In this document: positions 1 through 64,000 of the stretch, piece by piece | Layout of the letters: the number at the start of each line of letters is the position of its first letter | How positions within the stretch are numbered: position 1 is the first letter of the stretch | Source: Takakia lepidozioides | Taxonomy: Eukaryota; Plantae; Bryophyta | Reading direction: 5' to 3' | Assembly (NCBI GenBank): GCA_030704615.1 | Contig: CM060733.1 | Span: 15,314,001-15,378,000 of the forward strand | DNA length: 64,000 nt | Made by a program: the position numbers and the translations under genes | Notes under the pieces: generated by a model | Told to the model about the DNA's origin: nothing | The model's database searches: none | The model's input: only the letters and a program-made list of their open reading frames with translations

Positions 1-617
1 GTGCCAAATATGGTGGTATGAAATTCGCAAGACCGAGTTGTTGCCCTGCAGGAGAGAAGAGTTTGAGGCCTCGGATCAGCTTCTGCAATATGTACAACTC
101 AACTACAGGCTCAGGTGCTGGAGGAACTTTTGTTAACTTTTGTTAACACAAACATGATCTAGAAATGTGATGTCGGTCCAACAATACATATCATGTCAAG
201 AGAACAATCTCAAAAACCACATGAAAGCACTCGAGGCTCCCAGATCACATACGCCAGCAGCATCTATTGGGTACGTCAGCTTCGGGGTTGCAAGGACTTT
301 CCATGTGCAATTCTATATGTGTATGTATAATCTATGGTTTGCATTGGGATGGAAGGAGCAAGAGCCTTACCAAGAATATCAATAAACGTTCGTCCATTGG
401 TGTAGCGTCCAGTCGGGCCGAAAGGAAAGTCAATCCCATTCGCAAGGAAATTGGATCGTGACAGTGTGGTGATGTAGTTATTATTGCCGCAGTCTGAGAG
501 CGAGTCTCCGAATATAAAGATAGGCAGCGACGGGGTTGCCAGCACAGTCGAGCAGAGGAGCAGACAACCAAGGAGAAAATAAACCCCCATCACGCACCCG
601 CAGTTTCTGGCCTCCAT
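1..617 (-). CDS. GDSL esterase/lipase, 5' part (exon 1 617-371; exon 2 from 45 off the window edge)
   Basis: Signal peptide followed by IFIFGDSLSDCGNNNY...NGIDFPFGPTGRYTNGRTFIDILG. GT donor at 370, AG acceptor at 47-46. Exon 2 reads (G)QQLGLANFIPPYLA, the usual GDSL continuation. Confidence 0.93.
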
Positions 618-2304
618 CCGCCTCCCAGTAAAGAATCGAAGTATAAGTGTGATTCTGTATAAGAGCGAATGGCTGATGTATCAGTAATAGATGCCAAGCC
701 AGAACTTTGGGTCCTGTAAATCTGTGTAGACCTGCATTGCATTCTATTCGTAGTCGATGCTAGCATTTATACGAGTTTTTTAAATTATTACCAGCTAGGC
801 AGTTCAAGGTTGCAGACATGAAAACTAGAAATTTGGCCCGCGACATTGCTAACTAAAGTGTGATCAGGTTCTGATGTAAGCTGAGGGCCATGAAGCAATA
901 TGGCTTTGCGAGCCGGCTTAATTGCTTTCCGAGCTACTCGTCCTCTTGTCATCTCTGTAGGACGCACTTGTACTAACTCCACTCGAAAGTCTTCATCTAG
1001 CAAGATCAGTATGTATCAACCTTTGCACAGCTGGTGACGGGAGCTAGCTAGATGTCTCCCAGGTGTGTTATGCTGTGGAAGTATCAGTACTGCTGATCGA
1101 TGAAGGGGAGATCCAGATACTGAAGTCATATTGAGAATGTGGATTTGACATTCGTCGTCTTGTCAATCGCTCAGTGCGCCTACGTCCTAATTGTCCAGTA
1201 GGTCCAACAGCAGGCAGATCTGTTGAACTCAATATTAGAGCAGGCCTCGCCAGTATTGTCTAGTGTGAATAGCATTTTTTCCGGAAAGTTATAATGTCAG
1301 AGGAGGAAACATACCTGGGTCTATGTTTGTAGCCAGAGTTGCCAACACCTCCGATGCAAGAAGCACTTGATAGTTATCAGGAACATGAAGGCATCCAGAA
1401 TGCAAGCCTGCGAATCTACACTAAAAAAGGTGGTAGGAAATACTTCAGGAGCAGAATTGTCTGGAAGGCGCATATGCTTGAACCTCGCGACTTAGACAGC
1501 CTGAGCAAGGATGTGACTAATAAGCAGCTGGAAGAAAGAACAAGGAGGCCTCTCAAGTGGATTGAATGAGGCGAAGCTGCGTCGATTGAGGAACCGTGGC
1601 ATTTAAGAACAAGAAAGACGTTACGAGTTACTACTAACTTTAGAGGGAAACCTTCAGACATTAAGGGATTGGATTTTACAGGGCTCTTCTTGATTGTGGG
1701 GGAGCTCAAAGAGTTGCTTTGGAATCCTAAACCATGAATGTTTCGAGACAGAGTTATGCTTGTAAACAAGAGGAAGAGTTCATGGGTGTGGCTCTGAAGT
1801 CATCATTCCTCTAATGTCCCGATTCCCTTTCCATTAAAACCCTATCAAAGCTGGAGACTCGAAGATCCGGCCACTGCCATGTCGATCCACCTAGCACCCA
1901 CATCCAACCGTCGCAAGTTACACAGCTGCAGCAGCAAATGCTTGTAATGGCTGCCACGACATTCTATTTGCGAACCCCTCTGGACGTGGGTGTTCATGAC
2001 ATGCATGCACTACGATTTCATATAATTTGTCGTTTCACAGCTGCAGAGCTACATGCTGTGTTGAAGGCACATCCTAATTAGGAGTACAGTAACTGCATGT
2101 CCTGAAAACCCAACATATTGGCTCACTTAGATCGATCATCTCACACAAATCCGGATCTTTCAACTGAACAACCCACAACAAATACATATTTGTTCGCGGA
2201 ATATATAGTAAAAGATTGACATAGAAACATCGATTCCTTTGGTTGAGCTTGAAAGTTGATATGTCCAGCTGCCATTGGCCAGTTGTGTTCATACAATCCT
2301 ACAA

Positions 2305-2613
2305 AAGAAAAGATAAAGATAAAGCTTCTTTAATGTCCATGGGGGGCCCAATGGACGGTCTGAAGGCACATGTTGAAGGATTGAACCCAGGATCACCTAG
2401 GTTATGCACAGGCAAGGCACAAACACCCAACCACTGGGCTACCTGCTCAAGAAAGTATGACCTTCCCAAAGGAAGTGGTGTCTCTTGACCCCCAAGGGCT
2501 ACTGCCTTCCAGCAGGACGGTGGACACCTTTGTGACACCAATTGGTGGATTGAACCCACAACCACTTCCGAGGTGGTATGTGCCCATTACCACTGGGCTA
2601 CAACTTGGTTGTC
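2305..2613 (-). mobile_element. Dimeric tRNA-derived SINE with 13-bp TSD
   Basis: Two tandem Pol III heads, each with A box TAGCCCAGTGG and B box GGTTCAATCC. T-rich tail TTATCTTTATCTTTT. Direct repeat TACAATCCTACAA at 2292-2304 and 2614-2626. Confidence 0.8.
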
Positions 2614-4777
2614 TACAATCCTACAAGGCCAAAGGGTGGACTGTATGTGGAGTGGTAAGACGTTGTAGGTAGTCAGGATGTCTCTTGAGATTATCTTCTC
2701 TCCCTCTCCCCTCCAGATTTCAGTCTTTGTCATGTCCCACAGAAATCTGATCCTGACTATCCAAAACACCCAATGATAGGTTTCAATCAACAAGTCAGTC
2801 ATTGACCGATGTGACAAGTGAGGAAGAAACCGAGCCTGGACATCGAAAGAAAGAGAACAATAAAATATCTTGTTCATAAAAACCCTCTTGGTCATGTCCA
2901 CCAGTTGAGCCACCACTGACACATGACTGAAAACCACCAACTGTGGGGTCAAGGAAATTTGCTCAGCTTGTACTGCACTTTGGTTCATCTTTAGATGTTG
3001 GCTCCAGCAAAAAACCAAAACTTAGAGTCTCCTAAGCACGAAAGAGAAGTTTGCCAACTTGACTACATTTATTACATGACGTTGTGTCCAGGTGCATCTC
3101 ATATTATCTCGCAGTAACCTGAGGAGTCGCTGTGACTCCCTGCACTCCACGCCCACTTGCCTTCCCAACTCCTTCCAACCAACATTGGCGGCCTTGATAC
3201 TTGCAGGGATTCGAATAGGTTGATGGCCTCATCTCCCCAATCACCATCCAGTGACACCGCGCTTGTAGAAACCGTGAACAGTTCTGGTGAATCCGCTGTA
3301 GCTTCTCTCCAAAGGTGAGTGAAGCCGAACTCAAAACTCGGGATGCAGAATCGCCATAAGAACGAAAAGCGATATATGAATAGTAGAATCTGTCAACTGG
3401 ATTTATGGCCAGGGAGGGATGCCGGGGAACACATGGGGGACAATATAAGTAGTGTCAATGAATGCTGTCAATGAAGTGCGTGGGCTCCACGCCCATGCAT
3501 TCATTCAAGCATCTTGATACAACCACCACCACCCTGGGATTTAAGAAGAAGCATGGATCTTCGAGCTGCACTGCTCAACTTCTCATGAGAAGGGAAGTTG
3601 TCTCCTCCATGCGATTTTCGCAAGTGCCAGTTTGCCAGAGCCGAGTATAGAAAGGCGAAAGGGGCGGATGCGAAGAAATAGAGATGGAAAAGGGCGATTC
3701 CCGGCGATAATCTAGTCTTTGTGCACGTCCGAGTCGTGGCTCGACGTCGCCGCCGTCTCTCCCTCTCTCTATCGCTGTCCCCGAGAGAGAGTCTCTGTCT
3801 CTCCCCCCGGGTCCACAGTGCAGACGTGTGGTTGCTGGGTTCGCAATGTACCTATCTGCAGATGGTTAGGGTTTCTTTGACCGTCCTGTTTGTGGGTCTT
3901 CTTTTTGGGAAGCCGGTGCTTTTACGATGCTCATTGCATGGAAAATGGAGGGCGAATCTCGTCTGGGCTGGACATGATCTACTGCAGCAGTTTGTGAGCC
4001 GGTGCTTCACTGTGTAGTGATGGTGTAATGCTGTCTTGGTGCATCGGTTGTGAGAATTCTTCCTCTTTCGTCTTGTTTTTCGAACTGCGAGCGAGGTTCT
4101 TTCTCTCTGGACGCGCGCGATTAGATGGACGTCCTTGCGGCATCTCTGCAGCACGCGTACTGCAATTCAGAAGTTCTGTGAAGATTCAGTCTCTTATGGA
4201 CGTTATAGCGAGACTCAGATTCATGATCTTTCCTGATTGGTGCTGACATGTGCTAGCTCGGCAGTCACTGGGTGCGAATCCAAGACTTCGGCATCGTAGA
4301 AGGTTACACGTTGTTTCTTTATTCCTGAACCTGTCTTTCTTTCATTCAATCTCTTTCCTTTGTTTGTATCCTTACGCAAATAGGTGTCGAAGTCAATCAT
4401 CCCAACACAAGATTTCAATTGATGAGTATCGATCATTACTTCAGCAGGGTATCATGTTAGTTGTCTTACCGTAGCCAGGTGACTCGTGAATAATCCGTGA
4501 CACGTACTATTCATGTCGAGTCCGCGTGCATGGTCAATGCAGGATGTTGATGATGTCTGTTCGTATTCATGTGCAGCCTGCATCAACCTTCAATCCGGGC
4601 TGGGCTATCGATTGTAGAACTTGAGGTAGTACTTAGCGAAATGCGGCGAGAAGGACAACGCTCCGAAGTGCAGGAGGGTCTTACGGACAGAGTCCTTGGA
4701 ATGCTGAGTTGAAATGTGAAGAGATCATTTTGGGATAGAGGAAGTTCTTGAGAGTTGATACCTGGCAGGTTCGCACG

Positions 4778-5701
4778 ATGGTGCGAGCGGACTGTCACCG
4801 GAAATACTCGGACGTATCTTTCAAACTCCCTGCAGCTGTTCCCTTCAAGTGGGAAGCAGAACCTGGAAAGCCAATTGAACCGTCAAAAACCGAGCCACAT
4901 GTTGGTCCTCTCGTCCCTCCTCCTTGCATAAGGGCCAGAAGACTACATGCTGGACAATTTAAGTTTGGAGGATACGGGCCAGAGACCGTTCCTAGTGCTG
5001 GACTTCATGTCTCTGATAAGATCTTGCAAAAGGTGGTGGGATCGCAACGCCTGTCAAACCAGCCGAGCTGCATGAGTTACCTGTCGCTGAATGCTTTCAA
5101 GTTCATCAGGAAAAGAGGAGACTGCTCCTCTGCGGATCTAGATAGGGATTCTGATGATGAGGAGGATTATGAATCCTCAGTCAGCACTGTCGATCACCCG
5201 GACACCCCCAGCTCTTCCTCAGGCTGTTCTGGCTCAGGGTCTCACTCACGAAATCCAGTAGTGCCTCGGCCACCCCTTCCCCAACCCACTTCCCAACTGG
5301 CACCCTGCCTACTCTCCCTCACCAACAGGGCAGATATTAAACCAGAAGACGGCACTGCTACTGATGTAGACGTGGTGTTTGCCGGCCCGCGTGAGGCTGC
5401 ATGGCACCAACCAGAAGAGGAGCAGTACACAGTGCGAAGTAAAGGTAGACCGCCAACAGTGGGGCGACGATATGGACAAACCCAGGGAAGGTCGTACGCT
5501 CACGAGCGGAGGGCTTCTCAGGGCAGTAGAAGCCCAACAGCGATGCAGAAACAAGATATAACGGTTCCAAATTATGTGATGAGTCCAGGCAGGCATCAGG
5601 CAAAGGGGGCATCATTAACGAAGTCTGACGGTCTCCCAAGCATGATTGACGGTCTCCCAAGCAGGATGAATCGCCTTAATTCAAGTTTCAATGATCGATA
5701 G
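4778..5701 (+). CDS. DUF688-like plant protein (~307 aa)
   Basis: Open frame from ATG 4778, just after an AG acceptor. Motif AVPFKWEAEPGKP...LVPPP followed by Ser/Pro-rich low-complexity sequence, typical of DUF688. Confidence 0.7.
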   Translation: MVRADCHRKYSDVSFKLPAAVPFKWEAEPGKPIEPSKTEPHVGPLVPPPCIRARRLHAGQFKFGGYGPETVPSAGLHVSDKILQKVVGSQRLSNQPSCMSYLSLNAFKFIRKRGDCSSADLDRDSDDEEDYESSVSTVDHPDTPSSSSGCSGSGSHSRNPVVPRPPLPQPTSQLAPCLLSLTNRADIKPEDGTATDVDVVFAGPREAAWHQPEEEQYTVRSKGRPPTVGRRYGQTQGRSYAHERRASQGSRSPTAMQKQDITVPNYVMSPGRHQAKGASLTKSDGLPSMIDGLPSRMNRLNSSFNDR

Positions 5702-6629
5702 ACAGCTTGGAGTAGGTCCGATATGATCTGCTGTTGGACCTCGGAGGTAAATGAACAGCTCTTTCATCTGGAAGGATTGCCAGGTTCAATTTTCTTGGCT
5801 CAAAATTGCTGGCGATTGTTTTGCTCGTGACTAGGAAAAGATCCATGGTCAGACTGTAATAATTCTGGCCTATCAGATTTGTTCTCATAAACTTTTTCCT
5901 GCTCTCTCTCTCTCTCTCTCTCTCTGATCCCCACTTGCATTGTTTATCAATTGTAGACCTGTGATGGTATACCAGTGCATGAAGCTGATCGGAGAGTTTT
6001 ATCTCGGAATGTTTTTGCAGAATCTGAGTCCCCGGATGGAGGACATAAGCCTCGAGATCTAGAGCTGTACAAGTGACGTCCGCCACATGTGTATATGTAC
6101 ACATGGATAAAATTACATCTTACTTAGATCAAATGATTTAATTCTAGAAACATTAAGTCACTACAACCTGTAGTATGTAGACGTCCTGAAGAGAACATTT
6201 TACATTGCATGATGCACGAGCACAATTTTCGATCATGTAAGTGAGCTTCCACCGATCGATGTTCACTTTACAAGTAGCACAAGGTTGTTCGTTTATGCCT
6301 AATTGTTGAAACCAACATAATTCATTTGAGACAAGGTAGCGGTCTGTCCAGAGAAAGAAAGGGACTCTCTATAATGTCCGTGCAAGTAGCTCAAAAGAGC
6401 TTACGAGACAAAATCCCTTGGAGTTGTAAACAGTGTGTTAAGGTTGAGGTTGTGCAGAATTGTTGCATGTGTGCAAGCTTGTAATCTTGGAACACAACTG
6501 TTCACAGTAGAGGCAGGCTGCACAGATTTTGGAAACTCTTCCTACTAGGGAGTATGTACATCTGGAGGCTACAATCCCAAGTCGAGAGGGCGATATATTT
6601 ACGAGCTAGTTATGAGTTGGTAAGTTGTT

Positions 6630-7526
6630 TGTAATATAATCATTAACAAATCTCAAGGCGGCCGAGGAACTAAGTGGACAATTCAGCTGTGGTGTCCCTG
6701 GAGAGAGGAGGGCTGAACCTTGCATGCGGAGAGCAATATGTGGGTGTTCACAGTTCATGATTTTGAATGAACTCATAGCGATCAATTTGTATCTAAACTT
6801 AAAGGCTGATTACCTGCTCCACAGCTCAACTCGATTCTCAATTCAGATCAATTGTTGCAACTTGCTTTTTTTTACGTTCCTCTTGTCTAATTCTCCTCCC
6901 TGTCTTTCTTCCCCGCCTATTCGTCGACTGGAAATTCAGATCTCACTCCCCTACCAATGGTTCCATCATGACCAGACTTGAATCTAAACTAAGTCCTTGG
7001 CAATTAGGCGAGATCACACATCATAGGCCACTGCAATCATCACTCTCTGCGGCCCTTATTCTAACATGGCCAAATATCAACAATGTAATGCATGTACAGA
7101 TCCTTCAAGTCCCAATGATTCCTGACTCAACTGGAACTATCGCCCAATCCTATAATTGCACATGGTACTGGGATACACCCAGTCCTCCCAACCGCCACAC
7201 CATGCATCAGCTTCTGTATCATCTCTCTTCCCTACTCGTAGACACTGTTCACCATGGCCGTCCTGTCTGCCACACTCTATACAGCCAACGTCTACAAGTT
7301 CTCTTATCTAGGGAAAAACCAAAAGAAGAGAATCCCTAATCTACTCCCTGTACACTTTTCTACCATCTTCATATGTAGCTTTTGGTCTTGATCAATGGGA
7401 GCTTGCCACCTCCTGCTGTTCCACGTGGCATCCCCATCACCTCCCCTAGACAGCTGTCGACGATTGTTGAACCGTTCAACACCCTGCCACGCCTGTCGCC
7501 AGGTTCAATCTCACAGGGACGTTATA
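6630..7526 (-). repeat. Probable 3' LTR of the Gypsy element
   Basis: On the minus strand a polypurine tract AAAGAGGGGAGG follows the integrase stop, then TATAACGTCCC (decayed TGTAAC start). Segment ends ...TATTACA at 6630. No matching 5' LTR in the window. Confidence 0.55.
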
Positions 7527-7539
7527 TCACCTCCCCTCT

Positions 7540-10500
7540 TTATAAGGGAGTATTGTTCTCAGTACTGAACCGGGGAAAGTTCTTACCAAGATCATCTTCT
7601 CTCTCCCATGTAGATTCTTCTACAGGGTAATTCTTCAACTTGATCAAGAATTCGTTCCAAGAACGAGATCTCAAGGTTTTCACCTCTACCTTAAGAATCT
7701 CTTTTGGTTCTGCCACAACTTCTCGTTCAATTGTGACCTTTGGCAATTCTGGGAGAACATGGTTGGTATCCGAAACATATTTCCTAAGGCTCACATGAAA
7801 TACGTCATGTATCTTCCACCTAACGGGCAGTTCCAGCTGGTAGGCTACCTTGCCAATCTTCTTGATAATTTTGAAAGGTCCACAGTACCTTGGGGAAAGC
7901 TTGTAGCATTTTCCTAGGCTCAACTGGCTCTTATTAGGGATCACTTTAAAAAATACTTCATTTTCGATCTCGAATTCCCTAAAAGACCTTTTTTGATCAG
8001 CATAGGCCTTTGCCCTTTCATAAGCTCTCCTCGTGCTATCCATCATTGAGTCCATCTCTTGCTGCATCCTTGCTATCATCTGATTGACACTTTTAACCTT
8101 AGTATTTGAAACATGCCAAGATGCTGGTGTCAAACAATCTTGCCCATAGATAGCTTCGAATGGGCTTACCCCAATAGTTGTATGCATGTTCTTATTATAG
8201 GCAAACTCACAAAAATGCAAATATTGCTCCCAAGAGCTTTGTCTTTGCCCCACATACATTCGTCCGGGCATGTCTTCTAAGGTTCTATTTGTCCTCTCTG
8301 TCTGAGCATCAGATTCTGGATAGTAAGCACTGCTAAAACACAATCTGGTAATCAAAGCTTTGAACAAAGCAGTCCAAAATCCACTTGTAAACTTCGAATC
8401 CCTGTCAGACACAATTTCTCTTGGCAATCCATGCAGTCTGTATATCTCTTTTAAAAAGAGATTAGTTGTGTCTATAGCAGTAACACTCATCTTTGTGGGT
8501 ATGAAATGCGTCTGCTTTGATAAGCGATCAACCACCACAAAGATGACATCATGTCTATTTCTTATCTGAGGCAATGAAACAATGAAATCCATGCTTTGCC
8601 CTAGGCACATTCAGAGGTTGCAAAAGTCCAAGAGTCTTGATCTGTTCTATCTTGGTTACCTGACAAGAGTAACACCTTTCAACATAATCTCGTATGTTCT
8701 TCTTCATCCTAGGCCAAAAAAATTGTTTCCTGACTGCGAGATATGTTTTCTGAAAGCCAGGATGGCCTGCAATGGGTATGTTATGACAGTCGTACATGAT
8801 CTTTAGTCTAAAGTCTGCGACCTGAGGGATGCATGGACGCCCACTATGCAACCCATCCTTCAACAAATAAGCAAGATACTTGTCAATTTCCTCAGGAGTC
8901 TTAACCCCCCGAGACAGGCTTTCAAAAGGGCCAATAAAATATGCATCTCTAGCATGCTAACCTCTTATCTCGTCTATCACAGTACTTCTTAACATTGAAA
9001 TAACTGTTGTCCACCTTCTTCAGGACAATGCATCTGCCACCACGTTCTCTTTCACTTTCACATAATGCAATTCAAAGAATAACTGTTGGAGGAATTCTAC
9101 CCAACCTCAGTATCTGTCTCAATCTTAAATTCCCTTCCCAACAGATAATGCCGCCAAACCTTTAAGGCATGTATGATGGCTAACAATTCTTTTCATGCAC
9201 TGGGTAATTCAGCTCTGTTGGGCTTCGTTTCTAGACTCATCAGTAATTACCTGTCCGTGTTGCATTAACACAGCCCTATGGTCGGGTCACTTGCATCTGT
9301 GCAAAGTACTAGACCACCTGTCTTGTAATCCATTAATTTCAAGACATGAGCATGTGTCAACATATCTTTAAGCTTTTGAAAGCTTTCATTACAATCCTCG
9401 GTCCAGGTAATCGCTTCTAAGTCTTTCAGCAGACAGTAAGAGGGGTTGCAATCTTGGAGAATGCTTTTATAAATCTTCTATAAAAGCTCTGCAAGTCCTA
9501 GATGCTCTCACATCAATTCTATCTTTCGGGATTGGCCATTCTGCCACTGTCTTTACCTCTTGGGTCCATTAAGATGTCATCATTTGACATATGTGACCCA
9601 GTATTCCATTTGGGAAACAAAAAACTCACACTTGCTCTTCTTAGCATAGAGTTTATTTTCTCTTAAGATCTTTAGAACACTTCTCAAGTGTTCCACGTGT
9701 TCTTCTTCAGACTTCGCATAGATTAAAATGTCATCCATGAAGATTAACACAAAAAATTTCCTCAGATACTTTCTGAATAAGGTATTCATTAAGCCAATGA
9801 AAGTGGGTGGTTTGTGCACTTGTGAGTCCAAAAGACATCACTGTATATTCATAGTGGCTAAATCTAGTTCTGAAGGCCGTCTTAAACGTGTCCGAGTCTT
9901 TGACACGGATCTGATGGTATCCACCTTCGTAGTCTATCTTTAAAAATACTTGCGCACCATGCAAGTAATCAAATAAGTCATCTATCTTGGGAAGTGGAAA
10001 CTTGTTATTTACAGTTAGCTTATTCAGCCATGTGTAGTCCGCACCTTAAAGTCCCGTCTTTCTTTTTCTTGAACAACACTGGTGCTCCCCAAGGAGACTT
10101 GTTAGACTTAATATAACCTTTCTCTAGCAAATCAGCCAGATGTCTCTCCAATTCTTCATTCTCCACCAAAGAATGTCTATAATGAATTCTAAAGACAGGA
10201 ACTGCTTCAGGAAGCAATTCAATGGCATGATCTATATCCATTTCAAGAGGTAGTCCAGGCAGATCACTGTGAAACACATCTGAAAATTCAGACAGGACCT
10301 TATTTGCTCTGTTGAGCTTGTTCAACTCCACTTCAATGCCTTCATCATCATTCTCATGAATGCTTACGAAGAACAGCTGATCAGCTGTCTTCCATGTGCA
10401 TCGCTTCATTTGAAGGGCTAACAACAAGGGAACATTGGGTAGGGCTCTTGTACCTGTAAGCTTATCACCAGGCAACACCCCCTCCACTGAGCAATCTCCG

Positions 10501-10740
10501 CATGCCACTTGAGCGTCCACAGATGCCAGCCACTGTATCCCCAAGATGACGTCATGTCTCTCACTATCCCAGACACAGTGGTGCCCCCCTGCATTGAAAC
10601 AGGGACATCCAAACTCCTAATGTTGCTAGATCTTGTATCTTCATTAGGCAACAGAATGGTGCTGGCGCCAACCTCCATTAACTACAGTTTGCACTTGTTT
10701 GCAAAATTTTGAAACGAAGTTATGGCTGCTTCCTGGGTCA
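7540..10740 (-). mobile_element. Ty3/Gypsy chromovirus pol pseudogene (protease C-part, RT, RNase H, integrase, chromodomain)
   Basis: DPGSSHNF protease; [17 protein letters not shown]...KTAFRTR and [10 protein letters not shown] motifs; GHPGFQKTY...VERCYSCQ zinc finger; SMDFIVSLP/IVSDRDSKF core; GPF motif; EFLIKLKNYPVEESTWE chromodomain. Many frameshifts. Confidence 0.95.
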
Positions 10741-10984
10741 ATCAAAACCCCGGTTATCAGCGTCATGTCTGTCCGTCAGCGTCAGGTCGCGTCAGACCTG
10801 ACGCTGACGGGACCTCCGTCACGTCAAGTTCGGGGAATATTCTAGTAAAAATAGTACTAGGTAAAATACAGCCACTTAGACAGCCACGTCGCCCACACGG
10901 TGGCGGTGGCAAATACATTTTGAAAATTAACAAAATGAACACGACTATCGATTCGCTTTGTTTTTTTAAATTAAAAAAGAAATA

Positions 10985-12080
10985 GCGACCGCCGTATTGG
11001 CGGTCGCTTCAATTTTTATTTTTTTTAAAGCAAAATTGATGGTCGCATTGGGCAGTCGTTTTTTTTTTCGAAATAGAAAAAGAAATAGCGACCCCCATAT
11101 TGGCGGTCTCTTCAAATGTTTTTTTTTTAAAAACAAGATTGGCAGTCGTACTGGCGGTCGCCTTATTTTTCGAATAAAAAAAACAAATAGCTACCGCTAT
11201 GCTGGCGGTTGCTTCAATTTATTTTTAAGAAAAAACAAGATTGGCGGACGTATTGGCGGTCGCTTAATTTTTAAAAAAAAACGAGCGACTGCCGTATTGG
11301 CGGTCGCACGGTGGCAAATACATTTTTGAAAATTAACAAAATGAACGCGACCGCCAATTATGCCGGTTGCTTTGTTTTTTGAAATTAATAAAGAAAAAGC
11401 GACCGCAGTATTGGCGGTCGGTTCAATTTTTTTTTAAAAAGCAAGATTGGCGGTCGCACTGGCTGTCGCTTTATTTTCCGAAATAGAAAAATAAATAGCG
11501 ACCGCCATATTGGCGGTCGCTTCAATTTTTTTTTTTAAAAAGCAAGATTGGCGGTCGCAGTGGCGGTCGCTTTATTTTTCGAATTAAAAAAAGAAATAGC
11601 GACCCCTATCTTGGCGGTCGCTTCAATTTATTTTTAAAAAAAAACAAGATTGGCGGTCGCATTGGCGGTCGCCTAATTTAAAAAAGAAAACAAGCGACTG
11701 CCGTATTGGCGGTCACACAATTTTGTAAATATGTACAGAACAAGCGACCGCCATAAAATATAAAGATTAAAAGCGACCGCCTTACTGGCGGTCGCGTTTT
11801 TTTTTAAATATTAAAAATAAAAGCGACCACCATATTGGCGGTCGCTTTATTTTAAATATATTAACAAATGAAGCGACCGCCATACCGGCAGTCGCATTAT
11901 ATTTTGAAATAAAAACCAATAGCGATCGCCATACGGGCGGTCGCTTAAATTTAAAAATATATAAAATAGAAGTGACCGCAATATTGCACAAAATGAAAGA
12001 AAATAAAAGCGACCGCAGTAGTGACGGTCGTTTGTTTTTCATTAAAAAAAAAAATAGCAACCGTAGTATTAGCGGTCGCT
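10985..12080. repeat. Left subterminal array of GCGACCGCC-N4/5-GGCGGTCGC palindromes with AT-rich spacers
   Basis: Dozens of GCGACCGC/GGCGGTCGC motifs separated by A/T tracts. Confidence 0.9.
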
Positions 12081-12508
12081 TAATTTCAAAATTACAACAA
12101 ATATAGTTGTACAGCCTTTTTCGGGTATGCGCTATTGGTTCGTCATTTATTCATTTCACTTTTATTTCACTTTCATCCCTCTTGGATCATATATAAGGGA
12201 GGAGGGTCACCAAGCTCCTCACTTCTTCTAGCGCAAACACTTGAGGTTGTTTTGGATGTTCTCTTCCATTGAACGAGAGTGTAGCCCAAGAGGAGGGTGC
12301 ATACCTTTTGCCATTGTGACTTCCACCAAAGCCACTTCAGCAAATTGTGTATAAGTTCAACACTACAACCCACATCGACCCACTTGGGTTGCTAACAGGT
12401 ATAGAAGTGTTGGGCTATCGCATTGCACTCTACATTCACAACACGTTCATTTATAGGTGACTATTTTTTGTTGCTTGCATCGCTAAGTCTCAGGGGAGTG
12501 GATATTGG

Positions 12509-15442
12509 GTGAAGATGAGGGAGGAATGGAACCCTTGGTATACGGCAATCCCGAACTCTGTTAGTGCCACTGGTAGTGTTGAGTGCAACCTATGTGGATT
12601 AAAGCTTTCTTATCGTAAGGATCGGTTGCTCGCTCACCTCGGTTATAAAGGTGTGAAGAGCGATGGGGTGGGTTTATGCCCCAAAGCATCTATGCGGGTA
12701 AAAAGCCACTTTGCCCAGTGTGGATGCAATATTTTAATGTCTTTGGATCTGGACATGACCTCTGAGCAGAACACTCCATCTTCCCGTCAGGATGCCCCGA
12801 TTAGTACCCAGGGCGACTCTTGTGAGGCTTCGGGTATCCTTGGACAAGTGGGTTGTGCCGGAGCAACACCTGCTTCAACACCTCTTTGTACCCCTATACT
12901 TCAACGGAGTAGAGGATTACGGCAGCAATTCATACAAGAAGGTCTTAACTTGTCTGCGAAAAGACAGTTGGATAAAAAATGGGCGCAGTTTTTCTTCGAT
13001 GCCAACATACCATTTAATGTGGCAAGGCTTCCGGCATTTGTTTTTGCCGTTAGAGCAACCTCGGAGTCCAGATCCACGTACGTGCCTCCGACATATCACA
13101 ATCTCCGTACAGGATTGCTAGAAGACGTCATGACCGAGCTTACCCAAAAGGTCAACGATAAAACGGACGAGTGCATCAGAAAATATGGAAGCACTATATG
13201 TGCCGATGGTTGGAGTTCTGTCACAAACAGACCGTTGTTCAATGTCATGCTCATATGTCCAGCTGGGGAACAATTCTTGGGATTGGTCGACACTAGCGGC
13301 GAGAAGAAAGATGAACGTTATTGATGTCATCTATTGACGGACTTCATTGAACAGGTCGGAAGTGATAGAATCGTGCAAATATGCACAGACAATGCCGCTA
13401 ACATGAGAAACACTGCAGACATGTTGTGGCACGTTATCCCCATATGTACTATCAAGGTTGTGCTGCTCATATCCTTGACCTCCTTTTGGAAGATTGGGGG
13501 AAAGAACAGTGGGTGAAACAACTTGTCAAGCGAGCGAAGACTGTTGTGTCGTTCATCCGCACACACCACATCCCTTTGGCAATATATAGGAGGCACAAAC
13601 CCAAATACAGCCTCCGCAATCTAAGCGAAACTCGTTTTGTCACTAACTTCTTGATGGTGGATCGGTTGGTGATCATGAAGAGCAGTCTGGAACACACCAT
13701 CATCGATCCTCAATGGGATGCGTACACACGGACATTGCGGGACTCCAGAAAAGCCAAGTCATTGGGCAAAAGTCGAAAAGTTCGAAATAGCATTCGCAGC
13801 GATGAATTCTGGAAGAAATGTGAAAACTTTGTTTATATGGTTGAACCGGTGTTAATCGTCTTGCGGGAGTTTGATGGAAAGCAACCAGTAATGGGCAAGG
13901 CATGGTTACTAATGCAAAATCTTGATAAGCACGTCCAATCCTTGAGGCATCCTCCCTTCTCCTTGGAATCTGAACTTGCGGACAGTGCTGAGGATGCATT
14001 TTACGACCGTTCGATGGTTCGAACGGACTTGCATTATGTGGGGGCTTTGCTCAATCCATTCTTGCTCGACAATACCATGCTCCGAGACGACGCTGATGCC
14101 AAGGCCGGCCTCATACGAGTGCTCATGCGACTGGCTCCGCCGAACCATGCAGAGAGAGTTATATCCGAGTACCAATGCTTCTCAGATTCGCCGCGACCCT
14201 TTTGAGGACATGCCGAATCCAAAAGAACTCAATATACTGCCAAATGAATGGTGGGATCTGATTGGAGCTGGAGCAAGAACATTGGCTCTCATTGCGAAGC
14301 GTATTCTTCGCAACAGGTTGAATCCCGTGAGGGCTGACAAATTGGTGTACGTGTATACAAATTGCCGACTGCTACGTGAGAGGGCAGCGGATGATGCTGC
14401 AGCATGGTATTAGAGGAATTTACATTCTGAAGACTCTGCTTCTGAGGCTAATTCGATGAGTGACGATACTGAGCATCAGAGATAATCATCTCAGAGGGAA
14501 TCATCTGCCTCCGATAATGAAGATGGATCCGATGATGCTCCCGAAAATGCGTATGACCCGTTTACATTCAGAGATGATGATGCTTATATCCAGCCGACCT
14601 TTGATGACCTTCTTGAAGAAGTGCGTATCGCAGATGAAGGTGAAGCTGCAATTGTGTCATCCCCAGAACATGGTCCTCAAAATGAAGTTGGGGTCCACCA
14701 TCGCCCCCCACTACACGCTGAAGCCACCGGTAGTGCCACAATGGAGCTTAGGGTGATGTACTGCCAAGACCGATCGACGTACGCAACCCTGTTCATACAA
14801 ACGATGGTGTCGAACCCATTGTACAGTCGACGGGACGGTATCATGCCTCACCGATACGACCAGCTCAACCACAATGCCAAAACCGATCCAGCTCCTCATC
14901 AACACAGCGGGCATTAAGGAGCAACAGGGTTGATCTGTTTTCCACACGCATGCATCATTCTGCTTCATTGGACCGGGCGGAAGTTGAAGCCTCGGATGAT
15001 GACAACCTGTCACTACAATTACACCTTAACCGACGTGTTGCGCAGCAGACCCGTGGTTCCTCACATGTCGGACCATCTAATGCCGATCCATCTCGGGCAG
15101 TTCCCCCTCCGGTACCTCCTTCGAGACCACCTTCGATTGCGTCCCAAGTCCATAAACAACAGAGAACAGTCCAACCTTTTGTAGGCGATCGACCTACAAA
15201 CATCAGATACCGTGGATGATATTCAAGACCGGAGCGGGAGTCGACCTCAGAGAGAACTAAATGTGGTTCAAGGTCGCTTGCAGATTCAAAGGCCTGGACA
15301 TATGAGGTCGGATAGGGAGGACGATTCCAGCACTGATCATGGTAACGGTGGTGAAGTCGAGGGTGACCCGGATTTTCAACCCATCGGAGCATTAGGATTA
15401 AGATCTTCTTCGTCCCGTCGTCGAAGCAGTAGAAGGAATTGA
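12509..15442 (+). pseudogene. hAT transposase (BED-type Zn finger, DUF659, hAT dimerisation region, acidic tail), disrupted
   Basis: CNLC...HLG...C zinc finger; GSTICADGWS...RPLFNVML; VQICTDNAAN; CAAHILDLLLED; TRFVTNFLM; WWDLIG; RNRL...DKLVYVYTN. Frameshifts near 13320, 13425 and 14200. The catalytic-Glu segment between AKRIL and RNRL is deleted. The 3' end is approximate. Confidence 0.92.
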
Positions 15443-15716
15443 AGCAAAACAGCTGTAAGCATGCATCAGCACTTTTTAGTGGACATGTTTATATTTCTGT
15501 ACTGATATAATACCAATATGATCATTGTCACTATGAGTATTTGTATTGCTGTTGAGTATGTGTTGAAAAATAAAAGATGTTGCACATGTGTATATCAGCC
15601 AAAATGTCGGCCAAAGGCCCCGTCACTTGTTCATGTTTGTGTTCGGTGATTTACTTGTGGAATGGAGAACAATTGTGCCATGCTTCCAACTGTGCATTCA
15701 TTTTTATTTAAATGGA

Positions 15717-17030
15717 GCGACCGCCAAGGTGGCGGTCGATTCTACGAGATCTGCCCTCCGCGTGGAGCGAGGAATGAGGAGGGGGGGGGGGGGGGGGGGC
15801 ATATAAGCTCCCAGTTATTATTTTGGAAATGAAGCGACCGCAGATTGGCGGTTGTTTTTTTGTTTTTTTGGATCAAAATGGAGTGACCGCCATTAGGGGC
15901 GGTCGCCGTTATTGTTGTTTTTTGTAATTGCAACGACCGCCATTAGTGGCGGTCGCTTTTATTGAAATTTGGTTGGAAATGGAGCGACCGCCATTTATGG
16001 TGGTCGCTTGAATTTTCATTGTTTTGAAAATGAAAATGGAACGACTGCCAAGGTGGCGGTCGCTTCTACGAAGTGTGCCCTACGCATGGAAAGAGGAGTG
16101 AGGCGGGGGAAAAGGGGCCAAATAACCTCCGAGACATTCTCCCCTCACTTCGCTTGAAGTTCTTTTTTGTTTTTATAAATGCAGCGACCGCCATTACTGA
16201 CGGTCGTTTTTTTTCTTTTTTTTGGCGATTTGGAGTGACTGCCATTTGTGGCGGTCGTTTTTTTTTGTTTTTAAATGGAGCGACCGCCATGGTGGCGGTC
16301 GCTGTAATGGTTATTTCTTAAGATGCAGCGACCGCCATTACTGGCGGTCGCTTTTATTTGAAAATGAAGCGACCGTCTATGTTGGCGGTCGTTTATTTAT
16401 TTTAAATGTTTTGAAAATGAAGCGACCGCCCATGCTGACGGTCGCTTATTTATTTTAAATTGTGTTTAAATGAAGCGACCGCCTATGTTGGCGGTCGTTT
16501 TTTTTTTATAAAGTTTTTGAAAATGAAGCGACCGCCTATATTGGCGGTCGCTTATTTATTTTAAATGTTTTGAAAATGAACCGACTGCCATTGCTGGCGG
16601 TCACTTATTTATTTATTTTTTAAATTAAATGAAGCGACCGCCTATGTTGGCGGTCGGTTTTTTTGTTTTAAAGTTTTTGAAAATGAAGCGACCGTCTATG
16701 TTGGCGGTCGCTTATTTATTTTAAATGTTTTGAAAATGAAGCGACCGCCCATGCTGGCGGTCGCTTATTTATTTTAAATTGTTTTTAAATGAAGCGACCG
16801 CCTATGTTGACGGTCGTTTTTTTTTTTAAAGTTTTTGAAAATGAAGCGACCGCCTATGTTGGCGGTCGCTTATTTATTTTAAATTTCTTTAAATGATCGA
16901 CCGCCTATGTTGGCGGTTTTTTTTTTTTTTTTTCCGGAAAATGGAGCGACCGCTAGTTCTGGCGGTCGCTTATTTTTTTATTTTCCGGAAAATCGAACGA
17001 CCACCAAGTTGGCAGTCGCTTCTAGAAGAT
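15717..17030. repeat. Internal GCGACCGCC palindrome array with three copies of a promoter-like module
   Basis: Same motif as the terminal arrays. Module ...CTTCTA..GCCCT.C.CGTGG...GAGG.GGGG recurs at ~15717, ~16041 and ~16997; TATAAG follows copies 1 and 3. Confidence 0.88.
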
Positions 17031-17391
17031 TCGCCCTGCACGTGGCCCGAGAAATGAGGAGGGGGAGGGATATAAGCCAAGGGAGGCTTACTCTCCTCTC
17101 ACTTCCTCTCCACACAACTTCTGTGTGCGTGACATTTCATTATTTCACGACACGTAGTCACGTGGAGAAGAAGGCCATTGGTTGGGTGGGGGGTATTTTT
17201 TGCCGCGATTTCTGTAAGGTCGTTGCAGAATGCTCCCATAGGCCCTCATGTGGTTTCCATGATCATTTTATTCTACAAAATTAGCTTTTAGGAACTATTT
17301 TCACACATACTCAAACCTATTTAACGGGGGAAGGGTTTAGAGTTACGTCTTTTTAGAAAACCTCGTTTAGTGTTGCTCCGATTGTTGTAGA

Positions 17392-19315
17392 ATGGCAGAG
17401 GGCCAGGACGATGACCGTCATGGAAGAGATGACCCCAATGAACATGGACCGTCCCCTAAGAAAATCAAATGGTCAAGGCAAGACTTGAGTTGGGAAGTAT
17501 TTGGTGATCCTAGCATACTAGCAGAAGAGGGCTGGGAGGATGTTCCGGAAGAATTCCGATGGCCGATGGCGAGATGCAAAAAATTCGTGAAATGGTACTA
17601 CATCAATCGATTGTGGTCTTTGGATAGATATGACGTGCAAACTCGAAACAATTACGCAGAGTCCAGGTCTTGCACGAACTTGCATTTCCAGCATATGACG
17701 AATGAGGTGCATTGCACATTGTGGGGTCAACCTCTTTTAAAAGGTCAAAATCCCGTACACCTTGGCAGCCATGTTGTACGTGGAGGTCATACTCTTGCGT
17801 CCAGTGAATTGGCAAACTGCTAGTAGGAAGAACGTAAGGTTGCTATACGATTTGGAGTACATCCCGGATACGTTCAGAATACAACCGGCTGCAACGTTAG
17901 AGGAACAACTAGCGGAAAGAGACCAGCGAATCAGGACCCTGCAGGACCGACTAGACTGACAAACACTACGCATAGCCGAGTTGGAAGCTAGATGCAAGAC
18001 CTGCCTCCAAACAATGAAGGCACTGTTATCCACAATGAGGTACGAACAAAAGTCGTGGACATGGACGCGGAGTTTGCGATGCCCAATCGCAGTATTGACC
18101 TCATCATTCAAGAAGTTACGGACGTCCTTGATCCTGTGGCCGCTGAAACCATGGTTGAGGAACAGCGAATTGTGGATGAGAAAAGGAGGAAAAGAAAAGA
18201 ACCAGTACTAGAAACCGGGGAATGCTCGAGGGTCGCCATTCAATCGGAGATGAACCCGTTATTAGATGTCGACCGCGTTACAAAGGAACGGGACATTGCC
18301 ATGGCAACTGCATGGCGCTTGTCCAAAACGCTGGAGATTCAGGCACGGGTTCCATTGAATCGGGAGAATTGGGTACAATGGGTAACCCATTTGGCCTCCA
18401 GAGAAGCACGGGTAGAGCGGGCACTGTCAGGCTTACAACGTGTCGCACGCATGTCGAACCGTAGCGTGGATAGCATTTATGCCAACATGCAAAGGTATAA
18501 CGATCTTTGCATCGCATCAAGCGTGTTCGTCGGGTATACCAATTGGGTTAAATGTGGATTATATGTTCAATCGATGTGATCACAGAATTTCAGGGTCGAA
18601 CAGAAGCATAAACTAGGAATTGGAGATAGAGGAAGAGTGGGACACCACAACAAGGATGACTAGCCACATCAAACCGGCCCAGAGGGAGGAGATACCACGA
18701 GGCGTTTTGCCATCATGGATATCAGATGGCATAGTTTGTTCGATGTGTAGGAATCCATACGGCCCAGAGGGATGTCATGTGCTTGGATCATGTGGACATA
18801 TGTTCCATCTCACATGTCTTATCCCGCAAGCCTTGCGGACGAGCGCTAGCCCAGAATGTCGTACACCAATCCATCACCATTTCTATGAGCTGGAGGGCTT
18901 GGAGGATCGGATGCCCATACGTTTTGAATACAATCGACATAATATCCCATTAGATGGGCTACCATACACATTTCTGAATTGTGTGCATTGGGGCAAGAAC
19001 TTGGTATGGGATGCAGACAGAGAGATGCATGGCATACATGCCGGAAACCCGGCATACATCAAAGATCCCCAGTATTTCTGGATCACATCTGATTGGGAGA
19101 TAACCATACGTGCGGGAGGCATTCGAGATTGGTGGGAGAGAGAGCAGTTTTGCCGCAATCTCGGAGGGCATTGGAGTCAAAGAAGGTCCAGGTTTATCCG
19201 GCTCCCACAGGTTCCATGGGTGCCGGAGGAGAACGAATTGTATGACCAAGAACCGATTGGGAAACATTTGTTGCTGTCCGAACTGGAAGATGCTATAATA
19301 GTCAACGCCGAATGA
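17392..19315 (+). pseudogene. Cargo gene: coiled-coil plus RING-H2 protein, frameshifted
   Basis: ORFs 17392-17823, 17762-17959, 17992-18579 and 18620-19315 chain by frameshifts. Coiled coil LEEQLAERDQRIRTLQDRLD. RING-H2 CSMC...CGHMFHLTC...SPEC (7th ligand Cys>Ser). G-box at 17039 and TATAAG at 17071 upstream. Confidence 0.75.
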
Positions 19316-20479
19316 ATGATGCGTACGAGGCGGCTTATCGTCGAAACGACACAATGATTAGGGACAGGGCCCGCGAGAGGCAGTTGGAAAGTTTCAAAAG
19401 TACCATCAAGACAGTTGTAGAGAAATAGAGGCGATTATGGACAGACCGTTATCATCGTGTTTCGGGGGCTGTATTGCCGGATGTGGACCATCACTGTGTT
19501 TTCCAACAATATTCAAGGTACAACAAAAATACATATTATATATGTACTACGCTGCCAGTCATTAAAAGCCTAGTCGTCACTGTCCGAGGATGTGGAATTT
19601 GATGTTGTGGCCTGATTTGCACTGCCAATTGCCAGAGCTTGCGACCGTGATCTCGTGGTCAATGAGGGGCCCAATGACATGCGATCAATTTCTGGCCTGC
19701 ATCCGCCTACTTCGCGGCGAAAGTTGACTTTCTTCTTCACTCTCACGACGTGACGGAGGTGGATCGAGAACAAGTGCTCGGGCTACATGCAAATCGGAGA
19801 AGCGTTTTTTTTCATATTTACACTCGTGTGATGGGGAAGAAGTAGTTCACCCTGTAAACAAATTTACAATGGTGTCATATTTGGTCATGACGTGTATATG
19901 GGTTTCAAGTGGCGAACATTTCCGCCATGTTGATGTGATACCATTTCACAAATATATCATATCGCATTTGTGAAAATGTATCACATGAACCGTTCCATGT
20001 GGCCTACGGGAGTCTTCGATGGGTACGAGATCAATGTGGCCTACGAGAACTGCTTCCACCAACAAACATGTGATCATTTCAGAAGTGCTAGAACTTTGAA
20101 GCGACGATAGGCAAGGTTCTTCATCCAAATGTTCAACATGTTGAGGTCTTCTGTAATGTCTATTACTTCGTAATGAGGTGCTTCTCCAACTCTTATTTTT
20201 CCAATGCTAATATCTTCGATCTGGAACATATCCACACATGCGTATATAACTTTTTTTTTTAAATGACCATCAAAACTGGAAGCTGGGGATGAGGCTCATA
20301 AAAGTTGAGATGGTCATTTGTTTTTTTAAGGATTTCTGCACACGTATGTGGATCTGTTCCAGGTGGAGCATATTAACATATTGGATAAAGTGGACATGGA
20401 GAAGCACCGCATTACGAGGCAGGAGACACTACAAAAAAAACTTCAAATGGCATACCATGTAACAGGTTCCAGTATAACC

Positions 20480-21870
20480 GAAGACGAAACCCCATTCATT
20501 CAATGGGCGATTGAATATTTGCCCATCCAAATGATTTTCGTTTGCTTTCAATCTTTGTCACTATATTCAACATACCATGTATCAGGTCCAGGACTAATAT
20601 CAGATCAATCGAAATTCATTCGATGGCTCAACGGATGGTTGGCCATCGAAATGATTTTGGTTCGCTTTGAGACTTGGCCACTATATTCAATGTGCCATGT
20701 AAGAGGCCCCAGAGTAATATGAGATCAATCGAAATTTGTTCAATGGGCCAACGGATGGTTGCCCATCCAAATGATTTTCGTTCGCTTTGAAACTTGGCGA
20801 GTGTGTTCAATGTACCCTCTGATACGTCCCAGTGTAATACGAGATCAATCAAAAATTGTTCAATTGTCCAATGAGGCGTTCACTTGTCATCTGGTTTTTG
20901 TTCAATGCGAAAAAAAAATCCTGCAATGCGTGCACGGCTATTGCACCCATTGAACGGATGTGGTTGAAGCCCCTCTTTTGCCCGCATGTGCTTGAACATG
21001 TGTGCGACACATGTGCGGAGACACAACAGACGAATAAATCATTTGCCTCCCCATCGATGCACTTCCCCCTCAAGCCATTCCACAATTTAATTGAATTTTA
21101 ATTTATTTTTAAGCCAATAAATAGGTTTGCACTGCCTTTCAGTGGGGGTTTCTGGCACGTATCGATTTTATTTTTGGCTCAATTTTGTTCTGCGGCTTCC
21201 AGCATCCCACGGCTACTCCCCCGCCAAAATTTGGACCAATAAAAAATGCCCCAAAAAAAAAATGTTCTCTTCGCTCACTATTGCAAAACTCTCTATGAAG
21301 AGTGCATGAAGTAGAACACAAATCAAGTTTGGAGTGCAAAACAGGGAAGAAACTGTGGTTTTGGGTCCAAATGAATTTTGATCGCTTCCAAATTTGACAC
21401 GCACGTTGCATATGGCTACATTACACGCCCCATTTAAAAACGGAATGAAAAAAAAATTGTGAACACGCGAAACACAGTCCAACAAGTCCCAAAGCAATAG
21501 CAGCTCCAACAAAATACATTCAACGGGTGAACGGATGGTTACCCATCCAAATCATTTTTGTTAGCTTCCAAACTTTGCCAGCACGTTCCAGACACCCTCT
21601 CACAGGTCCCGGACTAATATCAGATCAATCGAAATTCATTCGATGGCTCAACGGATGGTTGGCCATCGAAATGATTTTGGTTCGCTTTGAGACTTGGCCA
21701 CTATGTTCAATGTGCCATGTAAGAGGCCCCAGAGTAATATGAGTTCAATCGAAATTTGTTCAATGGGCCAACGGATGGTTGCCCATCCAAATCATTTTCG
21801 TTCGCTTTGAAACTTGGCGAGTGTGTTCAATGTACCCTCTGATACGTCCCAGTGTAATATGAGATCAATT
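20480..21870. repeat. 120-bp tandem units, duplicated as a block 1020 bp apart
   Basis: GATCAATCGAAATT...TTCGCTTTGA.ACTTGGC units at 20603 and 20723, repeated almost identically at 21623 and 21743. Confidence 0.85.
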
Positions 21871-23836
21871 GAAATTATTTTGTGCTTTGAGAACTTTGTG
21901 GGTATGTTCATAGAAATATCATAGATTTTGTGAAATGATTATGAAATACACAGGGACCAGGCAAAATTTGTTTGGACCCGGACCGTTCGTAACTCGTTAT
22001 AATTTATTTATTAACATCAATTTTCCTTGTTCTCCAGCTTTCGGAGTTTTCGAAGGTCATTCTCTGGACTATTTAACTGACAGTGTCAATCCACTCATAG
22101 CTATCTACAGGATACATATCAAAATTGAGAATTTTCACAGCACTGATTGTACTTGGCTAGCGTCTGTGTTGTAATCACTGAGTCTACGCAAGCAATCAGG
22201 TGTGACCATGACTAGGGATCAGCTTAGCTCAAAAGTTCGTGGGAAGAAGCTGCAGCCCTCACTTACATCAAAGTACATTCACGGCCAAGAATATTTTGGG
22301 TTTAGGAGCACCCCATCGCCGACAAATGCACCATCCTCTTAGCGAAAAATCTGGTTTCCGTGCTTTCAATACCCACGAGCTTTGCACCCTCGGCCCTTCA
22401 TAAATATAGGCACCAAATAAATATAGGCATAGTACACTCTTCATTAAAAAGAGAAAAAAAGAAAATGCGGCACGCCAACTGAAGAAAATCGCCAAGGCCG
22501 ATTGCAGCAGAATTCCCAAATCTCATTTTCCCATTTTCTCGTCATTCTCCAGCACCACCTGTGACCATCAACACCACCAGCTCACGTCTCCTCATCGAAG
22601 TCCACCCCATGGTACCTGCGATGACATCAACAATCAACTGCCAAAAAACCGGATCACAACGGCTGGGATTCCTCCTCGTTGGTCTGAATTTGGACAAAGA
22701 ATTGCGAATCTAGGCTTGAAAGTAGAGATTTTTCTTTGATGAACCGGATGTTGCAGGCTGCAGTCTGCAGTCTGCAGCTCAGTCACTACCAAACCCTAAA
22801 GACTTCCTTCAGTTCTCTTCCTCTTTTTTTGAGAGCGGTACAGGTCGTTGTGACTGTTTCTTTATGTAGCATTGGAAAAATTGTTATATGCTCTGTACTT
22901 CCGAATTCCGTATCAGCCACCAGGGACATGAAACCAAGAACTTCGCACAAAATCTCCAATTCATTCAATTTATGGTGGGCCATGGTTACAGCCTGCAAGC
23001 TGGCCGGGGTGGCTGATACGTCCGTTTAAACATGACAGTCTCAGAGGCCACAGAATTCAGCTAGAGGAACAACAATAGCATGAAACACCTTACCGTAAAT
23101 ATGCTTGTTGACATTGGTTGTGACAGCTCCAATCAATAGAGAACTCGCACCATCAGTTGCGCTCCAACAGCAGTACCGGTCCCCCGAGTAAATAAAATTC
23201 CGTTGTAAATAATAAATTGCATACGCTCGAACCTCACAAATGTCATTTCAACAAAACCGGCCGTGTATTGTGGCACTGTTTGTAACTGCAAATGTTTCAA
23301 TGTTTCTGACAGGGTATTGAGAAAATGATATATTGGATCCATATGAATTAGACAACAAACATTCCATATCTCATTCAACTGTGCGATACTACCATGAGTG
23401 ACATGGATAAAAAAGTAATAGGTGTACATGTGACCTCCGCACGTTTAAGTAGAGACCTAGTATCAAACGTTCGGAGGTCGCATGTGTACCTATTACTTTC
23501 CGATCTATGCCTCTCATGGTAGTGTCGCACAGTTGAATGAAAGGAGACGTTTGTTGTCTAATTCCTACGAAACTAATACATCGTTTTCTCATAACCCTAT
23601 CCGAAACCTTGGAACATTACAAATATAAACAGTGAGCCAGTACACAAACAATTTATGTTGCGATGACATGTGTTAGGGTCGAGCATATGCAATGTAGTAT
23701 TTACAATGAGACTTTATTTATTACATGCACGATCAAAATTGAGTTATGTCTTCATAAAAGAACCATTGTACCGCCAGAAATCTCATATCTACGAGACTAT
23801 GGTATACTCCGTCCTATATACGTCTTTCGGCTCAGG

Positions 23837-25238
23837 CTAATTGAATGGCTTGCCCATGAACCAAAGTACTACATAGGCTAATGTGACTCTCTCATTCTTG
23901 TTGTTGTCGTACAACCTTTGTAGCATTGAATGCCAACAACCTCCCGTAAATTGGTCCTGGAACATATTTTGATCATAATGAGTGCCGCCATTTATTCGTA
24001 CCGCTATCTTTCCAATGGCAAAGGCCTCTGACGTCATGTCCTTTGGGGGGGAGGGGGGGGGGGGGTGACATTCGCATTAAAACCGATGCAATATCTTTTT
24101 TCACCCACCATCTTTTCGCGAGTTCCCGGTCCAGCTTGTCTTGGTTTTCAAACTGGTACGGCGAGGCTTTGCGTATGCCCAATGGGGTGGCTAAGCCCCA
24201 ATCACACACCCCAATCTTGATCTCCTCGGTGCCATCTGGAAAATGCAACAAGATGTTGTCGGGGGACAAGTCGTTGTGCAGGACACCGTTCTTGTGGACA
24301 ACATCCATGATGCACACCAGTACCCATACAAGTTTACTGCGCACTTTCCCGAAGCAAGCGATCGCATTCCTGGAACTTTGTTTCCGTTCCCCTTTGTTCC
24401 AAAATCACCATGTTATCCGAATCGTTGCCCCATTTTCTGTCAAGGTTCATCATGTCACGTATTGTCCCCCCATTCCACCAGCGAGTGTAACCATCTACCT
24501 CACGTGCATTCACAGCAAAATACAAGATAACACCCGGATGCTGGAACTTTACTGCCAAACACTCGTTGTTATGTTGTCTCAACGCATTTTCTGGATTTTT
24601 GGACTTGGGTTTTTTTCCCGCTAGCTCCCAACGCTCCGGTATTCTAGAATTGCCAACAATCCTACAGTGACGGACCTTAGCATACCCTTCTTCTTTGTAA
24701 GGGCCAATCTCTACCACTTTCGCAGTAGAGTTCAGGTAATAAAGACCAGTTGTGCCTCCCCCGCCCGATGACCCTGCCTTCCAAGGGACAACCCTAGTCC
24801 GGCGATGTGAGTTCTGACTTGCCGATCAAGCCCAATACTCAACAAGCCGCATTAACTCAGCTTCGGCGGAGGGCACTCGACCCTCGGCCTCAAATTCCAC
24901 GTGGCGTCTTTCGCCCTGCTTTGGATCCACCGATTGAACTTCGGTTTGTCCCTGTCTGCCATCCACTTGGCCCCTGCCAAAGCGTTTGTCAATTTCCTCT
25001 CCATATTTTGCTGAAAAATCTGAAACCCCTCCCATCCATGCCTAACATAAGCACTCTCCAGCCTCATCATGTCCCTACCCTTGAAATAATCTGCTACCAC
25101 TTCTTTCACCCTATCCAAGGCATCCGGTCCCAGGTAGTTTGGCTTGTTGACCTGGCTATCCCGTTCGTGGGCACGTTTTCTCTTCCTCCGCCCCCCAGAC
25201 GATCCCGCCCCAGAACTTGAATTCACAACCCCCGACAT
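23837..25238 (-). pseudogene. Cargo gene: atypical protein kinase (HND / DWG motifs), frameshifted
   Basis: Gly-loop region YKEEGYAKV, ELAGKKPK, alphaC NNECLAV, HPGVI, catalytic loop VLHNDLSPDNILL, IGVCDWGLAT, SEAFAIG. N-terminal RRKRKR. TATATAAA at 25571-25564. Confidence 0.85.
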
Positions 25239-25680
25239 TGTATAAACCTTTGCCCAGTACAGGGTCCAAAACCTCAGAAAAATGGCAATGAACGTGTGTG
25301 GATGATGTCTTCGTAGTTTTCTGCAAAAAAACAGGCCGCCGGAGATCCGGAAACGGCAAAATGGTGATACGATGATTGTACCGTGAACAAGTGTGTGGGA
25401 CTGACCAATAGAAAACCAACAAAACCTCCCCCCCCCCCCCGAAATAATCACCTTTGCACCTCCCGTTGGCAGTGCCAAGCAACGAAGTCCGAAAGGACTA
25501 CATGATGCCAAGGAACCGCACCACAAGAGGGGCAAAAGTGATCAGAAAATGAGGGGGGAATGGTTTATATAGGCGCCCACTAGCCCGCCCCTCCCAAAAT
25601 GACATTATGCTTGAAAAGGCGCGACAGGCCAGTGGCGTTGAAACGTGGCGCGACTGGCCAGTTGCACCTCGCCACGCGCG

Positions 25681-26150
25681 ACTGACCAATATGGGCGGTC
25701 GCTTCATTTATAAATAAATAAATTACGGACGACCGCCAATATGGGCGGTCGCTTCATTTAAAAATAAATAAATTACGGGCGACCGCCAATATTGGAGGTC
25801 GCTTCGTTTATAAATAAATAAATTACGGGCGACCGCCAATATTGGAGGTCGCTTCATTTATAAATAAATAAATTACGGGCGACCGCCTATATGGGCGGTC
25901 GCTTCATTTAAAAATAAATAAATTACGGACGACCGCCAATATGGGCAGTCGCTTCATTTAAAAATAAATAAATTACCGGCGACCGCCAATATGCGCGGTC
26001 GCTTCATTTAAAAATAAATAAATTACCGGCGACCGCCAATACTGGCGGTCGCTTAATTTAACAAAATATTAAATTACAAGCGACCGCCAATATGGGCGGT
26101 CGTTTTTATTAAAAATAATAAATTATATGCGACCGCCAATATAGGCGGAC
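25681..26150. repeat. Right subterminal array: ~9 tandem 50-bp units
   Basis: GACCGCCAATATGGGCGGTCGCTTCATTTAAAAATAAATAAATTACGGGC recurs at 25731, 25781, 25831, 25881, 25931, 25981 and 26031. Confidence 0.93.
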
Positions 26151-26335
26151 TCATTTTTTTAGAAGAATTAATAAATATTAATAATTGGTCACGTCTATTT
26201 TACACCGTGGCTACCATGTCAGTACAAAGGGTAGAAGTAAATCGTAAAAGTCAAATATAAAAAAATATTACATGGATAAACGTCCGGATTCGACGTGACA
26301 TGACGCACGTCAGGAATGATAACTAGGATCAAAAC

Positions 26336-27337
26336 AGTCGTGGTCTCTCTTTCCATCTGACCATTCAATCGTATGACTGTGGAATTATAGTGTATTTCCT
26401 CACCCATCACAGCCGCTGAGATCCTCAGCTGTTTGCCTTTGCTCGTCCCAGGTGCATCCACATCCATCTTATCCTCAACCTCTTGCACAATCACAGCTGC
26501 AGCTGCACGTTGTATGCGTTTGGAACATTCAAACGTCCGATGGCCTATTTCATGACAGATGAAACACTAACCCAACCGTCGGTGTTCTTCTTGTTCCTTC
26601 TCTTATAGAGGTTTGGTTGCTAGAGCCCCAAATTTCTGATTACTTCGAGGCTCAGTCATTGTTGTCTTCTTATTGAACCTTTTCCAGTTCTTTCTTTTCT
26701 AACCTCCACCAAAAAGGAATGACTTCGGTTTGAAATCCCTGTCAATAGATGCATTTGTGCCCAGATGTGCCTTGTGCTGGCTCTCGAAGTTGATAGCTAG
26801 TCTATATGCATCAGCCTATGTCTTTGGCTCATATGCCTGAACCAAAAATCTGATTGCTTTGTCTAGCCCAGTCAGGAATAAATCTACCTGTCAGACTCCT
26901 TCAAGGAATAGAAGTATGAAGCTTGTTCGTCAAACTTCACCTTGTAGTCTGCCACACTCATTGTTCTCTGGCTAAGTTCCATCAAACCCATCTTCATCTT
27001 GTGCGCATAATCCTCTGGCAAGTACTGTTCTTTGAAGACCCGCTTGAACTTAGCTCATGTGGTAGTTGGATCTACTCTCCCTTCCAGACCCAGCTTCTCT
27101 TTCATTCTAATCCACCATTCTTTAGATTTGCCTCTCATTTGTAATGAGGTTGTGCGGATCTTATCTGCATCTGTATAGACCTCACTGAAGAACTCTTCCA
27201 GAGTCTCCAGAAAAGACAACACCTCAGTGCAAGGCACATTTAGGCAACCATGGAATTCAGGAAGATGCGTCATCTTCCTAATTTCTTGCGGCTGCCTCTT
27301 TCCAAGGTGGGCCCCCTATGAAGTACCCCAAGTTGCT
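26336..27337 (-). mobile_element. Gypsy gag and protease N-part (continuation of 7540-10740)
   Basis: LPEFHG...FLETLEEFF...DKIRTTSLQMRGKSKEWW gag; zinc knuckle CFICHEIGHRTFEC near 26520-26565; ends ETTTVL at the hAT junction. Confidence 0.88.
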
Positions 27338-30300
27338 CTAAAAATTAAAATCAACCAAAGTGGCTAGGGTGGCTAGGACGTCTAGCAAGCTTGCATGACC
27401 TGGGTGGCTATTTGCATGCCTTGTGAATGGGGTTATTACATGTGGGGCCCTCGTGGAGGGCTTGGCTAAGGAGGTTCTAGAATGGAGAGAGAGATATGAG
27501 GGATGACTCTTGTAGAATATGTGTGGTGAGGTCATGAACGAGGCTATAGCCAAAGAGGGAGCTCACCAAGAGGGAGGGTAGACTTCGTGCAAGAGTGGCA
27601 AGGTGGAAGCGGCAAAAGGTTGGCGCTAGGGTGGGCAGGGGATGCACCAATAGCGAGGTGTTGCAGCTACAAGTGGTGGTAGGGGCGACGACATGAATGA
27701 TCCACGGTGACCATATGTTTCAGGAGGTGCTTTATACACACACTCTCTCTCTCAATGGCCATCAATTTTATGGCTTGGTTGAGATTTTATTTTAAGAATG
27801 TGTCGTCATTATATTGGAGCAGAAATCTTCAAACCAAGCTCAAGATCGATATTTTACCAGCATATCATAAAGCACTCTGGCTTTGGGCTTGTAGCACAAT
27901 TTCAAATCAATCTCAAGATTGATTTACCCACATACCATAAAGCACTCCGGCTTTGGGCTTGTAGCTTCATAAATAAACGTTGAATTCTGGAATTATGAAT
28001 AGAACACAAACAAACATGGTTGATAAAAAGACCATCATCACAATATTCATCCTCTTCGTTGTAAAGTAACTACAAAGCATTGGCCTTTACTGGCAGTAGA
28101 CATATTCAGAGCCTTTTGTTGAGGGTGTGCGTTTTGGAGACTTGTTTTGTAAATGTGACCCTGACATGATGTCGCTCGTTATGATATACATGTTTTTGGA
28201 TTTTATGACGGATTACATGTCAACCTATATTTTTATTATCTAGCACTATCTGTATTCAACATTGAATTTTCTGCTCGGAATTACATCTCCGATGCACTTT
28301 ACTGTATTCCATTATTATGTCATATGGCTCTACACCGAGTTTATACAAGGAGTGAATATGAAGGTTGTGCATTCAATATAATTCTACTCTTATGAGTACA
28401 TTATCTCTAGTGTTGAATTACAACACTCTCTTTTCCATTCGCACCAAGGGGTTACATTAAGGGTTCACAACTAACACTTGTCACCTTCATCCTTTTTTTT
28501 AGCCCTGTGGGTGAAAAGTGTCACCCAACACCTATTCTACTTAACCCAATACTTGATCACACTAGGTGATAAATGTACAGTAGCGTTGAGTTATTCCTCC
28601 TCCATACCCGTTCGGACCAAAAATTAGCAATGTATCCAAAAATCCTAATTCACTATGTTCGCGACCTTCTCCGCCCTATTGTCTCCCTCCTCTCCTTTGT
28701 CGTCTTGTTTTGGTTGTTTCCGCAATAAGAAGCTTTTAAAATTTAAGGTTTCACAGCTTGGTTTGGGCATGCCAAGACTTGAGGTATCTTTGTGAGGTTT
28801 TAGGTAGTGACATTGAGCTCAAGGCTGTGGGGTTAACTTTTAAGGAGACTAGGAGTTGGCTTAATGGTCACACTAGACATATAATGTCGGAGACACTAGA
28901 GACACAACACTGAATACCCATCGACGTATAATCGAGGACATTCTTGGGAACACATTTCCATGGAACATACACATGGGAACGAAAATAATGAAATTATACC
29001 CTGGCAATGGAGAGGTCTGAATAACCCCCAACGCAAATCTAGGATATTTTGAGATTAAAGAATAGCACGGATAACGTTAGTTATCTCGGCTTTTAATTCC
29101 TCATATATCCTAATTGCAAACGTACATTTTTATAATGTTATATGTCATTATGCACCTTCAATTAGTTGGTGGAAATGAGCCTACCAACAAAGCCAATAAA
29201 TTTGGTCTATCAAACTCAAATCTCTTTAATGGGAAGTGCAAAAACAACTCTAGTATTTCTCATCTCCACTATCAATGCGCGCATGTTGTTTTTTGAAGTT
29301 GAAGCTGTCTACATATTATCCAACTATACATCGAAGAACAACATCAAGATTCTAATATTTGTCGATTCAAAAGAAATTGTATAATGCTAAGATATCAAAT
29401 TCTTGACAAACACTAGGTTTTTTCCTAAAATTGCAATTATCCTCTTAATGCACTAGGCCCAATTTGGGCCTCGGCTGATTTTCAATTGTGAATAGTTTTG
29501 TAGATGTTACTCAATTTAGGAAAATTTGACAACTGTATAGTGGATTTCTTAGCCGTGTGTAGAATCAAGTTTATGTTCAGGACAATGAAGTGCATATATT
29601 AAGTCCGACTCAGACGACTCAGACTCCGATCATTACGAGCGTGTTGAAAATGTAAAATTTGACCTCAGTGTTCATGATGTGATCGGTGATCCAAATATTT
29701 GGGACTATTGTGTTGATACTGAATTTAAAGCTATACATGAGGTGGGTGCATACGACTTGCCAATGAGACACACTCAATAGTTCGTTAGACGATTGTGATA
29801 GAAAAATGGGGACCTGTAATTCACACAGGCTTCTCAACACCCCACGATCAATATTAGCGCCATTCAATATTTTTCTTTGTGTACTAATTTACAGAAATTG
29901 TATCACCACCTCAATTGAAAACTGTCGCGTTGGTTTGGGTTATTGCACACTCGGATACCTACGTCATCACATAATATCCTCTTTGACCAGGATGACCCCG
30001 GAACCCAAATGACATCATCAGGTTACGATAATACTATATCTTTCGATAATTTGCCTCAATCACTTATCATCGTGGTTCATGATTATACCCCGTGTAATCC
30101 CTCTCACTGTCCTTCATCTTTCCTTTTGATTTTCATGTAACCCGAGTATCAACCTTCCTGTTTCTACTGATCGGAAAACCCGACACCATTGGTCACGCAA
30201 TTCGGCAACCCAATAGCCTCAAATCCCATCAAGTTCTTAATGCACTCCCCGTCAAAGACAGAGTAGATTCCGCTGAAACCAGCATAATTAAGGGCCACTT

Positions 30301-30550
30301 TACACTAGGAACCAAGACCAATAAATCGTGGGACCAAGAAGTGCCACTCTTGGGCTGTTCTTGGTCATTAAAATAATAAATTTCCTTGGGCCAAGAAATC
30401 ATTGTGTAAAGCCATCGAGACCAAACGTGTTGGCCAAGAACCCTAAACCTCACCTTATCCACTTTTTCTGGGTTTTTTTATTGTCACTTTTGTGGGCCTT
30501 TCAGCATCTTTGCTTCCCAGCTCAAAGCGTTAGAGTTTCCGTTTTTTTCA

Positions 30551-31150
30551 ATGGATCAGCTAAAACATAAGATTTTGACTCTATTAGTGTTCTTCATGGC
30601 AGCCCGACATGTTGTAATTGAAGTCTTGGCATTGCAGCAGTTGGTGTTGCATCAACAATATGATGCAATGATGATGATGACACTTCTGATCATAGAAGGG
30701 AAATGGGGTACAAGGGACAGATCTTTGTGGAAGTATAAAAGACTTGGTGGATTAATTATGGGCGATTTTTCAGAGAAGATGTTCCGGCAACGATCGTGTC
30801 GTGTACCTAAGCATCGTGCCACAACATACATCGTACCACAACATATTGTGGTATAGCTTTTTAGGATTGTGTGCTTAGATTGTGTGGTGGACAGTGATGT
30901 ATGTTGTGGCACGATGCTTAGGTGCACGACTGCGACAATCGAGGTTAAGCTCTGCAACTTTCAAATATTTGTGTACCATTTTGGCTCTTTCGTTGGCTCG
31001 GACTGATATACAAATGAAACGTAATATTCCTTTAGAAACTAGGGTTACAATTGATCTTTCAAGATTAGGAAGTAGTAACGTATTACGTATGGTGAGCATT
31101 ACGGTTTGGTAGAAAGTACAACATCTCTCATTGTGAGATATTTTTGTGGA
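30551..31150 (+). pseudogene. PIF/Harbinger transposase N-terminal fragment
   Basis: DFSEKMFRQR / RLSSATFKYLCTIL...TDIQMKRNIPLETRVTIDLSRLGS...ESTTSLIV matches the Harbinger nuclease N-terminus. Interrupted by a MITE. Confidence 0.75.
30795..30934. mobile_element. ~140-bp MITE-like palindrome inserted in the Harbinger fragment
   Basis: ~35-bp inverted repeat GTCGTGTACCTAAGCATCGTGCCACAACATACATC / GATGTATGTTGTGGCACGATGCTTAGGTGCACGAC. Confidence 0.75.
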
Positions 31151-31317
31151 GTTGTAGACCAAATACGAGGGGTCTTACAATCACTTTGTTTGTCATTACA
31201 ATCTTGGTTAGTCCATGACATAGATAACACTGCAGTGAAAGAAGACAATTATCTATGTCATTCTATAAACATATCAAACTATGAACCTATCTAGTTAGAT
31301 AATCAACTAGTTGTCTT

Positions 31318-32315
31318 CACTACTGCAATGGGGGGGTAGGGACACCCAAGCGGCCTCCCTGGGATTGGTAATGGGGCTAAAGCCCCCGCGGCTAAGTCCC
31401 AGATAGCGACCCCTACGCCGTCGGAATAGCGTCGCTAAAACGGGGTCGCTAAATATGGGGTTAAGACCGATCCCTAGAGGGTTAGTAAAATATCCCACGA
31501 ATTTTGAAAAATGGCGGGATCCACACGATTAAAAAAATGACAGGACACACACTTAGCATCGAATTAATGTCAAACCTAACCCCTGAGCATGTGTTCACAA
31601 GTAGCCCAGCACCTATCAAGTTCATAAATCATTCAACGTGTTGTTAGGCAAATTTGAACTCAAGACCTCTAGATTATACATACAGTAAGACACTTTACAC
31701 TAACCAACATATCAGTTACAAAACTTACACACAAATAAACATAGCATTTAATTGTACATAAGGTAGTTCATGCAGACATGGGTTGCTCGTCGGGACCTTA
31801 AAGTGACACTCTTCGCGTCGTTCAAATGTAAGAGACGTTTCTGACGTCGTTTTTCTTGTACCCTCTACTGCAGAAACCAAAAAATGATCAAATCTTTAGC
31901 TGAGGCTTTGCTAAAAATGACTTAGCAAGTATTTAAAAAAAAATCATTTTTTTTTCTTCAAAAAACGACCTCCATGCATCGTTTTGTTTTGTTTTGTTTT
32001 GTTTTGTTTTGTTTGTTTGTTTGTTTTTGTTTTTGTTTTGTTTTTTTTTTTTTTTTTGGGTTTTTGAAATGACGCCTTGGGCGTCGCTACCTCCCAACTG
32101 ATGTCCGGAAGGTCGCACCAGGGGCCGATCCCCAGTGTGTCGCAGCTGGTCTGCGACGTCTTTTTTACTTTTTATCAGATAAGATTTGGCCAAAATTCAC
32201 ATTTTTGTGGATTTCGACATTATGTTTGCAAGGAGGCAAGCGACGTCCTGGGCGTCGCACAGGAGAGGCGCCATTGGGGGACAGACGTGGCTAAACCCTT
32301 CTAAACGTAGTAGTG
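31318..32315. mobile_element. Non-autonomous CACTA-like element
   Basis: Termini CACTACTG... and ...GTAGTAGTG, with subterminal GCGAC/GTCGC motifs. The 3-bp flanks (CTT/ATG) do not match. Confidence 0.55.
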
Positions 32316-33729
32316 ATGTTGACTTATGTTTATTTTTATTTTTATTTATATGATCCATGGAGTGAAGGAAGAACCCAACGCTAATTCGAATGATCTGATC
32401 TGAATGTTTCCTGTCGACAAGCCCTTCTTGTTGACAGATGTTCAGCCTCCATTCTGGTTGCTTGACACTGACTGACTGTTAGGTGGAGTGTCCATGCTTG
32501 TTGCTTCGGGAAATTTTATTTCACATCGTCACCTTACTACAAGTTCACATCATTCATGCAGAAATTACATATTCCTTAATGATGGACTTTGTGTAGGTTT
32601 ACATGATGAGTCTCCGTTCTAAATTCTATAAAGTGTCCATATATCCCAAAATTGAGATTCCAACATGCTACTTGAGATGATGGGATCAAGTCTAGCCTCT
32701 TGTTTTCCTCAACATACTATCCACTACAATGATGACCAACACTTTAGACTAATTTCTATGTTAAGTTGTTAATTGTATGCAAGTAATGCTATTTTGGTTA
32801 CTAATCTATGAGATCCCTGCTGCAAATTAAGCTATGACCAACACTGCTCATGTCATGTTCAAGCCTTCAACCAACATATCTCACTTCCACACTTAAGGCC
32901 AAAGAACTTAAACAAAAAAGACTGCATACTCTTTCTTTATTACCCACGAAGATAGGGATTCAAGCAACATACTTCACTACATCTCACTCTCCACAACTCC
33001 GATAGATCTGATCCTTCAGCAGACTCAAAAACTTAATTTCATGACTAAAAAGCCTTCAGCATGTGCACCAAAACATCATCTCATATTGCCCATCAAATCT
33101 GGACTCCAACCAGCTTACATCTCTTTCTTTACTCACAAGTCCAAGGTGTTTATTCCTTCTCAAGTCTTGCTCCCTCAGTGCCCTCATCCATACAGAACGG
33201 TGCGTCGAGATGCCGCTAATTTTATGGTTAACCCATCTCCTCCGGTTTTTATTTCGTAGATCGCGGGTATTTCTCATTCTCTCGGTCTACCTTGCATGCT
33301 GATATTGCTCATGTCTCTTAGCTACTCTGTAGCTATCACCTGTCATCAATCCGGATGAATAACCATATATTTCTACACTAATTGCTGTCTTTGTTCATCT
33401 GTCAGTCATCCAATTTCCCAACCAGATGCGTTTTATTTATTCATCTACATAGTGTCTTTTTCCATCCCTGTTTCATCTCACTTCGTATCGTCTTCCTCCC
33501 AACTCCCGAAACTTTGCCCAAAATTCGCATCACTACTACATTGTGGAAATCGTTGTTGTTCTACAGCTGTAGAGCTCTCATTTCCTTAGCTACCTCCGTT
33601 CGCGGAGGTCTCCTTCTCTTTCATGCCAGTGTCCCCCATGGTGTGCAATTCCTTCAAGTCGCGACGTTTCTGTTTCCATTGTCTCCATGCTCCGTCTTGC
33701 AAGATGCATATTTTGGCTAAGCTGTATTA

Positions 33730-34420
33730 TTTTTCATGCTCTATCAGTAGATAGGGGTCTTCCCAAGGATCCTTCATCTTCTGATTCTTCCCTGGTCTGA
33801 ACATCATGACTAGACTCTGATCTTGAAGGTGGTGGAATTCCACATGGTGCTTGTGTCTGACAGTATACCCTTTCTGCTGCTGTTTTTGTACTCTGCCGAC
33901 ATTGTCATGAAGTCGCTCTGTGATAGCTCGAATCTCCCGTATCTTTTGGGCCATCATCTCCATCATGGTGTTGTCATCATCGTTCAGCTTCACCAGTCCC
34001 GTAAGTGTTCCAATCACATTGTCAATCGACATCCTCATCTCCCTGCTAGTGAGTACCTTGTATGCTAAGAAGTTGGTTATGGCCTAAATGTTAATTCGGT
34101 AGCCGAATGTTGCATTGTACATATATCGATTTCATTTGCGACTTGTCTCTCCTCCCTTTGTCACTATGCTTTGTTTGAGTGTTTTGATTAATCTCTTCTC
34201 TATGCCATTGCATTGTGGCTTGTAGGGTAGAAAGTATTCTTGCTTTATGTCAAATCGCTCACATACGTCTTCTAATTCACCCTTCCATTCGCTTCCTTGG
34301 TCATTCAGTACTACATGAGATCGATAGATAATATGCTCATCCAGAAACATGTTAGTGCAGTTGTATGTTCGGTTACTGGTGCAACTTCCACCCATTTAAT
34401 GGTCTACCGCAATCACTGCA
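33730..34420 (-). pseudogene. Gypsy integrase remnant
   Basis: VIAVD...VEVAPV; VVLNDQGSEWKGE; PYKPQCNGIEKRLIKTLK; WEDPY motif. Confidence 0.65.
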
Positions 34421-34435
34421 TATTAAAAATAAAAA

Positions 34436-35873
34436 ATCATATCAAAAATCGACTTTATAATCAGTAATTGTTTTAAAAAAAATTCACCCCTAAATTATCC
34501 GATACAAAGTGCATACCTGGAAATCAACATTACTATTTTATTTTATTTTAATAAAATCAGAAACATTTATATATATATATAAAATAGGACTGTCATGCCC
34601 TCGTATTTGGTTTGTTGGCGGTCTTAATTTTTAAAAATAAAAAATAATCAAAATCCGGATCGTCATTATGGCGTTCTTAAATCATGTTTCAAATTTTTCT
34701 TGAAAATAAATTGGGACTGCCAAGCTAGCGCTTGTGTTTGGCTAGTAGGTCTGCTCGTAGTCCCGGATTATTTCAAAAGCTTAAAAAAAACAAAACCCCA
34801 CCACCAGGCCATCATTTGTGGTTGGATGGAGATCCGCTGACAGTCCTGATTTTTGGAAAGAAAATAAAGATTAATTCAGACTGCCCTTATGGCGGTCTCG
34901 AACTGTTTTTCAAAAAAATTCAACCAATTCAACATCCCAAGCCAACGCTTGTGGTTGGCTGGCAGTCTCCTAAGGGTCCCGATTTTTTTAAAATAAAAAC
35001 TAATTAATTCGGCCATTGTAGCAATTTTGAATAATTTTAAAAAATATTTAAAAAGATAATCGAGATCGTCAAGCCAGCGATAGTGGTTGGTTGATGATCC
35101 CCTGGTATCCAATATTTATTTTTAAATCGAACCACCAGGACTGCCATTGTGGCGGTCCCGTATTATTTTTAAAAACTAAAATAAAACCGGAACCGCTAGG
35201 CCGGCGCTTGTGGTTGGCTGGTGGTCTCGATTTATTTTTAAGAAATAAAAATACATTCGGATAAAACCAGGACCGCCACATCAGTGCTTGTGGTTGGCTG
35301 GCGGTCCTTCAAGATCGCATTTTTAGAAAATATAAAATAATTCAGACCGTCTCTTTGGCGATCTCGATATTTTTTAAAATAAAAATTAATTCGGACCGTG
35401 ATTGTGGTGGTCCCCGATTATTCTTTAAAAAAATAGGAAAAAAACACAAGGACCCCAGACCAACTCTTGTGGTTGGCTGACGGTCGTTTGGCGGTCTTGA
35501 TTTTTTAAAGAAAACGACCATCATTGTAGCTAGTATGAAAAATCAATAAAATTTATCGAGACCGTCATGCCAGCGTTTGTGGTTGGCTAGTATTTCGAGT
35601 TTTTCTTAAATGAAAACTAATCTGGACCACCATTACGGCGGTTCCAAATTTTTTAATTTTTTAGAAAATGAGAATATTAGGCTAGCGCTTGTGGTTGGTT
35701 AGCGATCTTCTGGCGGTTCCAAATTATCTTAAAAAATCAAAGAAAATAATCCGGATCATCATGTCGACGTTTGCGATTGTTTGAAAGTCTGTGGCGGTTC
35801 AGATTTATTAAAATAATTAACAGCAGAAATTACAGATTTGTAGATCGCCATTGGCTGAAACAAATGATCCCAA

Positions 35874-35912
<39 letters not shown>

Positions 35913-38886
35913 ATTAAGACCGTCATGTTTGTTTTTGTCATTTGAAACTGTTTGGTATTTCTGCATATGTGCATTGCACATAGGCTGCCGCCTTAACAAT
36001 GAGAAATTAAAAAGAGTAATAAGAAAACAATTTTTCAACGTAAAGTCGATTTTGAACTTTGACGTGTTTTGCGCCATGTCACATCATAATTGACAGCTGG
36101 GGAGATAATATATATTTTTATTCCCTATTATTTTTAATAATTTTTATATGAAATTGACGTGACGCAGGCCCACGTCAATGTTAGGTTTGAGACGAGTTCC
36201 TACATGGAACGCGATGAAAAACCCAAGGTTTTCCCTTGGGATAATTGGAAATATGTGCTAAAATAAATAGTATTCCCCTACAAGTTAGGAAGCATGTGCT
36301 ATGTTATGAGAATTTTTTATTACGAAAACAACAAACAGGGGAAAGTGTTCGACATTTCCACATGATATCGTGGAACTTGCAATTAATAGACATTTCATTC
36401 AAATATTGTTTCCTTGATTTTCTTTTGTTTGGAAAAAAACAGACTGGACCATAACATTTACATGGTTCCAGTTGCACAATGATGGAACTTAGATAAAACT
36501 CTAAAAATTGCATGGCTTGGACAATACAGTCGTGCAGTCATGAAACGATTAGAGGGACATATGTAAGCATCATCGTCACACCTAAGCTCACCAGCTATAT
36601 TCCTCATCATATGGATCGGAACAGTTCAAAATGTCTCATGTCGAACATCATGTAAACCATCTAATTCCTTCGATAAAATCGCATGAAATGGAGGTGATGA
36701 CAGCTCATTGCTGGCCAAACAAGATTTGTTCACAAATACATGTAGGTCATCTTCCCCAAAATTATTGTGGCCTGGACTTTGATTTTTAGCTTTGAAAGCT
36801 CTTTGGGTTGATCTAGTCATGACACGTATCTTTGCCACCATGATAAATTGGACAAACTCCCTGAGTCACTCACTGACTTTACAAGGGAATTAGTCTTCCA
36901 GTGCCTAGATGTAATATTTGCAATTGTTGTTTTTTTAAGATTGTATGATGCATTGGGGCTTGGCTACGCATTGAAGCTTGGACAATGCATTTGCAAATGT
37001 TGTATTTGTAAGATTGCATGTTGTATTGCATTATATTTGTAATATTGCGCACATGTCAGGTACTACCAGGCTGTCTTTGTGCTTCAGCAAAGCTGCTGCT
37101 GCCTATGGCATTTTGAACCCACTTACTCTAACCAGCTGTAAATCAGAAAATATGAAAAAGATGACGGTCTTAATTTATTTAACATAATAATAATAAAAAT
37201 TTAAGATCATTTGTTTTAGCCAATGACGATTTAGTATTCTGCAATATCTGCTGTCAATTATTTTAATAAATCTGAACCGCCACATACTTTCAGCCAATCG
37301 CAAACGCTGACCTCATGCTCCGAATTGTTTTCTTGATTTTAAAATAATTTGGGACGGCCAACAGATCGTTAACCAACCACATGTAACATTTTTATTTTAA
37401 AATAAATACATAATTTGGGACCGCCATAATGGTGGTCCAGATTAGTTTTCATTTTTATAATAACTCATAACCACCAGCCAACCACAAACGCTGGCATGAC
37501 GGTCTCAATAAATTTTATTGATTTTTTTAAATAATTTGGATCAGCTGTAATGACAGTCATTTTCCTTAGAAAGATCAGGACCGCCAAATGACCGTCAGCC
37601 AACCACAAAAGTTGGTCTGGGGGTCCATGTTTTTTTTCCTATTTTTTAAGAATAGTCGGGAACCACCACAATCACGGAATGAATTAATTTTTATTTAAAA
37701 AAAACATCGAGATTGTCATAGAGACTATCCGAATTATTTTATATTTAAAAAAACAAACGTGATCTTGAAGGACCGCCAGCCAACCACAAGCACTGGTCTA
37801 GCGGTCCTGGTTTTCTTCTTAAGAAACAAATCAAATAAATTGGAACAACCACAATGGCCATCCGGATTATTTTTTATTTTTTCAAGAAAATAAATGTTGT
37901 CTGAATTGATTTTGTTTGAAAAAATAATTCGGAGCCGCCAACCAATCAGAGGCACTGGCCTAGTTGTCTTGATTGTTTTTAAAATAATAATAATAATAAC
38001 TCGGGACAACGCCAATTGCAATCCGAATGTATTTTTATTTTTAAAAAATAAATCGGGACCGCCAGCCAACCACAAGCTCTAGCCTGGCGGTTCCGTTTTT
38101 TTATTTTATTTTATTTTTTAAACAATAATACGGGACCGCCACAATGGTGGTCATATTCAATTTAAAAATAAATAAATTGGATACTAGGGGACCGTCAACC
38201 AACCACAATCATCGGCTTGACGATCTCGATCATATTTTTAATATTTTTTAAAATTATTCGAAATTGCCACAATGGCCTTGCGAATTAATTGATTTTTTTT
38301 TTTTTTTGGAAATCGGGACCGTTAGCAGACTGCCAGGCAACCACAAGCGTTGGCCTGGGATGTTGAATTGGTTGAATGTTTTTGAAAAACAATTCGAGAC
38401 CGCCATATGGGCAGTCCGAATTAATCTTTATTTTCTTTCACAAAACCAGGACCGCCAGCGGATCTCCATCCAATCATAAATGATGGTCTGGTGGTGTTGT
38501 TTTTTTCTTTTTTTTCTTTTGAAATAATCTGGGACTACGAGCGGACCTGCTAGCCAAACACAAGCGCTAGCTTGGCGGTCCCGATTTATTTTCAAAAAGT
38601 TTTTGAAACATAATTCTACAACGCCACAATGACGATCCGAATTTTGATTATTTTTTATTTCTAAAAATTTAGACCGCCAACAAACCAAATATGCAGGCTT
38701 GATGGTCCCAATTTTTTTTTTACATATGAATATTTAAAAATATTTTTTATTCAAATATTTCTGAATTTATTAAAATTAAAAAAATAATAACGTTGATTTC
38801 CAGGTATGCACTTATTGTCTCGGATAATTTAGGGGTGAAAAAAGTTTAAGAAAAATTACTGATCATAAAGCCGATTTTTGATGTGA
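34436..38886. repeat. Large imperfect inverted repeat (arms ~34436-35925 and ~37160-38886) built from a non-autonomous DNA element
   Basis: CACCCCTAAATTATCCGATACAA..GTGCATACCTGGAAATCAAC is mirrored by GTTGATTTCCAGGTATGCAC..GGATAATTTAGGGGTG. Colinear TTGTGGTTGGCTGG / CCAGCCAACCACAA motifs throughout. Confidence 0.88.
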
Positions 38887-38964
38887 CGGGACGTGCGTCA
38901 CGACATGACTTCCGGCGTGATGCTGACGTATTTACGCCATGTCACGTCATTTTGTGCAACTATG

Positions 38965-39340
38965 ATTCTTTTTTGAAATGACACAAAAGATTGGAAGAAA
39001 TCTAAACCCTACTGAAGGTTCTTTCATCCACACGGAAATATGCAAGAGATTTTTTTTGACATGACAGAACTAGACAAGTGCAGAAGGTCTTGTAAACCTG
39101 CACACACTATCAAACAGCCAGGGATTCGGGGCTGTTAGGATTTGACAACACCAAACTACAAAGTATTTTACAGGATTACATTGGATACAACGGGTATCTA
39201 CCCAAAACAAATGAAGGAAATCACTATGCATTGATTGCCGTAGACCATTTTTTTAAATAGATAGAAGTTGCACCAGTAACCGAACACACAGCTGCACTAA
39301 CAGCCAGGTTTTCTGAAGAAGCAGATTATTGATCGATACA
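38965..39340 (+). pseudogene. Gypsy integrase remnant, inverted paralog of 34320-34420
   Basis: LPKTNEGNHYALIAVDH...EVAPVTEH. GAAGTTGCACCAGTAACCGAACA is shared with the minus-strand copy at ~34365-34390. Confidence 0.65.
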
Positions 39341-40599
39341 AGACACTATTTGTAACAGGCTGCATCCGAACTTAAAGAATCTGTACAAGCAGTTCATCAA
39401 ATTACATGTACCTGGAAAATTTATTTGAAATTGATTTCAAGTTCTACTTTGTCCTTTTTCTTTGTTGGCTGTGCCAAGTTGAACAAAGTCTTTTCTATGA
39501 GGATCCGGCTCCGTGGAGGTAACGGTACAGACCCATTACTTGGTAGATATCATCTACCCTCCAACGCAAGAACGTCGTGGTGCCGTTCTCTACAAATAGA
39601 AGTACGGCTAATGTTGGTTCCCGTTCACCAAGAAACTTCTTTACAGCCTCTGCCAGTTCTTTCTTGTTTCCGAAGGCTGGATGTCAGAAAGTTCTTAATT
39701 ACGGGGTCAGTGGTATCCCTGAATCAAGACCTCACACGCTCAAATTCCTATTGTGGACCTTCCATTGGAGCGGGTGTTTGTCTCTCAAGTACACCTTGCC
39801 CCACTTCCCAGAAAAGTTTGTTGGTTTTAAAAATCACGTTATAGGTTGCAGGGGTGACTTTGTTCTCTATCTGCTTTTGCTGTGTCTCATTCTGTTGCTG
39901 TTGGGATGGGCTGGAAGAGGAGGAAGGGCCGCCTGCAATGTAGGGAGTCTTGTCCTCTCCGCGCTACAGCCAAGTTTGCCACTGTTGAGCCCACATCTCC
40001 TGCTACAAGGGAGACAAACTTGGGTTGCAGGGATTGCCCACGAGGCTGTCTATACACATGACTTAATCTGAACCTCAAATCCACAGATGCAAAAGCAGAG
40101 CACCAACAATTGGACCCCAACAGGGCCAGGGCTCATACCTGATGGATCTAGCTCCTCTGTTGGATCAAGACTCTTGATCCACAATAGGAGCACCTTGCGG
40201 TGTCGAAAGATTTTAATGCCGAGTGACAAAAGCTCCCACCACTCATATCCTCCACAATCAACCTTTCGTAATACTCATTGGTGCTTAGTAGTGAGCAGAT
40301 GTGTTCAGCTAGCTTTTGGGCTTCCCAGCTAGCAACCTCTGTTTTACAATTAGCCTGCATCACATGTATGGACACCCTAAGAAAGCACATAAGAAATCAA
40401 GACCTGAAAATGATAATCACTTATACCTGGAGTGTAGACACCTTTTGAGGATGCTGAGTATAACCCCAAGCATGTAAACAGTGCAGTCTCACATTCTCAA
40501 TGAACATGCAAGACATGAAACAAAACTATAGATTTAGATCCACAACAATTAGGAGGAAAGCGTGTGTCTTGTACCATGAGCAAAGTTCAAGCCGACAGC

Positions 40600-40780
40600 C
40601 ACTAGAAGAGAAAACGGGTTTTTCCATGGGTATGCCATCTCACACCTGGCACATTCCATGGCTTTTATCACGGGTATTTAGAGTGAGCCAAGGTGTGGGA
40701 ACTGTATGTGGCCTAAGTGTGGGGTGTCCCACATGTCACCACACCTTAAAAGCCCACGTTATGATGTGGCACTTTGACTA
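40600..40780 (+). mobile_element. CACTA terminal fragment (related copy at 45549-45790)
   Basis: CACTAGAAGAGAAAAC.GGTTTTTCCATGG occurs at 40600 and, as TACTAGAAG..., at 45549. No matching right ends found. Confidence 0.5.
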
Positions 40781-40999
40781 AGTAGATGTAGGTTTTTTTT
40801 CAAAGTGCCTATCTCACACAAGTGTGAAATGAGACAAGCCTCATGTATCACACACATTTTTGTGATCCTAGTCAACTGTATGAGCTGGCATGGTCAAGAC
40901 ACGTGGCTGCTCCGGAGTGGTTTAATTCTCAATTTTGTTTCCACGGTCTAAAATAATAGTAATATTATTTAGGCTGCCAGTGGTGATGTTTAGGGAGGG

Positions 41000-43900
41000 G
41001 AGGATGATGCCCGTCAAGTGTTTGACAAAGTGGTTCGTGGACTGTATCGATGGCAGGTTATGCTCAACATGGGTGTCATAAGGAGGCTTTCCATATCTTC
41101 AGTCAGATGATACAGGAAGGGGTGAAGCCCAACAAGGGTATTCATTTGCGTCCTCAATGCTTCCAAGGGCGAAGAGGTCCATGCAGACATCGTCGAAGCT
41201 GGTTTCGTTCCATATATCATGCTGGAGACTGCTCTTACTGATGTGTATGCAAAACGCAATAGCATAGAGGAGGCACGCCGTCTGTTTAGGGTTTACATTT
41301 GCAGATTATGAGTACACCGCCATAGCTCTCGCTGCTGGAATTTGCACGATGGTGGGACAAAGCAATCGCAACGTGTGGCTTTTTCTTAATGTACGAAGTC
41401 AAGAAGTTTGTCCATCCTGCAAATGTGGGCTTTGGCTCCTGTTACTACCATGATTTGGTATTCTTCCTAATGCTTACAAGGTGCTTGGGAGTGTCAGCTT
41501 GGTCTTTGCAGGCCGTGTTTCAATCTCTGCCTGCTCAGTTGCACCGTGGTGGTTCGTACAGACCAAACCGACATTACCTGACTACAGACACAAGCAGCAC
41601 ACACAAGAGGTCCACACACAAGAGGTCCGTTTGGGTTCATGGTCAGTCAAATCCTCCATGGGTCATGACACAAGGTCGAGGACAATGTGAGGGCACCTTC
41701 TTCTTCGACCTATTTCAGCCTGTTTTGCCCTCTCATCAGTTTCGGCCCTGAATTTGCCGTACGGAGCAGAGCTGGCATGAGTTTCTTCACGATGGTGGGA
41801 CAATCGCAATCGCAAGGTGTTGCTTTTTCTTAATATAGGATGTGAAGAAGTTTGTCCATCCTGCAAATGTGGGCTTTTGGCTCCTGTTAGTACCATGCTG
41901 TGGTATTCTTTCCGATGTTTACAAGGTTCTTGGGAGAGTCAGCTTGGTCTTAGCAGGCCGTGTTTCAATCTCTGCTCGCTCAGCTGCACCGTGGTGGTTT
42001 TCACGTACCAATCCGACATTACCTGACTGTACAGACACAAGCAGCACACACCAGAGGTCCTTTTGGGTTGGTGATCGGTCATAACCTCCATGGGTCATGA
42101 CACAAGGTCAAGTTCACAATGTGGTGAGGGCGCCTTCTTCTTCAACCTATTTCTGCCCCCTTTGTCCTCTCATCAGACGTCCCTGAATGTTTGGTGATAA
42201 AGCCCTAGTTTGTCTTTTGCTCTTTTAACTCTATAGTAAAATTATCAGATGGAGGAGGGTCAGAGACAGCTGAAGGAGCAGGGATAGAGAGTGGGTCCAG
42301 ATTCATCCAAGAGGGCAAGATTTCAAGCACTATGATTCCCTGTGGATCCATTGCTACAAGAAACCTGCATGGGTAGATGGTAAACTGGAAGCTGCAGCAG
42401 CAGCAGCACAATTGAGAAAATTAGGCACTGCTAATGAAGGCAACCTTCTTCAACACCTTTCACCCTGTTTTTCCCTCTTATCAAAATCGGCCCTAATTTT
42501 TCATGTTGAATTCTGCAAGTTACTGGTTGAGTGAACCTTTGATAGTTTGCAATGCGTGTGCAAGCCTGGCAGCTCTGGAGAAGGGCAAAGAGGTCCATGG
42601 CGACATTGTCAGAGCTGCAATTGTACCACATGTCATTCTGAACAATACCCTTGTGGAAATGTATGAAGGGAGTGTTCGACAGCTCTGGGAAAGGGGAAAG
42701 AGGTCCATGGTGACATCGTCAAAGCTGAAATTGTACCAGATGTCATCCTGAACACTGCCCTGGTGGACATGTTTGCCAAATGTGGGTGCATTCAGGATGC
42801 GAAGGGAGTTTTCCACACTCTGGCTGAACGAGATGTGGTGTCGTGCAACGCGATGCTTGCAGGGTATGCACAGCAGGGGCACGGGATGGAGGCTTTGGAG
42901 ACCTATGAGCAAATGATTGGGGAAGGGTGAAGCCCGACCACATCAGGTTTGTGTACGTTTGCAGTGAGTGTGCAAGCCTGGCAGCCCTGGAAAAGGGCAA
43001 AGAGGTGCATGGTTGCATCGCCAAAGCTGGAATTGTACCAGATGTGATTCCCTGTGGATCAATAGCTACAAGAAACCTGCATGGGTGGATGGTCAACTAA
43101 AGGCTGCAGCTGCAGCGGCACAGTTGATAAAACCAGGCACCTCAACCATGGCCACAGCTTCTGAAAGAGGATCAAGAGAGGGAGTCCACAACGCCTCTTC
43201 TGGCACTTCTTGGCATGTGAAGATGCTTTGCGGCAGGCAGACTGACAGTGGCTCTACAGACTTTAAACCAATGAGGCATTTCAGCAGATTCAGGTACGTA
43301 TGTCTGTCTCTTGCTTAAGTGCATCAAGATGGAAGGTCTGGAAGCTGGAAAGCAGGTGCACACTCACATAATCCAAAGTGGATTCACGCCAAATGTTTTT
43401 CTATTCAACACCCTTGTCTCCATGTATGTTAAGTGCGGGAGCATCATGGATGCTCACCAGTGTTCAACAGAATGCCTCAACGATCTTTGATCACGTGGAA
43501 TATAATGTTGGCAGGAGTTACTAAGCATGGGTGTGGTAGGAATGCTTTGGAGACCTATGAGCAACTGCTGCGCGAAGGGGTGAAGCCCAACCACATCACA
43601 TTTGTTTGTAATGCGTGTGCAAGCCTGGGAGCTCTGGAAAAGGGCAAAGAGGTCCATGGTGACATCGTCAAATCTGGAATTGTACCCGATGTCATTCTGA
43701 ACACTGCCCTGGTGGACTGCATGTATGCCAAATGTGGGTGCATCGAGGATGCAAAGGGAGTGTTCGACAGTATGGCTGAACGAGATGTGGTGTCCTGGAG
43801 TGCGATGATTGCAGGATATGCACGGCAAGGGCGCGGGATGGAGGCTTTGGAGACCTATGAGCAATGATGCGGGAAGGGGTGATTCCCTGTGGAAAGATAG

Positions 43901-44650
43901 CTACAAGAAACCTGCATGGGTAGATGGTCAACTGGAAGCCACAGCAGCAGCGGCACAATTGATAAGATCGGGCACTGCTAATCAAGGCACCTTCTTCAAC
44001 ACATTTCACTCTGTTTTCCCCTCTTATCAGAATCGCCCTAAATTTTCATGTTGAATTCTGCAAGTTAGCTGGTTGGGTGAACCTTTGATAGTTTGGAGTG
44101 ACTTTGACATGATACTGCCAAAGTGACAATAGGAAAGTATCCAGAAATAGGTAACAGAGAGGAGAAGCTGTGGAATGAATGCTTTTCTGACCCCAGTCAA
44201 TGGTGGAACAACCATCTTGGAAGGTAAATGCCTTTGGATTACAGAGAGTGGCAGATGCAATTGAGAAAAGGAACTGGTGTGATAAGTTCAGTTGGGTGTT
44301 TGCTGGAACAAATATAGGCTGCCATTGTCAGCTGCTAACAACAATGCAAGGATGTTTGCATGATCTGTGCAGAGGCATGGATAGCTAAAGGAGCAGGCAT
44401 AGAGTGTCATCCAAGAGGGCAGGATTTCAAGTTCCATATTACTTATGATTCCCTGTGGAAGGATAGCTACATGGGTAGATGGTCATGGGTAGATGGTAGA
44501 TAGTTTGGAGTGATTTTGACATGATACTGCAAAAGTGACAATAGGAAAGTATCCAGAAACAGGTAACAGAGATGAGGAGAAGCTGTGGAATGAATGCTTT
44601 TCTGACCCCAGTCAAGGGTGGGACAACCGAGGGAAAAAGGTGAATGCCTA
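41000..44650 (+). pseudogene. Scrambled cluster of PDF-motif/PLS-PPR gene fragments
   Basis: P-L-S repeats (VKPNHITFVC..ACASLGALEKGKEVHGDIV; VILNTALVDMYAKCG; VVSWSAMIAGYA) interleaved with PDF half-motifs (WWDNRNRK; LWNECFSDPSQWW; PRGQDFKH..YDSLW...KKPAWV). Many stops and frameshifts. Confidence 0.88.
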
Positions 44651-46300
44651 TTAGATTACAGAGAGTAGGAGACGCAATTCAGCATAGACACTAAGGCAAA
44701 CTCTCCTTCCCAGCAAGGGTTTTATTTTGGTATCTGAGCGATTAAATATAATTTCTAAGAACATAATTTCAGTATGTTGTTATTTAATAATGTTCTCATC
44801 AAGGCCACTGTCCAGTGTCAATGTCCATATTCAGTGTCCATGTTCAGTGTCCATGTCGATGTCCAGTGTCCATGTTCCCTATAATAATAATAATAATAAT
44901 AATAAAATTAAATCCATTAACATTCACACTTAATATTGGAAATCAATTAATAATTAATTAATACATACCCTCACACAGGAACGAACACGTGTTGCATAAT
45001 GACTTGTCGAAGGTGTGAAATCTGCTAACGAAGAAACTATCTCTACAAAAGTGTATTGTCAAATGTGGGATTGAAGGGGAATCATGGAAGCTCCTTGTTG
45101 GACGTTTCATCAGCAATATTAACATGCTTCCTTCATCAAAGAGAACCCGATTGTATAAACGGGCTGGTGTAATCCCCTTTGCAGTTGAGTCACTGGGATT
45201 TGCAACATGTTCATGGCCCCTCTGACCTGTTTCTGTCACGAACTGCCAAAGATCTGCAAACAAAGTAAATTCTTTGAGCGCCAGTATGGTTTGTCATTCG
45301 CTTGTGTTTCATCCCTCAGTGGCACCTGCTGAGGGAATTTGACACTATAAAATCTAAACATAGTATCGGTGCAGAATGATTTCTGTTAGTTGTCAAGTCT
45401 CTAAGGCGGACATTAAGGGCAGTTTGTGTAGAGATTTCAAGTTTGACCAGAAGCAAATCCAGATCTCAAGCTAGAGCTGAAGCCTGAGTTGACAGATGTG
45501 TAGGTGACAGAAGAGCCTTTGCCACTAGGGTCGGGTGAAGTGACGGCTTACTAGAAGAGAAAACCGGTTTTTCCATGGCTTTTTCCACACTTTTTGCTGT
45601 GGAAAAGTCCACACCTGCTGTGGGTGTAAGGAGCGACTAGTCCTTTTGGACACGCCGTGGACGGCTTGGCATCTCGGGTGGCCATGCGGAAAAGTCCACG
45701 GGTGGAAAAACCCTTTGAAGTCCATGGGTGGCCTTTTTCACGGGGTGCATGGTGACATGGCCGCGCTGGCATAGCTGACATGGCAGAGTGTGAAAAAGAT
45801 CTATTTGAGAGCTTATCATTTGGCTGCTTTCATTACTGCAGGAAAGGATAAGTGGAGAGCACTGGTTCCTTCTAACCCGCATTTATACTACTGCGTGTTG
45901 TCTGGAAGTAGTTCTCCAAAACTATTTTAGTGAGAAACTGATACTCTAGACAGTTTAAGACCTTCACTCTTTACATTAACAAGAATTTACGGTTGCTGCT
46001 TCATTTTCTGTAGACAGCCATGGTGCATATGCCTCTTGCACGAGAAAATACGGAAGGCAAATTGACGATAGCAGACATGTGGGGCATAAAGCTCATGCAG
46101 ACATTTTCTTTTATATCACAGATATCATGTTCTGGTTGTCAACACTCCCAAATTGCGTTTACAAAACTGAACACTGCAAGGTACCGAGCCAGTTGACACA
46201 CACCCTTGGGTGTATTCGGATTAAAACGTCAAAAATCTTATTCTATTACAAGAATCTGAACCTAGGCCGATACAGTTGTCACCTTAGCCGGCATCTACTT

Positions 46301-47232
46301 TCAAGGCTTGTGCACGATGAATCCTGCGCATTGCACCTGCCTAACGTTGTCGAATCCGAGCACGCGGATGTAGGCGGTGGGGTACTCCTTCTTGCACAAC
46401 TCGATCTCATTCAACACTGATGAAGAATCAGTGCACCCGAACATGGGCAGCTTCCACATAGTCCAGTAACGACCATCATAGTATCCTGGTGACCGGTTGT
46501 TGGTGCGGCTGATGAGCCCGTCCTGACCCAAACAAGACGGTGGCTGGTGTTAAACATAATTTTGGGAAAGGATTAGTCGAATGAATCTAGAGCCACTGGA
46601 GGAAACCCTCCCACATTAGCAGGAAAATCGGTTTCACTGTTCGGAAGTCATCATGAACACTAGAGTGAAGTGTGCGCGACAAGTAAATCTTACCAAGTCA
46701 AACTCAAGGCAGGGGATCCACCCTTTGGCAATCATGTAATCAATCTCCTTAGAGATAGCCTCCGGGCTCAATGGTGGCAAGTAGGATAGGGTCTCGAACT
46801 TCAAGTTGCCCTCAGGCCTCCACACCTGCATACATCATCCCCAGCACCCCCCTTAGTCGACATACACCAGCATTACTCAAAATGCAGTGACTGCTCCAAC
46901 ATCCCCCCGAGCTTCATCACCGCACCAGCCCCAAGTCAAGCCCACCAAACACGGCAGAAGAAAACCACACCACCACCACCACTACCACCATCACAGGAAG
47001 GACCCAACAACAATCTACTACGGAAGAGGCCACAGACCAGCATGCATCCCAGGCGGCTTCCGTTCTGCACGGTCTTGGAGCTCAAATCCGCGCTCTTGCT
47101 AGAGAACACATTGGCACCCTTGAGGCCGGTGAAGGCGCGCACTGTCGCAGTCTGCGAGGAGGAAGCGCTTGGGCTGGCAGCAGCGAAGGCCACTGGGGAC
47201 ACCACGGCGGAAGCTGACACCATGGAAGCCAT
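46301..47232 (-). CDS. rbcS: Rubisco small subunit with transit peptide (exons 47232-47038, 46825-46694, 46522-46301; 182 aa)
   Basis: MASMVSAS... transit peptide; [11 protein letters not shown]; [19 protein letters not shown]; two phase-0 GT-AG introns give an intact frame. Confidence 0.98.
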
Positions 47233-47304
47233 CGCGTGCAGCAACCCGATCAATTCCTGCGGGAGCGTCAAAGATGAGAAGACGAGAGAGAGAGTGAGAG
47301 GCGC

Positions 47305-47450
47305 AGAGTAAATAGGCCGGCCTGCAGCGGACGACAGCCACAAAGCGGCCCATCAGATAAGATAAGCCCCGCCGTCCCTCCCCTTCCCCGCCTTCTCTTT
47401 AACAAATTTGGAAAACAGGAAATTTTCGACCACCCATCTAAAGCCACGTA
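47305..47450 (-). promoter_or_regulatory. rbcS promoter: TATA-like box, tandem I-boxes, G-box-like element
   Basis: CCTATTTAC at ~47316-47308; GATAAGATAAG at 47356-47366; GCCACGT at ~47443. These are typical light-responsive rbcS elements. Confidence 0.55.
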
Positions 47451-48994
47451 GGGACCGCAAAGACGGACGAAGTTTCGGAACTAAACTACTGGAAGCCACA
47501 GTTGTCTGGTTTGGATCCCACGAGTACGAATTCAAACTGTTGGTTTCTAACTTCACATCGCATTCACCTTCTGCTGTGTGCAAAACCCTCACAAAATATG
47601 TCCAGGCAGTGTTTTAGAGCTTCTGCTTTGAAGTGGTGCAGCTGTCGGTGCAGATGCCTGGGTTTTGAATCTTAAGAAGCGGTGAATTGGTTCGAAAGTA
47701 TGTTGAGTACCTGCCTATGGCAATCCGGGACCTGACCGTGGATTAGAGTGCGGTGCTTATGGGGCCATTTATGAGAGATTTTCGAGAACCGGGAATTCAG
47801 TTGTTCATGTGGGTTATCGAAGCTGTGATCCGAAAAATGATTTTTTGTGCCGCCGAAGATGTTTCTGGCAGTAAAGCGTAACAGTGGTTCAGCTGCTTGC
47901 CATTTCGGCGTTCGGTTCCAACTGCTAGGGTTTGGATCCAGGTGAAGTGGTTATTCCTACTTTATGAATAGGAATTCATGTAAATTGTGGTGGTAGCCTG
48001 CAAAGTGTGCATATTGTTTGCAAGAAAAGGACATAAGAAAGAGAGAGATACCCCCAAAAGTCAAGTATAGGGATTGTCTAAAAGTCAAAGCCTCATGCAG
48101 GTAATTATGATCTTCTAGTGGAAGATTCCGTGACAGGTTGGGTATCACGGTATAGACAATTGGATCTCCCACGGATCTCCTAGTAGAAAGGACAGTGAAA
48201 GAAGAAATTGAAAGAAATAAAGAAAGAAACTTGTTTACAATGTTCGGAGGAAGCCCAAGCATGGGAGGGAGGAGGAGGGGGGTGGGAAATTTCCGCATTT
48301 GAACATATCTATCTCAACATGGCTGCTATTCAGCTGCGTTCCTGAGTTCTAATGCTATTCTATGGCGCTTCCCTCGTCCCATGTCAAAGCTGTTGGAAAA
48401 TCAACTTTCTTAAGACATTAGACTGCTTGGGATGCCGGGAGGGGATGAGAGGAGAGCAGGAAGCCGCCCAGTTCATTGCTGAAGGCTATCCCAGTTCGTG
48501 GGACTTACCTTCTCGAGAACATTTAAGTCTTGCCATCTGGACAGATTTTGTTCAGAATGCTCTCCACTAGCATAAACTATTTAATGATTTGTAGATGTGG
48601 GCGGGATAAAAGATATAGATAAAGATTGCTTAATGTCCAGCTTATTTACAGAGCCTACTGCTCAAAGCACACAGAGAAGAAGAATTTTATGAAATTGACA
48701 GTAGAAAAGGCAAAGAAAAGGGTCGATAAAGAATGGGAATACCCAGTGACTGTACCTGTCAGAGCTTGGGGCAGTAGATGTTGCACCCAATTTGGATGGA
48801 ACAGAGAATGTAGTACTTAAGAAAGAGATAGGAAGCAAGAGAATAAATGACGTCGTTGTGCTTTATCTCCATGGGGATGAGGGATGCAATGAATAATTTC
48901 TTCTTCTTTTTCTCCTGTCTTTCTTAATCAGGTCTTCAGTATGCATGGCAACATCACAGCTCCCCTTGAGCAGACATAGAGGGTTACAATGTCC

Positions 48995-51900
48995 TTACCA
49001 TACGCTTAACATTTTCAGACCTGTTTGTCGTTTCATGCTGAATGCTGGAGAACGGAACATTATGTAGATGGGCACCATAAACCGTACCACGAAGTACATG
49101 CTCACCATCCCACCAAATAGCCCGGCAGTTGTCATGTATTTCTGCCACTTCATACCTGTAGGCATCACTGCTATCCCAGCAGCCGTAAATGCACCAAGGG
49201 CAAAAACAACTGCAATCACCATTAGGAGTGAGGCATAGCAAAGTGAATACTGAGCATCGTTTACTGCTTCTTTGATGAACTTGCCCTGCACTGGTAGTAC
49301 TCCGCAAGCACCTGATATAACTGATGCCATGCTGAAGAAGAAGGACAAGCTGTTGAACACCCAGAAGGCACGAACACTGTTGTATTTCTCAATTGCTGCG
49401 AAGGCAAGATAGGTGTCAGGAGGAGCTGGTTCCCCCAATTGGAACTGATAATGGTTGGACACACAAGACAATGTACAATTCAGTGCGAGGCTTTTGGTGG
49501 GCAGAATGACACCAGAGTTGGTAGTTTGTTTGGGGTCTTCATCATTTTCCTAGTGCTTTTGCCTGTTCGTGAGGCAAAGATCAGGAGACATTGAGCTACA
49601 AGCTTTCAAGGGTGCCTTTCATGACTAAAACTGTAGCTAGAGGTGCCGCTTTTGAGCTTCACCCACCAAGCATGGACAAAATGGAACCTACTAAGCCACG
49701 TTTGCTTTCTATATCTGCAGCCAACATGATCAAAAAGTTACCTAAATGCTTTTGTGATGCTCACAAAGGTGAGAATTGCAGCTCTACTGATATGAGATAT
49801 ATTATATAAAACATTATGCAATGATCGTGCATATTGGTTATCAGGCTTAGCAAGCTGCCATCAGCATAGCGGTACCTGGGCATGGTAGGAAGAGACGAAA
49901 CCCAAGGGTGGTTGCACCCAACCGTTGTAAGTTATTGTTGCAATTAGGGCAGCTCCAACCAAGATTGCATTAGCTGCCTCCACAAAAAGCTGTCTGTCTC
50001 GGTATAACACCTTCAAATAGCCCCTCACGTCAGATCTGTCCGTCAGTAGCTTCTCAACATCTCGCCAGTTGATTTGTATTATCCCTTCTAGTGGGTTCTT
50101 ATCCTCTAATAAGTCTTTCATACCTGTCCGTCGCCAACTATCCGCTGTTTCATTTTTTTCTGCAGCTATCTGCACAGCTGTGCGCCCATTGGTATCCTCC
50201 TCATTAGCACTGAGGTTCTTCTCTTCAACAAGTAGCCTCACCACCTCTACGTGTCCAAACTTTGCAGCACAGTGCAGGGGTGTAAAGCTCTCAAATTCAC
50301 CCACAGCGTTGATGTCTACACCTGGTTGTCTTAGTAGCAATTGGACCAAATAGGCACTCCCCTTGCTTGCCGCCCAATGTAGAAGTGTGGAGGAGCGAAT
50401 GGCATCAAGTTTCCACATGAGGTTCTCCCGCCCTGACTCTGAATTCAACTTCAATGTGTGTATAAACTTGATGTCAAACTTTGAGAAAGTATTGACTCTC
50501 GGCATGCATATGAGGAGAAGCTTAAACACTTCGATGAGCCGGAATGAGTCCTCCCACTTCCGTTCCTGTAGGCGTTGGATCACAACATCTAATGCTGTTT
50601 GGTCATCAGCATTCTGAGCTGCTATATCCAAGAACTGCAAGAGCTTCACCACTGTTTCACTGTGGCCCTGAACTGCAGCCATATGTAATGGTGTGGATCT
50701 CTCAGTCACTTCAGCAGTCACATCAGATAAATCAGGCCGTGGCAGGAGCTCAGAAGCCAGGCCAAATGGAAATACTAAATTCTTTGCAGTAGTGGCTTTT
50801 GTAACCAATGGGACTATTTGACCTTTCAGCACAACTGGTCCCCAGAAATACTCATATACAAGTAGTTCTACAACCTCAGTGTGCCCTTCTCTAGCAGCAA
50901 TATGCAAAGGGAGGAGTCCATCCAGGTCAGCAGCATTGACATGGGTGTCGTTCCATTCCAGCAGTTCTGTGACTGTCAATACTCGACCCTGCTTTGCTGC
51001 ATAATGCAAAGGGGTGCGCCCAACACAATCTCTAGCATTTACTGGACCAGGTTGTTGTAATGCTTTTTCTAAGTCTTGGAACCTGAGCAATCTCGAATCC
51101 CTTTCGTGATTAATATACTTCATAGCACGCTTGTCACCAAGATTTACCCCGTACTGTAGAGATCTCCCAGGCTTCCGTCTCTCATGCTCTTCCAGGATCA
51201 AATGCACTACTGTATCATGCCCCCTGTCTGCAGCCATATGCAGAGCTGTGAAATCTTCCATAGTTTGTGCATCTAAATCTGTTTCTGGGTCTGCCAGAAG
51301 GAGGTTCACAACTTCTTCCTTACCTTCCCATGAAGCCAAGTGGAGAGGGGTGAAACCTCTTACGGCCCACTTGGCCCTTGCCTCTGCTATGGTCTCTGAT
51401 GTCATTCCTTTGGGTTCCACAAACTTCTCCCTTGCCTTGGCATTCACATCAACATAAGGCCCAGGTGTAGGAGCACTAACCAAACCAATCTCAGGTTTGA
51501 TCCTGACATGGAGGGAGAGAGAGTTAGAATTGCTGTGGACTCCATCATGCATTGTCCATGACAGTATGACAAGTTTGTCCAGTGCCAATATCTCTCGAGT
51601 CATTGCTTTGTTTGCTACATTGTTTGTACCCCACAAGCCTGTGAATGGTATGAAGTTCCATCTGTTCTTTCTTGCAGTCTCTCTTTCCTTTGTCACATGT
51701 AAATGTTGGTTCACGTTTTGAATTAATTCTAGTACCCTCAATCTCAATAATGGGACAACATTCACTAGGAGTTGCATGCTGATTGTCACCCTCCATCAAG
51801 GTAATAGCAAGTGCCCTAACAGTTACTTCTTTCGCCACTCTTCGGTCTCTCATTCCAATGGTCAACATGTTATAAGTCTAGATGAGCCCCTAACCACTGT

Positions 51901-52567
51901 CACAATACAAAGCTGCAGACAACAAAGTTTCCAATGAAAAGTCGAAACCATCAATCTGAGCTCTTTTTAAAGTCCCATTTAGTACATCTCATTGGCACAC
52001 TGTGGGGGACATCCTGTACCTAGACAGGGTTGCTGTAAATTACCCTTGTGCAATGTCAGCCACAGGCCCATTTGGAACAGCACCTAGTTGAGTAATGCTT
52101 GGAGCATCTTTGCTGAAGCTGCTCCCTACAGTGGCTCCATTTGCATCTGTGCCCATCTCAGTTCCAATTTTGACCGGCACGGACTGGGAAGATTCAAGGC
52201 TTGGGACGATCGATCCAGACCCTCGAGATCCAATCTCGATGCGGCCTGGATCCATCCTCTTCGGCCTTGTTGCCAGGAGGACCTCCACCACAGGGGCGTG
52301 CCCATGCCAAGCCGCTACATGGAGGGGAGTGCGTCCAAGCTGATCAAGTGCCACGTACGGTTTGACCGCTGGCTGCTGCAACAGCAGCTTCACAATCTCC
52401 ACATCTCCATTGTGTACCGCTACATGGAAGGGGCTTCTTCCATCGGGCCCTGCTGCAACTGGATCGGTGTTGGGTTGAGTCAAGATGTAGACGACGTTCT
52501 TTATTTTCCCATTTTGAACTGCTTCATACAAAGCTGTGGACATCGTCTCTCTGAACACTTTGGACAT
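48995..52567 (-). CDS. Ankyrin-repeat transmembrane (PGG-domain, ACD6/ITN1-like) protein, ~866 aa (exons 52567-52044, 51502-49876, 49444-48995)
   Basis: Multiple TPLH/TALH ankyrin repeats; ANAILVGAALIATITYNGWVQPPLG; FWVFNSLSFFFS and four TM helices. The predicted splice phases (2, 0) keep the frame open. Confidence 0.85.
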
Positions 52568-54052
52568 TTTTGACTGTGTCACCTCTTTTTCCGCGGAGTC
52601 AAGTGCTGGAGCTTGTCTTCAAGCGACTGTTTTCACATGAGCACAGCTGACGAGTTGACATTCCTCAGCGTCTCAGAGACACTTAGGGGTCTTTGTCTTG
52701 GATAATCAGTACAAGCATTTGCAAGTGATGGGCTTTGTTTCCTTACGATTCCTTGCCTATGCATCCATCCCAAGTGGTCATGGGAGTGATGGCTACCACA
52801 GCGGCATAAGGAAGGCTCTTTGTAGCAGTGGGTACATTGATCGCTCTTCCTTGGTTTGTTTGACCTTGTCACTATTTTTTCTTTCTCTTCTTCTTCATCT
52901 TCTACAGGGAGGCGTCACAGGCTCTGGGACGGGTTAACACTAGAGAGTTGTTCCTTCCAAATTACTGACCTACAGATACAACACTATAGATGAATATTCT
53001 CCTGCATTCCTCAAAGCTTGGGATTTTCTTCGTGGAGTAGTACGCAATTGATTAGGCTTTTTTTTAATTATATGATCACACTGTAGCCCACTAATTCACA
53101 ATCACAAGTAGAGCTCTCTCAACCGTGCGGACTGATAAGAATTCTATAGGATCCTATGTTTATGGTGCAATGGGAGTATCCGAGTAAGCCCAGCAATATG
53201 ACTTGTAAAACCGACTTTCTTGGGCACCATAATCTCTCTCAAGTGGACACCTCTGGTGAGTGCAAAGGATTTCTGTTGAAGAATGCGAAACAACATGGAG
53301 TGGCACCTGACATGCACGAGAAGAAGCATGACTAGAGCCATGTCCACTACTCCATGATGAAACTGACGCTGGGCATGGTGCAGCCACATTGTGGTTAGCT
53401 CCGCAGGATCTTCACAGGGAGACAGTCCCATAACCGCAGCTTGGTGGTTACTGCGTTGTGAGTCATTCACACAAAATTATACTCACTTGTTAGCAGGCCT
53501 ATTTTCTTGTGTTGTGCGGATAAATAGATTATTGCTTATCCTCCGGAGGTAAGGGTAAATAAAAACTCGAAGATTATTTATCCTCCAAGTAAGGATAGAC
53601 TATTATTATTTTTTAATTATTTGTATGTCCACTTATTTATCCTACAGGCAAGCATACTATAAAGAAAATTGGATGATTTATTTATCCTCTGAAATCATCA
53701 AGGTGAAAACTCTACACCTTGGGTACAGAATTGAGCACTCAAGAATTGTGAAATGTCAAATTTAGTAACACAAATCTTGTCTCCAATTCCCGCACTCTCA
53801 CATCCCCTCATATTGAAGACTAGCTTGAGCAGTGCCGGCAACCCTAGTAGTTGAGAGTGCTCCCCCTACAACTAAGAAAAAGTAGAATAAAGTTTGGATT
53901 TAGAGATTTTTAAGTTTTCAAGAATACATTTCAAAATAAATATGGGAACGAATTTCTAAAGTATTCAATTTTTTTTGTTTTTTGACAAAGTATTCAGTTG
54001 AAATGAGTAAATAAAAATGAAAGTAAGTAAAAGTTGTGTTAAAATGCTTTAA

Positions 54053-54633
54053 CCCTTAAACGCCCGCGAGGCCGAAACTGGGCCTCGGAAGATTTTTCAG
54101 GAACCATAACTTTTTCAGATCTTGATCAAATTTTGCAAAATCACGGCCGTGGATTTTCTCCCATCGTCTAGTTTGCAGATGGGAACCTGATAGCCCTAAT
54201 TCCTGGTTGTGCACGCTCCAGTTCCCGCACGTTGCAGGTGGTCTGACACCCCTGCTTTGACCAACCAGCAGCAGATGTACACTTGGCCAATTTGAGCACT
54301 TTTTGGCTTGTTGGATGTAGGATGTGGTGGGGATGACTAGTGAGATGCAACAGCCCAATCGAGTTCCATCTCATCCAAATTTCAGGAAAACCACTTGCAA
54401 TTTTATTTTTTTATTTTTTTGCCCCAAAAAATGCACCCCACATGCAACGGTGGCGTTTTTCTGATTTCCATCCGATTGGCCTGGAATTTGGCAGGTGTAT
54501 GCATAGGGTAGTTAGGAAGATAATGTCCGGTCAAATTTCCAAAATCCCTTTTTCCCCGGAAATTACAGGGTTTTTTCACCCCACGGGTAGTGATTTTGGG
54601 AACAGTCAAACTTACCCATTGAGCATTTAAGGG
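54053..54633. mobile_element. Non-autonomous piggyBac-like element (581 bp)
   Basis: TTAA at 54049-54052 and 54634-54637 flank TIRs CCCTTAAACGCCC / GAGCATTTAAGGG (11/13). Confidence 0.8.
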
Positions 54634-54771
54634 TTAATGCAAATATTATTTTGCAGGATTGAGATGGAGAATATGGGTTCGAGGGTGTGCTCGAAATGTG
54701 CCACAACATGAGAAACCAAACAGTTCTTACTTTGGACTAATTGTAAGAAGTTCAAACCTTTTTTTATTTTC

Positions 54772-55500
54772 TTAAATTTTAATTTGATGGATTTTGGCAG
54801 GCCTGGACTTTAGCCACACCGAGCCCCAGATTGCGGACCGGTTCTCATCTCTAAATCCCAGGTGCCCCCATCTTGACTCCCACTTTGCTTTTAGTGAAAT
54901 TGGCAGGGACAAAGCCTTGTAACCTTTTTTGGTGGTGTAGGAAAAGAAGGGTTCTGGTTGTCTTCCAAACTCCCAAGACCATTCGGAAGGATCGAACTGC
55001 AGCTCTGCAAGGGGTCTGCCAAGAATCCAGATAAATGTGGCAGAGACAAGCCAGGCTGAATGAGAAAGACCTGGGGGGGGGGTTTTGGGGATCCATTTCT
55101 TTCGGAGAAGTAGACCAGCAGCAAACAAAGTGCTCAAGGTGGGCGAATGGTTACAATTTCAAGACACCCTCTTTTGCTCCTACTGCCTCGAACATTGTCT
55201 CATCTCGTGCCAAGCAGCAGCCATCATTTGGCCACTTATCAAAAACTTTTACTCCTGTTGGAACCTCATTCCTCTCTCTCCCACGATCCTGCTTCTAAAC
55301 TATGACGCAACAACAAAAAGGAAAACTATTCATTGCCCTGTTTTCGAAACACTTAGAGGCAGCACACTTTGGCACCTCTAGAAAGCAAGATGCTCGAGAA
55401 CTTTCTCTGGACAAACTTCTACAGTTTCAGCTCTTCTCACATCTGTTTTCTATGACCTTAGAACAGAATCCAGGAAGGCTTGGGCCAAGCATTGTGCACA
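54772..55500 (-). mobile_element. LINE ORF2 C-terminal remnant
   Basis: Trp-rich FFSYTTKKGYKAL...KWESRWG...IWGSVWLKSRPAKI resembles the region around the zf-RVT domain of plant L1 elements. Confidence 0.55.
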
Positions 55501-57115
55501 GATCCAACGGAAACCAGAGATCGCAGGGGCTTCCCATGATAAATTCCGCATCACCTGGGGTAATCGAGGCCTCATCTGCAGCAGCGCAAATCCAAACACC
55601 TGTGTCTGGCCAGACCTGCCCCACCCAGCTAGAGAGGAATTCGCAACAGACTCCACAGCGTCGCCTGAATTCGATCGAGAGATAAACTGGAAACATCTTA
55701 AGGGCTCTTCTAAAGCCTCATGTCTTCAGTTTAGGTAGGTGTAATAGCATTACCAATCCCTAGGCAGTGCACTAATTCACGCTGGTGCCATTACTCTTTG
55801 TATCCATGTGTTTGACTTCGGTTCATGTTTCTTCCTCCGGGGTAGTAACATAAATCCTAGGGTTCTCGTTTTTGGTAACCATAGCTAATACTTCCCTCTG
55901 CGAGGGGTCATGTTCGGGGCCTCTTTGGCTGAGTTTACCTCAATGAGGGTACGGGTTCTAACTTCACTGATAACGGTGTGTGTGCCTTATGGCGAAAATA
56001 GGGGTTTTAATTTTTTCCCCCCGAATAATCCCAAATAAATTGTAATGGCCTTTCGGCCAACCCAAGAAAATAATAAAATAATCAGGGCTACAATCCCTTT
56101 AAAAAATAAAAAAATAAAAAAATGATATGATATGGTTATGTGAAAGGCCAAAAATTTGTTAACCTATCATGTGAAAGGAATTTTCTCAAAGTTGTCCGAG
56201 TGAAAGTCACCAAAAAAACAAAAAATGGTTTTTAGATATCCACTGGTTCTAGGTATTACCAACAATCAAATGGCGGATCTACGCAGAACCAGTGGATTAT
56301 AAGAAAAGTTAATCCCTAAAGAACGACCCAACCCGAATCACGCTCCAATTCCCATGGATGATAGTGCATAGAAGTGAAGCTTGAAGATGAATTGTAGATG
56401 TCAGAGAGGAGCACATGTGGGAATTTACAGCACCAAAAATTCATAAAAGCTTTGCTCCCTAAAATTTTGCAAAGTGCCAGGGTTTCAGGAGATCTAGTGT
56501 TAGAGCACCATTGACCTGGCTTCGTGGCAACCAAATGGGCAATCTTCAAGATAACATCTAGGGCGGAAAATTTATCATAATGCCAAAAAAAATTGGACAA
56601 GGCACCTTGAAATGTTACTGTGCACTTACTTATCAGAGGAATTGGAAAACAAATGTCACCTCATGGGTGTACTTGGGAAAGAAGCCAAAACAAGATAATT
56701 TACCCCCCAGATTTCACATACAAAGCAACCTATCTGAAACTTTGGAATTTTGGTCTGATTTTTTGGGGAGGCAGTAGTTTAGGTGCCATATAATCAGATT
56801 ATGGAGGGCCTTTGTCTAGAAAGATTCAACTCCAATTTTGTTGTCAAACAATTTTTTCCATTCAATTCTTGAATATATTTACAAATTGGGGCATATTAGT
56901 TTGTTATAATCTCCAAAATGCAACGGTCAATTTGCCTATATTTTTTACAGGACATGGATCTAGTAGATACGCACATAAGCATAAAGTCATCCCCATGGAT
57001 GATCGGGGGTAAGAAGTTACACCCTAGTCCATAAGGGTATGCACCCTTTTTAGTGGGCCCACCAAAAAATAGCTCGTCCTTTAGGGGTTAAGATCCGCTC
57101 AACACCGGTTTATAC

Positions 57116-57406
57116 CAGTGTTGTGCGGGTATATTGATTTCAATATACCCTTAGGGTATAAGTAAATTATTTTTGTCAAATCATTTACCCTCAGGATATG
57201 GATAAATTGAAATCTCAAAAAATTATTCACCCTCCAGGTATGGATAAATTAACTTTTCAGATTTCTATATAACCCCCCGGGTATGGATATATATGCCAAA
57301 ATATACCCTGAGGGTATGAATAGTTTCCGGGTATGGATAGTTATTTCCATTAATATATAATTTAATGGTTGTAAGGAATATACGATGTTCTTCAATATGT
57401 ACAAAA

Positions 57407-57442
<36 letters not shown>

Positions 57443-58437
57443 ATGGTAAAAGAGAAAATTGATAAGATATTGCATAATATTTTGGTGTTAATTTCCAATG
57501 CAAGATGGAGGAGGTTTGAGATTAAAAAAAAAGCACATGGGCTGGTAGCTCAGCTGGTAAGTGCACAGTGTGTGTCACTCAGGTGGTTCAGGGTTTGAAC
57601 CCGCTGCCCTGCCCGGTGTGTGGGATTGTTCCTGTGTGACGTATGACGGTATGTCTGGGCATTGATAGTCCTGTAGGTCTCATGGCCCATAAATGAAAGG
57701 GGGTTAATCTTTCCCCCTCCTCAAGGGCCTGAATTGTGGGTTGTCGCTCCCAGATTTTCTTAAATAAATAAATAAATAAAATCCCCTCAGGGACCTAAAT
57801 TGTGGGCTGTCAGGTTTCCTTTTATATATATATATATATATATGCGAGATCTGAAGAGGTATTGTTATATGACATTTAAGGAATGCTATACCGTAGTACC
57901 TTGGCAACTTCAACACAAATTTTAATATTTCAAAGATTGTTGAAATTTTAGGAAATTGATTTTGTGAAATTAAGGAACTTTGTAAATGATAATAAAGCAT
58001 ATTTAGGAATATTCCATATGTTGAAATGAAATTTTCAAAATAAAATAAATATTTGACATATGCTTGCCAAGGTGCTACGGTATGTATAACATTTGTTTTA
58101 GCTGTGATTGGAGCTTTCTTATAGCTCAAGGCTCCCTAACAACACAACAAAAAGAGAAAAGACCTAGCACATAAAGGCTATGAAGGCACATAAAGGCCCT
58201 TATATACCCTGATTAGATATACCCTTCATTTTCACATATACCCTTCAAGAAAGTAGGGTATATTGAGCGTCTTGATGCAGGTAAATATAAGGATAAGGGT
58301 ATATCATAAAAATATACCCTGATATAAGGGTATACATCCGGGTACCTAAACTTGCCACACCAGGGTATATATATATCAATATACGCTGATATACCCAGCG
58401 GGTATATCAGCGTAGTTCACATACCCGACCAACACTG
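57116..58437. mobile_element. Non-autonomous hAT element (1322 bp) with 8-bp TSD
   Basis: TSD GTTTATAC at 57108-57115 and 58438-58445. TIRs CAGTGTTGTGCGGGTAT / ATACCCGACCAACACTG. Subterminal ATATACCC motifs. Confidence 0.88.
57535..57780 (+). mobile_element. tRNA-derived SINE nested in the hAT element
   Basis: A box TAGCTCAGCTGG, B box GGTTTGAACCC, (TAAA)n tail. No complete cloverleaf seen. Confidence 0.6.
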
Positions 58438-58451
58438 GTTTATACAAATGA

Positions 58452-58590
58452 GACACCAAGTTGTAGGCCAATGGTAATGGCATACCACCTAGGAAGTAAG
58501 CGGTTGTGGGTTCAATCCACTCATTGGAGTCACAAAAGTGTCCACCTTCCTACCCGGAAGGAAGTAGCCCTTCAGGATCAAGAGACCATA
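58452..58590 (+). mobile_element. Monomeric copy of the SINE head seen at 2478-2613
   Basis: GACACCAAGTTGTAGGCCAATGG...GGTTCAATCCAC...GTAGCCCTT...TCAAGAGAC aligns with the reverse complement of 2478-2613. Confidence 0.75.
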
Positions 58591-59416
58591 ATTTATGCTT
58601 CCTTTGGAAGATATATATTATATAAATGATTTATCCTTTATAAGGGTAAGGATAAACCAAAACATTTATCCATCTGAGAGGTGAAGATAAATAACAAGGC
58701 CAAGCATTAGATGGGCCTGGAGTGGAATGCGAGGGGCCGGTTCCGCCATCGTGGACCCCCCCACCCATGCCCAACCCCCGCTCCAACGCTTGCACACCGC
58801 GGGGCTGCTGCCGCGTGGCACTCCCTCCCGCGCCTCATGTTCCCGCTTCCAGGACATGAGACGTGCCCTCTCCAGCATTCCCATCCCTCCTCCCATCCTG
58901 CCCTCATGCACGGCATCGCCCTCCATCCCCCCTGCATGCCTTCATCTTCCCCATGCTACATGGCATCCCAAGCATACATCATGCCCTCTTTCAAAAATCA
59001 TTCTGACATCTATTCAAATTTCAAATGGCAAATCTGAAGAAAGAATGGACGTTGGGATATATGCCATATCGTCACATACACTCCAAACCCTAATCCAGGG
59101 TTCTACTACCCTCATCGTGCATTTCCTTGTACAGTAGTTCTCTCCATGCCTTCCAAACGCGTCCCCACCCTGGCACTCTGCGTTCACCTTCCATATTGAA
59201 TTGTGTTTGTATAATGTTGCCCACATGAACATGTTGCATTGCATTGTAAGTTGCAATCATGTGGATGTCTGGCCCACATGAAGAAGTTTGTGCTTGCATA
59301 GGGTCCAATTGTTGTCTGATGCATGAATTTCCATTGCAGCTATACATGCCCACAATCTGCCAGCACCATGTGGTTGAATCTATGGTTGCCCAGGGGCCCA
59401 CAGGTGGTTTTCACAG

Positions 59417-60490
59417 AGAAGTCCAAGATCACCAGACTTCAGACATAAGTGCGCAAAGGAGGCACGTTGGATAGCAGGTTGGTTGAACCCTCCTTGGGTG
59501 AAAGCAGAGCTGGCTGCCATGATACAAGGTCTAGCACAGTGTGGTGATGCAAGGACACTATGTATGGCAGGGCGACTGAAAGACGCGGTGCACATTTTGA
59601 ACCGGCCAAGAAATTTCGGCAGACTCCGACACATACGTCCTTCTCTTGCAGGAGTGCATCAACATGCAAGGCCTAGAAGAAGGAAAGCAGATGCATGCCC
59701 ACATTATCCGAACTCGGTTCAAGCCAAAAGTCTTCTTACTTAACACCCTTATGAACATGTACACCAAGTGCAGGAGCGTGCTGGATGCACGGCAAGTGTT
59801 TGACAACATGCCTAAACGAGTGATATTTACCTGGAATATAATGATAGCAGGATATGCCAATTATGGATGCGGGAGGGAGGCAATTGAGATGTATGAGCAA
59901 ATGATGCAGGAAGGGACAACACCCAATAAGGTGACATTCATATGCATTGGCAAAGTCTGTGCCTGTCTAGCATCCCTGGAGAAGGGCAAAGGGGTCCATG
60001 CCGACATTATCAGAGCTGGGATTGCACCAGATGTGATTCTGGAGACTACCCTTGTTGACATGTATGCCGAATGTGGGAGCATGCAGTATGGCGTCAAGTG
60101 TTCGATACTTATACTCATCATGGGTGTTGTATGGAGGCTTTTGAGATGTATGAGCAAATGATATAGGAAGAGGTGACTCCGGACAAAATAGCTTTCATTT
60201 GCGTTCTCAGGGTGTGTGGCAGCCTGGCAACCCTGGAGAAGGGCAAAGAGGTTCATGCTAACATTATCAAATGTGGAATTCCATCGGATATCATCCTGGA
60301 GACTGCCCTCACAAACATGTACGCCAAATGTGGGAACATGAAGGATGCGCTTGAAGTGTTTGACAACATGGCTGAGCGTGATGCTGTGTCATGGAGCTCT
60401 ATGATTGCAGGATATGCTCAGAATCACTGTGGTAGGGAGGCTTTTGGCATCTATGACCACATGATCAAGGAAGGTGTGGCACCAAACAAG
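59417..60490 (+). pseudogene. PDF-motif plus PLS-PPR gene, truncated
   Basis: After the AG acceptor at 59415-59416 the frame reads RSPRSPDFRHKCAKEARWIAGWLNPPWVKAELAAM...RTLCMAGRLKDAVHIL, then L-S-P repeats with frameshifts. Confidence 0.88.
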
Positions 60491-61010
60491 TCACATTGCC
60501 ATGAATTCTACAGGCACCAAGCAAGGCCCCCCACACTGAAGCACCTGATTTGATAGGCATTATGTTGGCAAACTCCTCCGCATCAACCAATATTCCCGCA
60601 CGCGCAAAAAGGTCCACCATGCGGCCAGAATGCTCCACTGTAGGAGCAAGGCCATGAACTTGATTCATGTAATCAAAGTAGTGACAACCCTCATCCACTC
60701 GGCTTACATGGCTACATGCAGAGAGAACACAAATAAAGGTGACACTATTTGGCTTCAACCCTATAGTTGAAGGGCCTCCCTGGCACAACCATGCTGACCA
60801 CATCCTACAATCACCGCATTCCATGAAACCACATTCCGTTGAGTTATATTGTCAAACAGTTGAATGGCATCCTCCATGCTCCCACATTTTGCATAATGTT
60901 ATCAAGGGCAGTGTCCAGAATGACATCTGCTAGGATTCCAACTTTGATTATCTCAGCATGCGGTTCTTTGCCCTTTTCCAGGCTTGCAAGGCTGGCACAA
61001 GCATTGAGAA
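60491..61010 (-). pseudogene. PLS-PPR C-terminal fragment (L2-S2-E1), fused tail-to-tail to the previous gene
   Basis: KPNSVTFICVLSACSH...HSGRMVDLFARAG...VWGALLGACRIHGNV. Confidence 0.85.
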
Positions 61011-61299
61011 GTTTCATGCAAGTTGGAGCAACTTTGGGATGAATGAACCGTCATGGATGAAGGTTAAAAGTTATCATGCTATGAATGAAAACACATACAG
61101 AAAGTATGAGTGCATATGTGCATATAGACTAAGTGCCTGTACAAGGGAATGATTCCATTAGTCATGAATGGTATCATGAAACCATAAGAGTGTAATACCA
61201 TTCCCATCCCGAATGGAAGGAATGCATGCATGCAAGGTTTGAGATGGAAGTTGGACCCAATTTGAAGAAAATATGGATATGCACTCTGTTGCATTCATG

Positions 61300-63960
61300 A
61301 AATTTCTAGGGCGTCCTAGGGGTCGTGCTGATGAGCCCAAAACCAATGGCTAGCTTCTCACTTTGGTGATAAAGAGAAAATTCTTTTTGCTCCTCTACCA
61401 CATCATGCAGTACAAAGCGTGTGTCAGGCACATACCCCGCCTCCTTCACCTGCCCAGACAATCTTCTCAGCTAAGCATGGATTTCCTTAATTCTTGGATG
61501 CAATTTGTCATCTACAACAAAGGTGTGCGCCCTGTTGCCAACCTCAATGCAGCAGCGACCTGGCTCCTTCCTAACCCCTCTGACCTTCATCATTTTTCTC
61601 ACCTTTGCACTATCATCCCCGCCTCCTTTATCTGCCCAACCAATCTTCTCAGCTAAGCATGGATTTCCTTAATTCTTGGATGCAGTTTGTCATCTACAAC
61701 AAAGGTGTGCGCCCTGTTGTCAACCTCAATGCAGCAGCGACCTGGCTCCTTCCTAACCCCTCTGACCTTCATCATTTTTCTCACCTTTGCACTATCATCC
61801 TCGCCTCCTTCATCTGCCTAACCAATCTTCTCAGCTAAGCATGGATTTTCTTAATTCTGGGATGTAGTTTGTCATCTACAACAAAGGTGTGCGCCCTGTT
61901 GCCAACCTCAATGCAGCAGCGACCTGGCTCCTTTGTAACCCCTCTGACCTTCATCATTTTTCTCACATTTGCACTATCATCCCACCTGCCAGCTGCAGCA
62001 TGGATGTTTGATAACAACACATAAGTCGCGACATCTTGTTCATCCCACTTGAGAATAGATGTTGCAACACGTTCAACCATCTCCACATTGCCATGGATTC
62101 TGCAGGCACCAAGCAAGGCCCTCCAAACCATAGCATTTGGTTTCATTGGCATTTTGTTAATGAGCTCCTCTGCCTCATCCAATTCCCTATATGTCCAAGA
62201 AGGTCCACCATGCAGCCAAAGTGCTTTACTGTCGGAGAGACACCATGATCTTGACTCAGGGAATCAAAGTAGCGTCTTCCTTCATCCAGTAGGCCAGTGT
62301 GGCTGCATATAGAGAGAACACATATAAAGGTGATATTGTCCAGCTTCAAGCCTTTTGTTTGCATTCCTTCAAATAGTTGCAGGGCTTCTCTATGAAACCA
62401 TGTTGGGCATATCCTGCAATCATAGCATTCCAGGACGCCACATCTCGTTCGACCATATTGTTGAACACTCCCTTTGCATCCTCCATGCTCCCACATTTGG
62501 CATACATGTCCACGAGGGCATTGTTCAGAGTGACATTTGGTACAATACCAGCTATGACGATGTCACCATGGACCTCTTTGTCCTTTTCCAAGGCTGGCAG
62601 GCTTGCACATGCATTGCAAACACAAACAAACGTGATGTGGTTGGGCTTCACCTCTTCCTGCATCATTTGCTCATATGTCTGCAAAGCCTTAGTCTCGCGC
62701 CCCTGCTGTGCATATCCTGTAATCATTGCATTCCACGACACCACCTCACGTTCAGCCATAGTGTCGAACACTCCATTTGAATCTTCAATGCTCCCACATT
62801 TGGCATACATGTCAAGAGATGCCAAGCTTGCACATGCCTTGCAAACACAAACAAACATGATGCGGTCAGACTTCACCCCTTCCCACATCATCTGCTCAAA
62901 GGTCTCCAAAGCCTCCATCCCGCGTCCTTGCATATCCTGCAATCATCATGTTCCATGACACCACATTTTGTTCAGCCATATTGTCGAACAACCCCTGTGC
63001 ATCTTCAATGCTCCCACATTTGGCATACATGTCCACCAGGGCAGTGTTCAGAATGACGTCTGGTACTATTCCAGTTTTGACGATATCACCATGGACCTCT
63101 TTGCCCTTTTCCAAGGCTTCCACGCTCGCACACGCAGTGCAAATGCAAACAAACGTGATATGGTTGGGCTTCACCCCTCCGCGCATCATTTGCGCGCATC
63201 ATAGGTCTCCAAAGCCTCCATCCCACAGTGCATATCCTGCGATCATCGCGTTCCATGACACCACATTTCGTTCAGCCATGTTGTCGAACACTCCCTCTGC
63301 ATCTTCAATACTCCCACATTTGGCATACATATCCAACAAGGCAGTGTTCAGAATGACATCTGGTACCATTCCAGATCTGACAATGTCACCATGGACCTCT
63401 TTGCCCTTTTCCAAGGCTGCCAGGCTCGCACACACATTGCAAACGCAAACAAACGTGATGTGGTTGGGCTTCACCTCTTCCTCCATCATTTGTTCATATG
63501 TCTCCAAAGCCTCGATACCACGCCCCTACTCTGCATATCCATATCCTGCGATCAGTCTGATGAGAGGGCAAATCAGGCTGAAATAGATTGAACAAGAAGG
63601 TTCCCTCACCACATTGTCCTTGACTTTGTGTCATGACTGATGGAGGATTCAACCGACCATCAACCCAAAAGGACCTCTTGTATACGCTGTTTGTGTCCAT
63701 GGTGGGGTAATGTCCAATTGGTCTGCAAGAACCACCACGGTGCAGCTAAGCAGCCATAGATTGAAACACGACCTCCTAAGACCAAGTTGACCCTCCTAAG
63801 CACCTTGTAAACACCAAAGAAAAATACCAAATCGTGATACTAACAGGAAGAGCCAAACTTCTTCACCTCATACATTAAGAGAAAGCCACACCTTGCGATT
63901 ACGGTTGTCCCACCATTGTGAAGGATCTTTAAAGAACTCATGCCAACTCCACTCCGTGCT
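61300..63960 (-). pseudogene. PDF-motif / PLS-PPR / E1-E2 / truncated DYW RNA-editing-factor pseudogene
   Basis: EWSWHEFFKDPSQWWDNRNRK, intron 63891-63723, second PDF half, ~4 near-identical PLS triplets, L2-S2, E1 (VWRALLGACRIHGN), E2 (YVLLSNIHAAAGRW), PG box, [14 protein letters not shown]...[12 protein letters not shown], then truncated. Confidence 0.92.
61437..61983. repeat. Three tandem 182-bp copies of the E2 / PG-box segment
   Basis: CTCAGCTAAGCATGGATT recurs at 61466, 61648 and 61830. Confidence 0.92.
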
Positions 63961-64000
63961 CCAAGGTAGACTTTTGTGCCCGAAAATTCGGCAGCATCAA

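Follow-up and report, generated by a model that had tools for sequence, protein, structure and literature searches.

Positions 10,749–26,327 of the window (the stretch of 64,000 nucleotides of Takakia lepidozioides DNA that we analysed) are very likely one dead copy of an abundant land-plant hAT element of ~15–17 kb, whose lineage carries several genes. The copy, 15,579 bp long, lies in the protease region of a Gypsy element of the chromovirus type, where it landed in one cut-and-paste event (Table 1). A literature search found no published description of a hAT element with kinase and RING genes beside the transposase.

Table 1. Features of the window and of the intact relative L007, with coordinates on each sequence.
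Feature	Position	Strand	Basis or state
Window: Gypsy, downstream part, decayed (protease C-part, reverse transcriptase, integrase, chromodomain)	7540–10748	−	Empty-site reconstruction and Pfam
Window: left TSD copy, ATCAAAAC	10741–10748	.	Read directly; same as 26328–26335
Window: 5′ TIR, CCCGGTTATCA	10749–10759	+	9/11 match to reverse-complemented 3′ end
Window: 5′ subterminal region, GACG/CGTC-rich	10749–10870	.	Motif count
Window: motif array 1, ~50-bp units around palindrome GCGACCGCC-N5-6-GGCGGTCGC, upstream of transposase	10950–12100	.	20 exact GGCGGTCGC at 10985–11944; tandem repeats
Window: hAT (DUF659) transposase pseudogene	12509–~14809	+	Pfam DUF659 on two ORF pieces; homology to L007 and L011
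Window: motif array 2, palindrome GCGACCGCC-N5-6-GGCGGTCGC, ~53-bp units, upstream of RING gene	15700–17070	.	22 exact GGCGGTCGC at 15717–16969; tandem repeats
Window: RING-H2 accessory gene, broken (N-terminal family domain, short coiled-coil, RING-H2, conserved C-terminal domain)	17392–19315	+	Weak RING Pfam matches and L007 homology
Window: two blocks of 120-bp tandem repeats, satellite-like, non-coding	20461–21900	.	Repeat scan and contig depth
Window: long near-perfect hairpin, arms about 255 nt	23189–23720	.	Inverted repeats, 81–86%
Window: protein-kinase accessory gene, broken, HNDLSPDN..CDWG type	25238–23801	−	Pkinase match on C-lobe ORF
Window: motif array 3, 50-bp units, upstream of kinase	25636–26172	kinase on −	11 exact GGCGGTCGC at 25694–26137; tandem repeat, 89% matches
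Window: 3′ TIR, reverse complement CCTAGTTATCA	26317–26327	−	9/11 match to 5′ end
Window: right TSD copy, ATCAAAAC	26328–26335	.	Exact repeat of 10741–10748
Window: Gypsy, upstream part, decayed (gag with CCHC knuckle, protease N-part)	26336–27800	−	Empty-site reconstruction, ..CFICHEIGHRTFEC..ERETTTVL up to junction
L007: kinase	1101–2585	+	Intact
L007: gene 4	4701–6256	−	Intact
L007: RING protein	8281–11400	+	Intact, 1039 aa
L007: transposase, DUF659 and Dimer_Tnp_hAT	12608–15508	−	Intact, 966 aa

After in silico deletion of the element together with one TSD copy, the minus strand reads without a break, in the order gag CCHC knuckle (CFICHEIGHRTFEC), protease, reverse transcriptase. The restored protease reads ..ERETTTVL/IDPGSSHNF.. 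..ILGIQWL.., so that the protease is indeed split where an earlier note on this DNA had placed the break (VL/IDPGSSHNF). Downstream ORFs match the Pfam domains Integrase_H2C2, rve, SH3_Tf2-1 and Chromo. From the restored reading and these domains it follows that the host element is a decayed chromovirus-type Gypsy. The perfect 8-bp TSD that had been claimed (ATCAAAAC) was found on both sides, and the Gypsy frame is back after excision; the copy thus has the target site duplication of a hAT element.

The claimed TIRs do pair, but CCCGGTTATCA and CCTAGTTATCA are short and imperfect, with 9 of 11 positions matching. They begin with CCCGG and CCTAG where YARNG is usual for hAT elements, with C for A at position 2. 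The ends CAGGGTTACCA and CAGGGTTGTCA of the intact relative L007 fit YARNG, and the 5′ TIR of the window copy has GGTTAyCA in common with the former. A scan of the AT-rich window showed that a pattern of 8 bp plus 11 bp is not rare (28 pairs, mostly low-complexity). The boundaries are secure because the protease frame is restored and the ends match those of the intact relative. GACG/CGTC occurs 8 times in the first 120 bp of the element against a background of 0.6, and 12 and 12 times in the ends of L007.

All three genes that had been claimed for the element, a transposase (+), a RING-H2/coiled-coil gene (+) and a kinase (−), are present. They are intron-less and align collinearly with intact relatives, but the description of the cargo as full-length did not hold, as frameshifts and stops break all three. 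The reading frame of the transposase shifts 2>1>2 and is interrupted by at least 3 in-frame stops; the protein is 39–48% identical to its intact counterparts in L007 and L011 (39–45% to that of L007). Pfam recognised only DUF659 in it; the dimerisation region (14138–14809) is damaged, recognisable by homology alone and, as judged by eye, seems shortened internally. The RING gene (frames 1>2, a frameshift near 17750, one stop inside the alignment) is 36–47% identical to its L007 counterpart of 1039 aa over residues 13–182 and 628–896. Its seventh zinc ligand has changed from Cys to Ser (SPEC vs CPLC), which leaves the C3H2C3 set incomplete. At least 4 frame segments make up the kinase, which is collinear with family members of 494–552 aa and 43–46% identical to the L007 kinase; HND and DWG are kept and APE is lost (WWVKKD). 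Gene 4, present in some lineages, is absent. Since all three genes are pseudogenes, the window copy itself can provide neither phosphorylation nor ubiquitination, and would be mobile only with proteins from intact copies.

Other internal segments differ in abundance. Summed contig depth reaches 1–2 million over the satellite-like blocks vs 20–48 thousand over the kinase region. In runs presumed to be RNA, the contigs fall mainly on the satellite-like part, and no support for transcription of the genes was found. The hairpin folds at −285 kcal/mol (z = −19) and has a multi-copy depth comparable to that of the kinase region; no similarity was found between it and the rest of the element or the fetched loci. 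From a DNA run of the same organism, 36,122 contigs map to 20401–26400 at ≥90% identity, and the closest Atlas cluster for the kinase carries the label Streptophyta.

The intact relative L007 is a metagenome contig (ENA ERZ27253086, k141_152333) with an element of 15,757 bp at 445–16201, between CAGGGTTACCA and CAGGGTTGTCA (the latter reverse-complemented, at 16201). L003, L004 and L007 are 98.7–99.8% identical and split exactly at L007:445, the kinase-side end CAGGGTTACCA, into three different flanks. The flanks of L007 show no matching TSD (AATAAAAG vs CTTCATAC), and this contig was probably assembled from several copies. Besides L007, there are five loci where a family kinase or gene 4 is accompanied by one or more other genes of the element, with protein identities of 25–64%. 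Contig_2261 (L009 and L011) has all four genes: kinase, RING, a 183-aa N-domain gene and a 995-aa transposase. Kinase and transposase were found in L008, kinase and N-domain protein in L010, gene 4 and kinase in L012, and gene 4 and RING pieces in a JGI contig. The transposases of L007, L008 and L011 match PF05699 (E = 7e-10, 3e-9 and 2e-11), and those of the multi-gene lineage extend about 300 aa past the dimerisation domain. Gene 4 is a paralogue of the N-domain of the RING protein, and its family counts 55 relatives, many of them full-length. With L007 intact at both ends and in all its genes, contig_2261 carrying all four and subsets occurring elsewhere, the giant multi-gene hAT lineage proposed earlier is borne out, and L007 and the divergent loci place the kinase and RING gene in the transposon lineage, in line with the proposal of a unit moved whole.

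It could be argued instead that a one-gene hAT later received separate RING and kinase insertions, the block at 15.7–17.1 kb being the end of a second element. That block does look like subterminal repeats, inverted relative to the 3′ block; moreover, the segment at 22.2–22.8 kb appears to be specific to the window copy and that at 20.6–22.0 kb is a repeat in its own right, of much higher abundance. Because of these two segments, the claimed single-event arrival of all 15,579 bp holds for the ends and not necessarily for every internal base. However, L007 holds the same genes within one pair of ends, of which the kinase-side one has three different flanks, and the gene set recurs across divergent lineages. 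A search for separate ends or TSDs around the RING or kinase segments, such as the earlier note would expect of cargo inserted later, found none.

The position of the repeats also speaks against later insertion. All 53 exact copies of GGCGGTCGC in the window (0.07 expected) lie within three arrays upstream of the three genes. A TATA box follows array 1 at about 12190; TATA-like GATATAAG stands at about 17070, roughly 320 bp 5′ of the RING gene ATG, and TATATAAA at about 25571–25564 (−), roughly 330 bp 5′ of the kinase ATG. For each gene the order is motif array, TATA box, a leader of about 320 bp and ATG. The 8–9-bp motif is lineage-specific with a core GGCrGTCG: its form in the window is GGCGGTCGC palindromes, GGCGGTCGC is also found upstream of each L007 gene, GCAGTCGG (65 copies) upstream of each contig_2261 gene and GGTCGCC upstream of both L010 genes. 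The layout of array 2 recurs in L007, contig_2261 and L010. The arrays nearest both ends sit on the inner side of a distinct terminal GACG-rich zone of about 100 bp. As arrays precede all genes in all lineages, the internal ones are read as promoters and not as element ends. Judging by this arrangement, array 2 appears to be an internal promoter array rather than the end of a nested element, and each element gene a separate transcription unit. One array per gene therefore explains the internal repeat block and disfavours nesting, which is already contradicted and to which we give almost no credence.

The family kinase, about 500 aa long and intron-less, is a very divergent Ser/Thr-type enzyme with a weak to moderate Pfam Pkinase score. 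Across an alignment of 14 sequences (23–32% identity), K212 (the Lys of AxK), E231, H327-N328-D329, N334 and D352-W353 are invariant, and APE and R467 nearly so. By sequence, the intact kinases possess the catalytic residues of ePKs; no solved kinase is close to them (best E = 0.004 with a single sequence and 5e-5 with the family profile). The RING protein, of about 1000 aa, combines an N-domain specific to the family with a coiled coil, a RING-H2 and a C-terminal domain that is conserved. Its C3H2C3 ligands are intact in L007 (CSMC..CGHNFHSTC..CPLC) and L011, with a Pfam zf-RING_2 match at 1.4e-8, so that both proteins have the zinc ligands of RING-H2, and a ligase role is predicted. A comparison of the predicted N-domain structure with solved folds gave no match (best Z 2.4).

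Plant DNA transposons often pick up host fragments, and with all three genes decayed in the window copy, the kinase and RING gene might be taken for host gene copies captured in this Pack-type manner, with no role for the element. Against this, they are complete, intron-less genes, each with a family-specific array and a TATA box. Their ORFs are intact in other lineages, with catalytic residues kept at 23–32% identity; the kinase is distant from all solved cellular kinases; and in all retrieved contexts longer than about 6 kb, kinase or gene 4 adjoins other element genes. We consider such capture very improbable. The Pack-type/transduplicating class was rejected on the intron-less genes with arrays and TATA boxes, kept in distant lineages, and the earlier contrast with Pack-type fragments is upheld by the lack of introns, the genes' own promoter arrays and the kinase's distance from solved kinases.

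Like classical hAT elements (Ac/Ds, Tam3, hobo, Hermes), the multi-gene lineage has an 8-bp TSD, short inverted ends (CAGGG... in L007), subterminal short repeats and a transposase with a C-terminal dimerisation domain (PF05699), here with DUF659. Unlike these elements of a few kb and one gene, it spans 15–17 kb and has three or four genes, each apparently with its own promoter. A family-wide accessory protein beside the transposase also occurs in En/Spm (TnpA and TnpD), MuDR (mudrA and mudrB) and PIF/Harbinger (transposase and a Myb-like ORF). Cognate promoters can be activated by a transposase or a protein derived from it (bioRxiv 10.64898/2026.08.24.746577). The accessory proteins of these three are DNA-binding or regulatory; to our knowledge, no protein kinase or RING E3-like accessory is among them, and a literature search likewise found none. 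ULP1 SUMO-protease domains occur in KI-MULEs and CACTA elements, and OTU domains in Helentrons. These too are long-kept, element-encoded protein-modification enzymes (ubiquitin/SUMO or other), but they are proteases in different superfamilies, whereas the hAT lineage encodes a ligase-like RING protein and a kinase.

Accessory genes, and short family-specific motifs in tandem in the non-coding DNA that surrounds every element gene, are described for VANDAL, Mutator-like elements of Arabidopsis with the anti-silencing protein VANC (PMC5735166, PMC10398659). The hAT lineage likewise has accessory genes, and VANC-type motif arrays upstream of every gene, the short tandem motif differing between related lineages (GGCGGTCGC in the window and L007, GCAGTCGG in contig_2261, GGTCGCC in L010). 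It differs in its superfamily and in its accessory proteins (kinase and RING-H2). No VANC-like Pfam match was found in the scanned element proteins and no VANC homologue was detected, and by this comparison the resemblance would be one of layout only.

ToxhAT, a 14-kb fungal hAT carrying ToxA that is named in a preprint (bioRxiv 10.1101/2024.03.04.583430), is likewise large, of hAT type and able to move additional genes. Its cargo is a host-adaptive virulence gene in a few fungi, whereas the accessory set described here is conserved over divergent lineages and tied to the element's promoter motifs. If the kinase and RING gene were hitch-hiking passengers like ToxA, beneficial to or tolerated by the host and with no part in transposition or control, their varying order and orientation between lineages and the coming and going of gene 4 would fit. 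Yet one would hardly expect passengers to remain with a single transposase clade across lineages of 25–64% protein identity, or to have the element's motif arrays in their promoters, where the motif changes jointly per lineage (GGCGGTCGC vs GCAGTCGG). This makes the passenger explanation unlikely.

The anti-silencing or host-manipulating part that the earlier note suggested for the cargo is conjectural. Element-encoded proteins, either the transposase or those with the N-domain, may bind the arrays, the GACG-rich terminal zone or both. All genes of the element would in that case be turned on jointly. The nuclear targets of the kinase and the RING protein may be the transposase or factors of the host, for example silencing or repair proteins, and their action may be to the element's gain.

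An exact 8-bp target duplication, ATCAAAAC, flanks the element at 10741-10748 and 26328-26335. Its two copies lie 15,579 bp apart, and the element ends, CCCGGTTATCA and, in reverse complement, CCTAGTTATCA, match at 9 of 11 positions. By itself this pattern is weak, because a scan of the AT-rich window for an 8-bp repeat with 11-bp inverted ends returned 28 pairs, mainly low-complexity. When the element and one copy of the duplication were deleted in silico, an uninterrupted minus-strand frame appeared, with a gag CCHC knuckle, a retropepsin and a reverse transcriptase. The restored retropepsin reads ..ERETTTVL/IDPGSSHNF.. ..ILGIQWL.., the slash marking the insertion point. As this frame is restored on removal, and further ORFs of the split host element match Integrase_H2C2, rve, SH3_Tf2-1 and Chromo in Pfam, the boundaries are secure. 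The host is a chromovirus-type Gypsy element, now decayed. Thus, the perfect duplication and the split Gypsy protease described in the earlier note were both confirmed exactly. No second copy of the element was found within the 64-kb window by blastn. Upstream of the Gypsy element, a 317-aa plus-strand ORF (4748-5701) matches the plant protein family DUF688 (E = 2e-8); it may be a host gene, whole or in part.

Comparison with intact relatives, which also guided the reading of the window genes, revealed that all three are intronless, as had been proposed for the cargo genes, and collinear with their counterparts. The accompanying claim that the cargo genes are full-length is wrong for this copy, because each of the three is broken by frameshifts or stops. 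The transposase has an in-frame TGA near 13322, frameshifts near 13420 and 14200 and more stops, and its dimerisation region, judged by eye, is shortened. In the RING-H2 gene we observed a frameshift near 17750, one stop and a serine in place of the seventh zinc ligand. The kinase falls into at least four frame segments and has lost its APE motif. The window copy is a fossil. Some relatives carry an additional gene, here called gene 4, which is a paralogue of the N-domain of the RING protein; the window contains no homologue of it except the RING gene's own N-domain.

Features of the element in the window and in related contigs (positions are those of the sequence named in the first column)
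Sequence	Feature	Position	Strand	State
Window	Array before transposase	10985-11944		
Window	DUF659 hAT transposase	12509-~14809	+	broken
Window	Array before RING gene	15717-16969		
Window	RING-H2 gene	17392-19315	+	broken
Window	Protein kinase, HNDLSPDN..CDWG	25238-23801	-	broken
Window	Array before kinase	25694-26137	kinase strand	
L007	Kinase (P0007)	1101-2585	+	intact
L007	Gene 4	4701-6256	-	intact
L007	RING-H2 protein, 1039 aa	8281-11400	+	intact
L007	Transposase, 966 aa, DUF659 + Dimer_Tnp_hAT	12608-15508	-	intact
L008	Transposase	8118-10898		intact
L010	Gene 4 family member	4138-5631		
L011	Gene 4 family member	6727-7278		
L011	Transposase	12818-15805		intact
L012	Gene 4 family member	713-2402		

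Relatives were found by searching the kinase C-lobe against 1.84 billion representative proteins and fetching the genomic contexts of the matches. The search gave 43 clusters at E < 1e-10, and the kinases of the family are about 500-550 aa long. P0001 and other long kinase matches were set aside as unrelated multi-kinase or PDS5 gene models. The most complete relative, L007, is a 17,136-bp ENA metagenome contig in which all four element genes are intact. Identity between the window genes and those of L007 is 39-45% for the transposase, 36-47% for the RING protein and 43-46% for the kinase.

Contigs L003, L004 and L007, which come from three samples, are 98.7-99.8% identical and split exactly at L007:445 into three different flanks. 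One element end, CAGGGTTACCAATCGGACGTCC, lies at this position. The other, at 16201, reads CAGGGTTGTCAGGACGTCC in reverse complement; it was found by reading the sequence, as a pattern modelled on the window's end did not match. The L007 element is therefore 15,757 bp long; its ends are those of a classical hAT element, and it is present at three or more insertion sites. Its kinase lies 650 bp inside one end, and its ends have in common with those of the window GGTTAyCA and a GACG-rich terminal zone. The element is intact, has both ends and is apparently young. L003, L004 and L007 show too few differences for dN/dS; their kinase is identical. Between L004 and L007, about 6.2 kb of coding sequence contains 6 mismatches as against about 18 in some 5.6 kb of non-coding sequence, a contrast that is suggestive only.

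The same genes recur together in further lineages, whose kinases are only 25-64% identical to that of L007. Contig_2261 (L009 and L011) carries the kinase, the RING gene, a 183-aa N-domain gene and a 995-aa transposase; a scan for a generic duplication with inverted repeats gave no credible pair of ends for it. L008 has the kinase and the transposase, L010 the kinase and an N-domain protein, L012 (the end of a 356-kb contig) gene 4 and the kinase, and a JGI contig gene 4 and pieces of the RING gene. In the contexts fetched, the cargo was not found to consist of later nested insertions, which the earlier note named as part of its refutation. Between gene 4 and the kinase, L012 also has a small called gene (3848-4195) with a precomputed match to PF20515 (2OG-FeII_Oxy_6); neither L007 nor the window shows a counterpart.

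Across the kinase alignment (14 sequences, 23-32% pairwise identity), the lysine of AxK, the helix-C glutamate, HND, the catalytic-loop asparagine and DWG are invariant, and APE and the subdomain-XI arginine nearly so. Such conservation favours active enzymes that have long been under constraint. Judged by sequence comparison, the family is very far from solved kinases: a single sequence gave a best E-value of 0.004 and a profile one of 5e-5, and the matches were generic (CaMK, HRI, RIPK1). In the feature-based ESM Atlas, the nearest cluster of the L007 kinase is its own, labelled Streptophyta. The next neighbours by the same measure include several Nucleocytoviricota kinase clusters, which we regard as a lead only.

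The RING protein combines a family-specific N-domain (about 130 aa) with a coiled coil, a RING-H2 whose C3H2C3 pattern is intact, and a C-terminal domain that is conserved. Members of the gene 4 family (183-497 aa) have the N-domain in common with it; 55 relatives, many of them full-length, are present in the protein collection, and the family matched no Pfam family and no structure. The model of full gene 4 was of low quality (pLDDT 58), and nothing in it but the coiled coil gave a match. An AlphaFold model of the N-domain alone (pLDDT 71, pTM 0.69) had no match in the PDB with Foldseek or VIA-align (best Z 2.4), a result that is uninformative: it is no evidence of a novel fold or of any function. 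Ordinary hAT transposases end at the dimerisation domain. The intact transposases of L007, L008 and L011 (926-995 aa) run about 300-390 aa past it, and this extension is poorly conserved between lineages.

Each gene of the element is preceded by a tandem motif array. Exact GGCGGTCGC occurs 53 times in the 64-kb window, always within the element (expected 0.07) and in three blocks, in units of about 50-53 bp centred on the palindrome GCGACCGCC-N5-6-GGCGGTCGC. After each window array there is a TATA box, about 320-330 bp upstream of the ATG. In L007, the GGCGGTCGC motif is found upstream of every gene, with a TATA box before the kinase; contig_2261 has 65 copies of GCAGTCGG, upstream of each gene, and L010 has GGTCGCC upstream of both genes. 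The motif has a conserved core, GGCrGTCG, and lineage variants. As an array precedes every gene, also in relatives, the block at 15.7-17.1 kb is a promoter array and not the end of a nested element. The outermost 100 bp or so of the element ends carry a different motif, GACG/CGTC, with 8 and 4 occurrences per 120 bp at the two ends in the window and 12 and 12 in L007 (background about 0.6).

The stretch was found in DNA runs of one plant species and in a "plant metagenome" run; no RNA run containing it was found. In one DNA run, 36,122 contigs match 20401-26400 at 90% or more, which indicates that the element family is abundant in the genome. Segment depths, which are summed contig depths and not copy numbers, amount to 20-48 thousand for the kinase region, about 120-210 for 22.2-22.8 kb and 1-2 million for the 120-bp repeat region at 20.6-22.0 kb. 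The segment 22200-22800, about 100-fold below the adjoining family sequence, is probably specific to the window copy; neither ends nor a target duplication of its own were found. The 120-bp tandem repeats form two blocks of three, separated by about 1 kb. They occupy 20461-21900 at some 40 times the depth of the kinase region, and look like a separate, far more abundant satellite-like repeat embedded in the element. A coding reading of 19.9-22.3 kb was rejected, since the 120-bp repeats offer no convincing frame. In two runs presumed to be RNA, the contigs fall mainly on this repeat, and mapped contigs cannot show gene transcription. Just past the 3′ end of the kinase, 23189-23720 forms a near-perfect hairpin (arms of about 255 nt, -285 kcal/mol, z = -19), which occurs in many copies, as does the rest of the family. 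As it resembles neither the remainder of the element nor related loci, we make no claim that it targets the family.

The element is a multi-gene unit bounded by terminal inverted repeats, and its genes are separately promoted under a common motif array that varies between lineages. An element-encoded DNA-binding protein may recognise the arrays, the terminal GACG zone or both, and co-activate the element's genes. Candidates for this role would be the N-domain proteins or the transposase; for other superfamilies, such a role of the transposase has been shown (bioRxiv 10.64898/2026.08.24.746577). The transposase or host factors might be the targets of the kinase and the RING protein.

In VANDAL elements, tandem motifs specific to the family lie in non-coding regions and are bound by the VANC proteins (PMC5735166, PMC10398659). 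By analogy, the arrays and the N-domain proteins (RING protein and gene 4) could form a similar self-recognition circuit, in which an element protein would bind the lineage-specific GGCrGTCG arrays before every gene and bring the RING ligase and the kinase to the chromatin of the element; there, host factors for silencing or repair would be removed or inactivated, and only cognate copies activated and mobilised. We consider this reading rather unlikely. If true, it would describe a transposon that carries a signalling and ubiquitination apparatus of its own for counter-defence. The layout of the arrays resembles that of VANDAL elements; no homology or activity joins the two systems.

Textbook hAT elements are one-gene cut-and-paste transposons; large cargo-bearing ones such as ToxhAT are known, as are two-gene DNA transposons. 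In the literature searched, we found neither a hAT element reported to carry kinase or RING genes nor a description of post-translational control encoded by hAT elements. The window copy itself is only a fossil. Because the intact L007 element is public and the family is abundant in the genome, the role of the transposon's kinase and E3-like protein is directly testable. In a plant lineage of hAT elements, a kinase and a RING-H2 protein have been retained over deep divergence, in some cases along with a fourth gene, and the array motif co-varies with lineage. This retention, together with the common arrays, points to transposon-encoded post-translational control, which may be of the element or of its host.

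Follow-up and report, generated by a model that had tools for sequence, protein, structure and literature searches.

A decayed PLS-type PPR gene carrying an OSB-type PDF motif in Takakia lepidozioides, and its intact relatives in other seedless plants

An exon starting at position 59417 of a stretch of Takakia lepidozioides DNA of 64,000 nucleotides, analysed as a whole and hereafter called the window (GCA_030704615.1, contig CM060733.1), appears to join a motif known from OSB proteins to the repeats of a PPR editing factor. Is the join genuine, is the gene still functional, and what could such a motif do in an editor? The window is land-plant nuclear DNA (44% GC) hosting transposons, and PPR debris is found in two clusters, at 41-44.7 kb and at 59.4-64 kb. 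Gypsy-like integrase/RT remains (7500-10600, minus strand) and a hAT-like transposase region with kinase-like cargo (10700-26300) are located elsewhere in the same DNA. The 59417 locus is organized as follows.

59369 to 59416, plus strand: 3' end of an intron splitting the PDF motif, with a pyrimidine run and an acceptor CAG ending at 59416
59417 to 59521, plus strand: 3' half of an OSB-type PDF motif, starting at the intron in phase 0 (hmm 19-54, E 6.6e-10)
59522 to 59605, plus strand: short linker and first PPR half-helix of the LCxxGRL type, in frame with the PDF exon
59602 to 59607 (about 59606), plus strand: frameshift, caused by a single additional base in the PPR frame
59607 to 60485, plus strand: decayed PPR array of the PLS type, amounting to some two and a half L-S-P triplets
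60486 to 61025, minus strand: inverted PPR/E-motif fragment, which adjoins and ends the plus-strand array

The first-pass annotation had claimed that the exon encodes a PDF piece running in frame into a first PPR helix, and this is correct. The frame is open from 59417 to 59605, spanning the PDF half (signature PDF-x-H-K ... W ... P-P-W-V, followed by the end helix), a linker of 12 residues and a first half-helix of the same type as that of Diphasiastrum PDF-PLS proteins. Likeness of the preceding intron to those of other window copies is limited to the last ~45 nt. Pfam PPR matches at 59601-60158 and 60167-60550 identify a P/L/S array, which in alignment is ~45% identical to Diphasiastrum PLS proteins. 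The reading frame is not intact, being interrupted by the frameshift at ~59606, by a second break at ~60090 (within ~60090-60125) and by a TAG stop at 60164-60166, and the array ends at ~60485 where the inverted fragment begins. Neither E nor DYW motifs are found on the plus strand of the locus; their only remains are on the opposite strand, and broken. The 5' PDF exon (W..FF.DP..WWDNR) is present in five copies in the window, but nhmmer detects none between 44.7 kb and 63.8 kb, hence none upstream of the 59417 exon past 44.7 kb, and the locus therefore has half a PDF. The proposal that this is a working gene is not sustained, as the array is broken and truncated, and E, DYW and the 5' PDF exon are all missing. 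Judged from its sequence, the 59417 locus is a pseudogene of a PDF-carrying PLS/PPR-DYW editor family.

Other PDF and PPR pieces were identified in both clusters.

41329 to 42430, plus strand: scrambled PDF exon pairs (41329-41670 and 41755-42100) and a PDF tail (42320-42430), amid PPR debris
43046 to 43500, plus strand: second copy named in the first-pass annotation, a PDF reduced to its final third, followed by a linker, an LCxxGRL helix with a frameshift and disrupted PLS repeats
43880 to 44645, plus strand: further PDF pieces, namely a tail (43880-43945), two 5' PDF exons (44158-44224 and 44567-44643) and a degraded 3' half (~44410-44490)
61280 to 63963, minus strand: second decayed PDF-PLS-E-E+-DYW gene, with many breaks

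The copy at 43047-43500 had been said to show the same join. The order of the parts is indeed the same, but only the last third of the motif is present (hmm 35-56, 14.9 bits), and a frameshift between 'VKMLC' and 'AGRL', with a stop immediately after, leaves no in-frame join. This copy adjoins PPR debris, and its array runs on to ~43878. The pieces at 43880-44645 are the remains of a multi-PDF front end. The minus-strand relic is more complete: a 5' PDF exon (63963-63892), an intron of ~165 nt and a degraded 3' PDF exon from ~63727 are followed by a frameshifted PLS array, an E motif, a triplicated E+ segment and a truncated DYW, so that from 63963 to 61280 the full order of split PDF, PLS, E, E+ and partial DYW can be read. 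Every PDF or PPR piece in the window is broken.

The E+ segment of the minus-strand relic is contained in a 182-bp unit present three times at 61435-61983 (95% identity), which is a recent tandem triplication. Four PDF tails (42333, 43045, 43880, 44446) start at the same few bases, and at least two of them (43045, 43880) directly adjoin PPR-coding sequence. This suggests that PDF and PPR pieces have been scrambled by local duplication and microhomology joins.

Breaks of this kind might be errors of the assembly, in which case the 59417 locus could be intact and expressed. Between the two PPR clusters, however, lies an intact three-exon gene for the Rubisco small subunit (rbcS, 46270-47230, minus strand), which served as a control of assembly quality. 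Since its exons are intact, the breaks at the PPR loci look like decay, and general assembly noise was rejected as their cause. A 644-codon ankyrin-repeat frame with a weak PGG domain (49864-51795, minus strand) is open as well; more ankyrin-like frame follows at 52043-52618. Sequencing reads were also searched, contigs being compared at 85% likeness and taken as evidence of presence only. None of the runs on record as RNA contain the 59417 stretch. In X7, which like X8 was labelled RNA by guess, 28 contigs continue to the left of 59416 as an exon ending S-Q-W-W-D-N-R-x-x-K, and therefore paralogous transcripts splice a 5' PDF exon onto this acceptor position. Two RNA-like contigs of ~97% identity (X7 record 22, X8 record 30) lack one base, relative to the window, somewhere over the span of the first frameshift. 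They favour an intact gene, and are also what would be expected of an in-frame sibling. DNA contigs at 59683-60015 reach about five times the single-copy depth, so near-identical paralogues exist and account for the ~97% contigs. RNA-like cover of 58672-59339 is absent in both X7 and X8. Given in addition at least three breaks, the truncation by the inverted fragment and the missing 5' PDF exon, an intact and expressed 59417 gene is very improbable.

The identity of the motif, whose full length is ~50 aa with a W..D.R, PDF.H, LW and P.W signature, was assessed with a profile restricted to OSB proteins. Its 16 PDF motifs were taken from eight proteins with a Pfam SSB domain and no PPRs, one of which is named OSB3 at NCBI. 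Of the 2709 six-frame peptides that the window yields, the 59417 exon is the best match (E 6.6e-10), scoring 37.5 bits, while none of 2000 shuffles exceeds 8.9; as the OSB proteins in the profile were found using the exon as query, this test is not fully independent, and the intron evidence is. An intron in phase 0 is located inside the PDF, after WWD(N/H)RxxK, in three OSB loci bearing an OB fold (L004, L006, L007), and an intron at identical position and phase is found in the Sphagnum-type PDF-PPR loci L001 and L003 and in the window copies. A chance motif was rejected because of the shuffles and the shared intron. Fused motifs of relatives score 65-82 bits on the OSB profile, and keep the aromatic and basic residues as in OSB. 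The shared gene structure indicates that the PDF of the 59417 locus and that of OSB proteins descend from a common ancestor. True OSBs have an SSB/OB-fold domain; none was found in PDF-PPR proteins or in the scanned window pieces.

The AlphaFold2 model of the PDF module is compact (helix, three short strands, helix; pLDDT 90), and matches OSB and PPR-DYW clusters of the ESM Atlas with TM 0.83-0.89 (0.89 for the OSB shape). A joint PDF and PPR model of the Sphagnum/Calypogeia subtype reaches pLDDT 93 and pTM 0.78, and its PPR part matches PPR-DYW structures. Profile, intron and predicted fold thus all bear out the earlier assignment of the motif to the OSB type. Among solved structures, the PDF gives no profile match, and its model has a best Z of 2.8 against the PDB and no Foldseek match, which does not prove a new fold. 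Two hypothetical phage (Uroviricota) protein clusters of the ESM Atlas also match the PDF model (TM 0.75 and 0.66). A phage origin of the PDF, suggested by these shapes, was rejected, as sequence support is absent in PHROGs and phage genomes. A homologue search with the window PDF exon returned no candidate of 67-212 aa, longer kin falling outside that range.

Three kinds of proteins were retrieved using the 64-residue exon piece as query: OSBs, PDF-only arrays, and proteins in which PDF is associated with PLS repeats. Named intact fusions come from Diphasiastrum complanatum, several Sphagnum species and the liverwort Calypogeia fissa, and PDF-PPR proteins were found also in the ferns Adiantum and Pteridium. 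No seed-plant source appears among the named fusion matches, in a search that was not exhaustive for seed plants. Two subtypes can be distinguished. In one (Sphagnum, Calypogeia, some Diphasiastrum proteins) the PDF lies almost directly on the P motif/helix, with a conserved short linker. In the other, to which the window copies belong, a variable linker of 16-53 residues is followed by the LCxxGRL helix. A search for the latter yielded 97 new Diphasiastrum-type clusters, all 97 carrying a PDF, present once in 72, twice in 19 and three times in 6, and N-terminal to the PPRs in all but one. An HxE, CxxC and DYW end is found in 29 of the 97, two thirds of the models lacking DYW. Several PDF-bearing relatives, among which P0135, P0140 and P0142, have E/E+ and DYW with HxE and CxxC. 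N-termini of the relatives are rich in Arg, Ser and Ala, resembling targeting peptides.

Spliced and genomic forms were compared in 83 loci from metagenome contigs, retrieved by the PDF pattern, among which they pair at 97-100% identity. L012 corresponds to L016 without introns, and has a frame of 648 residues from the PDF to the DYW end; L011/L052, L020/L066 and L013/L059 are similarly paired. At least one intact paralog thus carries PDF and PPR in the same frame. A chance chimera of pseudogene pieces was rejected, because intact spliced relatives exist. The expanded family of editing factors with a PDF module, proposed from the window alone, is genuine: it is made of PDF and PLS(-E-DYW) proteins, and other seedless plants have members that are intact and spliced.

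For 21 distinct paralogues, dN/dS on the PDF was calculated as 0.136 (3' half) and 0.125 (5' half, which is outside the retrieval pattern used for these loci), and as 0.25-0.30 on the linker and PPR codons next to the PDF; these are rough counts, with pS at ~0.6, near synonymous saturation, pairs that are non-independent and loci selected by the PDF pattern. The PDF motif is under purifying selection (dN/dS ~0.13), stronger than that on the adjoining PPR codons.

Intronless PDF-PPR copies are located on genomic contigs of 37-149 kb in Sphagnum-type metagenomes (L019, L025, L031, L038), and are likely retrocopies that kept the PDF. They are consistent with retroposition in these lineages, by which PPR expansions in these plants mostly occurred (PMC13386178). 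A PDF tree contains a clade of 14 fused motifs from liverwort, moss and lycophyte (support 99/96). A single origin and the donor are not shown by this tree, because its 64 columns are too short and five changes of the 'PPR-fused' label are needed. The shared phase-0 intron points to exon shuffling from an OSB-type gene. Very probably, the PDF was acquired from such a gene by exon shuffling before the mosses/liverworts-vascular split, and spread by duplication and retroposition.

PDF-like repeats were found also outside the fusions. Three dinoflagellate-type proteins, P0002 (Effrenium voratum), P0063 and P0074, have 7-10 tandem repeats without OB fold or PPR. The motif has been described as confined to green plants in a review (PMC4166229). 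These proteins, from a lineage with its own RNA editing, are candidate organelle single-strand binders. P0012 of Kingdonia uniflora is OSB-like, with ~11 PDF motifs before a putative OB-fold region, an inverted order that may be a gene-model artefact.

What the PDF does in intact editors can be approached by analogy. The RNA stretch read by a PPR array lies upstream of the edited C, and first contact with it is made at the 5' end, by N-terminal PPRs (PMC13324415); many PPRs are nucleoid-associated (PMC10226603). As reviewed, the PDF of AtOSB1 is sufficient for ssDNA binding (PMC6963530). The PDF modules, one to three in number, follow the targeting peptide and precede the first PPR repeat, and would act as a grip of low specificity where the 5' end of the target RNA first engages. 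By keeping the editor bound to single strands, either in the nucleoid or along the nascent transcript, they would favour capture and loading, while the PPR code would select the site and the DYW domain would deaminate C to U in RNA. The 59417 copy would be debris of a birth-and-death process in the family. Overall, we regard as probable that the locus belongs, as a pseudogenised copy, to an old seedless-plant family of PLS editors with one to three OSB-derived PDFs, whose intact members grip single strands; for the grip at the loading end, taken by itself, the analogy tips the balance slightly in favour. OSB proteins prefer ssDNA over RNA, according to a review (PMC4166229), a preference easier to reconcile with a DNA tether than with capture of RNA. 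Editors of the Physcomitrium PPR56 type are active alone in E. coli and in vitro (PMC10226603), and the PDF is therefore not required for editing.

The same features can be read otherwise. The PDF may not bind nucleic acids at all, and be a protein-interaction or structural module, such as an N-terminal cap, an oligomeriser, or a docking site for OSB or editosome partners standing in for MORFs. MORFs are restricted to seed plants (PMC13386178), AtOSB2 is reviewed as a tetramer (PMC6963530), and the short, conserved linker and the confident joint model (pLDDT 93, pTM 0.78) of the Sphagnum/Calypogeia subtype would suit a part of this sort. The variable linker of 16-53 aa in the other subtype and the presence of one to three motif copies, as in an avidity module, would not, and the aromatic and basic residues kept as in OSB (65-82 bits) also speak for a nucleic-acid binder; an interaction module is thus unlikely. 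The motif might instead be a functionless passenger, which entered a PPR gene once together with OSB organelle-targeting exons and was copied along. OSB genes do supply a targeting peptide and the same intron, many family members in the window are decayed, and editors work without a PDF. Such a passenger is hard to reconcile with PDF codons more constrained than PPR codons in the 21 paralogues (dN/dS 0.125-0.136) and with a motif near-perfect across liverwort, moss and lycophyte; it is already disfavoured, and we think it most improbable.

The first-pass annotation also suggested that the deaminase might be directed to ssDNA. In such a reading the PDF would steer PPR-DYW proteins to R-loops or to replication and recombination intermediates of organelle DNA, for C-to-U DNA deamination or genome surveillance. 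The preference of the OSB PDF for ssDNA (PMC4166229, a review), the ability of designer PPRs to bind ssDNA (Spahr 2018, as cited in PMC9508816) and the intact DYW kept in many fusions are in its favour. Positive evidence was not found, however, and a literature search returned none for DNA deamination; the PDF and the DYW active site are far apart, at opposite ends of the array, the family has expanded in lineages where PLS RNA-editing factors abound, and two thirds of the Diphasiastrum models lack DYW. This use of the motif is to be considered extremely improbable. A broader proposal, of which ssDNA deamination would be the extreme form, is that the OSB-derived PDF anchors a large class of seedless-plant editors to ssDNA at transcribing nucleoids, coupling editing to transcription and genome maintenance and filling part of the MORF role. 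It is put forward as a speculation, and a rather doubtful one.

Much is known about PPR-DYW editors, which also serve as programmable tools for editing RNA. Even so, a conserved module, N-terminal in the products of ~100 genes of a single lycophyte and of many genes of Sphagnum and of a liverwort, seems to have been overlooked, seemingly because Pfam has no model for the PDF. In agreement with the first-pass annotation, which knew of no characterisation of this architecture, a search of mostly open-access literature combining PDF, OSB or DUF731 with PPR or DYW found no description of the fusion, and OSB or PDF fusions are not mentioned in the reviews consulted or in a 2026 kingdom-wide survey of editing-factor fusions. 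The parts are known; the PDF-PPR architecture appears undescribed. If the PDF binds single strands, organelle DNA maintenance, represented by OSB, would be linked to RNA editing. Through the fusion, the place and time of editing (at the nucleoid, on nascent RNA) become testable, as does the loading of editors without MORFs, and synthetic PPR editors could be extended with the motif as a small add-on. The 59417 locus is a relic; the interest lies in the family, and intact members are the better material.

Among known systems, the closest are PLS-class PPR editing factors (E, E+ and DYW types, such as Physcomitrium PPR56 and PPR65). The family shares with them the P-L-S array, N-terminal peptides resembling targeting peptides and an expansion by dispersed duplication and retroposition, and its intact relatives also possess E/E+ and a DYW in which HxE and CxxC are present; it differs in the one to three PDFs placed before the first repeat, and the 59417 copy in being broken and devoid of E/DYW. 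OSB proteins (AtOSB1-4) have an SSB-like OB fold and one to three C-terminal PDF motifs. The likeness extends to the PDF sequence, to the fold predicted for it and to the intron in phase 0 by which the motif is split. In the fusions, in contrast, the OB fold is missing, the PDF is N-terminal and joined to a PPR array, and ssDNA binding, demonstrated for AtOSB1 and AtOSB2 (PMC6963530, PMC4166229), is putative. RRM-PPR proteins, the MORF-RRM of ORRM1, PPR-SMR and PPR-NYN similarly combine a general nucleic-acid-binding or helper domain with PPR repeats that read sequence. Fusions of the RRM-DYW/E kind occur sporadically (PMC13386178); PDF-PLS proteins, in contrast, form large families, with ~100 clusters in one lycophyte, and, unlike in the other PPR fusions, the added module comes from a DNA-maintenance protein.
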